From: a virus
Virus record (IMG/VR): IMGVR_UViG_3300042731_007874
DNA: 64,000 nt
Reading direction: 5' to 3' (one strand)
The position numbers were made by a program, and so were the translations under genes. The notes beneath the pieces are model-generated. The model saw only the letters and a list, made by a program, of their open reading frames with translations, was not told where the DNA came from and did not search any database. Within the stretch, counting starts at the first letter, position 1, and every line of letters begins with the position of its first letter. Shown one piece after another: positions 1 to 64,000 of this stretch.

Positions 1-3000
1 TCTTCGTTAACAGATCGAAAAAATTTAGAAAGTCTTCTGCAACGTCATATATTTAATGAACTTCAATCTGTTCGTCGTTTTATGAAAGACTGCTTTCTAG
101 GAGGAGCTTATCTGTCAAAGAACCTCCCTAGAATATTAGAGAACAGAGCTGTTACTGTTAATAACTTTACTCCTGAATTTAACTGGATGGGACACTTTGC
201 CAACATGTTTGGCGAAGGCGCTTTTGCATGGGATCCAATCTTTTACAGAGAAGATCCTTCTATTGATAGCAATGCAGGAGTTTTATCTTGGAAAAACTTA
301 ATTCAATCAACTTTAGGAGGAGGATCTCCTGAAGAGCAACGACTTAATTTTATAGACAACCTCGTTTCCTTAAGTGGTTATCTAAAAACAGATCGTCATT
401 GGGAAACTCCTTATACTGATAACGATAAACAATCTATAGTTGAATCATTATATGGAGAAGCCTGGGATCGTATTACCTTTGGGCCAAACCCCCGCTATGC
501 AAGTGTAGATACTATCTGGGACGGAAAACCAATTGATTCAAACACCTTAGCCGGTAGAGAAGCAGCCTTAGAAGACAAAGCAAAACGAGAAGCCAAGGCC
601 AAAGACAAACAAATTGAATTACCCGGCCATAAGACAGTTACAAACAAAGGTGCAGTTACTGTTGGATCTCTTGAAGCCGAAGAACAATCCTTTGGAGACC
701 AGTTTTTAAGTAATGTAGAAAATGCATTTACCGTAGAGAATCTAGTTGATAAAGCTTTGGGATCACTAGGGATTTTAGGTACTGTTATTTCTACTGTTGG
801 AGATACTCTTTCTCAATTTGAAAAAGCTGGATATAGAAGTGTAGCTAATGCTCAGTACTTAGCTGCCTTAAAACACCCAATCGCAGATTCAGTAACAGAA
901 GAAAACACACCAGAGACTTTGGCTAAAATGACTTCTGGAATTGCTTTAGGTACTAAGCGAAACGACTTAAGCTTTCGAAGAGCTTTTCCAACTCTTAAGG
1001 TTCTTTTTATAGAAGACGACTCTGTGGACACGAAAATCTCAGGAGGAAAAGTTGTTAGGGCTTTTGATGATTTCTATTCGTATTCTGCGATTCAAGAAAT
1101 AAGAGTCACTAGAAGCCGAAAAATGGCTTCAGATTTAGCCGTCCTTCGAATGACAAATATCGGAGGAAAACTTTTACGACATCGATTTGGAGAAGAAGAA
1201 TACAAAAAACCAACAGCAGCTTCTTCTGAAAGACAAGGTATTTTTGCAGATACTGAAAGAGAGAATCCGTTTGAGAGAATGATTCTACAAGATGGAGTAA
1301 AAGTTCAAATTCGTCTTGGATATTCAGGATCGGCAAAACAGCTAGAGACTGTTTTTCTTGGGCAAATAGTAGAAACTCAACTAGCAGAAGATGGGAAAAT
1401 CCTAGAGATTATGATTCAGGGATATGGGGCAGAACTAGAATCTATTGAGCTAGGTCCTCTAGAAGATGGTCCAGTCTTTTATTCTTCTCAGCAAGTTTTG
1501 TCTGGAGCTATAATTCAAGACTCAATCGCAAACTTTGGGAGACAAGACAGATCTAATCGATTTAATCCTGCAGAAATTAGAAATGCTTGGACTGGAGGGC
1601 AGGGCGTTGGCTCTATTGGTTCTTTTACTGGGCTGATTTCTAGCTGGGCCGACAACAAAATGGACAAGTTGTTGGCTAAATATACTTTTCTGAATTATCC
1701 GCAAGACGATAATATCTTTGCTCCTCCTCCTCAGTTGTATACTTCAGAATGGGATCGGTTTTGGAATAATGCTTGTATCTATCGGCCGCTGAAACAAACA
1801 CCTTGGCAAATCTTTAAAGAGCACGAACTGAGACATCCTGGTTATGTTTCTTTGGCTGTTCCTTATGGACATGAGCCTAGAATGACTATGTTCTTTGGGG
1901 CGAAAGGACAACATTACTGGGCGAGGCCGCCTAGTGCTTTAGAAGTTTATCTGTCAGAAAACGCGACTAATGAGATTATTAAATTAAGGAAGATGGGTCC
2001 TGAGAATGATCTTACCTTAAATGTGCAGCAGCGATTAAGGTCTTTAAGCTCGCAATCTCCAAATATCACAAACGCAATTATAGAAGATCTATTAAGTAAT
2101 GGTTCTCCGAACGCAGTAAATCTAGAGCTTGGCAAAATGTTTGGTCGGTATGTTCCATTTAGAAACTATCATTATTTTGACAGCGAGCACCATATCTTAA
2201 AAAACAACATAAGAACCTCAGTTGATGGTACGTATAATGAAGTAGAGTTATTGTTCTTCGAAGACGAGGATAAACTTCAAGATGCAGATGCTGAAGACCT
2301 GTCTCAGTCTATTGCCGAAATGCGAAGAGAAGAAGACGGCATGCTGTCTGTTAAGCTTGATGAGAATATCCCTGAATCTGCATTAAGATCCTATAGAGAT
2401 GAGTTTCCTTCTTGTGTAACTGTTGAAATGGCCAGAAGATACGCCCAAGGTATTTTTGCTCGATATCTTAGAGATACCTATAAGGGAGAATTAATTGTTA
2501 TTGGGAATGAAAAAATTAAGCCTTATGATGTTTGTTATTTAAAAGACAGTACTTGTGATATGAGCGGGCCTATTGAAGTTGAAGCAGTAACTCACATTTT
2601 TAATCGAGACAGTGGGTTTGTTTCTGTTATTACCCCAGACCTATGTGTTGAAGTAAACGACATGTTCTCTGTTAGTACTCTAGACTTGGCCGCAAGCGCC
2701 ATGACTTATGTATGGGCTCTGCCCCGATTGGCCATTAACGAGTCAGTTGGTTATCTTTCAGGAGCCTCTACGGGGGTTGAGTTCTTGTCAGCAACAGCAG
2801 GAATTAAATTAGCTTCATGGACTCAAGATGGAGATCCTGTTGTAATTACTCCTCTTACTTTGGGAGGCAAGCCTTTCTGCAGTACCACGTTTGGGCCAAA
2901 GAATACAACTTTGTTCCTTAACTTGTTTGGTCAATGGAAGCAATACAAAGAAGATCTGGCTAGTGCTTGGGATGATTTTGATTTTGGAGAAGCTTTCTTA

Positions 3001-3072
3001 GATACAAGATTAAGTATTAGTTCTAAACTACTGACCTTATTAGGGACAGGTGCTCAAGGTGGGGTTATATAA
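1..3072 (+). CDS. Baseplate hub / tail-tip protein (gp27/gpD-like), 5'-truncated by the window edge
   Basis: Frame is open from base 1 through the track's ATG at 82, so the true start lies upstream. Hub-like segments LETVFLGQIVET...IMIQGYGAELES and GELIVIGNEKIKPYD...VEAVTHIF...GFVSVITP. Lies upstream of gp25-like and baseplate-J genes. Confidence 0.6.
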   Translation, partial: SSLTDRKNLESLLQRHIFNELQSVRRFMKDCFLGGAYLSKNLPRILENRAVTVNNFTPEFNWMGHFANMFGEGAFAWDPIFYREDPSIDSNAGVLSWKNLIQSTLGGGSPEEQRLNFIDNLVSLSGYLKTDRHWETPYTDNDKQSIVESLYGEAWDRITFGPNPRYASVDTIWDGKPIDSNTLAGREAALEDKAKREAKAKDKQIELPGHKTVTNKGAVTVGSLEAEEQSFGDQFLSNVENAFTVENLVDKALGSLGILGTVISTVGDTLSQFEKAGYRSVANAQYLAALKHPIADSVTEENTPETLAKMTSGIALGTKRNDLSFRRAFPTLKVLFIEDDSVDTKISGGKVVRAFDDFYSYSAIQEIRVTRSRKMASDLAVLRMTNIGGKLLRHRFGEEEYKKPTAASSERQGIFADTERENPFERMILQDGVKVQIRLGYSGSAKQLETVFLGQIVETQLAEDGKILEIMIQGYGAELESIELGPLEDGPVFYSSQQVLSGAIIQDSIANFGRQDRSNRFNPAEIRNAWTGGQGVGSIGSFTGLISSWADNKMDKLLAKYTFLNYPQDDNIFAPPPQLYTSEWDRFWNNACIYRPLKQTPWQIFKEHELRHPGYVSLAVPYGHEPRMTMFFGAKGQHYWARPPSALEVYLSENATNEIIKLRKMGPENDLTLNVQQRLRSLSSQSPNITNAIIEDLLSNGSPNAVNLELGKMFGRYVPFRNYHYFDSEHHILKNNIRTSVDGTYNEVELLFFEDEDKLQDADAEDLSQSIAEMRREEDGMLSVKLDENIPESALRSYRDEFPSCVTVEMARRYAQGIFARYLRDTYKGELIVIGNEKIKPYDVCYLKDSTCDMSGPIEVEAVTHIFNRDSGFVSVITPDLCVEVNDMFSVSTLDLAASAMTYVWALPRLAINESVGYLSGASTGVEFLSATAGIKLASWTQDGDPVVITPLTLGGKPFCSTTFGPKNTTLFLNLFGQWKQYKEDLASAWDDFDFGEAFLDTRLSISSKLLTLLGTGAQGGVI

Positions 3073-3488
3073 TGCCTAGAAATCTTGGTGGAAGAACAGA
3101 GTTAGGTCGACAAATTAACAAACAATCGCAATCGATTGGCCATGTTAAAATAGATAAACTAAATATTAAAAGAGCTATTTTATATAAAAGCTACAATAAT
3201 ACTTATGTTTTCTTTATGAAACTGATAGAAGATCGTTCAATCACGCGACCAATCCCTCTATTAGGATCTGCAGATGAGTTGGCGATGAGGTATGGATCTC
3301 CGTCTGAAATGGAGAACCAATGGGAAGTCTCAATCTATTATAAAGGGAATTCTGTTAATAGAGGATATGCGCAAGTTGTCGGCAAGATAGGGAATACAAT
3401 TGGTGCTGTTATTGAGGAATCAGAACAATCTAACCAATTGAATATAAAAGGAACAGCATTCGCCCCTCCAGGTGGAGGGATGGTATAA
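3072..3488 (+). CDS. Putative baseplate protein (possible spike N-terminal OB-fold part)
   Basis: 138 aa, TAATG-coupled to the hub gene; position between hub and gp25-like gene. Function is inferred from synteny only. Confidence 0.35.
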   Translation: MPRNLGGRTELGRQINKQSQSIGHVKIDKLNIKRAILYKSYNNTYVFFMKLIEDRSITRPIPLLGSADELAMRYGSPSEMENQWEVSIYYKGNSVNRGYAQVVGKIGNTIGAVIEESEQSNQLNIKGTAFAPPGGGMV

Positions 3489-3508
3489 TAAATTAACAAA
3501 GGAGTAGC

Positions 3509-3844
3509 ATGGGTACTAAAGTAATAAAATCAGAACCAGGATCAGATGCTGGGGTCGTTGTTTCTAATACTGTTGTAAGAGCTACAGTAAAAGAAGATAA
3601 AGGAATCATGGTTGACGAGAGAGGGATTACTATCAGCGGTCCTGTAAGTTTCGTTTCTTCGACAAGTGACATTAGGTTTGGTGGGCTGTGGACCATGAAC
3701 AATCCAATTCAGATGTCTTTACCTTCCACTTATGCAACACCTACTCCTACTTTAATGATCGATCCTCCAGTCAAACAACTAAAAACAATTATGGCTGATG
3801 CTGCTGTTATGATTGCACTACTAGGAGGTCTTTCTGCTCTGTAA
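3509..3844 (+). CDS. Putative baseplate central spike (beta-strand-rich part)
   Basis: SD AAGGAG upstream; short alternating beta-strand pattern (GVVVSNTVVRATV, GIMVDERGITISGPVSFV); immediately precedes the gp25-like gene. Confidence 0.35.
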   Translation: MGTKVIKSEPGSDAGVVVSNTVVRATVKEDKGIMVDERGITISGPVSFVSSTSDIRFGGLWTMNNPIQMSLPSTYATPTPTLMIDPPVKQLKTIMADAAVMIALLGGLSAL

Positions 3845-4287
3845 TGGCACAGATATACGACAACAACGATATGTATTGGAGTGCACGAGGTGATTTTGTT
3901 ATTAATCACGATGGTGATCTTGCTGATTGCCATGGAGATCCGTTAAGATCTATTTACCAAGAGATTAGGACAAGACTAGCTTCTGATCTAGGAGAGTGGT
4001 CTCTGCATCCAGGGATAGGGGCTTCTGTTGGAGATTTTGTTGGAGAGCCAAATAATAAAGTGACGGCAGAAGCAATTAAAGTTCGAATTAGATCTGCCTT
4101 AACAAGAGACGGTCTTGTAAACAGCAGAGATCTAAAGATTCAATATGCCCCAATAGAAGAAGATCAAATTATGTTTCGGCTTTCTTTGTCTGTCGCGCCG
4201 ACATTTGCAAATGCTGGTTCTAATACTCTTGGAATGAATATTATTTACAATTATTCAGAAAATAATATTTATTGCGAAAAATTTTAA
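3844..4287 (+). CDS. Baseplate wedge subunit, gp25/gpW-like
   Basis: 147 aa; GDFVINHDGDL...IRTRL...GEW.LHP.IGA...FVGEPN...IRSAL pattern; directly upstream of the baseplate J gene. Confidence 0.75.
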   Translation: MAQIYDNNDMYWSARGDFVINHDGDLADCHGDPLRSIYQEIRTRLASDLGEWSLHPGIGASVGDFVGEPNNKVTAEAIKVRIRSALTRDGLVNSRDLKIQYAPIEEDQIMFRLSLSVAPTFANAGSNTLGMNIIYNYSENNIYCEKF

Positions 4288-4296
4288 AAGGACATT

Positions 4297-5553
4297 ATGA
4301 CATTTTTTGACAGATCTTATGAAGAGATAGTCGCAAAAAGTATAGAAAGACTTAGCGCCAATACCAATATCACTCAGCTTGCTCCCGGCGGGAAGACAAG
4401 ATTTCTGTTAGAGACCGTCGCCGAAGAACAAAGCAACCAACACCAAATCTTTGATTCTAATTTAATGCAGGTCTTTATTCGGTATGCAGATGATAAGTTT
4501 CTAGGATATTTAGGAGACATGCTTAATCTTCCTCAGAGAGAAGCTTCTCATGCAGAGAGTGATGATTCTACCTTTATGTTTTATGTGTCATCTGGAACAT
4601 TTGGAGATATTAATGGAGGCTTAGATTTTTCAATTCCTGCAGGAACTGTCGTCTCTACTGTTCCTTTAGAATCAACAGTTATTACTCCTGGAATAGAATC
4701 TCAACCTGTTATTGAATATACTACATTGAATAACGTAACCTGTCTTGCCGGTCAATCTTTTGCCTATGTCCCGATTAGAGCTGTCGTAGAAGGTTCTTCT
4801 TCTGTTGTCCCTAAAAATGTTTTGAAGCAGCATGATTTTTCAAGTTATGCTTTGGCGTCTAGAAATCTATTAAAATGCACTAATCAATATTCGATTGCTA
4901 ATGGAGAAGATAGAGAGAGCCCTGCTTCTTATCGATATCGACTGGCTAATGTTTTTAAAGCAAGAGAGCTGGCAGTTCCAGCTTCTATTCGGTTGGCCGC
5001 GTTAAGTGTGCCTGGAGTTTCGGATATTAAAGAAGTTCTTTGTGAGCAAGGAACTGGATCTTATTCTATTTACGTCAAAAGCACAACACCTACAACAAGT
5101 AATCGGTTAATTAACGAAGTTATGGGAGTTTGTTATTCGGTTACTGCTTACGGTATCCGGCCTTATATTTTGGCTCCTGAACCAATTGGGTTAGAGTTTG
5201 TATGTGCGGTAAACTGGAAGACTTCTGCAACTACAGAGCAAATTGCAAATGATTATAAAAACATGAGAAATGCCTTAGAAGAAAGATTAAATACGACTGA
5301 AATTGGAGAAGAAATAATTCTTAAAGACCTAATAGACTTGTTGTTATCTTCTGCTCGTTGGGCTGTTAGTATTGGGGCTGAGAGGGCAAATAGCTTTGAA
5401 GAAGTATATGCGTACAGAACAGATCCTGCTTCTGATGGAACAACAAGAACGTTGGTTTACGGAGATAAAGTAACTCCATTATACAATGAGAGAGTAATTT
5501 TAGAAACCTCTGGTAGACACAGAGGGATTCAATTTTTAACTAGGCAAGTATGA
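4297..5553 (+). CDS. Baseplate J-like wedge protein (gp6/gpJ family)
   Basis: YADDKFLGYLGDMLNLPQREA, IPAGTVVST, NGEDRESPASYRYR, RLAALSVPGVSD are typical baseplate-J motifs. Confidence 0.85.
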   Translation: MTFFDRSYEEIVAKSIERLSANTNITQLAPGGKTRFLLETVAEEQSNQHQIFDSNLMQVFIRYADDKFLGYLGDMLNLPQREASHAESDDSTFMFYVSSGTFGDINGGLDFSIPAGTVVSTVPLESTVITPGIESQPVIEYTTLNNVTCLAGQSFAYVPIRAVVEGSSSVVPKNVLKQHDFSSYALASRNLLKCTNQYSIANGEDRESPASYRYRLANVFKARELAVPASIRLAALSVPGVSDIKEVLCEQGTGSYSIYVKSTTPTTSNRLINEVMGVCYSVTAYGIRPYILAPEPIGLEFVCAVNWKTSATTEQIANDYKNMRNALEERLNTTEIGEEIILKDLIDLLLSSARWAVSIGAERANSFEEVYAYRTDPASDGTTRTLVYGDKVTPLYNERVILETSGRHRGIQFLTRQV

Positions 5554-7193
5554 CTCAATTAGGAAGCTACCCCTCTAGTCGATATGGCAAATCTTGGGTA
5601 ACCCAAAGATTAGTTAATAGAGCCCCAAGTTGGGCTCACTTAAGAATGAATACAATGTCTTTGGGTCAACAGCTATTGAATCCCATTGGGCTAGAGATAC
5701 AAGAAACCTTACAGCAGCTTGCTCAAGCAAGATATAACTCCTTCTTGTCTACAGCAAATGTTGCATTATTAGACCATCTATATAAGATAGAATTGACGAC
5801 AGGGATGACCTTTCAGTCTACAGAAGACTCTTCTGGAGTAAAGACTTATTCTCCTCCAAGAGTATACGCTACGATTAATTCAACAGAATATGAACTCACT
5901 CAAGCAGAGAAGAATAACATAGAGACTTTGGCCTACGACAATCTTCCATCAAGGATTGAATACTCTGATATAACTTATCTCTATTCAGCCGTAATTGACG
6001 AAGTATCTGTTTCTGGGTTAAGTGCCGTTACTCCTGGAGATCTCCCATTCTCTTCCCATTTATATATAACGCTCAAGAATAATACTGTATGGGAGACAAG
6101 GACAACCAGCAAAATATATTATCCGAAGTGTTACATTACTGGTCTTACAAGAAAAGGTACAGAAGAAACAGAAGCAGTCCCTTTAAGATATAACGGAACT
6201 TTTAAAACCATAAACGAATGGCAGGAAGTATCTTCTGTTTTTGTGTCTTATCTAGATCCTACAGCAACAATTGCAATTGATATATTTCCGTTTAACAGGG
6301 AATCTTACTTAGATTTACGTAATATTTGTGTTCCTAATAATGCTTCGGAAAAGATTCAGTTTACTAGATTAAATGATAGAATCTGGGGTTCTAGCTTTGT
6401 AATAGAATCTTTTACTGCTAGTGATATGGATATCATAAGAGCTGCTAATCTAACCGAGAAAGAGATTCTTTATGAATTAGAGTTATTGGACAATCTTGAT
6501 AATAATGTTACTTTAGTAGATTTTATTCATCGACCAAATAGTAGATTCATTTATGCCATTAGTAATGATACTTTTTATGTTTACGATACTTCTCTTTTGT
6601 ATCCAAGTGGTGTTAATTTAAACGAAGAGAGTCCTGAAACAAAAATCAATTTAGTTTCTGATCAATGGGTTGTGGCTCGGGATGAAGAGGTAACTATCAA
6701 AACTCAAAACAGAGATTTAGCAAATCCTCCATATAGAGTGAGATGGACCATATTGACACCAGGTGGGACAGAATATTATATGGGCCTTGATGGCAGTCTT
6801 TGGTCTACAACTACAGACGCTTGGATAGATAATGATTCTTGGAGTGAGGGTAGATTTACAGATCAGCAAATTGATTTTACATTATCAGAAAACGGAAACT
6901 ATATAGTTACTTTAGAAGCTGACTATATTGACGAATCAACAAAAGAGACAACAACTTTAAAGACTAAGTTTTTGTTTACCTGTCCCGCCATAAACCCAGA
7001 AGTGCAATTTGATCTTCCTTTAGAAATGACTGGAGCTACTAATATTGGGATAGATTCAGATCAGAACATTTGGGTTCTAAACTATAATGGGATTCATAAA
7101 CTAGATTTGTTTTTTGATTATTTTCTGGTTGATTATGAGAATAATCGGATTTGGCTTAAAGAAGAATATTCTTCTGTTAGGGTGACAACTTAA
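5550..7193 (+). CDS. Baseplate/structural protein
   Basis: 547 aa ORF, ATGA-coupled to baseplate J; context only. Confidence 0.5.
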   Translation: MTQLGSYPSSRYGKSWVTQRLVNRAPSWAHLRMNTMSLGQQLLNPIGLEIQETLQQLAQARYNSFLSTANVALLDHLYKIELTTGMTFQSTEDSSGVKTYSPPRVYATINSTEYELTQAEKNNIETLAYDNLPSRIEYSDITYLYSAVIDEVSVSGLSAVTPGDLPFSSHLYITLKNNTVWETRTTSKIYYPKCYITGLTRKGTEETEAVPLRYNGTFKTINEWQEVSSVFVSYLDPTATIAIDIFPFNRESYLDLRNICVPNNASEKIQFTRLNDRIWGSSFVIESFTASDMDIIRAANLTEKEILYELELLDNLDNNVTLVDFIHRPNSRFIYAISNDTFYVYDTSLLYPSGVNLNEESPETKINLVSDQWVVARDEEVTIKTQNRDLANPPYRVRWTILTPGGTEYYMGLDGSLWSTTTDAWIDNDSWSEGRFTDQQIDFTLSENGNYIVTLEADYIDESTKETTTLKTKFLFTCPAINPEVQFDLPLEMTGATNIGIDSDQNIWVLNYNGIHKLDLFFDYFLVDYENNRIWLKEEYSSVRVTT

Positions 7194-8137
7194 TGGCTGC
7201 TAAAATACAAGGTTTTACGTTTTACATAGATCTTCCAGAAGAAGTTACTGGGGTTCCAGAACGTGTTCAGATTGCAAATGAATTCGATTTTATATCTGAT
7301 CTTCTTTCTTTGCCTCGACTAGAAGAAGAAACAAATCAAGAGTTTAAGCAACGAATGATGGATGTTAGGGTTCATCAAGGAAGTCCTCTCTACGATGGGG
7401 TTGTAAATAATATTTCACGAGCTTTTGGATACAGTCGACAAAGAGCATTGTCCGTAGATTTAAAAACCGCTAGTAACGGAACGCTTGTGGCGACAAGCCC
7501 TCGTGTTGATATCTTAGCAAACAAATTTGTTTTATATTCTGATTGGCGACCTGATGGAACAGAAGTAATTGATAAAGAAATATACTTTTACAATCCCACT
7601 GATGAGGGTTATTTTGTTTCAGATCTTGTCTCTGAGATTAATGATTCTTCTTGTTTCTCTGCTGCTTTATATTCTGGCGTTCGTCCAAATCTACATACTA
7701 CTAGTTTAGTTAGAGGATCTTCTGATAATTTAATTAGAGGAGATGTCGCCACAGCAAGTTTAAAAATTGATTTAGCTGCTACCTACATTACAAGAGGCAG
7801 TCTTTTGTTTCATGAAAATGAAATATTTCAGACAGAGGTTTCTTCTTCTGCTTCTGCTGCAGGGGAATATTACGTAGACTATGAGAATGGAATAATTTAT
7901 CCATATTCTGTGCCTAATGGAGAATTCGAGATCTCTTATCACTTTGGTGCTTTTCCATTAGTAGTAGACTATAGTCTTATAAAAGCATATACTTTACAAG
8001 ATGATAATTTTATTCGTGAATTATACAATCACGAAACTTCTGCTGCAGGAACTGAAGTAAATACGTTGCCAAACGAAGAGGGTGCAGAAATCATACATCA
8101 ATTATTTATGGAAACAAGATATCTTTGGGGAGAATAG
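7193..8137 (+). CDS. Baseplate wedge protein (gpI-like N-terminus)
   Basis: LSLPRLEEETNQEFKQR resembles the gpI/gp7 'RxxxEtDexyRxR' motif; contains a YYVDYENGIIY beta module. Confidence 0.55.
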   Translation: MAAKIQGFTFYIDLPEEVTGVPERVQIANEFDFISDLLSLPRLEEETNQEFKQRMMDVRVHQGSPLYDGVVNNISRAFGYSRQRALSVDLKTASNGTLVATSPRVDILANKFVLYSDWRPDGTEVIDKEIYFYNPTDEGYFVSDLVSEINDSSCFSAALYSGVRPNLHTTSLVRGSSDNLIRGDVATASLKIDLAATYITRGSLLFHENEIFQTEVSSSASAAGEYYVDYENGIIYPYSVPNGEFEISYHFGAFPLVVDYSLIKAYTLQDDNFIRELYNHETSAAGTEVNTLPNEEGAEIIHQLFMETRYLWGE

Positions 8138-8140
8138 TTA

Positions 8141-10456
8141 GTGGCTCTTAGTAAAACCAGTTTTAACCTTCGTACAAAAATTATTGTAACTGAAGAACAA
8201 TCAACAAAACCATATGTGGGGTTTGAGCATCTTGAAACAAAACCCGATGGATGGCTTTGGGATGTTAAGAGATGGGGATCTCCTTTTGATATTAAACTGC
8301 CCACGTTACCTAGATTACTAGATGTCTCGACTCAAGGAGTTAATGAATCAGTTTATTTTCGGCCCGGAGTTGGAAGTGTTTCTCTTAAAGATTTGTTAAT
8401 TTATCGAATTTGGGATACTTTTTACCAAGACTTCAATATGTGGGTTCCAATAGTAAAAGCCGGAAATTATTTCCGGTATAAAACTCCATTTTATTACTAT
8501 AGTGATAATAGCAGAGTCCAACATATCGACCCGACTGAAAACAGAGATGGTCGTAATTATATAGAACTAGATGCGACCCCTAAATTTGACAACTCTATCT
8601 TGGCTGCAAGTTTTTCAAGAGATCCGGATACAAAAGCAATTACCTATAAACATAAATTTAATCAGTGTTATAAATTTACAGGTCTTTACTCTGATGGAGA
8701 AGAACTAGAAACTGTTTCTGATGCTGGCAAAATAACTTGGGAGAATGTCGATACTACAAAGAAAGAGTTCATTGTCGATCAAACCATTGACGGACTAACT
8801 AGGTTGTTTTTTAACCGTAGCTATACCACACAAGTGGGGGTTGTTGTTTCTGATTATGAAGACTTGGCTTCCTGTGAATTTCTAGGTGTTTCAACAGGCC
8901 AAGGACATGAATTACTATACGACGAAGAGACAACTTTATATACTCAAACATATCCTTGTAGTAGCTTCCCAATCTTAAACAACGGTTCGTTTCATATGTA
9001 CGTTAGCGATAATTCTTCTTACTCAGAGTGGACGAGAGTTGATTCGTGGTGGGATATGATCAACTCTTCTAACGAAAGGCTTTATTATGTTGATTTTGAT
9101 CTAGGATATGTATGTGTCGGCTCAAACGATCCAACGCATTTACCGGCAGCAGGTAGAAATATTTCGGTAACTTATCAGAATACTTTAAGAATTGAATATG
9201 AAGAAGAAGATACTATAGATGAAATTCAAGCTGTTAATGCTAATGTAAATCCAATAACACAATCACTGAATCAAGGTTTTGTTTGTATTACTCATGAGAA
9301 TTTAGAAGCAGCAAAGATATCACTAAGGATAAATAAGTCAAAAATATTAAATACATCACCAAGAGAATATGGTCCGATTGTAATTGGATCAGATTATGCT
9401 ATTCTGACCGCGACAGTTACAAACATAACCGACCTCCCACTGGCGCAGATTCCGGTTACTTTTACCATGACCCCAATAGGAGTTGGTAGCATTAACGGAA
9501 GCTTTGAGGCTTTTGGTATTACCAATAGTAGAGGGGAAGCCTACGCCAACTACCAACCTCCTGTAAGCGCAGAAGAATTAGGATATTATTCTACCATCGT
9601 TAGAGATTCAACTAGTCCTTATTATCCGGCCCCCACATATAAAGAATTAGTTATATCTGTTTACCAACCAGGTTTACAAAACCAAGAAGAAAATCTTTAT
9701 CTGTATCAGATTCTAAAAGACGATATTATTTTAGGTTATAAAACAGTAGAAGATTATCTACTGTCTTTATATCAAGAAGACACTCCTAATTGGGTTGTTG
9801 ACGCCACGACATATGCTGAGTGGAAACAAGAGATGATTCTAAAATACGACCTTAAAGATTTTACAGAGCCCACTGCTCAAAACAAACCAATTGCAGGAAG
9901 AAAAGTTATTACTTATCAGATTAGTGGGGTAGATAACGAAGATCCGTATGCTATTCATCCAGTTACTGGAGAACTTGGTGCAGTTGTTCCTGTAAGACCA
10001 GATGTTATAGAACAAATACAAGGACTAGGAGACGGAACAGATGGATTATGGAGAGTAATTTATCCTGCAGGAGCATTACCTGATTGCGGGCCTGCTGAAG
10101 ATGTGGGTGGCTATTGGGCTGTTGCAAGCAAAACAGTGACATTTCAAGCTCACTGTTGGTCTCCTTATTATAATCGGGAGATCTATAGCAATAAAATTAC
10201 AGCAAGAATAACATTACCTCCGTATATGCTAGGAGAATATATTAATTCACTTGGACAAAAAGTTCCGTTTGGCTGGAAATTACCAACTGATACCGACGAC
10301 GTTGCTGCTGGATTAGATGGGGCTACTTTTATTACAGTTAATCCGTTTTCTGGTCCTTATGCTATCATTGATCTTGTAAATGGAGAAGATAGCGACGAGT
10401 GGGCTGACGCCCCATTTAGAACTATCGGGTTCCAGTTTTACATAGAGGAGTCATAA
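8141..10456 (+). CDS. Large virion structural protein with an Ig-like (Big_1-like) domain
   Basis: GTG start; AILTATVTNITDLPLAQIPVTF...GITNSRGEAYANY matches the invasin-type Ig fold pattern; YYVDFDLGYVCVG module. Confidence 0.55.
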   Translation: MALSKTSFNLRTKIIVTEEQSTKPYVGFEHLETKPDGWLWDVKRWGSPFDIKLPTLPRLLDVSTQGVNESVYFRPGVGSVSLKDLLIYRIWDTFYQDFNMWVPIVKAGNYFRYKTPFYYYSDNSRVQHIDPTENRDGRNYIELDATPKFDNSILAASFSRDPDTKAITYKHKFNQCYKFTGLYSDGEELETVSDAGKITWENVDTTKKEFIVDQTIDGLTRLFFNRSYTTQVGVVVSDYEDLASCEFLGVSTGQGHELLYDEETTLYTQTYPCSSFPILNNGSFHMYVSDNSSYSEWTRVDSWWDMINSSNERLYYVDFDLGYVCVGSNDPTHLPAAGRNISVTYQNTLRIEYEEEDTIDEIQAVNANVNPITQSLNQGFVCITHENLEAAKISLRINKSKILNTSPREYGPIVIGSDYAILTATVTNITDLPLAQIPVTFTMTPIGVGSINGSFEAFGITNSRGEAYANYQPPVSAEELGYYSTIVRDSTSPYYPAPTYKELVISVYQPGLQNQEENLYLYQILKDDIILGYKTVEDYLLSLYQEDTPNWVVDATTYAEWKQEMILKYDLKDFTEPTAQNKPIAGRKVITYQISGVDNEDPYAIHPVTGELGAVVPVRPDVIEQIQGLGDGTDGLWRVIYPAGALPDCGPAEDVGGYWAVASKTVTFQAHCWSPYYNREIYSNKITARITLPPYMLGEYINSLGQKVPFGWKLPTDTDDVAAGLDGATFITVNPFSGPYAIIDLVNGEDSDEWADAPFRTIGFQFYIEES

Positions 10457-10458
10457 AT

Positions 10459-13400
10459 ATGAGCACTGACGCAATGAATGATGTTTTTCCAATCGTTTTT
10501 GATTTTAAAGACGGAGAACAACCAACTGGCGAAAAACTAACTGGTCTTGTAAAACACGTAGACACAGCTTTTTCAGATATCACTAGAGCAGTTGGGGATC
10601 CATGGGATTATCAGTCTCATACTTGGGGATCCGGCTCTGGACAAACACTTAGTCTTGAGAATCTGTCTCAAGCTTCTCTTGCTAGGCTTATTGGTCCATC
10701 TGATTGGATTGGGCCTTTAGGAGGGGAATTAAACAGTGCTGTTTCTGGTACAATTACAGTTACTTTAAAATCAGGAAAAAACAGTTGGAGTTTAGGATAT
10801 CCTCTTGTTAAAGTATCTACGACAATAGAAGAATCTTCTGAAGTCTCTAATCTGTCTCCACTTACTTGGGGAACTGACATTGTTGTTACTACAGATACTG
10901 GAAACATTTTAGGAACTAGAAAAACTTCTGCAACTGCAGTAACTTCTGACGGCGATTTCTATGTAGATTTTTATACTGGAGTAATTTTATCTTATAATGT
11001 TTCAACTTCTGATATCCTACTCACCTTAATTAATTTTAACCAAATGGGAGCAGGAGTCCCGTGGGGAACTCATAATGTTATTCCAACTTGGAACGAGACT
11101 GTAGAGTTATGTAACGTTACATTGGTCTCTACAATAGGAGATGTTTCTACTTATACTCTTACTCTTCCAACTGTAATTTCTTCTCCTCGTGTAACTACAG
11201 TAGGGAAATCTTTTAATAGAGGAAGCTATACAAACTCAAGTGGTTCTATTGATACAGTTTGGAATAAGATGATTCCTGGTTCTGGGTCTCAGTATTTATT
11301 ACCTCCTTCTTTAACTGGAAGTGGCATGTTAGACGGAGAAACCATTCCAGAAGGGTTTATTCTTTTATGGGATGAGGTTAACGGCAGGGTAAAGCCTCAA
11401 GTCACTTTTAAATACAAAACGTCTTCTAGTTTAACATTAGAGACTTCAGCGGCTTGGTTAACCGAAGGGCAAAATTACCGAATAATTACAGTAGGGTGTT
11501 CTTTGTCTGAAGCCATTTCGTATCTTTTAGGGGCTCAGAGATACGATAGTCATGTGGGATTACAAAGTACTTCAAAAATGGGATTTTCCCCAATGCTTTC
11601 CCATGATGATCTTATAAACCTGTTCAATGGTGCGCTCACAACTTCAGCAACAGACTTGTTTAAGTTTCGAAAATCTTCTTATGTAACAAATCCTCACCCT
11701 CAATATTTGCACAGGGCAGGATATATGCATAATGATTTAGAGGGCAATAGCGCAAATGCAATGCGTGGTGATCTAGTATTTGCTGGATTAGAAAGCGACA
11801 ACTTTGCACTAGGGACAGGGTCTAACAGCGGGACTATGAATGCTACTTATGGTATTTATTGGGGAGGGGTAAATACAAGTCTTTCTGCAACTAGTACTTC
11901 TCTTGTATTCGAAGGTGGAGAAAACGACTCGTCTTGGTTATCTGGATCTGCTTCCCGATATGGGTTTGGACTAACTGAAGTCGGGGCTTGTCCCATGGGA
12001 AGCCGTTCAAGCGAGACCTATGGGGCTTTAACCTATTATCCCTTTGGAGGAACACCCTTATATCTGAAAGGACAAGGAGCTGGTCCTTCTGGCTCTACAG
12101 GTTATTTAGGAGCCTACTTAGCTTTAGATCTTGGTCGTAGATCTGAAATGAACTATATGAAGCTAATGATGGCCTATAGGAGCACTTTATCTTATGATCA
12201 GCCGAACCAGGTGGCTCATGTAGAACAAGCATGGGGAGAAAAGAATCCAATAACTCCAGCATTAGACAATTCTTATGATGCCGAACAAGTAAGAGAATTT
12301 AGATTTAGAGGAGTTTCTCGTGTTTCAGGAGCGACAAATACAACAGAGTCGTTAGGAGGATCAACAACCAGATCTGACGCTAGTGCTATACCAGAATTTG
12401 AACATTATTTTACTTCTCCAGGGGTTGTTGGAGCTGACTTTATAAATGTTTATGGAAACGCAATTTTCTTTTCTGAAACTGGCGATGGCAAAGCTACTGA
12501 TTTTACAACTGGCGCAAAATTATGGCTAGATAACCCTCAGCTATCAACTACGAACCCCTGGTATTACTTTTACCTTGATGGCCGGTTGAATGGAACTATT
12601 CCAACAGGGATGTATTATCATCCTTTTGATTCTTCTATCTCTTATAGTCATTGTTTTATCTTTAGTATAAAAGACTATAGTCTCTTAACTGGATATGATC
12701 ATACCCAGCCACTTAGGTTTGGAGATCGAGCTGGGTTTGAATATGCTTCTAACCTTGGTGGGAATATTAGGCTAAGTACTAAACCAAGAGTAGATGGTTC
12801 TGGAGGAGGAATTATTTTAGCCTCCGGTGCAACATCAAAAAATACAGTTGACAATATAGTTGGAACTACTGGGTATACTACTACTTTCGAAGACGATATT
12901 AGGTTTTACGCTGATCGCGATATCTATGCTCTTGCCAGCAGAGACATGCATATACAAACAGGAGATGATCTTTTAATTACAGCTACTGATGATGTAGAGG
13001 TAAGAGGAGATCAAATTACTCTTCTGGGAACTTCTTCGGCTACAGTTCAAGCAAGTTCAGTTTATGTAACTTCTACTTCAGCAAGTGTAAATATTACGGG
13101 TCAGTCAAATGTAAATATTGATGCAACAACCGGTATTTTCGGACAATGCTCTTCTCAAAACTCAAGTATCGAATTTTGGAACACTGCTAGTTCTCACCCT
13201 GTTTCTGACGCTGGAGATATTGGTCTATATGCCAATGATTCTGTCTATATATACACCTACAAAGAAGACTCTAATAGTAAGATTTCTTTACATACTAATT
13301 ATGAAGCAGGAGGAGGGAGTACAGGGAATCTAGACTTATATAAACATAAACTAGACGTAAGGTTACTTTACGAGTCAACCCCAACAACTTATGCCTCTCT

Positions 13401-13587
13401 TAGTTTAAACTCAAATGGCGCATCATATATTAATGTTGATTCAACTTTTACTCTTGAAGCTGGCGATGATATTGAAATTGATCCAGGATCTGGTAATAAT
13501 ATTATTTTAACAAATCTTCCCACTAGTGATCCTGGAGTAGCTGGAGCCTTATATAATAGTTCTGGTACTATAAAAATTTCTACATAG
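10459..13587 (+). CDS. Tail fibre-like protein
   Basis: 1042 aa, Ser/Thr/Gly-rich; NPHPQY motif, beta-helix-like stretch near the C-terminus, and terminal LPTSDPGVAGALYNSSGTIKIS motif commonly seen at phage fibre ends. Confidence 0.65.
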   Translation: MSTDAMNDVFPIVFDFKDGEQPTGEKLTGLVKHVDTAFSDITRAVGDPWDYQSHTWGSGSGQTLSLENLSQASLARLIGPSDWIGPLGGELNSAVSGTITVTLKSGKNSWSLGYPLVKVSTTIEESSEVSNLSPLTWGTDIVVTTDTGNILGTRKTSATAVTSDGDFYVDFYTGVILSYNVSTSDILLTLINFNQMGAGVPWGTHNVIPTWNETVELCNVTLVSTIGDVSTYTLTLPTVISSPRVTTVGKSFNRGSYTNSSGSIDTVWNKMIPGSGSQYLLPPSLTGSGMLDGETIPEGFILLWDEVNGRVKPQVTFKYKTSSSLTLETSAAWLTEGQNYRIITVGCSLSEAISYLLGAQRYDSHVGLQSTSKMGFSPMLSHDDLINLFNGALTTSATDLFKFRKSSYVTNPHPQYLHRAGYMHNDLEGNSANAMRGDLVFAGLESDNFALGTGSNSGTMNATYGIYWGGVNTSLSATSTSLVFEGGENDSSWLSGSASRYGFGLTEVGACPMGSRSSETYGALTYYPFGGTPLYLKGQGAGPSGSTGYLGAYLALDLGRRSEMNYMKLMMAYRSTLSYDQPNQVAHVEQAWGEKNPITPALDNSYDAEQVREFRFRGVSRVSGATNTTESLGGSTTRSDASAIPEFEHYFTSPGVVGADFINVYGNAIFFSETGDGKATDFTTGAKLWLDNPQLSTTNPWYYFYLDGRLNGTIPTGMYYHPFDSSISYSHCFIFSIKDYSLLTGYDHTQPLRFGDRAGFEYASNLGGNIRLSTKPRVDGSGGGIILASGATSKNTVDNIVGTTGYTTTFEDDIRFYADRDIYALASRDMHIQTGDDLLITATDDVEVRGDQITLLGTSSATVQASSVYVTSTSASVNITGQSNVNIDATTGIFGQCSSQNSSIEFWNTASSHPVSDAGDIGLYANDSVYIYTYKEDSNSKISLHTNYEAGGGSTGNLDLYKHKLDVRLLYESTPTTYASLSLNSNGASYINVDSTFTLEAGDDIEIDPGSGNNIILTNLPTSDPGVAGALYNSSGTIKIST

Positions 13588-13595
13588 GAAAATAA

Positions 13596-16148
13596 ATGGC
13601 AACAACAGGAACAGGATCTGTAAATTTTCAGTTTAGGATTTCTCAAGTCCCTGGTTCATTTAACCTAAGAACTCGGACAAATGTAAAAAAGCATATTGCG
13701 AATATTATTTACATTAAAGAACCTCCTAACGATGCTATAAAATTAGAATATGTAGGAAGTAAAGAATCTTTACCTTCTGTTAATCTATTTATTGCAGATC
13801 GAAGTGACGATGTTTATAACAACACAAGAAATACTACTTTACAAGAGTTTATTGGGGATAAGTTGGCAACAAGTGTTGTTGTTGCTAATAAGAATTTTTT
13901 AGTTACTCAAGAATTTATTGATTCTGACGCAGACTCTATCCCTTTATACTATAGACACGAGTTGCCTAGTACTGTTTCTCTAGAATCAATTAAAGTTTTT
14001 GATAAAGATTTTAATCCAATAGATCCGGCATCTTACAAAATAACATCAGAATATATTTATAACGAAGACACAGGTATCAGAACAGATGTTTTAGATAAAT
14101 TTTATCTTTTTAACTCTTTAGAGTCTTTTCATGATCCAAAAACTGGCGACTATAATGTGTATTTTGTTCAATACACAAACTCCTCCGAAACAATAACAGA
14201 ACTGTTAGACAATGAGGCTGCCTATACAGAAGCAGCATTTTCGGACTTTTGGCACTTAACTCCTGGATTTTTAAAACCTTGGGCGAGAGCATACGTTCTT
14301 AGAGATGATGATTTCTTCTCAGATAATTATTTTATTTCTCTACCTGCAAGTTCTAAATATGCTGTAAAGTATATTGAGTCACAAAGAGTTAGGGTTGCGC
14401 CTCCTGTAGACATCTCAGACGAAGGTCCGTGGTTTCCAAGGGTAATTAATGGTGGGTTTTTACATGGTATTAATGGACGAATTTCTAAATACGATATTAG
14501 AGAATTTTCTAATCAATCTTTTAATCCAATCGAGCCATATAAGCTGTCTGGTCGTACAAAATGTTTGAAAATAAACGACAATTTAATTAAATTTCCTCAT
14601 GAAACGTTATCGTTCAATTCAGCATATTCTAACATAGATATAACTTTAGAAGACGACGGGGTAGTTAAATATGCGATTACTTCAAACCATACAAAAGCTG
14701 GAGATGAAGTTTATGATCTTGACGGAAGGGCTGTTCCAAACGAAGACAACACCGCTAATGTAACTTGGTCATATTCTAAATTCTTAGGAGTTGATAGAAG
14801 ATCTGGGATTGTGTTAGTTGATCAAAAAATTCTAGATTCTTATGAGATCTATGCAACCTATACATACAAAGAGAAGTACTTTTCTGTTACAGATCTAGTA
14901 ATGAATCCTATTTTTGATCTAAATGCGACTAACGAAAAACGAATAATATTTTTAGTTCCTCGAAATGAGAAGAATACTAATTCAACAACACAAACAGCAT
15001 CAATAGGCACACTCAGAGTAGGTAAGAATGGGAAGATTATTTACTCAAACCAAGATGGTCGTGACTATAACCCCAAGCTTGATTTTGACACACGGGTTTC
15101 TTCTTCTAATGGGTATTCTCTATCTGGTGTCTTAGGTTTACATTACTCATGGTTTTCGACGACAACTTCTTCAGAAGCTTTTGATTTTTCTTCCGGAACA
15201 ACACTTTCTGTTGTTTCAACAAATGGTTTTCCAAAAAGCGGATGGCTCCGAACTCTTGATACAAGTAGTAATTATCGATATTTTAAGTACACTAGCAAAA
15301 CAGATATTGCTTTTGTTTTATCTGAAACTGCAGAACATCATCCGTTAACAGGGACAATCCCTTCTTCTTCACAGATTGAGCTTGTGAATTTTATAGACGA
15401 GTTCGCAATTCAATCAAGACGTAACGCCCAAGAAGAGATTGACTATTATGGAGAAACTACTGGGTATCCTTCTTTCTATTCTCAGTATTTAATTCTAGGA
15501 GAATTATCGATAAACCCACCTCATGGAGTTCATGATTTAACCAGAATAGATGTTCGTCAAAATGGTGGAGGAATTAGAGAAGAACTCTATGACGAGGCTA
15601 AAGCGTTAAACCCAGAGATTCAATGGCTTAATGATTATGGAACTTTTAACGGACAAGTCTATCCTGGTAGTTCAGTACTTGTGGTAAAATTGCCAATCTC
15701 GTTAAAAGAAGATTTCTCTTTAGATAGAATTAGAGAAATTGTTAAAGAACATGTCCCAATGGGGGTTTATCCTTTAATTCGGTTTTATGGATATGAGCCA
15801 AGGATTATAAGTTGTACTCCCGAAGCTGAATCAATTACAATTGATTGGGAGAAAGAAGGTTCTGAATTTGTCTACGACATTCTGTATGCAACAAACGCAG
15901 ATGCAGAATATCACAAAGCAAATTTGGTTAGAATTACCGATGGAGCAGGAACTTATAATACTTTTACGATTACAGATCTAACAGCAAATCAGCCTTATTT
16001 TGTCAAAATAGACATGAGAGATAAATATTACCAATGGTGGTATGGTTATTCAAGTTATAATAGTATTGAAGGTGGGTTAGGTTTGTCAGAAAATGCTCCA
16101 ACTGCTCCATTTGGGAACGTGGTAAACTTTCAGTATAGAATTTTATAA
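13596..16148 (+). CDS. Virion structural protein with C-terminal fibronectin type III domain
   Basis: SITIDWEK...YDILY...TFTITDLTANQPYFVKI is an FN3 pattern (W, Y, L-x5-Y); RIDVRQNGGGI segment; lies in the structural operon. Confidence 0.6.
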   Translation: MATTGTGSVNFQFRISQVPGSFNLRTRTNVKKHIANIIYIKEPPNDAIKLEYVGSKESLPSVNLFIADRSDDVYNNTRNTTLQEFIGDKLATSVVVANKNFLVTQEFIDSDADSIPLYYRHELPSTVSLESIKVFDKDFNPIDPASYKITSEYIYNEDTGIRTDVLDKFYLFNSLESFHDPKTGDYNVYFVQYTNSSETITELLDNEAAYTEAAFSDFWHLTPGFLKPWARAYVLRDDDFFSDNYFISLPASSKYAVKYIESQRVRVAPPVDISDEGPWFPRVINGGFLHGINGRISKYDIREFSNQSFNPIEPYKLSGRTKCLKINDNLIKFPHETLSFNSAYSNIDITLEDDGVVKYAITSNHTKAGDEVYDLDGRAVPNEDNTANVTWSYSKFLGVDRRSGIVLVDQKILDSYEIYATYTYKEKYFSVTDLVMNPIFDLNATNEKRIIFLVPRNEKNTNSTTQTASIGTLRVGKNGKIIYSNQDGRDYNPKLDFDTRVSSSNGYSLSGVLGLHYSWFSTTTSSEAFDFSSGTTLSVVSTNGFPKSGWLRTLDTSSNYRYFKYTSKTDIAFVLSETAEHHPLTGTIPSSSQIELVNFIDEFAIQSRRNAQEEIDYYGETTGYPSFYSQYLILGELSINPPHGVHDLTRIDVRQNGGGIREELYDEAKALNPEIQWLNDYGTFNGQVYPGSSVLVVKLPISLKEDFSLDRIREIVKEHVPMGVYPLIRFYGYEPRIISCTPEAESITIDWEKEGSEFVYDILYATNADAEYHKANLVRITDGAGTYNTFTITDLTANQPYFVKIDMRDKYYQWWYGYSSYNSIEGGLGLSENAPTAPFGNVVNFQYRIL

Positions 16149-16158
16149 GAGGTAAACA

Positions 16159-16689
16159 ATGACAGTAAATTTAACATTATCTGGGACTAACGGAGGCAGT
16201 TCGTTTAGCGATACAGAAGACCTTGGTTCTGTCTCTCCTGGTAGCACTGTAGACTTTCAAGATGTTTTTATTTCGCATGATGCAGAAAACAACAAAATTA
16301 CAGACGTTGCTTTGTATCTCACTCAATATGCAGGAAGTAACTATTTAGGAAGTGATGCGCCTAGTGATTTAACAGAAATCCTTGGGTGGGGAGATGCTGC
16401 TACTGGTGGGTTTAAGGTTGTAATGGATGGTTGGGGAAGTTGGACAACAGGAACTCGGAATGACGTTGGTACTTGGCTAACATTTAAAAATGGTTATGGA
16501 GACGTTGATAGCCAAATTCCTTTAGCGAAAGAATCTATCGTAACTGGCGCTGTCCCTTCTGTTGACGGAGAGATTCCTGTTGACGGAACTGCCCATGTTC
16601 AAGTAGAAATCGACACTCCGTCGTCAATCCCTGCTGGAGCAGGATATCGAGCTTTTTCTTTAGTGATTGCGTATTCGGCAACATCTTAG
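16159..16689 (+). CDS. Putative virion structural protein (all-beta)
   Basis: SD GAGG, 176 aa, Gly/Ser/Asp-rich beta pattern; context only. Confidence 0.45.
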   Translation: MTVNLTLSGTNGGSSFSDTEDLGSVSPGSTVDFQDVFISHDAENNKITDVALYLTQYAGSNYLGSDAPSDLTEILGWGDAATGGFKVVMDGWGSWTTGTRNDVGTWLTFKNGYGDVDSQIPLAKESIVTGAVPSVDGEIPVDGTAHVQVEIDTPSSIPAGAGYRAFSLVIAYSATS

Positions 16690-16793
16690 TATAATTAAAT
16701 CATGAGTACTAGAAATTTATCCCCAGGAACTAAACCTTCTCCTCCAATAAAAATCATTCCATTATCTAGTTAGAAAAAATTACAAATAAAATC

Positions 16794-16822
16794 TTGTCTA
16801 TTCAAATTATAAAGAATATACT
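16794..16822 (+). promoter_or_regulatory. Sigma70-type promoter (-35 TTGTCT, 17 bp, -10 TATACT)
   Basis: TTGTCT at 16794-16799 and TATACT at 16817-16822 with an exact 17-nt spacer, in an AT-rich intergenic gap; SD AAGGAG at 16844-16849. Confidence 0.6.
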
Positions 16823-16857
16823 TAACATTGGTCATTTTAACAAAAGGAGAAAGCTTT

Positions 16858-17433
16858 ATGAAAATTAAACGAAAAGAAGTCGCAAGTCTACTCGAAGGCA
16901 TTACTTCGATGAACAGTAGTAAGCTTAATGTACGTACTGTTTTTGATCTAGTAGCTAACAAGAGACAGCTCACAGCGGAAGTTGAAAACATTAGAGATAC
17001 ACAAAAAGCAATTTTTGAGGATAGTGAGTTTGCTAATCAAATCAAGGAATTCGATGAAAAACGAATTGCTCTTTGCGAAGAATATTCCGAGAAAGACGAA
17101 AAAGGGAAAGCAAAGAAAATTACACTTCCGCCTGTTAACGGAAAACCACGAGAAGAGTATGATATTCTTGCCGAAAAGAAAGATGAATTTGAGACACAAG
17201 TAGCTGAGCTTAGAAAGCAATACCAGTCCGCTTTTGATCAAGAAAAGGTTAAAATAGAAGAGATTCAGAATTTTCTAGAAGAAGAAGTTGAGCTGGAACT
17301 AACAATGTTTAAGACAGAAGATCTTCCTGAACAAATGACTATTAATCAAATGTCTCTATTGTTCCCAATAATCAAGCAGGATTCAGAACTTGTAGAAGTT
17401 ACCAAACTTCCCGTCCTTAAAGAAGAAAAATAA
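16858..17433 (+). CDS. Charged coiled-coil protein (DUF1617-like)
   Basis: Start moved from the track's 16828 to the ATG at 16858 because of the SD; helical E/K-rich sequence with LCEEYSEKDEKGK motif reminiscent of DUF1617-type phage proteins. Confidence 0.45.
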   Translation: MKIKRKEVASLLEGITSMNSSKLNVRTVFDLVANKRQLTAEVENIRDTQKAIFEDSEFANQIKEFDEKRIALCEEYSEKDEKGKAKKITLPPVNGKPREEYDILAEKKDEFETQVAELRKQYQSAFDQEKVKIEEIQNFLEEEVELELTMFKTEDLPEQMTINQMSLLFPIIKQDSELVEVTKLPVLKEEK

Positions 17434-17550
17434 CCCTATTAGCCTGAATTAATTCTTGTTCCTGTTTAAGTAATTGAGAATCTTCTCTTATAATGTTAAT
17501 ATAAAAAGGAGATTTTATATTCTTTTATCAAAGAAAGGAATTCTGAATTT

Positions 17551-17856
17551 ATGTACGTGACAAGATATTATAAGAATTCTTCGGACGAAGTGTTGAGGAT
17601 TGATACTATTACGTTTGAGTCAACAACAAATTCGTTAAATAAACCGATTACACAGAAAACTTATGCCAGAAAAGTTTCAGTCGAATTAGCAATAGGAGCT
17701 TTAGATCGAACTGTTGCAACAATTCATTTACTTACAGACGCAAACAATTATCCTTTTAATGTTTCTGGAGGTAATAATTACGAATGGGTTTCTTGGGACG
17801 ATCCTGCTTTTCGTTGTAATATGAGCGATCTTCCTCAAATTGGCGAAACGGTTTAA
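17551..17856 (+). CDS. Hypothetical protein
   Basis: SD AAAGGA upstream; 101 aa; coupled to the next gene. Confidence 0.55.
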   Translation: MYVTRYYKNSSDEVLRIDTITFESTTNSLNKPITQKTYARKVSVELAIGALDRTVATIHLLTDANNYPFNVSGGNNYEWVSWDDPAFRCNMSDLPQIGETV

Positions 17857-18326
17857 TGGGGGCTTGGGTTAAAGTATTTAAGGATTTTTCTACAGAAGGC
17901 GGCTCAGATCTAGACATTAGTAAAGGTAGAGCTTCCTGGTCGAAGGGAAGACTTAAGAATATAATTAGGGTATTTATTTCAGAAAAACTTTCATCTGCTA
18001 CTCTAGAATTACCAGACACCCAATGGCATCAATTTGACCGAATGGCATACATAGAAGGACAAACTCTTCGTCTATTCAGGGTTGTTCAGGCCAAAATTCT
18101 TGAACATCACAAAGATAGTTATTTATGTTATGCCAATGACGAGAACAGTAAGAAAGCTTATTTTTCATGGTGTTATCTTTCTGATGAGCCAAAAAGTCAA
18201 AACTCTTTCTTAATAGAATCTAGTCATATAGGTAAGTGGATTTCTATTAAAGTTTCGTCTAGTGATAACCCTGTCTTCTTTTTAGCAAATCGTTCCGGGG
18301 AGTTCAATGGAGCCATTCTTAAATAG
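17856..18326 (+). CDS. Hypothetical protein
   Basis: TAATG overlap with the previous gene; 156 aa. Confidence 0.55.
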   Translation: MGAWVKVFKDFSTEGGSDLDISKGRASWSKGRLKNIIRVFISEKLSSATLELPDTQWHQFDRMAYIEGQTLRLFRVVQAKILEHHKDSYLCYANDENSKKAYFSWCYLSDEPKSQNSFLIESSHIGKWISIKVSSSDNPVFFLANRSGEFNGAILK

Positions 18327-20283
18327 TCTTTTAGATACTTTGCCTGCGATACAAGCGAAGCAGATTTCGGAATTACTGCAGGACTTACAACAAGCTGGTT
18401 CTGTTAGGAATGCTGATGAATACGAAGCTAGTCTTCAAGCGCTGTCTGCTGCGATTAATGATACTTCTCCAACTCCTTCCTTCTCTCAGATTCGGGCACT
18501 ATCATGGAACTTGTGTAGCTCTGACGCGCACAACATAATGATGCAGGCAATGAAAAATGATTTAGAAGCTGCATTTCTTCAAGTTGATTCGCTTGGCGCG
18601 AAGCTATCTGATCATTCTGTCTTGTTTGTTAATGGTCTGTTGTCAGATTTAGAACGTGGCTTAAATTACCAAGAAGGTTTAATTAGACAGCTAGAGTGGT
18701 TAGCAGAAAAGAATAATGAGTTTACAAACGTATTAGTAAATAATTTTTCCTCGGCTTCTTTATTTAAGACATCAAGAAGCGCACCTAATGCCGATAGTCT
18801 TTATTACGACAACAGAACGTTAAAGAAACAATCAGAAATCACTATCCCGTCTGCTGTTGTTTCTGTGGATGGAAATAAGCTTATACTAGATACGGAAAAT
18901 ACTCCTCGTGAAGATCCGGTTTCCGTCACTCTTCTTTCTAATAGCTATTCTTATGGAACAAAATACCATGTAGACGACGCTGGCCTAGAAAACTTAATTG
19001 ATAAAACAAAAGACACTTTTTGGACTTATAATGTGTATACCGAATCTGCCGTAGAAAAGGTAAGTGCAGTTTTAAACTTTAGATTTGGTTCTGGGAAAGA
19101 TGTTGATTTTGTTGTGGTAGAAGGGGTTTCTTCTCCTTTTGTGTTAGAAGAGATAATTGGGTATTCTTTAGATGGTTCCACCTACGATTTAACCGAACAA
19201 CAATACACAATTGATGGGATCACTAGAGTAGATTTCCAGAGGATTAATGTAGAATCGATTACTCTTGTTTTTTCCGTAAAAACATTTAAAAAAGCAGAAG
19301 AATGGATTGAGTCAAATCGCCAAATTAATAATTTAGACAAACTCCTAGAACTTGATTCTGTAGGTAGACATGACGCTCTTGCTTCAGTTACCAGAGAAGT
19401 ATTAGCTTCTGAAACCCTTGCTAATGCAATAAATGTTATAAACTATTCGGATTTTCAAATAAATGCCTTCTTGTATAATATAGTTATTGACAATGTCTGG
19501 TTTGGGAATAGTATTTCAAAAGACACTGGAATTTTTGTTTCTAGTCCATTGTCTTTAACGAATGCTGGAGTAATTGCAGTAGAGGCTAAAGAATCCACAG
19601 ATACATCTATAATTAAAAATACTTTCGAATATGAAATTATTAAGATTGATAAATTTCCAAAATATAAAGAGACCAGATTTTCTATTCCGAGACTAGGGCA
19701 AACATCTGTTTCTTCAGAAAGACTAGTTTTAACAAACAGAAGTCATGATTCGGTAATTAATAGTATTGGGGCATTAAGGTTTTTCCCATATATCTCTCCA
19801 AATTATTCTCCTTCTGACAGTGAGCCAATTATTGTCTACAAGAATGGAGTTGCATTAAGTCGGGCTTTAGGTGATTGGACATTTGCTGTTTCACAAGAAG
19901 ACTCTACTCTTGTTTGGCAATCTAACTATACAGATCTATCTTTTTCAAGCAACAGTTATAACTTAACCCCTCTTAAGTTTCTAATAAAACTGAAAAATCC
20001 AGCTTTAAATGCGGTGTATACTGTTGATTATAATATAAAAACAAGTGACAATGTTACAGAAATTGAATCTACAGACGAACTGGATTTTGCTACTATTTGG
20101 CTAGACAATGAAAAGACCGTTTATCTTGGTGATTCAGGAAGAGTTTATTTCTTGAAACCAGATGCAGATCTAACTATAAATTCTGATTTATATTTACAAA
20201 TTACTTTACGAAGGAATAAGTCTTCTCAGTCCTCGTCTCCTTTCTTGTACGAATATGCCGTTTTAGGAGCAACCTATAAATGA
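18307..20283 (+). CDS. Large structural protein (helical N-terminus plus beta-sandwich/discoidin-like domain)
   Basis: 658 aa; ENLIDKTKDTFW motif parallels ITDGKPNTWF and ILKNQNTTW in the next two genes. Confidence 0.5.
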   Translation: MEPFLNSLLDTLPAIQAKQISELLQDLQQAGSVRNADEYEASLQALSAAINDTSPTPSFSQIRALSWNLCSSDAHNIMMQAMKNDLEAAFLQVDSLGAKLSDHSVLFVNGLLSDLERGLNYQEGLIRQLEWLAEKNNEFTNVLVNNFSSASLFKTSRSAPNADSLYYDNRTLKKQSEITIPSAVVSVDGNKLILDTENTPREDPVSVTLLSNSYSYGTKYHVDDAGLENLIDKTKDTFWTYNVYTESAVEKVSAVLNFRFGSGKDVDFVVVEGVSSPFVLEEIIGYSLDGSTYDLTEQQYTIDGITRVDFQRINVESITLVFSVKTFKKAEEWIESNRQINNLDKLLELDSVGRHDALASVTREVLASETLANAINVINYSDFQINAFLYNIVIDNVWFGNSISKDTGIFVSSPLSLTNAGVIAVEAKESTDTSIIKNTFEYEIIKIDKFPKYKETRFSIPRLGQTSVSSERLVLTNRSHDSVINSIGALRFFPYISPNYSPSDSEPIIVYKNGVALSRALGDWTFAVSQEDSTLVWQSNYTDLSFSSNSYNLTPLKFLIKLKNPALNAVYTVDYNIKTSDNVTEIESTDELDFATIWLDNEKTVYLGDSGRVYFLKPDADLTINSDLYLQITLRRNKSSQSSSPFLYEYAVLGATYK

Positions 20284-23200
20284 GTAACATTTATAAAAAA
20301 ATAAACTTTTCTTCTGTGTTGGCTGCGCGGCTTAAAGTTCTACTTGATTCAATTAACGAGACCTATACTTCTGGAGCGATGGCTTTAGAAAGTGATTTAG
20401 TAAGCCTATATCACAATTCACTAGAATTGTTTTTTGAGTCACTGAGTCAGTCAGTCTCTAAAAGTCTTTTTAATATAAAAGAAGGTTTACCTTCCGACCC
20501 AAGAGGGGTCAATTTATTTACTGGTTCTGTTCAGCAAGATCTTCAGTGTGTTTTTGCTGAGACTGGAGCTTTAGATAAATTAATTTCTGCAAGTTTTAAT
20601 GCCGTTTTAGTAGAGAAAGAACAGGTTTTGCAGATATTGAAAAGAACAGCCAGTAAAATTGGAGATTATCTTCTTTATGCAGATCCTTCTTTAGGAGCAG
20701 GGTTTTTCTTTGGTGATTCTTTTAACACGTCAGATAGGTTAGATTTAGGATCTTCTTTAGTAGAAGGAGAGGAATGTTATCACTCTCCAGAAGAGGGAGC
20801 TGTTTTCCTTCCGTTAGACGGCACTCCAATAAGGCCAAAAATTGATTCAGTGATTATAAATAAACCTAGCAACGGAACAAGAGGTAACAACCATCAGCTA
20901 GATATTACTGGCCATAACGAGATTGAAGTAATTACAGATGGAAAACCAAACACATGGTTTGAATACGAGAGTGTTGTTTCTAATGAGGTTAATACTCCTT
21001 TGGTATTAGACTTAACAATAAAACTCAAAGAGATTGCTGTTATAAACCATATTCATATTAACGCTATGTTTTTTGGAACGCCAACAACAATAAAAATCTC
21101 ATCAATTAGTACTTCGGTTGATGGCAAAGAGTATCTTTCTGTTAAAGATGAGGTTCCAGTTGCGGATTTTTTATTAGAAGATGAAGAAAACATATTTAGT
21201 CTTTCCCCTGCTTCGTCTAAGTTTGCAGGACAAGGATTTTATTCTTTTCTGGCACGTAAAGCTCAATTCGTTAATGTTGTTCTTGAACAAAGTTCTCCTT
21301 ACCCTATAGAAACAATAAACGGATCTAGATTAAGATATGCTATTGGTTTAAGAGATATTAATATATTAAGCCGAAAGTTTTTAGAATCAGGAAGTATTGT
21401 TAGTCGTTCTTTTGATGTAGAATCAGAGGTTAAAAAGGTTAGTCTTCTTGCGTCTGAAAACCCACTAGAGCCTTCTGTTCTGGCTTCTATTAATCATTTT
21501 GTTTCCCATAATGATGGTGCTGAATGGTGGGGGATTCAGCCCCAAAATGTAGATGCTTATGGAATTCCAGAAATTATTAACTATAATACTTATGAACAAA
21601 AAGCAATTATCACAGAAACCTCTGTTTCTTCTTTTAGGCACAAAATCTCTATGTCACGAGACAAGGCGGCATTTGAAGGAGGGCAAATTATAACAACAGA
21701 AACGATTCCAAAAGTAGAAATTTCTGATTTACCCTCTGGTGGAGAATTTGAAATATTTTTAAAAGAGAAGCCAGTTGAAGAAAGCATAAGGGTTCTCCTT
21801 CCTTATGTAGGTTCTTTTAGTTGTCCAAGAGATAGAGCTGGAGATTCTGTTGCAGAAGAATCTGCACCAATGGATTTGGATTTTGTCGAGTTTTCTGTTG
21901 ATGCCTCAAGTGACACTTCTCTAAGATATAAGCTTCCTTTTAAAGGGATCCCGAATCTTGAGAAACACATTAGGGTTTTTGTTAATAGGGCTCAGATTGA
22001 ATATTGTCCTAAAACAATAGACGCTTTCTCTTCTCCCACTCCGACTTCTTATGCGTCTATTGACAGCGAGAGTAGAGTTTATTTTCTTAATAAGAAAGGG
22101 AAGGAGCTTCAATTTGGATATACAGACTCAACTGGAATCCAAAGAGGTTTTATCCCCCCAGCAGGATCAAAGATTTCCGTTTGTTTAGATGGAGATAATC
22201 CTCTGTTAGAACTTACTGACAAAGGATATCAGATTCATTTTTCTGCTCCGTCTGACGGAAATACAGAAACAACTAGTCTTGTGGCCTTAAAAACACTAGA
22301 AGAAGAAGGAGCTTGTTCTTATGAAATTGAAATTCCTTCAGGATCAAGAACATGGATCGCTCCAATTGCAACTCAGTCAATAGGAGAGTATTTATCTTCA
22401 GATACAACAAAAGAAGACCTCGGTAAGTATACCTCTTCTAATGCTTCTAATACGAAAGAAGGTACGTCTGATTCTGTTGAGGTTGATACTGGTGCTTTTC
22501 TTCCTTTGTTTTTAAGCGGAATCTCTAATTTTGAACTTAAAGAATATGACTTAAGTGGAAATCTAATCACAGGAGATGATCGTCAATTTACAGACAAGAG
22601 AGAATATGTTGATGGATATCTAGAGCTGTATGGCTGGTTTGGAGACGACTATCAAGATCGATATACTTTTGATGCTGAAACCGGCACAGTGTATCTAAGT
22701 ATTCCCGCTCCAAAAGATAGAAAAGTTGTTTTAGTATGTAAGAAGATAGAGGCTTTTAAAATTCCTTCTTCTTCGTGGAATTTCGATAAAGGGATTGTCT
22801 CTAATAGAATTGACACCCAAAAAGTATTGCTCGATCCTTCTGTTGTTTATACAGTTCCTTTAGAATATTACTATTCAACTACAACAGATAATCAGAAAAG
22901 TATTTCATTATTCACTGGCAATAGTGAACAACATAATTGGTTTAATAAACGTCTTGTAAAAGGTACCGTTAAGCCAGATCAAAGATTTTTTGTCTCGGGA
23001 GCAAAACCTTTAGAGGTAACTTTTATTGATGGTAAAACTGAATTTCAAACTGTAAAAGAATCTAACTTAGAACCTTTAACTTTTAGTTCTGTCTCTACTA
23101 ATTTATGGTCGGCTACTTTGTCTCAAATTTCTAGCACTCAAACTCTTGCCTCTTCTGTAACATTTGCTCCTGTAAGATCGACAAATAGTGCTCTTACTCC

Positions 23201-23744
23201 AACCAACCAGTTTAGTCTTGGTGGAGAAAAAGAATCTTTTGCTGAGCTTAGCTCTAATGGATCAGATGGAGACTGGGCTGTAGAAAATGGAGTCGTAAGA
23301 CTATTTTTGTCCTCTACTCCTGCCGATCATACAGCGTCATACAAGTATCAAGTTGTCGATCCTGGAATAGACACCGAAAGTCTTTATTCAATAGATTATA
23401 TTAATGGAGTGATTTATTTTGCATCTCCTATTCAAAATAACGGGATTGTAAAATATGAGATTTCTGCCTACAGTGCATTTTATAACATTAGTGAAGTAAT
23501 AAAAGATACAGATATCTCAGAAATAAATCCAGAAGAAAAAACAGTTAAGTTCAAAACGGCGTTTGGGATGAGATTTCTAAAACAAGATCTTGCCTCCAAA
23601 ACAAGACCGCAAGTTTTAAAAATACTATATAATTATAATAAAGAATCTGTTGAATCTTTAGCTGACTTGGAACCTTATTTTTCGCCTGTTTGTAAAGATG
23701 TCGCCTTCCGAGCTGTAACTTCTGATTTACTGGAGTTGCTATAA
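20280..23744 (+). CDS. Large structural protein (paralog-like to neighbours)
   Basis: 1154 aa; ITDGKPNTWFEYE...LDLTIKL discoidin-like pattern; YSIDYINGVIYF and YTFDAETGTVYL modules. Confidence 0.5.
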   Translation: MSNIYKKINFSSVLAARLKVLLDSINETYTSGAMALESDLVSLYHNSLELFFESLSQSVSKSLFNIKEGLPSDPRGVNLFTGSVQQDLQCVFAETGALDKLISASFNAVLVEKEQVLQILKRTASKIGDYLLYADPSLGAGFFFGDSFNTSDRLDLGSSLVEGEECYHSPEEGAVFLPLDGTPIRPKIDSVIINKPSNGTRGNNHQLDITGHNEIEVITDGKPNTWFEYESVVSNEVNTPLVLDLTIKLKEIAVINHIHINAMFFGTPTTIKISSISTSVDGKEYLSVKDEVPVADFLLEDEENIFSLSPASSKFAGQGFYSFLARKAQFVNVVLEQSSPYPIETINGSRLRYAIGLRDINILSRKFLESGSIVSRSFDVESEVKKVSLLASENPLEPSVLASINHFVSHNDGAEWWGIQPQNVDAYGIPEIINYNTYEQKAIITETSVSSFRHKISMSRDKAAFEGGQIITTETIPKVEISDLPSGGEFEIFLKEKPVEESIRVLLPYVGSFSCPRDRAGDSVAEESAPMDLDFVEFSVDASSDTSLRYKLPFKGIPNLEKHIRVFVNRAQIEYCPKTIDAFSSPTPTSYASIDSESRVYFLNKKGKELQFGYTDSTGIQRGFIPPAGSKISVCLDGDNPLLELTDKGYQIHFSAPSDGNTETTSLVALKTLEEEGACSYEIEIPSGSRTWIAPIATQSIGEYLSSDTTKEDLGKYTSSNASNTKEGTSDSVEVDTGAFLPLFLSGISNFELKEYDLSGNLITGDDRQFTDKREYVDGYLELYGWFGDDYQDRYTFDAETGTVYLSIPAPKDRKVVLVCKKIEAFKIPSSSWNFDKGIVSNRIDTQKVLLDPSVVYTVPLEYYYSTTTDNQKSISLFTGNSEQHNWFNKRLVKGTVKPDQRFFVSGAKPLEVTFIDGKTEFQTVKESNLEPLTFSSVSTNLWSATLSQISSTQTLASSVTFAPVRSTNSALTPTNQFSLGGEKESFAELSSNGSDGDWAVENGVVRLFLSSTPADHTASYKYQVVDPGIDTESLYSIDYINGVIYFASPIQNNGIVKYEISAYSAFYNISEVIKDTDISEINPEEKTVKFKTAFGMRFLKQDLASKTRPQVLKILYNYNKESVESLADLEPYFSPVCKDVAFRAVTSDLLELL

Positions 23745-25867
23745 TGTCATTAGTAAAAACATACAATGAATTTATACTGGAAAAGATTTTTAAAGAATCT
23801 TTATATGATGGAGTTGTTTTAACAACAGAGGAATTAGAAGCAGCTTTAGAGACTTATAAACAACTTCACTTAGATTTATCTTTTCCCTATATTAAATACG
23901 TTGATTTGTTAGTAGAAGAGAGAGGCTCTTCTTCAAGTGCAAGTTTAATAAAGAATATTGTTGATGCTTTTTCTGATGATGTTTCTGTTATTACAAGAGA
24001 AATCTATTCAATCGCTGACAATAGTAGTAGATATCACGAACGTTGGATTTCTGAATTAGAAAGATTAAGAGTTAAATCGAAAAAGTTAGAAAATAGGATT
24101 GACGCTTTATTATTGCTTGCGAATAACACAGCTGGATATTATGCGTCAATTGTTGATCCTCTATCTGACTTGAATTATGTTGATACGGAAAACACCACTG
24201 CTCTGGTAGACACTATTGCGAACAATGTATTTATAAAGCGCGGGACAGAAAACTCTGGTTCATTAACTCAAGTAAATACAAATTCTATTACTTACAAAGA
24301 CATCAGTTTCTCTCCAATAAGCAGAAGAGGAAATACTTTTTATACAGAAATGTCGACCAATAACTCCGTAGTTCAAATATTAAAAAATCAGAATACGACT
24401 TGGGTTGGAAAAATAAGTTGTTCTACAAAAGGACCAATGACGGCAGAATTAAAGATTCATCTCTCAAACGAACAAAAAGAGATTTCAAGGATTGTTATTG
24501 ATTCCAATACTCCACATGGTCACAGAACAACCGTTACTGCTCTTTATTCTGTTGATAGCCACAACTGGAACATAGTTCCATCTAAACAAGCAACTCAGTA
24601 TCTTTATGATAGTATTGCCTGGAATTTTTCAAAAAGATCCGCAAGGTGGGTAAAATTTATTTTTTATAAAACAAGTCATGATTCTGGGTTTTATGAATAT
24701 ATTTATTCTTTAAGATCTATAAGATTTTATAAAGACGCTTATTATGAAGACAATGGAAATCTTTTTTATAGTATTCCGATGTCTGTTTTAAAAACAGATG
24801 ACACGTTATATTCTTTTGCAAAAGCCCAATTAGATGTTTGTGAAGTGTTACCCACAAATACAAATATAAAATATTCATTGGCGGCTTCAAAAGACAACTC
24901 TACTTGGACCTCCTGGTATTCTATAAACCCTTCTACTAGAGAAGACGTTAACTATCCTAAAATAGTAGCTTTTTCCGGGATTGACTGGAAAGATAATACT
25001 AGTAGTGATATTACAGAGTTAAATTCTTCTTATGAAAAGAATGTTTTAGTTTCAACTTTCGATGATTCTGACATTGAAACTTATCGACTACGGCCTTCTT
25101 GCGCAGTTGTAAATAGTAAAATTTCTATCTCTTCGGAAGAAGATTTAGAGCCAGTTGCCAATAGTGTAGTGGTCTGGAGAAATACTTTAGACAGAAGCAC
25201 CTTCCCTGATACTACAACAGTAAGAGATGTTGTTAGAGGATGGTCTTTGAATGGCCAAACTTATGGTTGCTATTTTGAGATCTTAAATCCAAACGGACGT
25301 CTTATTGATTTTGGAGCGAGAGAATGTGTTCTTGATGGGAATAACGTAAGTGGGGTTGTTAATTTAGGGATGGGTGTTCATAAATTTCAAACCGCAGCAG
25401 AAAATTGGTTTGATATTTCTTCGTCTATAGAGTCAATCTCTGTTGGATCCGAAGAGATTTTAAAGTCCGTAGATCCTCTTTACCCCTATAACCATAAACT
25501 TTTAGTTGAGGGATTCCCTTATCTTCTTGGTTTTGAAGGAACTAAAGTTTATTTAGGGGCAGATCGAGTTGCAGAATCTTATATGAAGCGGGTCAGCTTG
25601 TTTGATCTAGAAAATAATATTTTTGATTATGATTCTTTTGCGATTAGGGACATTAGTAATGCAGAAAACAATCCTATTATTGGAATTGTTGTTCGTTATA
25701 ACCAAGAGAATGTAGATTTTGTAAATGAACTCTTTCTTGTCAAGTGGCGTTCTGGAGGAGATAACGCTTCTTTATATAAGTATATAAAATTACAAGCAGA
25801 ATTATTGACAGATGACAGTGAGACTTCTCCATCGTTTTCTTCTTATAGAATTAAGCTTGGAGTTTAA
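23744..25867 (+). CDS. Large structural protein (paralog-like to neighbours)
   Basis: 707 aa; coiled-coil N-terminus, ISRIVID...VTALYSVDSHNW...ARWVKFIF discoidin-like pattern, terminal SPSFSSYRIKL. Confidence 0.5.
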   Translation: MSLVKTYNEFILEKIFKESLYDGVVLTTEELEAALETYKQLHLDLSFPYIKYVDLLVEERGSSSSASLIKNIVDAFSDDVSVITREIYSIADNSSRYHERWISELERLRVKSKKLENRIDALLLLANNTAGYYASIVDPLSDLNYVDTENTTALVDTIANNVFIKRGTENSGSLTQVNTNSITYKDISFSPISRRGNTFYTEMSTNNSVVQILKNQNTTWVGKISCSTKGPMTAELKIHLSNEQKEISRIVIDSNTPHGHRTTVTALYSVDSHNWNIVPSKQATQYLYDSIAWNFSKRSARWVKFIFYKTSHDSGFYEYIYSLRSIRFYKDAYYEDNGNLFYSIPMSVLKTDDTLYSFAKAQLDVCEVLPTNTNIKYSLAASKDNSTWTSWYSINPSTREDVNYPKIVAFSGIDWKDNTSSDITELNSSYEKNVLVSTFDDSDIETYRLRPSCAVVNSKISISSEEDLEPVANSVVVWRNTLDRSTFPDTTTVRDVVRGWSLNGQTYGCYFEILNPNGRLIDFGARECVLDGNNVSGVVNLGMGVHKFQTAAENWFDISSSIESISVGSEEILKSVDPLYPYNHKLLVEGFPYLLGFEGTKVYLGADRVAESYMKRVSLFDLENNIFDYDSFAIRDISNAENNPIIGIVVRYNQENVDFVNELFLVKWRSGGDNASLYKYIKLQAELLTDDSETSPSFSSYRIKLGV

Positions 25868-25894
25868 TGTTACAATAATATTTGGAGGTAGAGA

Positions 25895-28800
25895 ATGACG
25901 CAACATTTCAACTGGTCATGGGTAGACACGTTGTCTTCGACCCTAAAAGCGTCGGCCTCAGTTGATCAAAGCAGCGGTACCTTTTATTCTTTTCGAACTG
26001 CAGCAAGAGGATCTATTAGTTCTACAGAGCTGAATGCTTCTTTAGATTCAATGAAATCGAACCTAAACCATCAGTGGAGGTTGTGGCAAAATAATATTCG
26101 TCCTGTCTTAGATTCCCTCCCTGCAGGAGCAAGAGACACTAGGTGGAGAGTGGGGAAAGGACTTCCTCCTAAGATTGATGCCTTAACATATGGCCTCCAA
26201 GGAACTACGCTGTTTGTATTTAACGACGCAAACGCAATTCGGGCTAGTGGTCGGTATTGGGACACTGATACTGAACGCCCAATTACTATCGCAGAAGCCT
26301 TTGAAAACTTATGGTATGCTATTGATAATTTAGAAATAACTTCTACTTCTCCAACTCCTTCTTCGGTTGATTTGGATCCTTTATGGAACGCTATTGGATA
26401 TCATTATCAAGATCCTTCATTAACTTCTTCTTCAGAATCTTTAGACTCTAGAGTTGGAGTTACAGAAGACTGGCTGGAGCAGTTAAAGAAAGATTTATAT
26501 GGGAATCATGAAGGTTATCTCCCTTGGACATTTGGGGTTCCTTTATCTTATAGCGTAGCAATGAATATAGATTATCTCCTGAAAGCCCATGGAATTCCAG
26601 GAGGTTGGCAAGAAGATCCTAGTCTTCTTGGACATGACACTTTCGCTACTGCAGAACACACTCACCCTTATACAGATATTAGACCAATGCCATCAGTAAC
26701 TTTGTCTCAAGGCAGAGTTGCTCCGTATAGTACTTTATATAACGACATTCTTCGTATCAGATGGGAAATTACAAGAACAAGAGGATCTTCTTCTTGGTAT
26801 ACTGATGCTACAGATCCAGTTACTTCGGCTGCAGGAGACCTAAATACACATATGAATTACGTGGGGTCTGGTTCTTCTTCTGTTTCTAACCCTCATGCCT
26901 TGAATTATTCTGATATCGGAGCCGATACTCTTCTAGAGAACTTAGCGCGTTTTGTAGGGATGACAGACTACACAAGTATAGTTGAAATGCCTACGTACTC
27001 TTCTACTAATTATGTCACCCAGGCAGGAGATTTAGAACAAGCTATAGGAGAGTTAGACGCAGCTATTAAAGACGCTATTACTGGGTTTGTTTCTAGAGTT
27101 GAATATGGACCTTATGACCGAAGTGGACTCTCTGATACTCAACGAGAGCAAACTCCAATTACTATTGTACACGGATATGGGCAAGAACCAGTTGTTAATA
27201 TTATCGATTTGTCTCCAGACCAGCAAGCCTGGGGAATGTATAGCACTCCAACATCAGATGTTGTAATTGACTTCCCAGATCTTAATACAATTCGTATTTG
27301 GACAAATGCTGAAATAGTAAAAGCAATCTGTCTTTTTGGCGGCGTCGCTGGAGGTGGAGGAGAAGGGACGACCGATCATGGTAGCTTAGGTGGATTGCTG
27401 GATGACGACCATCTGCAATACTTGTTGGTCTCTGGGGCTAGAGCTATGGCTGGGAACCTTAACATGGCCAGCTATAAAGTTCATACTACTTCTGGAACTC
27501 TAAAATTTTCTGATAGTTATAACGGGTCTTCTTCTTGGTCTCAGACTTATATTAACTTAGCTGCTTCAGCTGCAGAGTGGACTTTGTTCGAAACTAACTT
27601 TGGAGGAGAAGTTAGTTTAATGAACGCTATTAACCAGGCTTACGCTGCAGGAGGAGGAACACCTTTACTTACAGATACCTACATCGGCGTAGGGAATTCT
27701 TCAAATCAATTAAGCGGATCAGCAAATTTAACTTACGATCCAGATGGAGATAAATGGCTTCGGATTGGTATCGGTACTCCGGGCCATCTTGTTTCCGGAC
27801 CGCCGCCATTTGGGGACGTTGATTGTCTTTATGTTGTCGGGCCATCTGAATTCGATGGCGTTGTCAATCTCGATGCAGGTGCCAGAGTCTACGATGACCA
27901 AACAATCCGGTTTGGTGATGGGTCTGATGCTACTATTGGTTTCAACACGGACCAAACAAATGATATGCTTATACTCGGACTCGCAAGCCCGAGAGTGTTT
28001 GTGATTTGTGAAAAAGCAGACATAGCAACTGACTTTGGACATGCTGCTTCGACAGATCCAGCGTTAGTAATACAAAGCGCAGACGCAACAACAGTAGCAC
28101 AGTATATTTCTCTTTCTCATAACCAGACACACGCACATTTGATTTCAGGAGTAGGGTCTTTCCAATTTGAAGACGCCTATTTAGATGGCTCTACTTATGA
28201 TACTGCATTTGTATTAGCTGACGCGTCCGGTGAGTATGATACGTTCGAAACTAATTTTGGAGAAGTTAGTTTAATCAATGCCCTTAACCAAGCTTACGCT
28301 GCAGGAGGAGGAACACCTTCACTTACAGATACTTATATCGGCGTAGGAAACTCTTCAAATCAACTTTCTGGTTCTGCTAACCTAACCTACGATTCAGATG
28401 GCAACAGGTGGCTTCAGATTGGTACAGGGACGCCGAACAGGCTAAGTGGAAACGACTGTCTTTATGTAACCGGGCTCTCTGAATTTGATAGCCGAGTCGA
28501 TTTTGAAGTCGGAACTTATTTTCGCGGCGGATTTTATGTATTAGATAATCGTCTTATAAGACTTGGAACTAGCGATGATTCTCAGTTAGTTTATGCGGCT
28601 AGCTCACAAACAAATCCAGCTGTTTTATGGGGATTGACCGCAGAATCCAACACGCTGATATTTTGCGAGACTGCAGATATGGCGACTAATTTCGACCATG
28701 CTGCCTATACCGATCCGACATTAGTAATACAGAGTGCAGACGCGACAGACATTACACAATATGGTAGACTCACGCATGATCAAACAGATTTTGTTATTGC

Positions 28801-29518
28801 TGCAGGTTCTGGGTCAGTTAGGATTTCAAATGCCGATGTAGGTGGAGGATCTTCTCCTCTTATTGTAGATAATGCTTCTGATTCTTTATATTCTATTTGG
28901 TTGGAAGCATATGACGGAGATGGATCTATTATCTGGTCTGACGAGCCTATTTATCTCGGAATGACAGAAGGTTACTATTCTCCTTACTTTATGGTTGATG
29001 GTATACAAGGAGAAACTTATTACGCTGCCGCAGAGATGGGACTCAATGATTCTGATGCCTACTTAAGAATATATAGATCTGGCGGAGCAGACTATGATGC
29101 GACTTTTTCCGGTATTGATCAGGTACTTTTTGACGTAAATACACTTTCTCTTAGTTCGAGTCCAAATAACGCAGCGATCAAAAACGCTAATTCTATTTCT
29201 TTCGGAGCAACCGTTCCTAATGCAACAGGAATTACTTCTGGAACTCTATCTATAGATTGGGAAGAAAGATGTATGCAGCGAGTTACTGTAGATGAAAACG
29301 TAACAACTGTAACTTTCTCTAATAACCCAAACGGTATTGGAAGAATTTCTATTTTGTTATCTTTTACTGGATCTTATTCTGTTACTGGTTTTACGGGCTG
29401 TACTTGGGCAGGTACTTCTCCTCCATTTAGCGGGACATCAGGAGAAGTCTATATACTTACTTTCGAATATCATGGTTCTTCTACTTATTACGGTATAATA
29501 TCAGGACCTTTTAGTTAA
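25895..29518 (+). CDS. Long tail fibre / receptor-binding protein with internal module duplication
   Basis: SD GGAGG; NPHALNYSDIGA and DHGSLGGLLDDDHLQY fibre motifs; C-terminal TLSIDW...VTV...TVTFSN...TWAGTSPP module typical of phage fibres. Confidence 0.75.
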   Translation: MTQHFNWSWVDTLSSTLKASASVDQSSGTFYSFRTAARGSISSTELNASLDSMKSNLNHQWRLWQNNIRPVLDSLPAGARDTRWRVGKGLPPKIDALTYGLQGTTLFVFNDANAIRASGRYWDTDTERPITIAEAFENLWYAIDNLEITSTSPTPSSVDLDPLWNAIGYHYQDPSLTSSSESLDSRVGVTEDWLEQLKKDLYGNHEGYLPWTFGVPLSYSVAMNIDYLLKAHGIPGGWQEDPSLLGHDTFATAEHTHPYTDIRPMPSVTLSQGRVAPYSTLYNDILRIRWEITRTRGSSSWYTDATDPVTSAAGDLNTHMNYVGSGSSSVSNPHALNYSDIGADTLLENLARFVGMTDYTSIVEMPTYSSTNYVTQAGDLEQAIGELDAAIKDAITGFVSRVEYGPYDRSGLSDTQREQTPITIVHGYGQEPVVNIIDLSPDQQAWGMYSTPTSDVVIDFPDLNTIRIWTNAEIVKAICLFGGVAGGGGEGTTDHGSLGGLLDDDHLQYLLVSGARAMAGNLNMASYKVHTTSGTLKFSDSYNGSSSWSQTYINLAASAAEWTLFETNFGGEVSLMNAINQAYAAGGGTPLLTDTYIGVGNSSNQLSGSANLTYDPDGDKWLRIGIGTPGHLVSGPPPFGDVDCLYVVGPSEFDGVVNLDAGARVYDDQTIRFGDGSDATIGFNTDQTNDMLILGLASPRVFVICEKADIATDFGHAASTDPALVIQSADATTVAQYISLSHNQTHAHLISGVGSFQFEDAYLDGSTYDTAFVLADASGEYDTFETNFGEVSLINALNQAYAAGGGTPSLTDTYIGVGNSSNQLSGSANLTYDSDGNRWLQIGTGTPNRLSGNDCLYVTGLSEFDSRVDFEVGTYFRGGFYVLDNRLIRLGTSDDSQLVYAASSQTNPAVLWGLTAESNTLIFCETADMATNFDHAAYTDPTLVIQSADATDITQYGRLTHDQTDFVIAAGSGSVRISNADVGGGSSPLIVDNASDSLYSIWLEAYDGDGSIIWSDEPIYLGMTEGYYSPYFMVDGIQGETYYAAAEMGLNDSDAYLRIYRSGGADYDATFSGIDQVLFDVNTLSLSSSPNNAAIKNANSISFGATVPNATGITSGTLSIDWEERCMQRVTVDENVTTVTFSNNPNGIGRISILLSFTGSYSVTGFTGCTWAGTSPPFSGTSGEVYILTFEYHGSSTYYGIISGPFS
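27500..28820 (+). repeat. Tandem duplication of a ~219-codon fibre module
   Basis: TTCGAAACTAA at 27587 and 28244 (period 657 nt); both copies encode FETNFG(G)EVSL.NA.NQAYAAGGGTP.LTDTYIGVGNSSNQLSGSANLTYD...DCLYV.G.SEFD...DP.LVIQSADAT. Confidence 0.9.
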
Positions 29519-29519
29519 A

Positions 29520-30191
29520 ATGGGAACAACTTTTATAGCTTATAATTTTGACACGGCTAACGGAGCAACAGAGATTACTGTCGATAAGCCTACAGGGACG
29601 GTAGACAATGATCTAATGTTTACTCTTGTGGCAAGAGAAAATTCTACTGAAAATCCAACTCCTCCTTCCGGATGGACCAAACTTGCTTCTGCTGCCCCTT
29701 CGAGCCATAAATTTTGGTTTTATTATAAAGTTGCTTCTTCAGAAGGAAGTGACTACACTTGGACTTGGACAATTAATAGAGATATTGCAGTAATGATAGC
29801 TACTTATCGTGGTGGGTTTGATCCTTCTGATTCTATTGACTATGATCCTCCTGATAACGACACCTATGTAGTAAACGATACAACCATAAGGGCTAGTTCT
29901 ATTGATGTTGCTGCAGACAATAGTGTTTTAATTTTTGCAGGAGGTTGTGACCATTCGTCAGCTGTTTCTTTTACACCTCCAACTTCTTTTATAGAAGATG
30001 CCGAAGACGGAGAAACTTCCGGCACTGCAGATTATCATATGACTATGACTCATTATAACGGTGCTAGTGCCGGAGCAACAGGAAATATAGATGGAACTTT
30101 ATCTGTTTCCTCAATTACTAAACAAGCCTTTCTTGTTTCATTAAATCCTCTTCCTAATATAGGAGGGTTATTTTTTGGGGCTGGAAGTTAA
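29520..30191 (+). CDS. Tail-fibre-associated structural protein
   Basis: ITVDKPTGTVDNDLM...TPPSGWTKL...WFYYKVASSE..DYTWT pattern frequent in phage minor tail proteins; lies between two fibre genes. Confidence 0.55.
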   Translation: MGTTFIAYNFDTANGATEITVDKPTGTVDNDLMFTLVARENSTENPTPPSGWTKLASAAPSSHKFWFYYKVASSEGSDYTWTWTINRDIAVMIATYRGGFDPSDSIDYDPPDNDTYVVNDTTIRASSIDVAADNSVLIFAGGCDHSSAVSFTPPTSFIEDAEDGETSGTADYHMTMTHYNGASAGATGNIDGTLSVSSITKQAFLVSLNPLPNIGGLFFGAGS

Positions 30192-30212
30192 TTAATATGA
30201 AGGTGATGTTTC

Positions 30213-30509
30213 TTGAGTAAAAAAGTAAAGAAAACAAAACCCGAAGAAATAATCCCAGAGCATGTCTTAAATGGAGAAATTACTTCGGTTAGGGTTTATT
30301 TTGACGATAATGGAGAACATTATATTAAAATCATAACGACAGGAGAAATTGAAAGACAAGATTTATTATGGGACGACATGACAAATCAAGAAAAAAAGTT
30401 ATGTACCGATGCTTGGGATCTTGCTCTTGATCACCTAGATGTAGAAGAATCGATGGGAAGTTTTATTCCGAAAACTAGGAGTAATTATGTCAAAATCAAA
30501 AATAGATAG
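30213..30509 (+). CDS. Hypothetical protein (possible fibre chaperone)
   Basis: TTG start after GAAGGTG; small acidic protein overlapping the next fibre gene. Confidence 0.45.
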   Translation: MSKKVKKTKPEEIIPEHVLNGEITSVRVYFDDNGEHYIKIITTGEIERQDLLWDDMTNQEKKLCTDAWDLALDHLDVEESMGSFIPKTRSNYVKIKNR

Positions 30510-32832
30510 AGCTAATACTTCAAAAATCAACCATGGAACTTCTCTTCCTAGTTCTTATACTAGAGGAAATATCTATGGAAGAGATGGGGCTGCTACTGTT
30601 TATTTTAGAGATGCCTCTACTGGTGTTTGGAATGCTATTTCTGGCGGCGGTGGTGGCGGTGGCGGAGTGGGAATATTTGAAGAAGGTACTGGATCTGCTT
30701 CAGCTCAACGAATAGGCCAAAGCTTAGATGCTCTTGGAGATTCTTCTTTCTTAATGGGGTCTTCTTTAACTTGTACTACTTCTGCTGATTATAGTTTTTT
30801 ATTTGGTGCTAACAGTTCATTATCTTCTCCTTATTCTGCTGTATTTGGATATACTCATTCAGTAGCAGGTTATTCAAGTTATTCTGCTGTATTTGGATAT
30901 ACAAATACTATAGGCTCTTTTTCTTCTGGTAATGTTGTTGGTGGCAAAAGTAATACTATAGGAGGAACTGCAACTGCCAACAGTGTTTTTGGCGCAGAAA
31001 ATAATATTTCTAATAGCAGTTCCTATTCTTCAGTAGCTGGAAGAAGCAATAGTATTGGAACAGATTGTGATTATCTATTAGTTGCAGGCTATAGTCACAA
31101 TATTTCTTCCTCAACAAGTTATGCAATTACAGTAGGAAGAGATAATTCATTAGGATATTCTTCTACTGGATGTTCTTACTCATCAGTTTTTGGTAGAAAC
31201 AACCTATTATCAGACGCTGTTTATAGCACTGCTTTTGGTTATCTAAATGGTCTTTCTAACTGTAATTATTCATTTATATCAGGACAAAGTAATGCTCTTC
31301 AAGGAGATCACAATACGATTTTTGGTCAAACAGTTACTCTTTCTAAATACGGAAGTGTATATTCTACCTATAACTTTCTGGCGGGTCATAGTATTGCTGC
31401 GTTAGGAAGAATAACTTCTTGTGCGTGTTTTGGTACTAGTTATACGATTACCGGTATAAGTACTGGAACTTTTATTGCTGGAGACTCTCACTCTAATTTA
31501 TCTGCTGTAAATAGATGTGCAATTTTTGGTGGAGAAAATGCTGTTAATGGAGGAGGACATGTTGTTGGTGGCCAGAATAATACCTGTAGTTTTTCTAACT
31601 ACGATGCTGTTTTTGGAAGATTAAATATAGTTTCTAACTCCAGTTATTCTATGGTTACTGGTCAATCAAATTCTGTTGCTAATTCTGACTACACTGTTGT
31701 TTTTGGAGAATCAAACACACAGTCAAATGGCGGATATAGCATAATGACAGGAGCTTCTAATACTTTTTCTGATCTACTTTATTCTATGGTCATTGGTTAT
31801 AGTATTTCTGGTACATCAGAAACCAAATATAATATTATTTCTGGATACAACCATACTCTCTCTGCATTACAATATAGTTTGGTCGCTGGAAATGAACATA
31901 CTGTCTCTGGTTCCTATAATTGTATTGTCGGGACAGAGCAAGATATTACTGGTAACTACAATATAGTTAGTGGACTCTCTCAAGAAATAAGTGGTTCTTA
32001 TGGTGCTGTTTTCGGAACTGGACATGAAATAACAGGAACTGGACATATCATTAGCGGGAATAGCCATATAGTTGCAAATAGTAGTGATTATTCTGCTGTA
32101 TTTGGAGAAGATCATATTGACAATGGACCCGGATATAATCTTCTTGCTGGATACCAAAACCTTGTTAGTACTGGTTCTTATAACGCCTTAGTAGGAAAGA
32201 GTCATATAGTAAGCGGATCAGACATTCAATATTGTTTTGCGGCGGGATATAATCATACTCTTACAAATGACGGGGGTGTTGCTTTTGGATATAGGAATGT
32301 TGTCCAGGCAGATTATGCTCTCGCAATAGGAAGACGTTCTAGTGCAATTTGGCCTGGAACAATCTTTTCTTCTGGAGATGATATTGACGGAGCAGGATCT
32401 TCTCAAATCATGTATGGATGTCCTCTTGTTGGTCAAACAGTTGGAGATGTAGATTGTGTAATGATGTTTGATCTGGGAGACAGTAGTTCTCCTCTCTATT
32501 GCCCTGATGGCCAAACCCAAATGTATAAAGTGGTTCTATTTTGTGCGGATTCCGGAACTTCTGGACTAAAGGCTTTTGAGTTTACTATTTTTGTATGGAG
32601 AAATGATCCTGTTATAGGAATGGGGTTAGCATCTGGTGGAGGAGAATCTGGTATTACTCAAATCTACACAAATGGTTCTGGGATTTCTGTTATTCCATCG
32701 GTCTCCTCAAACTCAACTGATAAAACAGTAGAGATTAATGTTAACGGAGAGGCTGGGAAAACAATTAATTATATAGCTCATGTTTGGGCTGGTGGAACAA
32801 TTCCTACTGCATTTACTGCTGCTGGTAGTTAA
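30487..32832 (+). CDS. Ser/Gly/Asn-rich repeat fibre/adhesin (YadA-head-like beta-roll)
   Basis: Poly-Gly hinge followed by many 14-16 aa S-x-V/I-x-G-x-x-N/H-x-V/I units, ending in YALAIG; globular C-terminal domain. Confidence 0.7.
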   Translation: MSKSKIDRANTSKINHGTSLPSSYTRGNIYGRDGAATVYFRDASTGVWNAISGGGGGGGGVGIFEEGTGSASAQRIGQSLDALGDSSFLMGSSLTCTTSADYSFLFGANSSLSSPYSAVFGYTHSVAGYSSYSAVFGYTNTIGSFSSGNVVGGKSNTIGGTATANSVFGAENNISNSSSYSSVAGRSNSIGTDCDYLLVAGYSHNISSSTSYAITVGRDNSLGYSSTGCSYSSVFGRNNLLSDAVYSTAFGYLNGLSNCNYSFISGQSNALQGDHNTIFGQTVTLSKYGSVYSTYNFLAGHSIAALGRITSCACFGTSYTITGISTGTFIAGDSHSNLSAVNRCAIFGGENAVNGGGHVVGGQNNTCSFSNYDAVFGRLNIVSNSSYSMVTGQSNSVANSDYTVVFGESNTQSNGGYSIMTGASNTFSDLLYSMVIGYSISGTSETKYNIISGYNHTLSALQYSLVAGNEHTVSGSYNCIVGTEQDITGNYNIVSGLSQEISGSYGAVFGTGHEITGTGHIISGNSHIVANSSDYSAVFGEDHIDNGPGYNLLAGYQNLVSTGSYNALVGKSHIVSGSDIQYCFAAGYNHTLTNDGGVAFGYRNVVQADYALAIGRRSSAIWPGTIFSSGDDIDGAGSSQIMYGCPLVGQTVGDVDCVMMFDLGDSSSPLYCPDGQTQMYKVVLFCADSGTSGLKAFEFTIFVWRNDPVIGMGLASGGGESGITQIYTNGSGISVIPSVSSNSTDKTVEINVNGEAGKTINYIAHVWAGGTIPTAFTAAGS
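30739..32340 (+). repeat. Degenerate 14-16 aa coding repeat array
   Basis: Exact 24-nt repeat TTATTCTGCTGTATTTGGATATAC at 30831 and 30879 (48-nt period), partial copy near 32088; roughly 30-35 peptide units by eye. Confidence 0.8.
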
Positions 32833-33576
32833 ATGTTTCTTTCTAATCTTCCTGTCTTTTATATTAATTTAAAAAGATCTTTAGAGCGTCGTAATTATAT
32901 AGAAAAAGTATTTAAGAATAACGCCTTAAATAGAATAGAGGCTATAGATGGACTTCAGTTTTCTACTGGCGAGGTAGATAGTTATAACAGATACAAATGG
33001 AATCCTGTTATACTTAAAAAACTCATTCAAAAGAAAATACTAAATAACCCCCATAATAGATATTATAATCTTATGCCAACAGAATTAGGATGTAATCTTT
33101 CCCACTTAAAAGCAATAAAAACATTTCTTTTAACTAAAGAAGAATATGCAATTATAATAGAAGATGACGTAGAGCCGGTAGGGGATCTTTTCTCTATTCA
33201 AATACCAGATGATGCTGATTTCTTTTATCTTGTTGGACCAGAACACCCTGGAAACAGAATTCAACTATACTCGGATAATCAAGTTAAGTGGGCTAGGACT
33301 TTAATGGGCTATATTCTTTCACGTAAAGCCGGAGAATCGATTCTAAAGGCCCTTAAGACCCATTACTATCAGACAGACTGGCAAATACCCTTCAGGCTAT
33401 TTCAGAGCTTCTCAGGTATCTTAAAATCAAAGTTGCCTCCTGAGTGGGAAGAACTAGAAAGATTTAAGGCTTATGGTCCTGATAAAAGTTTAATTATTCA
33501 TTCTGAATATGCTAAAATTAGTACATTCACGGCGTCTGGTGATAAATGCTGGATTCCAGAAGGAGATAGAATCTAA
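32833..33576 (+). CDS. Glycosyltransferase family 25
   Basis: FYINLKRSLERR, RIEAIDG, ELGCNLSH.KA and IIEDD are the GT25 (LgtB/Lex2B-type) motifs; ATG immediately follows the fibre stop codon. Confidence 0.85.
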   Translation: MFLSNLPVFYINLKRSLERRNYIEKVFKNNALNRIEAIDGLQFSTGEVDSYNRYKWNPVILKKLIQKKILNNPHNRYYNLMPTELGCNLSHLKAIKTFLLTKEEYAIIIEDDVEPVGDLFSIQIPDDADFFYLVGPEHPGNRIQLYSDNQVKWARTLMGYILSRKAGESILKALKTHYYQTDWQIPFRLFQSFSGILKSKLPPEWEELERFKAYGPDKSLIIHSEYAKISTFTASGDKCWIPEGDRI

Positions 33577-33758
33577 TGAGTATAGAACAAATTAGAATTT
33601 TTCCTAATGCTAACAAAATGACCGTTATCTACAAAACCCAAGATCAAGGAACTAAAATTCTTGTAATTAATGGGAAAGATTACGAGGATGTTAAAAAAGC
33701 TATTTCTGGTAAAGGCAGATTAATGCCTTTTGTTAAGAATTTAATTAAGGAGGATTAG
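33576..33758 (+). CDS. Hypothetical protein
   Basis: 60 aa, TAATG-coupled to GT25; ends in the SD for the next gene. Confidence 0.5.
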   Translation: MSIEQIRIFPNANKMTVIYKTQDQGTKILVINGKDYEDVKKAISGKGRLMPFVKNLIKED

Positions 33759-33764
33759 TTTACA

Positions 33765-34139
33765 GTGGTTAAGTTTATAGGATTTCGTCCTAAAAGACGA
33801 TTAAAAAAGATACCTAAAGTAAAATACAGAGATAATAGAATCAGCAAGGAAGAGCAAGAACAACCAGCAAAAGTTGTTGTTATTCAAGAAGACGAAGAGG
33901 AAGAAGATGCAGTTCGAGTAGTCTCGCCCATTTATGCCCCATCTATTGATGCTCTTGAAAAAGAAGAAACGGCTGAAGAAGAAGAAGAAACAAAAGAACC
34001 TGAAACTAAAGAAAAAGTTATTATTAAAGAAGAAAAGCCAAAGAAAAGAAAATATACGCGGCGGAAAAAGAAAACAAAAGCTACTGAAGTTTCTGAGCCA
34101 AAGCCTTCAATTCTGCCACTTGAGTTGTCAGAGTTGTAA
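33765..34139 (+). CDS. Low-complexity charged protein (basic-acidic-basic)
   Basis: GTG start after AGGAGG; Glu tracts and KPKKRKYTRRKKK; last gene of the + block. Confidence 0.55.
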   Translation: MVKFIGFRPKRRLKKIPKVKYRDNRISKEEQEQPAKVVVIQEDEEEEDAVRVVSPIYAPSIDALEKEETAEEEEETKEPETKEKVIIKEEKPKKRKYTRRKKKTKATEVSEPKPSILPLELSEL

Positions 34140-34293
34140 TTAAATCTTCAATTTTACTATTCTCTTTATTTGCTAATGTTAGAAGTCTGTTTAGCATATT
34201 TTTGCTAGCAGCCCCTGCCAAAAGATTTGCAAGGTTTTCTACTTGATCTTCAATATTTGAAAGTTTTAGTTCTTCTTGATACGTTAATGACAT
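34081..34293 (-). CDS. Small coiled-coil protein
   Basis: SD GAGG, heptad pattern; coupled to the aminotransferase gene; its 3' end overlaps the last + strand gene. Confidence 0.55.
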   Translation of the reverse strand: MSLTYQEELKLSNIEDQVENLANLLAGAASKNMLNRLLTLANKENSKIEDLITTLTTQVAELKALAQKLQ

Positions 34294-35369
34294 ATTAATT
34301 CCTCATTCTGAATTATACTACAAATTCTTGTGATGTCTTTATTAGAAAGATCTAATCCACACGGTAGGTTAAGAATTCTTTTTGAAAAAAGTAATGTATT
34401 CCTCATGTTACTAGCTTTTTCAAAGTTTCGAAAAGGTTTCTGTAAATGATTAGGATACCATAATGGCCTTGTTTGAATATTTTTCTTTTTTAAAGTATTG
34501 AAAAGTTGATCTCTATTGTTTTTGCAATCATAACCAACCAACCAACAATTACTTCCTTCTAGATGTATAATCTTTTTCCCAAGAAACGATTTATATTTTT
34601 CTGTAATCTTTTGTTTCTTTTTGATAATTTTTGATAGTCTTTTAATTTGACTATAACCTAATGCAGCTTGCAAATTTGTTAATCCAAGGTTATAACCAAC
34701 TTCATTGTGAATATAATTTATTGGATCGTCTTTCGATTGAGTAATCCAATAACGGATTTTCTCTCCTAGTTCTATATTATTTGTAACAATAGCTCCTCCA
34801 TTACCAGAAGTAATTATTTTATTAAAGCTAAAAGAAAAAACACCAATATCACCTATGCCTCCACAAGGTGTTCCGTTATAAAAAGACCCTAGTGCTTCAC
34901 ACGAGTCTTCTATAATAAATAATTTATATTGTTTTGCAATTTCTTTTATTTTTGTCATTTCACAAGGATTCCCAAAAATGTGAACTGGAATAATTGCTTT
35001 TATCTTATGTGTGTTTTTTGTTTTTAAATAATTATTAACTTTTTCTGGATCTATGTTTAAATCTTTTCCACAATCGACAAAGATCGGTTCTGCCCCAGCA
35101 TGTAGAATTGAATTGATAGTGGCAACAAAAGTAATAGAAGGAACAAGCACTTTGTCTCCAGGGCCTATCCCAAGTGACTTAAGCGCCATAAATAAAGCAG
35201 AAGTACCATTTGCTAAAAGAGTTGCTTTTTTCGTTTTGGTAACTTTTTGTAGTTCTTTCTCTAGTTTTTCTACATAGGGACCTGTAGTATTTAGCCATCC
35301 AGACTCAATAGCTTTTAGTACTTGTTTTTTGTCTGTATCTGTAATTTGAGGACTAATAAGACTTACCAT
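34284..35369 (-). CDS. DegT/DnrJ/EryC1/StrS PLP-dependent sugar aminotransferase (Per/LegC-like)
   Basis: NGTSAL, PSITFVAT, IPVHIFG, IEDSCEALG, FSFSFNKIITSGNGG (PLP lysine), GYN..LTNLQAALG. Confidence 0.92.
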   Translation of the reverse strand: MVSLISPQITDTDKKQVLKAIESGWLNTTGPYVEKLEKELQKVTKTKKATLLANGTSALFMALKSLGIGPGDKVLVPSITFVATINSILHAGAEPIFVDCGKDLNIDPEKVNNYLKTKNTHKIKAIIPVHIFGNPCEMTKIKEIAKQYKLFIIEDSCEALGSFYNGTPCGGIGDIGVFSFSFNKIITSGNGGAIVTNNIELGEKIRYWITQSKDDPINYIHNEVGYNLGLTNLQAALGYSQIKRLSKIIKKKQKITEKYKSFLGKKIIHLEGSNCWLVGYDCKNNRDQLFNTLKKKNIQTRPLWYPNHLQKPFRNFEKASNMRNTLLFSKRILNLPCGLDLSNKDITRICSIIQNEELICH

Positions 35370-36109
35370 GATATCCTATATCTTTCAGATAAAACTCTCA
35401 TTGAATTATTATAATGTTCTGACAATGTTTTTTTAATAATTTTAGGCAGAGCAGGTTTGTTTGTTGATCTTAAATGAGAAGGGGTTATTTCGAAATCTTT
35501 TACGTTTAAAAAATTAAACACTTTAGATATTTTTTCTTGAGGATTGCTAAATAAATCTTCAGCTTTAAGAATAAAAATATTTTTTTCAGGGAAAAAATTA
35601 GCAAGAAAATCAATAGAGAGAAAATAATGGCCTCGTAATAAAAGATGAGAGTCTTCTCCTAAAAATGAAGAGGAAGAAGAAAAGAGATAATCAAAAAGAT
35701 TATTATTATACTTTTGTTTGAACTTTTTATCAATACTGCATAAATGATAAAAGTGAGAAATTAATCTATCAATAGGGTTTCTAATGCTGACTATTATTTT
35801 TATTTCAGGAAAATGGTTTTTGATCCGTCTAATAGAAGAACGGTTAAACAAATAAGTAGGAGAAGCTTCTCCTGTAATCTCTCCAATCTTACAAAATGGA
35901 AAACAATCTCTATACCAGTTAATTCCATTTTCATAATACTTGTCAAAGAATCTTAATTCTTTTTTCCCTAGAAGTTGGTTGTCGTTTGTTTTTGTTTTTT
36001 CTCCATTCCCCAAGGACTTAAGAATCTTAGGATGCTGTGTAAGCATATCGTAAAGAGAAGTTGTTCCACACTTACATTCTCCTACAATTATAAAAGATGG
36101 GTTATTCAT
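35363..36109 (-). CDS. PAPS-dependent sulfotransferase
   Basis: 5'-PSB KCGTTSL, KELRFFD, GEASPTY, 3'-PB RNPIDRLIS. Confidence 0.9.
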   Translation of the reverse strand: MNNPSFIIVGECKCGTTSLYDMLTQHPKILKSLGNGEKTKTNDNQLLGKKELRFFDKYYENGINWYRDCFPFCKIGEITGEASPTYLFNRSSIRRIKNHFPEIKIIVSIRNPIDRLISHFYHLCSIDKKFKQKYNNNLFDYLFSSSSSFLGEDSHLLLRGHYFLSIDFLANFFPEKNIFILKAEDLFSNPQEKISKVFNFLNVKDFEITPSHLRSTNKPALPKIIKKTLSEHYNNSMRVLSERYRISW

Positions 36110-36761
36110 TTAAAAGTATCTCCAGTTTGTTTTTTAATAAAGGGGTTGTAATTGTAGTTGGAAGATGCCAACCATATCCAAGGTTTTTATATTCTTTTTT
36201 TATTTGATTAGTACTTGGTTCAAGTAATTCTTCATTCATAGTAATAAACTTATAATTCTTTTTTATTGCTTTATCAAGAAGAATTACTTGAAAAGACAAA
36301 ACCAAAAGAGTTCTTTCTTGTAAACTTGCCGTTATTGAAGCTCTCAGCTTTCTTGCTGTTTCGATAAATTTAACTTTTTTAAAAGATCTTCTTTTATAGT
36401 TGTTGTAATCTTTAACTAAAGGAATAATTGGAGAAGAGAGAATTATTTTTTTGTCATTAAAGTTTTTTGCTAGTTTTAAGATTCCGCTAACTGCATAGTT
36501 TATCTCTTCTTCCAAAGAAGTTTTGAATTTTTCTTTTCTTTTCCAAATTGTATAGGCACAATCAACTTCTCCAAAGTTTAAGAGAATAATATCAGGTTCT
36601 TCGCTAACTTTCTGAATAAATAGATCTTGGTTTCGTTGTTTATTTAGTCCTTGTGCTGTTTTTCCTGGGATTCCAACAACTTTACAGATTTTAAATTTGT
36701 CAGAAGATATTTTTTTCCAGTTGTTTGTATAGGAATCTCCTAGGCAAATAACATTAACCAT
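36102..36761 (-). CDS. SGNH/GDSL-like hydrolase or O-acyltransferase
   Basis: Block I CLGDSY, block III NFGEVD, C-terminal His (GWHL). Confidence 0.7.
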   Translation of the reverse strand: MVNVICLGDSYTNNWKKISSDKFKICKVVGIPGKTAQGLNKQRNQDLFIQKVSEEPDIILLNFGEVDCAYTIWKRKEKFKTSLEEEINYAVSGILKLAKNFNDKKIILSSPIIPLVKDYNNYKRRSFKKVKFIETARKLRASITASLQERTLLVLSFQVILLDKAIKKNYKFITMNEELLEPSTNQIKKEYKNLGYGWHLPTTITTPLLKNKLEILLNE

Positions 36762-37617
36762 TGTATTTATTTTTTAGAATATCAATTGCTTGTTCAAAAC
36801 ATTCTTCTGAAGAATAATCTGTTGCGTTAATAGCGTGACAGTCGGAATGCCATCGTTTAGTAAACATCTTATTTTTTGGCATATTTATAGTAGTTTGTCT
36901 TCTCATAAAAGAAATTGAAGGAATTTTTCCTTCCCAAGAAGCGCACAAAAAAGCAGACCAACAACCTAAAAAACATTCAGAATCTAAGACTAATTGAGTT
37001 GCAAGCCTAGTGCTTGTTTTATTTACTAAATTAAAAAGTCCCTTTTTTTGATAATTAAATATTTCAGTTTTGTTTATAGCTGGAACGGAAGCCATTCTAT
37101 TATTTCTCAAATAAGAACTTCCAACAACTACAACATTATATTTTGTTTTTGTTATGATTTGATCTATGAGTTTTTTATAGTCTTCAGTAGGAACTACAGC
37201 TCTCCAGGGTTCTCCCGCAAACGGATGAATAAAAACATAAGGATTGTTTTTTATTTTTTTATGTAGTTGTTTTTCTTCTTTCGAAAGATAAACTTTGTTC
37301 TTGTCTCTTTTATTTATATTTGCCTTTAATTTGTCTTTTTCTTCTTCTTCTATAAACTGCCATCTATTGCGTATTGAAATTGTTCTATAGTCAGGTGTTT
37401 TGTTTTTCCATTTAATATAATGAGAAGTTAAAAAAGGAACATATTTAAAAAACTCTATCGCATTGTCATTGTGAGAAGAAAGAAGAAGATGTACTTTGTT
37501 ATTCAAAGAAAGCTTTTTGAATAAACAAGCCCATCCTCCAATCTGCAACCATTCTCGAAGAATATCTCCAAGATCATATTGTAAGTTATGGTTAAACGGA
37601 ATTGCTATTGACTTCAT
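36754..37617 (-). CDS. GT-B glycosyltransferase, GT9-like (paralog A)
   Basis: LGD near the N-terminus, YVFIHPFAG, NLVNKTSTR, FLGCWSA; paralogous to 39741-40598. Confidence 0.7.
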   Translation of the reverse strand: MKSIAIPFNHNLQYDLGDILREWLQIGGWACLFKKLSLNNKVHLLLSSHNDNAIEFFKYVPFLTSHYIKWKNKTPDYRTISIRNRWQFIEEEEKDKLKANINKRDKNKVYLSKEEKQLHKKIKNNPYVFIHPFAGEPWRAVVPTEDYKKLIDQIITKTKYNVVVVGSSYLRNNRMASVPAINKTEIFNYQKKGLFNLVNKTSTRLATQLVLDSECFLGCWSAFLCASWEGKIPSISFMRRQTTINMPKNKMFTKRWHSDCHAINATDYSSEECFEQAIDILKNKYNG

Positions 37618-37643
37618 CTAAAAATTATAACATTTTTTAGATG

Positions 37644-37853
37644 TCACAAAGAAAAAACTTCATCAATAGCCTTTGTGATTTCTACTCTTCTTTTATTAAG
37701 AGAGACAACCTGTTCTCCTAATTTTCCAACTTCTTCTAGGTTTTCTTTTTCATAATTGTCTTTTAATTCATTTATTTTTTCTTCAAGATGCCAAATTTTC
37801 AAATGTATTACAACAAGCTTGTCGATCATTTCACCAATACTATAGTTCAACAT
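37644..37853 (-). CDS. Small helical protein, DUF4254/DUF6165-like
   Basis: SIGEMIDKL..IHLKIWHLEE...LNKRR.EI..AID pattern. Confidence 0.5.
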   Translation of the reverse strand: MLNYSIGEMIDKLVVIHLKIWHLEEKINELKDNYEKENLEEVGKLGEQVVSLNKRRVEITKAIDEVFSL

Positions 37854-38080
37854 TAAAACACCTTTGTTTCATTAGTTCCAGAATTAAAGAATTTATCTAT
37901 TTCAAATCTGACCAATGAACGTTTATTGTTATATTCCCTTATCTTTAAGAAGATTTTTCCTTTGTCTTCTAAAGAAAGCCCCAATCTTGAAAAATTGTCT
38001 GTTGTTTTTATTTTGGTAGCTTCATGCCAAATTATAATATTTAAGCTTATTATTCCTTCTATTTTTTTTGAAATTTTCAT
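37853..38080 (-). CDS. Small helical protein, DUF4254-like (paralog of neighbour)
   Basis: Start set at the ATG in an ATGA overlap (38080); LNIIIWHE...YNNKRS..RFEIDKFF pattern. Confidence 0.5.
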   Translation of the reverse strand: MKISKKIEGIISLNIIIWHEATKIKTTDNFSRLGLSLEDKGKIFLKIREYNNKRSLVRFEIDKFFNSGTNETKVF

Positions 38081-38712
38081 TTGTGTTCTAGAACAAAACA
38101 AATATTACCTCTATGGCCTTCTGTTTCTCGACGAGATACTTCTTTCCATCGATCAAGATGAATTGGTTTTGTAAGAATATAAAACTTTTCATCAACAAGA
38201 TTATACCCTTTATACAAATCTTGAATCATATTGTAATTATATTTAAGAAGAAAATTTAGTTCTGTTGTTTGTTTTACAACAGAATAAGGAAGAGTACAGA
38301 TCATTCTTCCAGTTTTTTTTACAAAAGACATGCAGTGACGAAACGTTTTTAATTGTTCTTTTATAGGAGAATAACTCTTTTCTTGTTTATAAGAACCTAA
38401 ACCAATATGTTCTAAAACTGATACTAAAAGGACATTAGTAAACGTTCCTAGTTCTTTAGAAGTTTTTTTTCGAATGTCTTCTTTAATACAGGTTGCCAGG
38501 GGATTGTTTTTACCATTATTGAAATTTGCTCCTATTGGATCTATTAAGGTAAAAGGATATCCTCTACGAACAAAAAACCATTTAAATAAACTTAAGTTTG
38601 CTCCTATTTCTAAAGAGTTGCCTTCTTTGATGTTGTTTACAACAAAAGGGATCTCAAAACATCTAGGTCCTTGAAGATAAGATTCGCTATAATATTGCCA
38701 ATAGTTATTCAT
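38077..38712 (-). CDS. Class I SAM-dependent methyltransferase (DUF268-like)
   Basis: SLEIGA motif I, FTLIDP motif II, VSVLEHIGLGSY motif; located in the sugar cluster. Confidence 0.7.
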   Translation of the reverse strand: MNNYWQYYSESYLQGPRCFEIPFVVNNIKEGNSLEIGANLSLFKWFFVRRGYPFTLIDPIGANFNNGKNNPLATCIKEDIRKKTSKELGTFTNVLLVSVLEHIGLGSYKQEKSYSPIKEQLKTFRHCMSFVKKTGRMICTLPYSVVKQTTELNFLLKYNYNMIQDLYKGYNLVDEKFYILTKPIHLDRWKEVSRRETEGHRGNICFVLEHK

Positions 38713-39733
38713 GAAGTCTTTCTATATCATAATGAACCATTTTTTGAACAATATCTTTAAATTTTGTTGTTGATTCCCACCCAAGAATATTTTTTGCTTT
38801 AGAGGCGTCTCCCAATAAAGTTTCTACCTCTGTTAATCTAAAATATTTTGGATCTACTTCTACTCTTATAATGCCATCTCTATCATAACCTTTTCTTTCT
38901 ATTCCTTTTCCTTTAAATTTCAACGGTATGCCTGCAGCCTCAAAAGCAGCTTTGCAAAATTCTTCAACTGAATGGTTTTCTCCAGAAGCAATAACAAAAT
39001 CATCAGGATCTTTATGAGTTATTATTTTTATAATTGCATCACAATATTCAGGAGCATAACCCCAGTCTCGTTTAGCAGAAAGATTACCAAGAAGAACTTT
39101 TTCCTGTTTCCCTTTTGAAATATTAGCAACTGCAGTTGTTATCTTTTTGGTAACAAAGTTTTCTCCTCTTCGGGGAGATTCTGTATTGAACATAATAATA
39201 TTAGAAGCAAATAAGCCATATGCTTCGCGATAGTTTTTCGTAATCCAATATCCAAATACTTTAGCTGCGGCATACGGACTTCTAGGATTAAAGGGAGTTG
39301 TCTCTTTTTGAGGAACTTCTTGTACTTTTCCAAACATCTCACTTGTTGAAGCTTGAAGAAATTTTGAAGACGGACAAATCTCTCTTATTGCGTCTAACAA
39401 ACGAAGAACTCCTATTGCATCCACTTGAGCACTATATTCAGGAACATCAAAAGAAATTTTGACATGAGATTGGGCAGCTAAATTAACAACATAAGAAGGG
39501 TTGGTTTTTTCTATTAGCCTAGAAATATTCGAACCATCTGTTAGGTCTCCATAGTGTAAGAAAAGAATCTTATTGTAAATGTTTTTGTTCGAGGTTAAAT
39601 GATCAATGCGATCTCTTGTATAGAGACTAGTTCTTCTAACAAGGCCATGTACCTCATATCCTTTTGCTAAGAATTTTTCTGCTAGATACGATCCGACTTG
39701 ACCAGTAATTCCAGTAATTAAAACTCTTTCCAT
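38705..39733 (-). CDS. gmd: GDP-mannose 4,6-dehydratase
   Basis: LITGITGQ.GSYLAE, LHYGDLTD, NLAAQSHV..SF..PEY, QASTSEMFG, PRSPYAAAK, FVTKKIT, LGNL.AKRDWG, LLGDASKA. Confidence 0.95.
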   Translation of the reverse strand: MERVLITGITGQVGSYLAEKFLAKGYEVHGLVRRTSLYTRDRIDHLTSNKNIYNKILFLHYGDLTDGSNISRLIEKTNPSYVVNLAAQSHVKISFDVPEYSAQVDAIGVLRLLDAIREICPSSKFLQASTSEMFGKVQEVPQKETTPFNPRSPYAAAKVFGYWITKNYREAYGLFASNIIMFNTESPRRGENFVTKKITTAVANISKGKQEKVLLGNLSAKRDWGYAPEYCDAIIKIITHKDPDDFVIASGENHSVEEFCKAAFEAAGIPLKFKGKGIERKGYDRDGIIRVEVDPKYFRLTEVETLLGDASKAKNILGWESTTKFKDIVQKMVHYDIERLHE

Positions 39734-39740
39734 TTTTCTC

Positions 39741-40598
39741 CTAATAATTTATTAATATTTGTTTTGTTATTTGGCTTAAGTCTATCTCTTTAATATTTTT
39801 GTGAAAAAGATCTCCATTTATAGATACTATATTAACCTCTTTGTTGGCCCATCTTCCTCCTTCAGCTTGTTTATTCTTTCTGAAGATTCTAGCCCAGTTT
39901 TTAGGAACAATAATAGTACTAGGTTTATTATAAATCCAAGAAGCACAAGAATAAGCAGACCAGCAACCAACAAAACTGTGTTGTTTAGAAGCTAGAACTG
40001 CTCCTACTCTTGCATTTGTTTTATTTACTAGATTAATAAGTCCTTCTCTTTCATACAAAAACGACTCGCGCATTTGGTAAGAAGAATTTTTGTTTTTTCG
40101 GGTATAAGTTCCTCCTAACACAACTATATTTAACTTTGTTTTTGTTATTAAGGAATCAATAATAGGAATAAAGTCATTAGCCTCTAAACACATTCTTTGT
40201 CTTTCTCCAGCAAAAGGATGTATTAATATAAAAGGCCCTTTAGAAATAATTTTGTTTATTTGCTCATTATCTTTATCTGATAAATAAACTTTGTTCTTTC
40301 TTTTTTCTAAGTTTTTTAATGTTTTTACTTTTGTATATTTTTTTTTATGTCTTCTCCATAAGGAATTTCCATCTAAAACCCAACCATATTCTTTAACTTT
40401 ATAAATATGTGGATTGTATTTAAGAAGTTCTTCTACTTGAGGATTATGAGTAGAAGAAAAAACTTTTACTTTAGAATCGGGATATTTCTCTTTTAGTGCT
40501 TCAAGTCTATCCCATCCATTATGTCCATCAAGATAATACCAAAAAACATCCCCAAGTCCTCCTCCTAAAGTCAACATAAAAGTTTTATTTTCTGCCAT
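39741..40598 (-). CDS. GT-B glycosyltransferase, GT9-like (paralog B)
   Basis: GGGLGDV, ELLKYNPHI, FILIHPFAG, NLVNKTNAR, FVGCWSA. Confidence 0.75.
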   Translation of the reverse strand: MAENKTFMLTLGGGLGDVFWYYLDGHNGWDRLEALKEKYPDSKVKVFSSTHNPQVEELLKYNPHIYKVKEYGWVLDGNSLWRRHKKKYTKVKTLKNLEKRKNKVYLSDKDNEQINKIISKGPFILIHPFAGERQRMCLEANDFIPIIDSLITKTKLNIVVLGGTYTRKNKNSSYQMRESFLYEREGLINLVNKTNARVGAVLASKQHSFVGCWSAYSCASWIYNKPSTIIVPKNWARIFRKNKQAEGGRWANKEVNIVSINGDLFHKNIKEIDLSQITKQILINY

Positions 40599-40610
40599 GA
40601 TTTGTTTTCT

Positions 40611-42578
40611 TTATAAAATTTGTAAAATCATTTGTTTGATTTTTTCTGGTTTAATTATTTCTAAACATCTAGAATATTGAGACAAACTCCTTTTATATTG
40701 ACACTTTATTGAGCTATTTCTCCAACAAGGAATACATTCTAATCCTGCTTTTACAACAGTAACAGATTTATATCCTTTACATCTAGCTCTATAATCAATA
40801 GGGCCAAATAGGGTAATTACAGGCATCTCGTAAGAAGCAGCAATATGAAGAGGTCCTGTATCTACAGTGAAAAGTAAATCTGAATATTTCATAACAGCCA
40901 TTGCCTGTCTAAAAGATAAATCTTTAAGGTTTTGGGTTCCTTTTATATAGTCTCCCCTAACAAGAATATTATATTTATCTTTTAAACCGCCTACTAGAGT
41001 TTTATAATATGTTTCTGGCCAGTTTCTATAAAGTTCAGCACTGCTTAAGACAATAAAAAGAGTTTTTTTATCAGTATTGATGTTTTCTTTTTTCCATTTT
41101 TCTGCCCAAAACAATTCTTCTTCTTTAGGATAGTATCTTGGTTTCAGGTCTGTAATTAAATTTCTAACTCCAAGAGCTTCCGCGAAAACCTCAACCCGAC
41201 TTTTCTCGACAGATTTACTTAGACTTACTCTTGTGCTTTCATAATGCGCACAAGGAGAAGATATATCAAATATAAGAGAATATCTTCTGTAATTAATAGA
41301 ATCTTCTGTTGTAAAAACTTTTTCAACATTAGGGTCTGTTTCTACAATTCCTTTTATAAAAGGTTGAACCTGTAAGTGAATTTGATGATTAGGATATTTT
41401 CTTTTAACAGCCTCTATTCCATTTGAGGCCATTATAATATCACCAATTCCAGAAGTTTTTCTTCTTATAAGAATAATCTTATCTGATCTGAAGTCGGAAC
41501 GATTTTGTTTTTGAATTATTTGTGTGTTTAAAGGTTCTAGTAATTTTTTATAAATAGCCTCTTCTACTTGTTCTGCTGTAATTGTAGTTAAACAAGACAA
41601 ATGAGCTTCTTTACTTGACGATCTAATACATCTTGGAGAATACCAACAGGGAAAATGCGGACATCTTTGTTTTGCTAGAACAACAGAAGCATTGGAATAA
41701 TGATTTACTCTACTTTGAGGAGGGATAGGCCCAAAAATAGTAACTATCTTTTTTTCAAGCGCTCCCGCCAAATGAAGAATACTACTATCTGGAGCAACTA
41801 CTACATCGCATTGATCTAAAATTGCAGCAGTATCAGCAATACTTCGATCAAAAAAACCAAAGACTCTTTCAGGAAGATTAGTCCATTTACTAACAGTTCC
41901 TGTCCAGTCTAACAACAAAACTCTATTTTTAGGATTGTTTGAGAGTAACGTATATAGTTCTTTAACTTTTTCAAATGGCCAAGTTCGTCTAGCGTCATTA
42001 CTTCTAGTCTGAATTGCGATAAGATTGAGATCTGCCCTTTCTTCTCCTAAAAGATATTTTTCTTTAATTTCTTTTGAAGCAGAAAGTTTTTCTTCTTTTG
42101 TTATTACGTAAAGAGGCACAGGGTCTTCTTCTACCGAAAGCCCAACCGCTTCCGCAAATAAATCAATTCTATTAGGGGGGATATCTCCAATCTTTTCTTT
42201 TATCAGGCCAGTAGTCGTAACATCAACAGAATAATCATATTCTTGAGGAATCGCTTCTTTAGATGCGATTAGCTGATCTACTACTGGACAGTGTTGAATT
42301 ATTTCAGCAAGAGAACCTTGTGCGTAAATGAGATCTGTGGCATATGTCAAAATACATTTTGGGAGTATTTTCTTGATTTTCTTTAATAACGGAGTTGTCA
42401 TTAAGACATCTCCAATCCCACCAAGTCTTCGGTTAATTAAGATAGAGGGTGTTTCTTTTTTAAGAAGTTTGTCTAGTTGAAGAGGATTTGTGACAGGTTT
42501 TTTCCTTTTAGAAGAAATATTTATTACCCGGGCAGGAACTGGAGAAAATATTCCATGTCGATTTCTAATAGATTTCAT
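40611..42578 (-). CDS. Tandem two-domain GT9 (ADP-heptose-type) glycosyltransferase
   Basis: Two RR..GIGD starts, two PPNR.D.FA/KSRVEVFA motifs, two DSS.LHLAGA/DTGPLHIAA motifs, two IFGP motifs and two C..CW...C-x11-C tails. Confidence 0.88.
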   Translation of the reverse strand: MKSIRNRHGIFSPVPARVINISSKRKKPVTNPLQLDKLLKKETPSILINRRLGGIGDVLMTTPLLKKIKKILPKCILTYATDLIYAQGSLAEIIQHCPVVDQLIASKEAIPQEYDYSVDVTTTGLIKEKIGDIPPNRIDLFAEAVGLSVEEDPVPLYVITKEEKLSASKEIKEKYLLGEERADLNLIAIQTRSNDARRTWPFEKVKELYTLLSNNPKNRVLLLDWTGTVSKWTNLPERVFGFFDRSIADTAAILDQCDVVVAPDSSILHLAGALEKKIVTIFGPIPPQSRVNHYSNASVVLAKQRCPHFPCWYSPRCIRSSSKEAHLSCLTTITAEQVEEAIYKKLLEPLNTQIIQKQNRSDFRSDKIILIRRKTSGIGDIIMASNGIEAVKRKYPNHQIHLQVQPFIKGIVETDPNVEKVFTTEDSINYRRYSLIFDISSPCAHYESTRVSLSKSVEKSRVEVFAEALGVRNLITDLKPRYYPKEEELFWAEKWKKENINTDKKTLFIVLSSAELYRNWPETYYKTLVGGLKDKYNILVRGDYIKGTQNLKDLSFRQAMAVMKYSDLLFTVDTGPLHIAASYEMPVITLFGPIDYRARCKGYKSVTVVKAGLECIPCWRNSSIKCQYKRSLSQYSRCLEIIKPEKIKQMILQIL

Positions 42579-42584
42579 TTATTA

Positions 42585-43151
42585 TTATTTTTTCATATAC
42601 TCTAATTCTATAACAGGTTCAAAATACTCGTCAGTGTCTCGTTCTTCCTTAGATCCGACTCCCCAAGCATGAGTTTGAATAAATGGAGTCCCTATTCCAC
42701 TGGAAGTAAAAGTAATTACAAGATCTGTTATATTTACTCTAGAGTCTGAAAAGAGATCTGCAAGTCTTTCTGCAATAACAGGAAGTTCTGTTGCTCGATT
42801 TATATTAAGCTGGTTAACTTTTCCTCCAGTAACTGGTTTCTGAGTGGGATAAGCACCAAGAGAAATTCGGACCATAAAGAGAGTTGGTCTAGACTTAAGA
42901 AGCATCAGAAAAAACTTTTGCAGATCTTCTTCTTCCATCTCTCGAATCTTTGTCATTCCTGGAAAAGTGATTTTATCAGGATCGTCAAATAAAATTACCT
43001 CATGGGCTCTTTTCTGATGCCTCTCATTTATTGCCTCAACAATATCAAGCTGGTTTACTGCTTGTTCTGCTTCTTTCAGATGACTTGGGTTTCGGTAGAA
43101 AATACCATTTTTCATAATATCTTCTGGTTTGTATCCATTAGGAATTCGCAT
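42585..43151 (-). CDS. Hypothetical protein
   Basis: 188 aa ORF with SD GGAGG, tightly packed; no recognised motif. Confidence 0.55.
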   Translation of the reverse strand: MRIPNGYKPEDIMKNGIFYRNPSHLKEAEQAVNQLDIVEAINERHQKRAHEVILFDDPDKITFPGMTKIREMEEEDLQKFFLMLLKSRPTLFMVRISLGAYPTQKPVTGGKVNQLNINRATELPVIAERLADLFSDSRVNITDLVITFTSSGIGTPFIQTHAWGVGSKEERDTDEYFEPVIELEYMKK

Positions 43152-43698
43152 AAATACCTCCTATTTGTTTTAGTTTTTTACTTAAACTTTCTCTACTTAT
43201 ATTAGTTTCCTCTGCTAGTTTTTCTTGTGTAATGTCTTGGTCACAAGATAAAATTAAGTATATCAGATATTTGTCTGATTTAGAAAAGTTTTTTAACCAT
43301 TTTGTCTCAAATAATATTTTTTCTGACCAGTAATATTCTTCTTCTAAATTGTAATCTCCTTCTTTCTTAATAAAAATATCTTCTATAGAATATTTTTTGT
43401 CTAAGACTCGTTTATAATTATTAAATTCCCACTCAGTCATTTTTGATAGATAAGGAATTATACTACTTCTTTCTGAGTTGTATTTTCTTAACAATCTATT
43501 ACAGAAAAGATAGATCTCGCTGTTAGCTTCTTCAGGTTCTAGCCTATAAGTGTGTATGAAAGAATTTTTTATCCAACTAAGATTTGGTTTTAAAAGCCGC
43601 CAAAAAAGATTTAGTTTCTTGTTAAAAGGATATTCTTTTTTTCTAAGAATAGGTTCTAGTTCTCTTAAGACCTCTGCTTTTTTTGATGGAATTAACAT
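43138..43698 (-). CDS. RNA polymerase sigma-factor-like protein
   Basis: Region-2-like EEANSEIYL....LRKYNSERS.IIPYL and C-terminal HTH ITQEKLAEETNISRESLSKKL. Confidence 0.6.
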   Translation of the reverse strand: MLIPSKKAEVLRELEPILRKKEYPFNKKLNLFWRLLKPNLSWIKNSFIHTYRLEPEEANSEIYLFCNRLLRKYNSERSSIIPYLSKMTEWEFNNYKRVLDKKYSIEDIFIKKEGDYNLEEEYYWSEKILFETKWLKNFSKSDKYLIYLILSCDQDITQEKLAEETNISRESLSKKLKQIGGIYANS

Positions 43699-44292
43699 TT
43701 ATTCCCAATTCTTAATAAGTCCTTTAAATTGTTGAGTCAAACTATCGTACAATAAATATTTATATCCAAGTTTTTGACAAAAGGCAATGTCTTTTTTCTT
43801 ATATTTGTTATAAAGGACTACTGTTGTTTCTTTAAATTCTTTTGGATAGTGTTTCTTTAATCGACGAAGTTTCTTTCGGGCTTGGCCGTCCATATATCCT
43901 TTTATCTCATAATATCCTGCTGGAAATAGTTTGTTTTTCCCTATTATCTCAAAGTCCATTATATAGACAAAAGGAGTACTCTTATATCCATAGTCGTAAA
44001 AATTAAAAACTCTCTCTTCGTATTTCCATTTAGCTTTGACAAAATTCAGTATTCTTGCAAAGTTTGCTTCTGTCGCAGACCTAAAAGAATAAGAAGGATG
44101 AATGTCTTTTCTAATTCCTTTCTTCATCTTAGTATAAGATTCTGTCAAGGTCATGGTTTTTCTTTTTTTAGGAACTCCTTTATGACAATTCACGCAAACA
44201 ATAGGAATATTCATAGAATAAATTGCTGAAATATAGCAAATTATTTTCCTACACTGACTACACCTAATTGGAATTTGTTTTTGTTTTGTCAT
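43699..44292 (-). CDS. Zn-finger PD-(D/E)XK endonuclease (T7 endonuclease I/DUF1064-like)
   Basis: CxxC...CxxC N-terminus; FRSATEANFAR, WKYE, MDF...YEIKG catalytic pattern. Confidence 0.75.
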   Translation of the reverse strand: MTKQKQIPIRCSQCRKIICYISAIYSMNIPIVCVNCHKGVPKKRKTMTLTESYTKMKKGIRKDIHPSYSFRSATEANFARILNFVKAKWKYEERVFNFYDYGYKSTPFVYIMDFEIIGKNKLFPAGYYEIKGYMDGQARKKLRRLKKHYPKEFKETTVVLYNKYKKKDIAFCQKLGYKYLLYDSLTQQFKGLIKNWE

Positions 44293-45277
44293 TAATACTG
44301 TGTAGTTGGCTTTTGTTCTGTATCTTGCGAGTTACCCATTTGTATTTCCTTTTTGGTTTTGGCTTTGCAAGACAAACTTTATTTTCCTTTATCTCTTTAT
44401 CTATCTTTTCTTTTAATAAATCTCTAGTTAAATCTTCATCATATCTTATTCTAATTAAAGAGATATTATTTTCTAGACAATATTTTGACTTTTGACTATC
44501 TCTTTCCTTTGCTTTTTCAAAAGATTTCTTATCTTTATGGAAGAAATTAGAAAACTTAAAATGTTGTATTCCATCAAACTCAAAAGCAAGTTGGAGAGCT
44601 GGGATAAAAAAGTCTAATCTTAAATTATTTGGAATTATATATTCAGATTCTATCTTGTAATTAGGGAATAGATCTTTTAATAATTTAAGTATTTTGTCAT
44701 TTCCAACAGAAGAAGTCCTTTTAATCTTTGCTGGAATTTTCTCTTGCTTGATTAGTTCTTTTATCTGAGCTGGAATCTTGTTGAAATAAGCAGCTACTTC
44801 AAAAAGAGTAACGTTGTTTGAGAAGATATAGTCTTTAACTAATTCTTTTTGAGTATCAGTCCAAGTACAGTTAAGTAATCCTTCTCTTTCGAGAGCGGCC
44901 ATGATAGACGTTCTCTTGCGATTTAACTGCTTTGTTATACTCCCTATACTAGTACCATAGAAAGCAAGCCTACGAAGCTTCTGAAGGTCCTCAGAAGACC
45001 ACCAAGAATCCTTCTTGAGAGCTAGACTTGATGCTTTTGTTTCAATTGCTTTTACAGATCTATTAAGAATTTTTTCTATGTTTTTATTTGAAAGATCCGG
45101 ATAAAGTTCTTTTAGTTTTTTTACTTCAGCTTTTGACCACCAATATAGTTCTGGATCTACCTTATGTTGTTTAAGAATATAGAATATAGAGCCAATTGAA
45201 TAGCCTGTTTGCTTACTTAACTTGGAAGTTGATACCTTTCCATAGTTCTTTAGGATATATTCTTCTTGAGAGTTCAT
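44264..45277 (-). CDS. HTH/Myb-repeat protein with C-terminal Vsr/DUF559-like endonuclease
   Basis: Repeats WSKAEVKKL, WSSEDLQKL, WTDTQKELV; LRLDFFIP..QLAFEFDGIQH...RD..K..YC...I.LIRI. Confidence 0.75.
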   Translation of the reverse strand: MNSQEEYILKNYGKVSTSKLSKQTGYSIGSIFYILKQHKVDPELYWWSKAEVKKLKELYPDLSNKNIEKILNRSVKAIETKASSLALKKDSWWSSEDLQKLRRLAFYGTSIGSITKQLNRKRTSIMAALEREGLLNCTWTDTQKELVKDYIFSNNVTLFEVAAYFNKIPAQIKELIKQEKIPAKIKRTSSVGNDKILKLLKDLFPNYKIESEYIIPNNLRLDFFIPALQLAFEFDGIQHFKFSNFFHKDKKSFEKAKERDSQKSKYCLENNISLIRIRYDEDLTRDLLKEKIDKEIKENKVCLAKPKPKRKYKWVTRKIQNKSQLHSINDKTKTNSN

Positions 45278-45585
45278 TTTGTAGATTTAATAGAAGGATA
45301 TGGATTTTTAAAAATTGGAATCTGCATAGTCAATAGCCCTTGCTCTTCACAAAATTGGTTTAGTTCGTTAAAGATTTGGTCGTCTTCAATTGTTTGGTCA
45401 GTTCCAGAAGTAATATCATGATAATGAATACTTTGAGTAAGCTGATCAACAATAACCATATATCGTCTAACTCCTAAAGATATGGTTGCTTTATGCTCAA
45501 ACCTATAATAGTCTGTAATATTAAGGTTTTTATCCGGATATTCTAAAGGAAACCGTCTGCTGTCAATTATTCTAAAGTTTGACAA
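45274..45585 (-). CDS. Hypothetical protein
   Basis: 103 aa, overlapping both neighbours in a coupled array. Confidence 0.55.
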   Translation of the reverse strand: MSNFRIIDSRRFPLEYPDKNLNITDYYRFEHKATISLGVRRYMVIVDQLTQSIHYHDITSGTDQTIEDDQIFNELNQFCEEQGLLTMQIPIFKNPYPSIKSTK

Positions 45586-46289
45586 TAGTTACACCTCCAG
45601 CAATTATAAAAATTCATATAAGAAACTTTTTTGCTAATTCCAGACTCAATAAAGTCTAAAGTCTTTTTAAGTTGTTGAAAATCTTCTCTTCTATATGAAA
45701 TTGTTTTCGACAACAGCTTCTGTTTTTTGCTATCAATTACTATGTATATTAATTTTATAATTTTATGACTATTATAAAAAGAATATATTTTAGAAAGAAG
45801 ATTTAAATTAAGAGCAAGTTCTTTAGAAGTTTTCGTCTCTTTTCCGAATTCGATAATTATTAAATTCTTTTCTTTTATATTTAAGTCTATCTTTAAAAGA
45901 CTTATATGGTTTGAAACAATACTTCTTCCAATCTGTATTTCTTTTTCAATGTCAACACCAGCAGTAGGATGAAATAGATCTGTAACTTCATATTTGCAAT
46001 AGTCTGTAAATATTTTGGCGGCGTGAACAGAAAGATCTTGAGCTTCTTTTATAGGTATTCTGTTTTTTATTACTGTTGGCCACCAAGTATTGTCCCATTG
46101 TCTTATTAGTTTTCTATTTGTAACTTCACTATCTTTTAGTAGACAAGCTAGTTCTGTTTTCTTTATTGTTTGAATAATGGTTTTTTCAAATGAAGAAAAA
46201 TCCTTTTCTAATGGAATCTTCTTTATGTTGCTCGCCCATAAATATGGGCAAAAACTAAAAATTTCAAAATCCTTTGAGGTTAATCTCAT
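45567..46289 (-). CDS. Degenerate Cas4/AddB-like PD-(D/E)XK protein
   Basis: N-terminal FCPYLW and C-terminal NCWRCNYC cysteine bracket; KIDL...IIEFGK in place of canonical IDL...DYK. Confidence 0.55.
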   Translation of the reverse strand: MRLTSKDFEIFSFCPYLWASNIKKIPLEKDFSSFEKTIIQTIKKTELACLLKDSEVTNRKLIRQWDNTWWPTVIKNRIPIKEAQDLSVHAAKIFTDYCKYEVTDLFHPTAGVDIEKEIQIGRSIVSNHISLLKIDLNIKEKNLIIIEFGKETKTSKELALNLNLLSKIYSFYNSHKIIKLIYIVIDSKKQKLLSKTISYRREDFQQLKKTLDFIESGISKKVSYMNFYNCWRCNYCQTLE

Positions 46290-46462
46290 TCTATAAAATT
46301 ATCTAGTATCTCAAATTCATTAAAAAGATCGTCTTCTTCTTCTTCGTAGTCTTTGTTCCGAAATCTATCTAACGTATAATTTGCAGAACAATGTGGACAT
46401 TGATCATGATATTTTGGAGTTGTTTCTCCACATTCAATACAATAATAAATATATTTACCCAT
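46286..46462 (-). CDS. 58-aa zinc-ribbon protein (below ORF-track cutoff)
   Basis: Translated by hand: MGKYIYYCIECGETTPKYHDQCPHCSANYTLDRFRNKDYEEEEDDLFNEFEILDNFIE; SD GAGGAG; ATGA overlap with the next gene. Confidence 0.7.
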   Translation of the reverse strand: MGKYIYYCIECGETTPKYHDQCPHCSANYTLDRFRNKDYEEEEDDLFNEFEILDNFIE

Positions 46463-46589
46463 CTTTATTAAGCTTCTCCTCTAATAGATCTGCAATTTTT
46501 TCTAAGTTGTGATTAAATTCATCTAAGAAAGATGTATAATTTAAAGTAATTAAAATAAATTTAAATCCTTCTAAAAATGGTTTCCACAT
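46455..46589 (-). CDS. 44-aa hypothetical protein (below ORF-track cutoff)
   Basis: MWKPFLEGFKFILITLNYTSFLDEFNHNLEKIADLLEEKLNKDG; fills the gap exactly between primase and the Zn-ribbon gene; GGAG upstream. Confidence 0.45.
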   Translation of the reverse strand: MWKPFLEGFKFILITLNYTSFLDEFNHNLEKIADLLEEKLNKDG

Positions 46590-46590
46590 G

Positions 46591-49008
46591 TTAACTCCGA
46601 AGCAGTTGTTTTCTCTCCTCTAGCTCCTTAAGAGCTACTTCTTTATTAACATAAACCATACGCGCTGGTCCAGCATAAAGATTCAAAAATTCTGCTCCGG
46701 TATAACCAGAAATCTTATTTTTGCCAAAACGGACTCCAATTCTTGGTTGAATAATTCCTTCTTGGTCGATATGAATTACTTCTGCTCTTTCTTCTCCTTT
46801 TAAATGAAGCTCGTTATATAAATGAATAATAACGTCCGCGTCATATTCTAGACTTCTACTAGAAGCAATTGCCGCATTACTTGGCGCTTCTCCAGGCTGT
46901 AGCTTTCTGTATTCTACAGTAGCCAAAATTGTCATTTGATTAGCAACTGCACTCCTCTTAAGATGATTGCTCATCTTTTTGACTCTTTCTGTCTCGTTGA
47001 GGGCTTCTAGATCAGGAAGTTTATGAAAGTTATCTATACATAGAAGAATATGTTTATCTGGAAATTGATTTCTATAGTACTTTGCTATATTTTCAATATA
47101 AGCAAAAGAACTTCCATCTGAAGTATCTTTTATTACAAGCTTATTCTCTTGCGCTAGTTTTAAAAGCTTTCTATATCCTTCATCTCTTAGTTTGGTAATT
47201 CCTGGTTTTTGTCTTTCCCAATATACTGGAGCAGAAACATCATTCTGATGCAGGAACAGTTCTTTAGTTCCATGACAAACCCATTTATAGACAATTCTGT
47301 TCTTTGCATCATCTATAGAATGATAGATACAGATTGCATTGTTCTTTGGGTTGTTTGCAACTTCATATAAGATTTGCGCAGCTAAAGTACTTTTCCCACT
47401 TTGAGAAGATCCACCTAAGTAAACTAATGCATTTTCTCTCCAATTTCCATTCAAACGAAGACCTAATTCTCCTAAAGTAGCAGGATTAAGAAGGAATCCT
47501 TCAAAGCTTCCATCTTTTGCATCATCTACTTCTTTCTGAGACATGATAGAGGCAAAGGTAGATTTTATTTCTTCTTTCCCTTGTGTTGTTTTGTTAATAT
47601 CTGAGATTGCTTGTTGACAAGCAGCTAGACTTAGCTCTGCATCCTCTGGGTTTCGTCTAACTTCTTGAACAAAAGATTCAATTGCATTTGTCTTAAGAGT
47701 GTGGATTTCTTTTTCTTTTTCATTTCTTTGTCGTTTAACTTCGGCCATAATATTGCCAAAGTCATAGCCAGTCATTTTTGCAACTTGTTTGGATAGTTCT
47801 TCTTGTCTAATATAGTTTGATTCAGACACAATAATCGGAATCATAGTATCTGCAATTTCTCTACATTTCTCTTCGTCTGGTTCGTCTTCGTTTTCGTCTA
47901 TGAACTTCTTCATTCGCCATTCAAAGGCAGTCCATTTCTTAAGACGAATAAAAGCATCTATCCCATTTTGTCTTACAAATTCATCTGGATCTTTTGGGTC
48001 TTCTGGTAATTGACAAATTTGAACTCTGAAATCTTTTTCTTTTGCGAATTTTTCATCTAGGATTTTTTCTGTAGCAATTCTACCTGGCCCATCTCCATCA
48101 AGCATAAGGACTATTTTAAAACAGCCATATCTTTTCAATAAGTGAAGATGATGATCAGTGAATGCTGTTCCCATAATACCACAGCAATTCATTAATCCAT
48201 GTTGTCTTAAGGTAATTACATTGGCTTGGCCTTCAAAAATATATAACGGACTAGGGGCTTCTTTTGCGATTTCAAAACCATAGAGACGCTCTCCTTTTCT
48301 AAAAATCGCGCATTCTAGTCCTGTTTGTCTTGTGTTTATGTATTTTCCAGAGCCATCTTCTCTATCAAGTCTTTTTGCAGAGAATCCAACGGGTCTCCCT
48401 TCTGCATCATAGACAGTAAAAATTAGATTATTGTTTTCAAATAAAGTAGGATTAGATAGATCTATACCATCAAGGAATCTAGCTTCAAATCCTGCAGATT
48501 TCAGTTGTCTGCGGAATTCATTATAGTTAACCGTGCCAATTCCCCACTTAGCAACATTTTCTTTATTCCAGTTTCTACGTTCTATTTCTTTATCAATAAG
48601 AGAATAATCACCAAAGGATCTATCTGAAACTAGCTTAGCTGCTAATCTATAAGCTTCATAAGTTTTGTATTCATAAATCTCTTCTTGAGTAAGGTCTGCC
48701 AGCTCTGCTTGTATGCCATATTTCTTTGCAAAATATAAAACATTTTCCTCAACCCAAGCTCTTCCTTTCTCTGGCTTATTTTCTAATATCGAAGCAGCCT
48801 TAAACAGATCACAAACAGTTCCACATCCAAAGCAAAAAGCTGCTTCCGGATGTTGCTTTACTGTCATTGAGAAATTATTATCTTCGTGTTTTGGATTAAG
48901 ACACTTAAAATTTTTAGTCGTATTTATACCGCGTTCTTCTAGATATTGAGGCAAGAAAGGTTTTAGTTGTTTGCATAGAGATTCTAAATTGACAATTCTC
49001 TGTTTCAA
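46591..49008 (-). CDS. Bifunctional DNA primase-helicase (CHC2 Zn finger, TOPRIM, DnaB-like)
   Basis: CLNPKHED...CFGC; VGFSAK; KYINT; LYGF; FEG; LDGDGPG; KDPDE; Walker A GGSSQSGKST; IDNFH; SRSLEYDADVII.LY. Confidence 0.9.
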   Translation of the reverse strand: MKQRIVNLESLCKQLKPFLPQYLEERGINTTKNFKCLNPKHEDNNFSMTVKQHPEAAFCFGCGTVCDLFKAASILENKPEKGRAWVEENVLYFAKKYGIQAELADLTQEEIYEYKTYEAYRLAAKLVSDRSFGDYSLIDKEIERRNWNKENVAKWGIGTVNYNEFRRQLKSAGFEARFLDGIDLSNPTLFENNNLIFTVYDAEGRPVGFSAKRLDREDGSGKYINTRQTGLECAIFRKGERLYGFEIAKEAPSPLYIFEGQANVITLRQHGLMNCCGIMGTAFTDHHLHLLKRYGCFKIVLMLDGDGPGRIATEKILDEKFAKEKDFRVQICQLPEDPKDPDEFVRQNGIDAFIRLKKWTAFEWRMKKFIDENEDEPDEEKCREIADTMIPIIVSESNYIRQEELSKQVAKMTGYDFGNIMAEVKRQRNEKEKEIHTLKTNAIESFVQEVRRNPEDAELSLAACQQAISDINKTTQGKEEIKSTFASIMSQKEVDDAKDGSFEGFLLNPATLGELGLRLNGNWRENALVYLGGSSQSGKSTLAAQILYEVANNPKNNAICIYHSIDDAKNRIVYKWVCHGTKELFLHQNDVSAPVYWERQKPGITKLRDEGYRKLLKLAQENKLVIKDTSDGSSFAYIENIAKYYRNQFPDKHILLCIDNFHKLPDLEALNETERVKKMSNHLKRSAVANQMTILATVEYRKLQPGEAPSNAAIASSRSLEYDADVIIHLYNELHLKGEERAEVIHIDQEGIIQPRIGVRFGKNKISGYTGAEFLNLYAGPARMVYVNKEVALKELEERKQLLRS

Positions 49009-49020
49009 TGAATTTCCTTT

Positions 49021-50070
49021 TTAATAATTTTCGCAAATGAGTTTACTTGCTTCTAAAAGATTTTTAACAATATGATCTGGATTTACTTTATTCCAGTCTA
49101 CTTCTTTTCCATATCCTGTTTTAACTGCAATAGTAATGATAGGTTCGTTTGTGCAAGCCGCAAGAATATCAGAAGGCCTATCTCCTATCATAAATTGGTT
49201 GTTAGATCGTCTTTTGTATTTGATATCTTTTTGTGCTTTATAAAGCATTCCCGGATTTGGTTTTCTATAAAACGATCTAGAGAAAAGATCAGGACAATAA
49301 TATACTTTATCTATTCTTGCTCCTTCTTTCTTTACTAAAGATATCATTTTTTTGTTTATCTTGAGAAAATCTTCTTTTGTAAGAAAGCCGTAGCCTATTC
49401 CAGCTTGGTTAGTAATAACAACAACTGCAAAGTTTTTCTCGTTAAATCTTTTAATTGCTTCTGTTGCTCCTTCTGTAAATTCGAAATCTTTTGGATCATG
49501 AAGATAGTTTACTTCTTTGTTAATAACACCGTCTCGATCAAGAAAAACAATTCCGTCATAAATATGAGATTCTGAACATTCTACTAAAAGTTCTTTGTTA
49601 ATAACATCTTCGATAATATTAGAGGTATGAATATCACAATTTATTTTATCTAAAATTTTAATTTCTCCAGAAAAATTTTTGACTTCTGAATGTTGTTCTA
49701 GTTGTTTTTTTGTATAGTCAGGCCCTTTGAAAAAGAAATCTGGTTGAAGCTGTTTAAGGTTCTCATGATTATCTGTTTCTGTAAATAGAAAACAATAATC
49801 AACATACTCTAGAGCAGCAATACAAGAAATTCTTTGAGATTCCGGGATAATAGGTCGGTTTGAATTTTTATATGATTGAATTGAGGAATCTGAGTTAACT
49901 CCAATTATTAACATATCACAGTTTTCTTTTGCTTCTTGAAGCCGCACAATATGGCCTAAATGTAATAGATCAAAAGCACCGGAGGTAAAACCAATTCTAA
50001 TATTGCTGTTTACTTTTTTGGTTGCTTCTTTTACAAGAATTGCTTCTTCTCTTGTTATTATTTTACTCAT
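49021..50070 (-). CDS. Fusion of RfaE/HldC-type nucleotidyltransferase and D,D-heptose 1,7-bisphosphate phosphatase (GmhB-like HAD)
   Basis: N-terminal TSGAFDLLHLGH...GVNSDSS...RPI....R; C-terminal FLDRDGVIN, VITNQAGI, YYCP, RKPNPGML, MIGDR.SD. Confidence 0.85.
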   Translation of the reverse strand: MSKIITREEAILVKEATKKVNSNIRIGFTSGAFDLLHLGHIVRLQEAKENCDMLIIGVNSDSSIQSYKNSNRPIIPESQRISCIAALEYVDYCFLFTETDNHENLKQLQPDFFFKGPDYTKKQLEQHSEVKNFSGEIKILDKINCDIHTSNIIEDVINKELLVECSESHIYDGIVFLDRDGVINKEVNYLHDPKDFEFTEGATEAIKRFNEKNFAVVVITNQAGIGYGFLTKEDFLKINKKMISLVKKEGARIDKVYYCPDLFSRSFYRKPNPGMLYKAQKDIKYKRRSNNQFMIGDRPSDILAACTNEPIITIAVKTGYGKEVDWNKVNPDHIVKNLLEASKLICENY

Positions 50071-50638
50071 AGTTGGAAATATACTCTTTCACTTTGCTAA
50101 AATTATCAACAGAAATAACTCTATTTTCTTGTCTATATTTTAGATTCCAAGGTTGTTCAGTCATAATCCCAGTTTGTGTAGTTAGTTTACTAATCACTTT
50201 TGGATCGTCATCAACCATATAATCTACATTAATAAGAGTTTTATTAGAAGAACTATCTACATAAATAATGTCGTAGTTGATGTCTTTAAGATGATGTTTT
50301 AGCCATCTTGTTTTTTCTGAAGTACAATTATAAAAATTTATTGCTCTAGAAATGATAATAATTTTATTTTTTTTGTTCAATTGTTTTAGTGTTTCAACTA
50401 CCTCTGGAAAAATATCTAGATAAGTAAAAAATTCTGGTTGAATAAGATTTTCTAATAGGTTTTTTTCTTCTTTTGAAATAGGAAATTTCTTATTAAGCAC
50501 AGTTTTAAGGTTGTATTCTGTAATATCTGTTCTTTTAATATTATTACCTGGGCTTCCATATTTATTATTTGCAGCTCTTACAAAACCACCAATAAAGTCA
50601 GCAATGGTTCCATCCATATCGATACCAATTGTATGCAT
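50063..50638 (-). CDS. 5'(3')-deoxyribonucleotidase (HAD, NT5C-like)
   Basis: IGIDMDGTIADF, EKTRWL..H, VDDDP, QPWN; start set at MHTIG (50638) after AAGGA. Confidence 0.85.
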   Translation of the reverse strand: MHTIGIDMDGTIADFIGGFVRAANNKYGSPGNNIKRTDITEYNLKTVLNKKFPISKEEKNLLENLIQPEFFTYLDIFPEVVETLKQLNKKNKIIIISRAINFYNCTSEKTRWLKHHLKDINYDIIYVDSSSNKTLINVDYMVDDDPKVISKLTTQTGIMTEQPWNLKYRQENRVISVDNFSKVKEYISNYE

Positions 50639-50651
50639 TTTACTTTCCTTC

Positions 50652-51566
50652 TTATTTTTGGAGAGAGAATTCGTCTTTCTTGCATTGTCCTCTATAATGA
50701 CAATAGCTACAATGCCAGTCACCAATCGGGGTTCCTTTCTTTACCCAAGCATCATATGATTTTTTCTTTATATATCCAATTGAATTAAGATATTCAACTT
50801 GATCATTTGGAATTTCGTTATAGTAGTCTTTTGGTGGAAGTTCTTCTTTTTTTAGATAACCAACTAACTCTTGAAATCTTTTCTCGATATCACTGTATTT
50901 AAAAGGATAATAAATCTTCTTGTCTGAGAAATAGTTCCAATATGGACCAGGAACTTGTTGATACCAGCATTGTCCGTTGTCATCAATTCCTATCTCAAAC
51001 TCAACCCTATGTCCGTCTCCACGCTCTATATAGTAAATTCGTGCTCTTGGAATTTCAGTTCTATATTCATTATGATATGTAATGGCTTGTAAATAATGTT
51101 CGATTTTTGGCGCTCCTGGAATAGGAGGTTTTTTTGCTCCACAGATTTGTCTACCAGCATAATGTCCATAAAAAGATTTAATCTCTTCTATAATTAACTC
51201 TTCAGTAACTGGATCTTTAATAACAATATCTAGTTCTCCAGAAACAATAAATTTAGGAGCAAAGAATTTTACAGCATTTGCGACATAGATCCCCATCTCT
51301 TTAACTCGTTCAATAACAGACAGCTCTGCTTTTTTACCAAGCTCTGCCTTCATCTTTAAGTTTGGCTCGAAACTTCTTTCTGATTTATATCCTTTTACTC
51401 TATAGTAGGCGGCTCTAAGACAAGTTCCCTCGGTAATCTCTTTCATGTCTTCTGTTAGATATTTAACCGAAGCTTCTGAAGGATAAAGTCCTGGCCTAAG
51501 CTTTGCAAAAGATCGCTTGTTTGCCATAAAATTATTTTCTGATTCAACTAGTGAAAAATTATTCAT
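50652..51566 (-). CDS. Cas4-like PD-(D/E)XK exonuclease
   Basis: YPSEA...CLRAAYY, SGELDIV, EEIKS, HYLQ..Y, C-terminal WHCSYCHYRGQC. Confidence 0.8.
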   Translation of the reverse strand: MNNFSLVESENNFMANKRSFAKLRPGLYPSEASVKYLTEDMKEITEGTCLRAAYYRVKGYKSERSFEPNLKMKAELGKKAELSVIERVKEMGIYVANAVKFFAPKFIVSGELDIVIKDPVTEELIIEEIKSFYGHYAGRQICGAKKPPIPGAPKIEHYLQAITYHNEYRTEIPRARIYYIERGDGHRVEFEIGIDDNGQCWYQQVPGPYWNYFSDKKIYYPFKYSDIEKRFQELVGYLKKEELPPKDYYNEIPNDQVEYLNSIGYIKKKSYDAWVKKGTPIGDWHCSYCHYRGQCKKDEFSLQK

Positions 51567-51933
51567 TAACTTTGTCCTTTACTTCAATCTTGTCTGCTTC
51601 CTTTTTAAGACTTTCTGCATATCCATTAAGATATTCTGCTAGTTTATGGCCGTATCTTCGCATGATTTTTTCTGCTTGGTCTGCATTCCTACATGGACAG
51701 TCAAAAACTATTTCTCCTACAAAAGGAATAAACATAGTACTTACAGTAGAGTCCCGGTCAAAGTATTTATTCGGATCTTTTTTCCTTTTTGTTTCAAGTT
51801 CTTCGAACTCGCCTTCCTCGTAGTTCGGAATATCATCAGGATGGCTAACATAATGTACTCGACCACATGCACATTCTCGCACCAAGCCCCCACCTCTTGA
51901 ACCAAAAACTTTCTCGAAAAGTGCTGAAATCAT
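51559..51933 (-). CDS. Hypothetical Cys-containing protein
   Basis: SD AAGGAG; CACG and CPC motifs. Confidence 0.6.
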   Translation of the reverse strand: MISALFEKVFGSRGGGLVRECACGRVHYVSHPDDIPNYEEGEFEELETKRKKDPNKYFDRDSTVSTMFIPFVGEIVFDCPCRNADQAEKIMRRYGHKLAEYLNGYAESLKKEADKIEVKDKVNE

Positions 51934-51965
51934 TTATTCTTCTCCTTTTTGTTTATCTATCTATT

Positions 51966-51982
51966 TGACAGTTTTACTGTCA
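51966..51982. promoter_or_regulatory. Perfect 7-bp inverted repeat (possible operator or hairpin)
   Basis: TGACAGT-TTT-ACTGTCA in one of the few intergenic gaps of the - block. Confidence 0.3.
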
Positions 51983-52360
51983 TATTGAGCCATCTTCTTC
52001 TCCTTGCTCTTCTATCCATCTGCCATTTTTATCTTTAACTTCTATTTTGATGTTTCTCATTTCTTTTTCAACTTTCTTTTTTATATTTTCTATAAGTCCC
52101 ATTTGTTTAGCAGCTTCTATTTTTACCCAAGTTTGAAATTCTTTACTCTCTGCCATTCTTTTGAAGGCCAGCTTTTTGTTTTGCCATTGAGATCTTTCAT
52201 CTTGAGCTTGTCCAACGGCATTTGAAGGATGATGAATAATTCTTACAGCAGTGTCTCTTTTGTTTCTATTTTGCCCGCCTTTACCAGAACCTCTATAAGT
52301 TTGGACTTCACAATCATGGATTGTTACTGAAAGAAGTTTCTCTCTATTCTTCTTCATCAT
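51980..52360 (-). CDS. Stand-alone class I release-factor (GGQ) domain / peptidyl-tRNA hydrolase
   Basis: TYRGSGKGGQNRNKRDTAVRIIHHPS...QDERSQWQNKKLA; start set at MMKKNREK (52360). Confidence 0.88.
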   Translation of the reverse strand: MMKKNREKLLSVTIHDCEVQTYRGSGKGGQNRNKRDTAVRIIHHPSNAVGQAQDERSQWQNKKLAFKRMAESKEFQTWVKIEAAKQMGLIENIKKKVEKEMRNIKIEVKDKNGRWIEEQGEEDGSI

Positions 52361-53063
52361 CTTTGTATTCATAAGTGCCATGTTCATTAAGAACATAATC
52401 GTTTTTGCATTCTGGCCTAAGCTTAAAAGCTATTTCATAAGCTTCTTTTGAGTATCCTGTAAATCTTTCAAGCTCTAGTTCTCCGGCTTTTGCTTTGCCA
52501 ACCCCACAGTTAGAACCAATATCCTCATCAGAATATTCATATTCTAGAGTTATATCTGGACAAAGTTTACTCATCTCTTGAATAATACCTGGAACTCCAG
52601 ACCAAGCAGTTTCAAAAGTAAATATATTCCAACTTTCTTTTTTACATGAATAAGAATTCCATTTCGTTCCCCAGTTTGAAATATTCCAATCATACCAGTT
52701 AGGTCGTCCTGATTCTTCACATTCTTTCCTTTCTTTTTCTCCTAAGTCTCCTTTAAAGATATTCTCTGGAGGAGGAATTACCTTTTCAAAATCCGGGAAA
52801 TGAGTCCAGGCTTGATTAATTTGAAAGACATACTCTTCTGGAAGACCAACTACTGGATCTTTTCCTCTTCTAGAGAAAGTTCCGGTTTTTTCATCAAACC
52901 AGCCATAACAAAGAGAATCAGATTTATGATTACAGATTATTCCTCCTCCATAAATAGCTCTTGCTAACTCTGCGGGATAATAAGTACTAAATTTATCAAG
53001 AACTTCTTCTACTTGTTCTGACGTCCCTAGAATTGTTATTCGGTTTTTAATATGATTTGGCAT
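52344..53063 (-). CDS. DUF1281/YubB ferredoxin-like-domain phage protein
   Basis: MPNH..NRI, DFEKVIPPP, WYDWNISNWGTKWN, FETAWS. Confidence 0.75.
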   Translation of the reverse strand: MPNHIKNRITILGTSEQVEEVLDKFSTYYPAELARAIYGGGIICNHKSDSLCYGWFDEKTGTFSRRGKDPVVGLPEEYVFQINQAWTHFPDFEKVIPPPENIFKGDLGEKERKECEESGRPNWYDWNISNWGTKWNSYSCKKESWNIFTFETAWSGVPGIIQEMSKLCPDITLEYEYSDEDIGSNCGVGKAKAGELELERFTGYSKEAYEIAFKLRPECKNDYVLNEHGTYEYKDDEEE

Positions 53064-53065
53064 AA

Positions 53066-53497
53066 TTATTCTTCTTTCTTATTAAAACGTTCACTTGCTA
53101 AAACAACAGAACTATTGTTTTCTTCTTCAATTATTTCTTCTTTCTTTTCTACTTTTTCATTTTCGATAACTTTTCCTTTTGCTTCTTCTACTTTCGTTTC
53201 TAGCTGTTCTTTAATGTGAGCAATATATTTTTCTGTGTTCTCTCGGACTTTAGAGGATTTTTCTATAACCTCGTCTTTTGTAATGATGTTTTTCTCTATT
53301 AAGATTTCAAACAGTACATTAACAAGACCTTCAAATTCTTTATTAACAATGGCATTATTAATACTATGCTCTTCTTGTCTGGCTACTCCTACAGACAAAT
53401 AAGAAATTTTCTGTAGAAGACCGGTAAGCATCGTCATCATCTGTTGAGAATTTGATCCTTGGTTCACAATGTGTTTAATCATATCTTGTTCGTTCAT
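53066..53497 (-). CDS. Hypothetical coiled-coil protein
   Basis: SD AAGGAG; helical E/K-rich sequence. Confidence 0.6.
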   Translation of the reverse strand: MNEQDMIKHIVNQGSNSQQMMTMLTGLLQKISYLSVGVARQEEHSINNAIVNKEFEGLVNVLFEILIEKNIITKDEVIEKSSKVRENTEKYIAHIKEQLETKVEEAKGKVIENEKVEKKEEIIEEENNSSVVLASERFNKKEE

Positions 53498-53512
53498 AAT
53501 ATCTCCTTTATA

Positions 53513-54457
53513 TTATTTTGCTGTGTTAACAACTAACGCTTTTCGGGTTTCTTTATCAAGGGAAGAAAACCTGCTTCTTCCAATTCCGCCGCAATCATTA
53601 CATCTAAAAGATTTATATTTACCTGCAGGAGTAATATAACTTCCTCTCCAGTTAAGAGAAGTAGAACCACAATGTCCGCATACAGGTTCTTTGGACTCTA
53701 GATAAACTCCAATATTAGGAACAGAAGTAAACCATGGAAGCATTTCAAGAAAGACTTCTTCTAATAATGTAACATCATAGTTATTATATTCGAGCATTCT
53801 CTTTAATGCTTTTCGATTTCCTTGATCACACTGTCTCCATAACTCAAAATCAGTATGTAGCTTTTCTTTTCTGGAGATGATCTGAGTTATCCAGTTTAGT
53901 TTATGAGATGTAAACCCAAAGGTTTTTCTACTCTGTTCTAAAGTATCTATAACCGCAAATGGAGTTGTTGGCTTCATCTTGTTACAAAAGAACCTGGCCT
54001 TTAGTTTTTTGACATCAAAATGAGTTCCATTATGAGCTACACAAATATCACATTCTTCTAATAGATCCCAGATTCCTTTAAGGATTCTTTTGTCAGATCT
54101 TTGTGGCGCTTCATATGGGGTTAAGATATCTGAATACATTTTTGAATCAAACAACCATTTAGCAGACCAAGATAAAGCACACCAGTCCTTAATTATCATT
54201 TCTATAGGAATGTTTTGTTTGAATAAACCCCATACATAAGACTGAATAGGCAATGTTTCTATGTCAAAAATAAGTATTTTTGGAAATGATTTAGAGTTTT
54301 TTATTGATTTATTTTCTGTTCTTTTTAAGAACTTACGGATTGCTTCTTTGCTTTTATTAGAGCCAATGAGCTTAAGCTCTTTTCTTATCTGTTTATAAGA
54401 ATATCTTTGCCATTTTAGTTTTTTGGCAAGATTGCTTTCTTGTTCAGTCCAGTTCAT
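53513..54457 (-). CDS. RNase H-fold (DEDD/DnaQ-like) 3'-5' exonuclease with N-terminal HTH and C-terminal Zn ribbon
   Basis: FDIET, AHNG..FD, IDTL, YN..DV; CGHCGS...CNDCG; start set at MNWTE (54457) after GAAAGGA. Confidence 0.8.
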   Translation of the reverse strand: MNWTEQESNLAKKLKWQRYSYKQIRKELKLIGSNKSKEAIRKFLKRTENKSIKNSKSFPKILIFDIETLPIQSYVWGLFKQNIPIEMIIKDWCALSWSAKWLFDSKMYSDILTPYEAPQRSDKRILKGIWDLLEECDICVAHNGTHFDVKKLKARFFCNKMKPTTPFAVIDTLEQSRKTFGFTSHKLNWITQIISRKEKLHTDFELWRQCDQGNRKALKRMLEYNNYDVTLLEEVFLEMLPWFTSVPNIGVYLESKEPVCGHCGSTSLNWRGSYITPAGKYKSFRCNDCGGIGRSRFSSLDKETRKALVVNTAK

Positions 54458-54467
54458 TATTGTCCTT

Positions 54468-57400
54468 TCAGTTAAGTAAACTTTTAGAGTTGGTTTCAAT
54501 TATCTCTTTGTATTTATTGGCCTGCACCCACTGAGATTCACTAGTGGTCTCAGATGGGATAAACTCAACAATACAGTCAGAAAGATGAACTTTAATAGGA
54601 GATAGCTCTTTCTTTACAAAAGATGGGTTAATAAGATTATTTATAATAAGTTTAACGATTGGAGGACTATCGTCTTGTTGTATCAGTCCAACTCTGGCAT
54701 CAGCAATAAAGATTCGGTCTTCTTTTGCTTTCTCTTTAACTTTTTCCCAGGTCTTTGGAAAAATAGTTGCATCTAACTTACCAGTTTGATCTTCTACAAG
54801 GAGAGTTGCATAGTTTTGTTTCTTTTTGGAGCACTTTGTTTTTAAAGAAGAAACAATTATTGGAAGATGAATCTTTTCTTTATCTTTAACCTCTCCTGCT
54901 TGTAGATCTTTAATCTGGTATTTATAATTCGACAACACCTTAGAATAATCATCTAATGGATGTCCTGTCAAATAGAATCCAAGTGTTTTGCGTTCTAAAC
55001 GAAGCCTTTCTTTTCTAGACATCTCTTCTGGTTCTGGCAAAACAAGATCTACTGGTTTGTTTTCTTCTTTCATTTTTGGTAATCTTCTTGGTGGTTTATC
55101 TCCTCTCTCAACTGCTTCTTTAATTTCTTTATTTCTTACTTCTCGTTTCTTTATTCCTTCTTCCCATTTTAGTTTTCGTTTTTGTATTGCAATAAGTTCT
55201 TCAATGTTTTCAACAATTTGATGGCGGCCAAGAGAAGAAATTCCTTCTAACGCGCCACATTCTGCCAATGCTTCAATATTGTTTTTTGGTATTTTGTTAA
55301 TAACTAAATCTGCCAAGGAAGTAAACCCTTCACTTGGTCGTTTCTCTACCAAAGAACTACAAGCTTTTTCTCCTAATCCCTTTATTCCTGACAAGCCAAA
55401 AACAATGGTTCCATTATCAATAGTAAACTTACTATAAGATCTATTTACGTCTGGAGGAACTAACGGAATCTCTTTAGTTCTAATTGCATAAATATATTTA
55501 ATAATATCATCTTGATTTTCACAGTTGTTTAAAATAGCTGTATAAAATTCTACAGGATAGTGGGCCTTTAACCATCCAGTCCAGTATGACAAGAATGAAT
55601 AGGCACATGCATGTCCAAGACAAAATCCATATGCTGCAAACCCCTCAATCTCTTCAAATAATTTATTAGCTAAACTTTTATCAGTTCCATTTTTAATACA
55701 TCCAGAAATGAATTTTTCTTTTTCTGCTTTCATTTTTTCTGGAATCTTTTTGCCAACTATGCGGCGCATATTATCGGCTTCTGTATCAGAATAACCTGCA
55801 ACAGCAATACAGATTCTAGAAATTTGTTCTTGAAAAACAATAAGTCCATAAGTATCTTTTAGTATCTCTTCTAGTTCTGGAATATCTAATTTATATTTTT
55901 CTCCTTGTCTTCTTTTTATATAGGTTTCTGCAACACCACTAGACAAAGGTCCTGGACGATAGATGGCCGTACATGCAGAGAGATCTTCTATCTTGTTTGG
56001 TTTAACTTGCATGCATAATTCTTTAAATCCAGCTGAGGTCTCAAACTGGAAAATTCCATCTAGGTCACCATTATGAAAAAGCTTATAGGTTTTAGGATCT
56101 CCGTCTTCTAAAGACAATAAGTTAATCTCTTTACCAGTTGTTTCTTTAATAAAGTTTCTGGTATCAGAAATAATTGACAAAGTTTTTAGTCCCAAGAAGT
56201 CAAACTTAACAAGACCAATGTCTTCAATATCCTTCATATCAAACTGGGAAGCAGTTTCTCCATTTCGACCGGCAAATAAAGGAATAATTTCATTAACGGG
56301 GTCATCTGAAATAACAACTCCTGCTGCATGAATCCCCATTTGCATTTTAAGACCTTCTGATTTGCGTGCTAAATCAACTACTTCAGGATATTTTGTGTTT
56401 AGAAGATCTTTACTTTTTTCTAGTATTTCATTAAACTTTTGTGTTTTTCCTGCAATATCTCCAGGAATTAAACTTGCTAAATAATCTTGCACTGAAGGAG
56501 AATAGCCTAGCACCCTTGCAAAAGCTCTTAAAGATCCTCTTGGTTTAAATTCTGCATATGTGCCAATTTGAGCAACTTTATCAGATCCATATTTTGACAT
56601 AATATATTTAAGTAATTCATTTCTTCTGTTTCGATCAGCGTCATAGTCAATATCTGGAAGAGAGACTCTAGATTTATTTAGAAACCGAGAGAAAGGAAGT
56701 TTATATTTAATTGGATCTACGTGTGTAATTCTCAAAGAATAACAAACTAAACTAGCAGAACTAGATCCTCTGCCAGGAGAAGGAGTAAAATTGTTTTGTT
56801 CACACCAGTTAGCAAAATCTTGTACTATAAGAAAATAATTTGAGAACCCCATTTCTTTAATCACTTCAAGCTCATAGTCTAATCGATTTTGGTATTCTTT
56901 TGTTATATTATTAGGAAAACGTTTACATAATCCGGCTTGGGCCAAACTCTTAAGTTCTCCTTCTGCTGATTTATTAGTTGATATTTTATATACTGGCCAA
57001 ATAGTTCTAGAATGATCCCATTCTACGTTACATTTTGATGCAATTTCATTTGTTATATCAAGAGCAGGATAATATTTAGGATCAAACATTTCTTCCATTT
57101 CGCCGCGACTCTTGAACCAATTTTGATTTGAATCAAATATAAGATCTCCTGATGTTATTTTACATACATGATTATGTAATACATGATCTTCTTTATTTTG
57201 ATAATGGGCGTCTTGAGTAATAACTAAAGGAATATTTATTTCTTCAGAAACAAGTTCTAAGCAATTATTTAATCCAAGCTGCCAGCTTAAATTATGATTT
57301 TGTATTTCTATATAAAAATTATCTTTAAATATTTCTTTAAGAACTTTTGCATGTTTGAGAGCCTGGCTATATTTATCCTCTAAAATATTAACAGCAATAT

Positions 57401-57845
57401 GACCACTGCCGCATCCAGAAAGCACTACAAGCCCTTCTGAGTGCTCTTTAAGCAGTTCTATATCACAGCGTGGCTTCCCATAATAGAGACCATCTTGCCA
57501 GCTTCTGGAGGTTAGTCGAAATATGTTTTTCAAGCCTTCTTTGTTTTTGGCAAAAACAGTTAAATGATAAGAAGTTTTAGAATAGTTTTCTAGTCTTTCT
57601 TTTGTAAATCTACTTTCTGGGGCAACATATAATTCAATTCCATAGATAGGTTTTATATCTGCTTTTTTGCATTCTTTCTGTAACTTAAGTAAACCTCCTG
57701 CTCTACCATGATCGGTAACAGCAACAGCGGACATTTCAAGACTTTTAGCCTTTGTTACAATCTGTTTTACAGTTTGAATTCCGTCTTGTGGTGAATAATC
57801 TGAGCTAACCTAATGAGTGTGGAGATGAATAAAATTCTTCCCCAC
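54468..57845 (-). CDS. dnaE: DNA polymerase III alpha subunit; reading frame interrupted near the 5' end by an in-frame TAG (57810-57812)
   Basis: SD AAAGGA plus GTG at 57845 gives VGKNFIHLHTH*VSSDYSPQDG...TDHG...GIELY; downstream PGRGS, PDIDYD, HAAGVVI, KFDFLGL, YGF..HA.AY and OB-fold are intact. Confidence 0.92.
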
Positions 57846-57886
57846 ACTCGTAATTCCTTTCTGATTAGTATTCATTTTTACTAAAT

Positions 57887-58078
57887 CTATCCTCTTTCTA
57901 TATCAAACAATAAGTTTCTTTTAATACATCTTTTTGTTTTTTCTTTTATTCTTTTCTTTATTTCAGCTTCTATACTTTTCGGAGAACTGCCATAAAGATT
58001 TTCAACCATAAATTCCTTATGAATTATTTTAGTTAATTCATCCCAAAGGCTATCTTCTATATTAATTAGTATTTGCAT
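57887..58078 (-). CDS. Hypothetical protein
   Basis: 63 aa, coupled to the upstream gene. Confidence 0.5.
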   Translation of the reverse strand: MQILINIEDSLWDELTKIIHKEFMVENLYGSSPKSIEAEIKKRIKEKTKRCIKRNLLFDIERG

Positions 58079-58559
58079 CTTTATTATAACGAAAGGTGTG
58101 GCTGTCTACGATTATAGGATTATAGCTATTAGATCTTCTAATGATAGATTGAAGAATCTTCAGTTCAGAACGATAGCAAATCTTTAGAAAAGGAAAAATT
58201 CTTTCTGTTTTCAAATTAACCCCACCTTTATATAAAGTTTTGTTGTACGCCTCGTAAAGACTCCAGCCTAGAGGTATTTCTCCGGGTTTCACTATACCTG
58301 GATTAGTGAAATAGATTCTGTAGTTTCCAACGCCTCTAAAGTATTCTTGTCTTGCTGGTTTCATTTTGTCTTTCAAGAAGTCTTTACGAGAAGCTTTACA
58401 TTCAATTAGAATAGAACAGTTACTTTTCCATCCAATTACATCTGGTATCTCTCTAGATAGAGTGTCTGTCGTAAGTTCTTTAGCAATTATTTTACAACCA
58501 ATAGTTTTTTGAAGCCAAATAGCAGCTTTATCTACTAATTCTTTGTGTGTAAATTTCAT
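58062..58559 (-). CDS. MmcB-like PD-(D/E)XK nuclease
   Basis: EIPDVIGW...ILIECKASRKDFLKD, G.G.YR.Y, ELP.GW-like IPLGW. Confidence 0.7.
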   Translation of the reverse strand: MKFTHKELVDKAAIWLQKTIGCKIIAKELTTDTLSREIPDVIGWKSNCSILIECKASRKDFLKDKMKPARQEYFRGVGNYRIYFTNPGIVKPGEIPLGWSLYEAYNKTLYKGGVNLKTERIFPFLKICYRSELKILQSIIRRSNSYNPIIVDSHTFRYNKDANTN

Positions 58560-58560
58560 T

Positions 58561-59205
58561 TCAGGCTGAAGTTTGATCTGTTATAAAGTTAACGTTTCCA
58601 TTTCCCTCAAGATAACAAAAGGAAGTTCCTTTTTGGTCTTTCTCTATTTTATATTCAACTGTTCCATGAAAATCTTTAATAATGGTTGCTAGTCTAGAAG
58701 AAGATAATTCTTCTACTTTTGGATTGAAACTTAAGACTTCTTTTAGTAAGAAAACTCCTACAAGACCGGCGTCGGCACAAAAATACCCTAAGACTGAGTT
58801 GTTTTCTTTATTAAGTGTAGTACAACCCCAATCTCCATATATTGTTCCTTCCCAAATATAGTTAGTAAAGCCAAAGTTTTCTAATCCTTCTCCTGTATAA
58901 ATATTTAACTCGTTTGAATCCCATAGGGTTCTTCCTTCTTTAAATACATCTCCTTTGTCAATATAACAAGGATCTGTAATAATAATATCTCCATCAAATC
59001 TCTTAATAATTGGATTTGAAATGACAAGTATAGAATTTTGATTTCTTTTAATAAGATTCTTTCCTATTAGTTGACTAACAGAAGATCTAAATTCTTCTTC
59101 TGTATAAAAATGAAAAGTTATAAGATCTTTTTTTAGTTTTTCTTCGTTTGTTTCTATATTTCGTTTCACAATATCAAATATTTCTGTTTCTGTATAAGTT
59201 AACAT
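58561..59205 (-). CDS. Conserved phage hypothetical protein
   Basis: IITDPCY...YGDW...FCADAGLVGVF motif pattern. Confidence 0.6.
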   Translation of the reverse strand: MLTYTETEIFDIVKRNIETNEEKLKKDLITFHFYTEEEFRSSVSQLIGKNLIKRNQNSILVISNPIIKRFDGDIIITDPCYIDKGDVFKEGRTLWDSNELNIYTGEGLENFGFTNYIWEGTIYGDWGCTTLNKENNSVLGYFCADAGLVGVFLLKEVLSFNPKVEELSSSRLATIIKDFHGTVEYKIEKDQKGTSFCYLEGNGNVNFITDQTSA

Positions 59206-59214
59206 TTTTGTCTC

Positions 59215-59361
59215 CTATCTTAGGCTAAGTTTTATAACTATTAAAAGTACTAAACAAACTAAAAGATCAGAAATAGACCCATAGTAAACTAGTGCACCAA
59301 TTCCTCCACCAAGTACAATAAGCCAAAATATTTTTATTATAAGATCTACTAAATATGGCAT
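59215..59361 (-). CDS. 48-aa predicted membrane protein (below ORF-track cutoff)
   Basis: MPYLVDLIIKIFWLIVLGGGIGALVYYGSISDLLVCLVLLIVIKLSLR; fills the gap between def and the next gene. Confidence 0.55.
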   Translation of the reverse strand: MPYLVDLIIKIFWLIVLGGGIGALVYYGSISDLLVCLVLLIVIKLSLR

Positions 59362-59371
59362 TATTCTTTCC

Positions 59372-59914
59372 CTATTCAGAACTCTTATTTGTTTTTACTA
59401 AATTTTTAAATTGTCTTTTTCTCTTAGTTAGTTCTCTCATTAACTTAGCTCTGTATACTTTACTGGTTCTTTGTGCAATGGTAATTCCATTTAGATGATC
59501 TATCTCATGTTGTATTATGCGGGCTTCAAGATCTTGAAATATTTCAATTTGTTCTTTAAAATCTTTGTCTATGTAGTTGACAAGAACTTCAGTTGCTCTC
59601 TTGATTTCTATTTCTGCTCCCAAGAAACTTAAACAACCTTCTCTTCTTAAATCAGAACCAGAAGAATTAACAATTCTAGGATTAATCATAATTTGTTTAT
59701 AAATTCCAGAATCTATATAAATAATAGGTAATTTATATCCTATCTGTGGCGCGGCAATCCCGTTTGCATTATATTCTTTTACTATAGATTTCATCTCATT
59801 TATTACAAATGTGACAAACTCTTTAAAAGGTGGATCTTTCTCTATCTCTTCTAGATCTATAGGAACTTGTTCTGACAACAAAAGTTTATTCGGATAAATA
59901 ATTAATCTACTCAT
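59372..59914 (-). CDS. def: Peptide deformylase
   Basis: Motifs GIAAPQIG, EGCLS, QHEIDHLNG; start set at MSRL (59914). Confidence 0.95.
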   Translation of the reverse strand: MSRLIIYPNKLLLSEQVPIDLEEIEKDPPFKEFVTFVINEMKSIVKEYNANGIAAPQIGYKLPIIYIDSGIYKQIMINPRIVNSSGSDLRREGCLSFLGAEIEIKRATEVLVNYIDKDFKEQIEIFQDLEARIIQHEIDHLNGITIAQRTSKVYRAKLMRELTKRKRQFKNLVKTNKSSE

Positions 59915-60455
59915 TTGACTTCTCCATAGCACAAGGGGTTATCTCAAAACATTTCTGATACCATTCACAAGGTGGTCTCATATAAGAAGCTAATATTTGG
60001 TCATATTCGTCTGTTGATTTAGCAAGTTGATCTTTAAATTGTTTAAAGACTTCTCTTGTTTCTTTTGCTGCTTTATTACAGAGTCTTGCTTTTGCAATGT
60101 TTAAGATTGCGTTTACATTTAGATCCAGAACCATATTTATAAGTTTACCTTGTTTCTCTTCGGCGCGGGGGATAAGATTATTATTCCTATCATCTCTTTG
60201 TGAAAAGATATAAGGCTGAGAACCGATATGATGTCTAGAATAATGAGTTGCGACCCAAGAGGGAACATCATAAATAAAGAGTCTGTATTCAACAGCTCTT
60301 ATTGGAGAATGAGGAACTCCTCCTGCAGTGTTCAATAGAGAACTCCATAGCCTGGTAGAAATTGGCTTTAGAGAAGTTATCTGTCCTCCAGAGGTTGCTT
60401 TAATTGTTCCAGAAATATATTTTGGCCCACATTTTCTAATATAGTTAACCTTCAT
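59907..60455 (-). CDS. thyX: Flavin-dependent thymidylate synthase (phage-type)
   Basis: HSPIR, SWVATHYSRH...SQR, N..A.LN.A..RLC..A..ETR; start set at MKVNY (60455). Confidence 0.7.
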   Translation of the reverse strand: MKVNYIRKCGPKYISGTIKATSGGQITSLKPISTRLWSSLLNTAGGVPHSPIRAVEYRLFIYDVPSWVATHYSRHHIGSQPYIFSQRDDRNNNLIPRAEEKQGKLINMVLDLNVNAILNIAKARLCNKAAKETREVFKQFKDQLAKSTDEYDQILASYMRPPCEWYQKCFEITPCAMEKSNE

Positions 60456-60466
60456 TATTGGTCTCT

Positions 60467-60619
60467 TTAGATTTTTTTGTTTTCTTTTTGAACATAATCC
60501 CAACAGAAACCTTTAACCTTAAATTTGCAGTTCTTACATTCTATAAATATATCAAAAGACTTATCATATCTACCTTTTTGTTCTTTTGTTTTCCCGCAAT
60601 TTGGACACTTGATTCTCAT
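60467..60619 (-). CDS. 50-aa zinc-ribbon protein (below ORF-track cutoff)
   Basis: MRIKCPNCGKTKEQKGRYDKSFDIFIECKNCKFKVKGFCWDYVQKENKKI; SD AGGAGG. Confidence 0.7.
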   Translation of the reverse strand: MRIKCPNCGKTKEQKGRYDKSFDIFIECKNCKFKVKGFCWDYVQKENKKI

Positions 60620-60628
60620 ATATACCTC

Positions 60629-61261
60629 CTAGAGATCTATTACAATAGGTTTGTTCTTAGGTTTATATTTTCTTGTACAAATAGATGCATTTACAAAAGT
60701 AGTTTTATTTATAACCTTAATACCATAAGCTTCATGAATATGACCAAAGACATGTAGTTTTAGATTTTTTAGATCTTGTAGTCTTTCTTCAAGTGTTTTA
60801 GATCCGGCTCTATCAAGATCTTCTGTTCTGTCTAAAATATAAAATGGAGGTCCATGAGTAACTAAAATGTCTGTGTTATTTGGGATGAAGTCCCATAGCT
60901 TTCTAAGTTGAATTTCGTCATCTCCCATAAAGGCCCAGTTATAAAAGTTAGGAGTATATGGAGAGCCATAAATTTTTAAACCTTCTATTTCGAGAGAGCA
61001 GTTTTCTAAGTAAAAAGTATTTTGATCTGTGATTATATTTCTTGCCCAGTCTAAATTATAAAAACACCAATCATGATTTCCAGCAATAATAATTTTATAT
61101 TTATGAGGCTGTTTGTTAAGAAATCTTTTAAACCTTACTAAATCAGGAAGTTGTCCAATGTTAGTACAGTCCCCTGCATGGATTAAGATATCTCCTTCAG
61201 GGATAGAATGCTCCATTTCATCATGAAGAGCATGAGTGTCTGATATACAAACTATACGCAT
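60629..61261 (-). CDS. Calcineurin-like metallophosphoesterase (MPPED2-like)
   Basis: SDTH, HAGD, GNHD, THGPP, FGHIHE. Confidence 0.92.
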   Translation of the reverse strand: MRIVCISDTHALHDEMEHSIPEGDILIHAGDCTNIGQLPDLVRFKRFLNKQPHKYKIIIAGNHDWCFYNLDWARNIITDQNTFYLENCSLEIEGLKIYGSPYTPNFYNWAFMGDDEIQLRKLWDFIPNNTDILVTHGPPFYILDRTEDLDRAGSKTLEERLQDLKNLKLHVFGHIHEAYGIKVINKTTFVNASICTRKYKPKNKPIVIDL

Positions 61262-61270
61262 AATTTTCCT

Positions 61271-61651
61271 TTATAAATACTTATAGATTACTACAACTTC
61301 TTTTTTATTTAAGGTTGTTTGGCCTTTCCATTCGATAATCTCTTTTATGTATCTATCTAATTCTTTAATGTTTTGAAAGTAATTTTTTTTTAAATACAAA
61401 CAAAAGATATATGGTTTTTTTATTAAAGTATATGCTCCATATCTTAATAGGAGATTCTGTGCAAGTTTAGTCCTTGCTTCACGTAGATTATTTGCCGAGT
61501 CAGAAAGAAATTCTGTTTTAAAATCAAGTACATTATTTTTATTCCTAGAAACAAAAACAATATCACTGTTTTTTCCATATCTTATTCTTACTAAAGTTCT
61601 TATTGTTTTTTCTTTAATCTTGTCTATTGCATCAGAAAGATAATTATTCAT
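61271..61651 (-). CDS. Hypothetical protein
   Basis: 126 aa basic ORF, coupled to neighbours. Confidence 0.55.
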   Translation of the reverse strand: MNNYLSDAIDKIKEKTIRTLVRIRYGKNSDIVFVSRNKNNVLDFKTEFLSDSANNLREARTKLAQNLLLRYGAYTLIKKPYIFCLYLKKNYFQNIKELDRYIKEIIEWKGQTTLNKKEVVVIYKYL

Positions 61652-61653
61652 TC

Positions 61654-61965
61654 TTAAACCTCATTATTTGTTTCAACAGTTAGATTAAAGCCTGCTTGAC
61701 ATGCAGCGCTGACAGAATAGTTTCCGTGACCATGAAATACATTAATGCCCATTTCTTCAGCTAGATCGTTTTCGAATACTGATATAGCTGCGTTAAGTTC
61801 ATCGACATTTCCCTCGGGAATACCAGAATAGTAACCCCAAACATCTCCTTGGAAATCGCTTTGGTCACGAAGATAGCTATACCAATTTTCAGCGATCTCT
61901 ATTATATCACTCCAGTTCTCGGTTTCTTCTGTAGCATTTCCATCTGAAATTATATATATGGTCAT
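61654..61965 (-). CDS. Hypothetical acidic protein
   Basis: Probable start MTIYIISDG (61965); the track extends it upstream to a GTG. Confidence 0.55.
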   Translation of the reverse strand: MTIYIISDGNATEETENWSDIIEIAENWYSYLRDQSDFQGDVWGYYSGIPEGNVDELNAAISVFENDLAEEMGINVFHGHGNYSVSAACQAGFNLTVETNNEV

Positions 61966-62059
61966 TCTCTTACTCTTTTCTTGTTTGTTAGAGAAAGCTC
62001 CAAGGGTTTTTGTTATATGGATTATATATCTCACCTCTATGGTCTTTTTGATCTTCTTC

Positions 62060-62275
62060 TTATGTTTCTATAGAAGCTTCTTCTACTAATCTTAAAAGAC
62101 AAAGAGGCCAGTTAACATAAGGACTATTTTGTTTTAAATATTCTTTAGAAAAAGAATCGAGTTTTATTTGTGCAGTATTAGGTAAAAGATTATATATTTG
62201 GCCATATCCTCGTAAATGATCAGAAGAATCTATAAGTGCAACTATATCTCCAATTTCAAATTTTCTTGTTTCCAT
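62060..62275 (-). CDS. Small SH3/KOW-like hypothetical protein
   Basis: FEIGDIVAL...GQI pattern. Confidence 0.5.
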   Translation of the reverse strand: METRKFEIGDIVALIDSSDHLRGYGQIYNLLPNTAQIKLDSFSKEYLKQNSPYVNWPLCLLRLVEEASIET

Positions 62276-62281
62276 TTTTAT

Positions 62282-62509
62282 TTAATCCCAACGTCTTTCG
62301 CAAGCTAAGTCAAATGGGTCTGGAGATTCAGGATAGTTAGCAGGATATAATTTTACATCATTAGGATTGACCATTTCGCATTCTTCTTTAGTACCAAACC
62401 AATATCCGATCATTGGATTCTCACCATATCCGCTACCGTTATCATCGTCTGTATAAACTTCAGCTCTCCAGCCACCCTCACCACATATTACCTGTTTTAT
62501 CTTTGTCAT
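62282..62509 (-). CDS. Hypothetical protein
   Basis: SD AAGGAG; 75 aa. Confidence 0.55.
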   Translation of the reverse strand: MTKIKQVICGEGGWRAEVYTDDDNGSGYGENPMIGYWFGTKEECEMVNPNDVKLYPANYPESPDPFDLACERRWD

Positions 62510-62526
62510 GTTGTTTGTTTCTCCTT

Positions 62527-63111
62527 TTAAATCCTTTCAAGTATAATTCTAGACCAGTTTTCTAGGTTGGGTTCTTTTAAAAGTTCTTCTTTGGTTTTCC
62601 ATGAAATATTTTTCAATTCTTTAGCTCGCGGGAGTGGAAGAAAGTCAATCTCTATTTGTAAAACAACCCCAAAATGAACTCTTCCTACACTGTCTGATGG
62701 ATCATATAATAGCCCTATTGTTTCTCCTCTATAATGAAACTCTTGCTTTAATATAACTTCTTCATCGATTTCGCGCTTTGCGCAGTTAAATATGACATAT
62801 CTACTATCTTTGTCTTTAAAGTCTATTGGATTTATATGTCCACCAATACCGATAGAAGTCTTGTTATGAAGTCGAGTTTCTCTACTTGTTTTAGAGCGCT
62901 GATAAGAAAGTATTTTATCTTCATTTACAAAGACAACATATGGAATTATCTGAAGATAATCTTCATTCTTTTCTGCTTTTTCTCTATCCATAAAGAAAGA
63001 GGTAGGTAGAACATTATCAAAAAAGTTCAAGATAGAATTATTATCTTTATAACAAAACTTAAAGGTTAAATTTTCTAAAAGTTTTTTCTGAAAGACTAAA
63101 ACTTGCTCCAT
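62527..63111 (-). CDS. NUDIX-family phosphoesterase (YmaB/COG4112-like)
   Basis: YLQIIPYVV, YQR....E.RLH...SIGIGGHIN, AKREIDEEV, D..GRVHFG, LENWSRI. Confidence 0.85.
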   Translation of the reverse strand: MEQVLVFQKKLLENLTFKFCYKDNNSILNFFDNVLPTSFFMDREKAEKNEDYLQIIPYVVFVNEDKILSYQRSKTSRETRLHNKTSIGIGGHINPIDFKDKDSRYVIFNCAKREIDEEVILKQEFHYRGETIGLLYDPSDSVGRVHFGVVLQIEIDFLPLPRAKELKNISWKTKEELLKEPNLENWSRIILERI

Positions 63112-63257
63112 TAACGAATCCTCCTAATAATAAAAACAAATACTAAAATTATAACAGTTGTAAATAATAACCATTTGAGTAATAGTCCAACAAAAATTCC
63201 TATAAACAAACTAACTATAAATAATAATAGAAATAATTTGAATTTTTCTTTATACAT
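63111..63257 (-). CDS. 48-aa predicted two-helix membrane protein (below ORF-track cutoff)
   Basis: MYKEKFKLFLLLFIVSLFIGIFVGLLLKWLLFTTVIILVFVFIIRRIR; overlaps both neighbours. Confidence 0.55.
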   Translation of the reverse strand: MYKEKFKLFLLLFIVSLFIGIFVGLLLKWLLFTTVIILVFVFIIRRIR

Positions 63258-63870
63258 TTTTCTCTAAATCTTTTTTAAATTGTTGAATATAACCCCAAAC
63301 TTTTTGTTTCTTTTCTATTTGTTTCTCTGACCACTTTGATAAATGTAAAATACTAGCTGGGTGTGTCATTACAAATATAGGGATTTGCTTATAAATATAA
63401 TTAACCCATTTTCCTTCATAATCTCTCATTTTTAATTTAGGGTTTCTTGATAATTGACAAAGAGCAGTTCTTCCACAAGCAATTATTACTTTTGGATCTA
63501 TAATCTCTATAAATTCATCTAAATATTGACGACATTTCTTTAAAGATTCTTCTGGGGGAGATAGATTTTGTCTTCCTGATTCTCTTGGAGCGACTGGTCT
63601 ACATAAAATAGAATTTGTCAGAATCATATCTTTGTTGGTGTCTATATCTATGGCAGCCATAATCTTGTCGAGAAGCTGCCCAGCAGGTTCTACAAACGGC
63701 TTCTGTTGCTCTTGCTCTACCTTTCCTAATCCTTCGCCGACCAGCAACAGAGAAGATTCTGGATTGCCTCTGTAAAGAACAGGAGGTCCTCCATCTTTAT
63801 GGAGAGAACAATTTTTACATTCTTTTACATATTTTTCTAGATCTTTAATTTTTTCTAATTTAGTTTTCAT
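63250..63870 (-). CDS. Uracil-DNA glycosylase family 4 (Fe-S)
   Basis: CxxCxL, VGEG.G..E.....PFV..AG, TNSILCRP, C, MTHPASIL. Confidence 0.88.
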   Translation of the reverse strand: MKTKLEKIKDLEKYVKECKNCSLHKDGGPPVLYRGNPESSLLLVGEGLGKVEQEQQKPFVEPAGQLLDKIMAAIDIDTNKDMILTNSILCRPVAPRESGRQNLSPPEESLKKCRQYLDEFIEIIDPKVIIACGRTALCQLSRNPKLKMRDYEGKWVNYIYKQIPIFVMTHPASILHLSKWSEKQIEKKQKVWGYIQQFKKDLEKNV

Positions 63871-64000
63871 GATATTTACTTACCATGTATGGCATTAAAA
63901 TATAAGAGGTAAAATGATCTAGGGTAACATATTCGTGCCAGCCTCCATGTTTATGATAGTCAAGGTTTTCTTGAAGAAAAATCTTTTTCCCTTTTATTTG
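63860..64000 (-). CDS. 3' end of a hypothetical gene running off the window
   Basis: Open frame QIKGKKIFLQENLDYHKHGGWHEYVTLDHFTSYILMPYMVSKYHEN*, overlapping the UDG start. Confidence 0.45.
   Translation of the reverse strand, partial: QIKGKKIFLQENLDYHKHGGWHEYVTLDHFTSYILMPYMVSKYHEN

Follow-up and report, generated by a model that had tools for sequence, protein, structure and literature searches.

The dnaE gene in the window (the whole 64,000-nt stretch of DNA that we analysed, from a large uncultured phage) is split after 11 codons by 9 nt that open with a stop codon. The interruption is real and recurrent: inserts of different length and frame occupy the same junction in related genes, and the coding parts on either side of them are selected as one protein. 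The window carries a recoding element that is real and conserved, in a gene that is essential to the phage. On balance, sequence comparison favors reading the 9 nt as a coding gap that ribosomes would pass undecoded, in a short programmed translational bypass.

The interrupted dnaE gene and its relatives

The gene lies on the minus strand. In reading order, a Shine–Dalgarno sequence, AAAGGA (57860–57855), is followed by GTG (57845–57843) and by GGG AAG AAT TTT ATT CAT CTC CAC ACT CAT. This first part of dnaE (ORF1, 57813–57845; GTG plus 10 codons) encodes MGKNFIHLHTH and ends with the putative take-off codon, His CAT (57815–57813). The Shine–Dalgarno sequence stands 9 nt 5′ of GTG, and this layout is common to 11 of 11 elements in the family described below. 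Directly 3′ of CAT comes TAG GTT AGC (57812–57804), of which TAG occupies 57810–57812; this is the 9-nt coding gap TAGGTTAGC, predicted to be untranslated. The sequence then continues in unchanged frame with TCA GAT TAT TCA CCA CAA GAC GGA. The second part (ORF2, 54468–57803) runs from Ser TCA (57803–57801), reading SDYSPQDG, to a stop at 54468–54470 and contains PHP, polymerase, finger, HhH, and OB domains. The DnaE architecture of PHP, DNA_pol3_alpha, finger, and HHH_6 was recovered with all four Pfam families over cut-off (PF02811, PF07733, PF17657, PF14579), and full-length homologs have ∼1110 aa. Directly downstream of dnaE, on the same strand, is a DNA polymerase exonuclease subunit (53513–54499; phrog_403, E 7e-94; RNase_H_2). 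No second polymerase was seen among the ORFs of the window.

An earlier note, made from the letters of this DNA, had described the Shine–Dalgarno sequence, the GTG at 57845, TAG GTT AGC, and resumption in the same frame, and direct reading confirmed each of these. It had also proposed that removing the 9 nt restores a canonical DnaE start, and this holds: uninterrupted relatives read M..F(I/V)HLH(T/V)H-SD(Y/F)SPQDG, with HLHTH joined to SDYSPQDG gap-free. The 9 nt have therefore been inserted, not substituted, and they separate Ser from the last His codon of the HxH motif. The start at GTG 57845 is backed by the dnaE family, including P0044 (MGKNYIHLHTHSDLS) and other gap bearers. Under translation table 11 the ORF opens only at Met 57734 and yields 1088 aa, a product recorded on two contigs. 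In the Pfam PHP profile this Met aligns at position 29, which puts the HxH motif and the first strand 5′ of the stop; a start at this Met would drop that first strand, as the note had said.

A protein search returned ∼70 relatives at 45%–59% identity; many were called from the same internal Met, and the gene calls of a few began right at the His|Ser junction. We took the DNA of relatives from IMG/VR and JGI metagenomes and aligned the homologous genes, as the earlier note had proposed, finding at this site either an 8- to 12-nt insert that opens with a stop or nothing. Ten further distinct dnaE loci, from unrelated metagenomes, carried a stop-initiated insert at the same His|Ser junction, which is far beyond chance. 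Over the 11 loci, the inserts measured 8 nt (six loci), 9 nt (three), 11 nt (one), and 12 nt (one), and the first codon was TAG in nine, TGA in one, and TAA in one. Besides that of the window, the 9-nt inserts were TAGGTTTGC (L006, the same in L082 and L179) and TAGGTTTTC (L173). Those of 8 nt were TAGTTCTC (L084, the same in L170), TAGTTAGC (L167), TAGTTAAC (L175 and L181), TAGCTAAT (L182), and TAGTTCTT (L196), and the longer ones were TGAGTTAGCTC (11 nt, L102) and TAAGAAGTTTAT (12 nt, L163). With 8 or 11 nt inserted, the reading frame changes, and in L102 stop codons close every alternative path; the window gap and L102 nevertheless have GUUAGCUCAG in common, despite the different reading frame in L102. 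GUU was kept in the downstream frame in nine of 10 main-family gaps (GCU in L182), and the resume codon was Ser UCA in nine of 11 elements.

Broader searches defined the reach of this family. GenBank phages had no DNA similarity to the window, and a protein search placed no cultured phage in its dnaE lineage (best match, 46% identity). An exact 38-mer of the window had no match in IMG/VR, a degenerate pattern scan found again only the record of L006, plus chance matches outside dnaE, and a locus search with a single protein gave no match. A search with the whole-protein alignment returned mainly other DnaE clades.

Several other dnaE relatives had unusual starts or additions. In P0047, P0059, and P0023/P0024/P0030, the called starts are unrelated and run directly into SD(H/Y)S or (V)YSCYS, a sequence pattern that suggests further forms of the gap, for example, of the ...GTT TAT type found in L163. 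A group of long relatives (1250–1590 aa; P0022, P0028, P0029, P0032, P0039, P0046, P0050, P0055, P0059, P0066, and P0069) has intein domains (PF14890, PF14528, PF05203), and several of these proteins also lack the N-terminus. In the window's clade, dnaE is a hot spot for selfish elements of several kinds. In a distant clade (∼32% identity), dnaE is broken just before GLATTDHG (L035:3848–4031, L051 and L054:3842–4025, L063:3848–4031). We rejected these breaks as stop gaps: those of L035 and L051/L054 are single-base frameshifts, and that of L063 is a 44-nt tandem duplication. They may be errors, pseudogenes, or frameshift sites.

Elsewhere in the window, two plus-strand ORFs of the structural module (7193–8137 and 8141–10456; 314 and 771 aa) share a frame and are separated by TAG and one codon. 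Reading through this TAG would give an ORF of 1087 aa, for which Pfam returned nothing in the first part and a weak Big_1 match in the second. In a 198-aa minus-strand ORF (59907–60503), similarity to the ThyX (Thy1) profile is confined to the last 40 profile positions, and the N-terminal 120 residues have no assignment; this ORF may encode a divergent or remodeled thymidylate synthase. The earlier note had suggested a search for other short stop-containing inserts, and no second gap was evident in either the 7193–10456 pair or the ThyX-like fragment. A set of sugar-modifying genes, an unusual phage cargo, flanks the replication module on the minus strand (34284–42578): a DegT aminotransferase, a sulfotransferase, a GDP-mannose 4,6-dehydratase, a heptosyltransferase-like protein, and a cytidylyltransferase/HAD fusion.

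The start-codon hairpin and selection around the gap

All 11 gap-bearing genes have a hairpin at the start codon. In the window it spans 57815–57849 on the minus strand, as defined by folding and by covariation over 11 sequences. The 5′ arm GAGUGUGGGGA (57849–57839) contains the GUG start, and the 3′ arm UCUCCACACUC (57825–57815) ends on the C of the last His codon; the loop holds an inner helix of 4 bp. The window hairpin folds at −22.4 kcal/mol (z −3.6). It was found in 11 of 11 gap bearers in a constant register relative to the stop: In all of them the 3′ arm ends 2 nt 5′ of the stop, at the first base of the last His codon, and the start codon (GUG in six, AUG in four) lies within the 5′ arm or next to it, with the Shine–Dalgarno sequence just 5′. 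The same structure occurred in none of five insert-less relatives (z −0.2 to +1.3).

Covariation supported the fold. Positions were paired in 95% of cells of the 11-sequence alignment, compared with 27%–62% in slid controls; six of 10 pairs showed compensatory double changes, and none of 500 shuffles reached the covariation score. Where the 3′ arm varies, its codons change synonymously or conservatively and the 5′ arm compensates, and the G-U pairs in the stem imply that the structure forms in the sense-strand RNA. The hairpin is thus real, and it is specific to genes that bear a gap. In the main family, the gap and the region that follows are unstructured (window gap, −0.2 kcal/mol, no better than shuffles), and a hairpin of the take-off type appeared only in L102 (CACUGAG-UUAG-CUCAGUG, −11.2 kcal/mol). 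The hairpin region matched no Rfam family and no terminator.

Selection acts on the coding sequence on both sides of the gap. Over the 24 codons from the resume codon to Met 57734, read in the downstream frame, gap bearers had a pooled pS of 0.78 versus a pN of 0.33. In ORF1, FIHLHTH is kept, with synonymous changes only. The two parts therefore serve as one protein. Synonymous-codon identity was raised only in the seven codons before the stop of gap bearers (0.64, vs. 0.42–0.43 for the same codons in insert-less genes and for all downstream codons), and the last His codon was CAT in 10 of 10 main-family bearers versus six of 12 insert-less genes.

A nuclease cassette upstream of dnaE in relatives

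In four relatives (L102, L163, L181, and L196), dnaE is directly preceded by a gene for a nuclease-like protein of 235–307 aa, with a Cys-rich (zinc-finger) N-terminus and a phage endonuclease-I-like PD...E-x-K core (PF05367). These nucleases are 43%–50% identical among themselves. A 3′ remnant of such a gene, its last 20–26 codons, lies directly upstream of dnaE in L175 (E 6e-8), L173 (E 3e-5), and L082/L006 (E 0.002). A nuclease gene was found at none of eight insert-less loci, where that place is mostly taken by a NUDIX gene.

Interrupted dnaE genes are patchy and scattered over the DnaE tree. In a tree set of 48 relatives, labeled as interrupted or not by their gene-call starts, the 14 N-terminally interrupted rows need 13 gains or losses, at least 12 of them forced by supported branches; shuffled labels need a mean of 12.3, so 13 is no fewer than random. 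Together with the adjoining nuclease genes and remnants, this scatter indicates that the hairpin and gap of relatives are the 3′ end of a mobile nuclease cassette. The earlier note had considered the 9 nt as the scar of a lost intein or intron. This was not supported: in relatives the insert forms the 3′ end of a cassette with a free-standing nuclease gene, no remnant of an intein or group I intron was seen at the gap (only 9 nt are there, with no Rfam match), and the inteins of relatives (PF14890, PF14528) sit elsewhere, in longer proteins. The note had missed the hairpin, the frame-changing relatives, and the cassette.

In relatives the cassette nuclease decays and the gap persists, and the same has presumably happened in the window, where we detected no cassette nuclease gene or remnant. 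The window, L182, and L084 have the cassette in common only from the Shine–Dalgarno sequence and 5′ arm to the gap. Under the origin that we propose, a zinc-finger/endonuclease-I-like nuclease gene would have inserted just upstream of dnaE, and the window would have lost the nuclease and kept the gap. On the model of MobA and gene 60, the gap would shield the carrier's own dnaE from the cassette nuclease.

The two window ORFs upstream of dnaE (63 aa and 165 aa) have no counterpart in the flanks of relatives. The longer (58062–58559, minus strand) has a PD...ECK motif and a weak Hjc-like match below cut-off (PF01870, E 0.003) and belongs to a phrog without known function (phrog_631, E 1e-30), making it a possible, weak PD-(D/E)XK-like nuclease candidate. 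We rejected it as a homolog of the cassette nuclease (hhalign probability of 0.3% vs. the endonuclease-I-like nucleases). Endonuclease-I-like genes without the zinc-finger N-terminus are regular neighbors of dnaE in the distant clade (L012–L078), ∼2.3 kb downstream (for example, L072:9070–9528). These are probably ordinary resolvases, and the cassette nuclease may derive from them.

Proposed translation across the gap and known systems

Ribosomal bypassing had been one option in the earlier note, whose reading was partly supported overall; it is the option that the data support best. We infer the hop, the exact point at which it lands, and a pulling role of the hairpin. A ribosome would initiate at GTG 57845 within the hairpin arm, melt the hairpin, and synthesize MGKNFIHLHTH, and it would then pause with CAU, bound by peptidyl-tRNA-His, in the P site and with UAG in the A site. 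At this pause the 5′ arm would be free behind the ribosome, while the 3′ arm would lie in the first base of the P site, the E site, and the exit channel. Refolding of the 10- to 11-bp hairpin would strip the mRNA from the tRNA and draw it backwards by ∼8–12 nt through the ribosome. After a move of 9 nt (8 nt), the base of the stem would stand 8 nt (7 nt) from the new P-site triplet, approximately the position of a Shine–Dalgarno helix. Decoding would restart at Ser UCA and give the canonical HLHTH-SDYSPQDG DnaE. A trailing ribosome would also be kept away, as the 5′ arm lies over the start codon.

Other signals known from bypassing were looked for around the gap. We looked for matched take-off and landing codons, and the main family had none. 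For the take-off codon CAU there is no cognate triplet to land on; the landing triplet would be AGC in the window and AGC, UGC, UUC, CUC, AAC, AAU, CUU, or UAU in relatives, with only the 3′ pyrimidine (NNY) constant. An A-site (take-off) hairpin that could shield the stop from release factor is absent in the window and the main family. The nascent chain of ORF1 has 10–13 residues across the family and 11 in the window, too short to anchor peptidyl-tRNA, so drop-off and termination should compete strongly. A shorter hop that adds one or two extra residues is possible, given that GUU is kept in the downstream frame. The genome record of L006 encodes tRNA-Ser(UGA) and tRNA-Ser(GGA) (L214:118–209 and 1466–1551); it is conceivable that this phage supplies the tRNA for the resume codon Ser UCA, which may also be coincidence.

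We tentatively extend this reading into a more specific one, in which we have less confidence than in the bypass itself. The dnaE element could be a minimal, self-contained bypass module of ∼60 nt that would require no matching codons, no A-site hairpin, and no nascent-peptide signal. The start-codon hairpin, refolding behind a stop-paused ribosome, would then be both the spring and the ruler that moves the mRNA by 8–12 nt, besides blocking trailing ribosomes. Such a module could let selfish nuclease cassettes settle in front of a replicase gene that is essential, and the phage would pay little for it.

We weighed the bypass against four other readings. The in-frame UAG might be decoded by a phage or host suppressor tRNA or a near-cognate tRNA, adding X-V-S in PHP motif I, perhaps as a timing device. 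This amber read-through, an option of the earlier note, would serve the 9-nt copy in the window, where the gap is in frame, and likewise L082, L173, and L163. The GUU kept in the downstream frame is in its favor, and a suppressor tRNA could be encoded elsewhere, the window being about one-third of a 184-kb genome. The homologous 8-nt (six) and 11-nt gaps change the frame and are beyond such rescue, so simple stop read-through is not the general joining route, and the stop itself varies among TAG, TGA, and TAA. A search for a tRNA with a CUA anticodon, which the note had suggested, came back empty: there is no tRNA of any kind in the 64-kb window, and the 28%-complete record of L006 has the two serine tRNAs and no suppressor. 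TAG ends many genes in the window, which table 11 packs tightly; general recoding of TAG was rejected because table 11 gives dense ORFs and read-through adds only short tails. The hairpin, moreover, lies 5′ of the stop, whereas known stimulators of read-through lie 3′, and three added residues beside a metal-binding His would be unusual. We consider read-through unlikely. That the insert is an assembly or sequencing artefact or a minority defective allele, as the note had also allowed, is extremely improbable. The gene would look intact minus the 9 nt, but related inserts occupy the same junction in 10 other assemblies from different and unrelated samples, each with a compensated, covarying hairpin; purifying selection acts on both sides, and the window product was recorded on two contigs.

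Removal of the gap from the RNA would account for its variable length and frame and for a conserved RNA structure that adjoins it: the hairpin would mark the transcript for two cuts 8–12 nt apart, followed by religation (a micro-intron processed by an endoribonuclease and an RNA ligase). Such excision, raised in the earlier note, would fit the gap data, but we know of no such RNA micro-excision system in bacteria or phages, and no RNA ligase or RtcB-like gene was found among the window ORFs scanned. A PNK3P-like phosphatase domain (49021–50070) lies within a cytidylyltransferase/HAD protein and is not evidence of RNA repair, and the gap is unstructured, with no Rfam match. We regard RNA-level removal as quite improbable. 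Alternatively, the two parts might never be joined, with translation ending at UAG and the polymerase starting at Met 57734 or a non-canonical codon, the first 11 residues being a by-product or the gene a pseudogene. Gene callers do start at least 14 relatives at that Met, and E. coli DnaE, from which part of the HxH motif is gone, shows that a polymerase can do without some PHP ligands. This reading is opposed by the purifying selection on the 24 codons from gap to Met in gap bearers, and by an ORF1 in which FIHLHTH is kept through synonymous changes while the 5′ arm compensates. The gap is also not followed by a right-frame start codon, the window showed no other polymerase, and the interrupted state persists across many diverged lineages, all of which makes the absence of joining very unlikely. 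Two further routes were rejected outright: reinitiation lacks an in-frame start codon after the gap, and a single −1 or +1 frameshift would place tRNA-His where it has no slip site, with the alternative frames of the window stopping at once and those of L102 blocked throughout.

A second lineage has a similar layout. In another dnaE clade, L130 (IMGVR_UViG_3300006056_000029; L130:1489–1506) carries a 6-nt gap seven codons further on, reading TTT CTT [TGA CTC] GAT GGA, with matched Leu codons CUU/CUC around the stop. A 12-bp hairpin extends from its UUG start codon to 1 nt before the take-off codon. The 294-aa ORF upstream had no Pfam match. The start–hairpin–stop layout of L130, with CUU UGA CUC as a classic hop-over-stop arrangement, supports the general bypass reading.

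Very few natural systems are known to use programmed translational bypassing, and the best-studied of them depends on an elaborate set of signals. If our reading is true, the 8- to 12-nt gaps of dnaE, with one covarying hairpin as their sole universal signal, would be the simplest natural bypass element known and would make it testable which signals let a ribosome release a codon and resume downstream. There is also a consequence for annotation: gene callers truncate gapped dnaE at the internal Met, in at least 14 of the 48 tree-set relatives and in more of the full match list, dropping the metal-binding motif from the annotated protein.

Short ribosomal hops over a stop codon, of the CUU UAG CUA type, were reportedly described by Weiss and colleagues in 1987, in a study listed among the references of PMC10732093. 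In these, as proposed for the dnaE element, a ribosome bearing peptidyl-tRNA skips a few nucleotides including a stop, and L130 (CUU UGA CUC) has this very arrangement. They are, however, inefficient laboratory events that re-pair with a matching codon, whereas the main dnaE family has no match and has a covarying hairpin. In phages that recode stops through suppressor tRNAs, the recoded stops stand in place of sense codons at many sites and in numerous genes, most of them late. Such phages resemble the window in having an in-frame TAG within a phage gene; dnaE differs in its single stop, set in a conserved insertion, in a window where TAG is otherwise a stop and with homologous copies that change frame.

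A candidate bypass has been described in the terminase gene of Streptomyces phage phiHau3 (PMC10732093), which also cites the mitochondrial byps of Magnusiomyces capitatus. As presented there, these resemble the proposed dnaE bypass in that natural gaps within essential genes are passed over, a slow A-site codon opens the gap, and local RNA structure is implicated. They affect other genes, have other gap lengths and another trigger (a rare UUA codon), and have matched take-off and landing codons and no start-codon hairpin. The tape-measure gene of Corndog is an unresolved case (PMC4351075). In the searchable bypass literature (gene 60/MobA, phiHau3 terminase, Corndog), dnaE is not mentioned.

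The closest parallel is T4 gene 60 with its MobA cassette. Cassettes of this kind occur in topoisomerase genes, with gaps of 20–50 nt, of which 20 nt is the shortest published clade (10.1101/2022.08.31.505936), and the 5′ stem-loop of gene 60 has been assigned a role in directionality by refolding behind the ribosome (PMC6551183), a role that the refolding proposed here for the dnaE hairpin would mirror. In both systems, an essential phage gene of DNA metabolism holds a noncoding gap that opens with a stop after the take-off codon (10.1101/2022.08.31.505936; PMC6551183; PMC5462505). Both have a 5′ stem-loop upstream of take-off, and in relatives the dnaE gap, like that of gene 60, is the 3′ end of a cassette with a free-standing nuclease gene, which spreads from one related phage to another and can lose the nuclease and keep the gap. 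The gene that is hit differs (dnaE here, a topoisomerase gene in T4), as does the nuclease (endonuclease-I-like with zinc fingers, vs. the HNH enzyme MobA), and we claim no sequence homology. The gap of gene 60 is 50 nt long, and that of dnaE 8–12 nt. Matched take-off and landing codons are missing from the main dnaE family and occur only in the L130 type (CUU/CUC), the take-off (A-site) hairpin is missing from the main family as well, and a nascent-peptide signal in the tunnel is impossible with the 10–13 residues of ORF1. The 5′ hairpin of dnaE, unlike that of gene 60, holds the start codon. The dnaE element thus most probably works like gene 60 while departing from it in three defining features. 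It would represent a second, independent selfish nuclease cassette that carries its own translational repair device, alongside MobA and gene 60 of T4.
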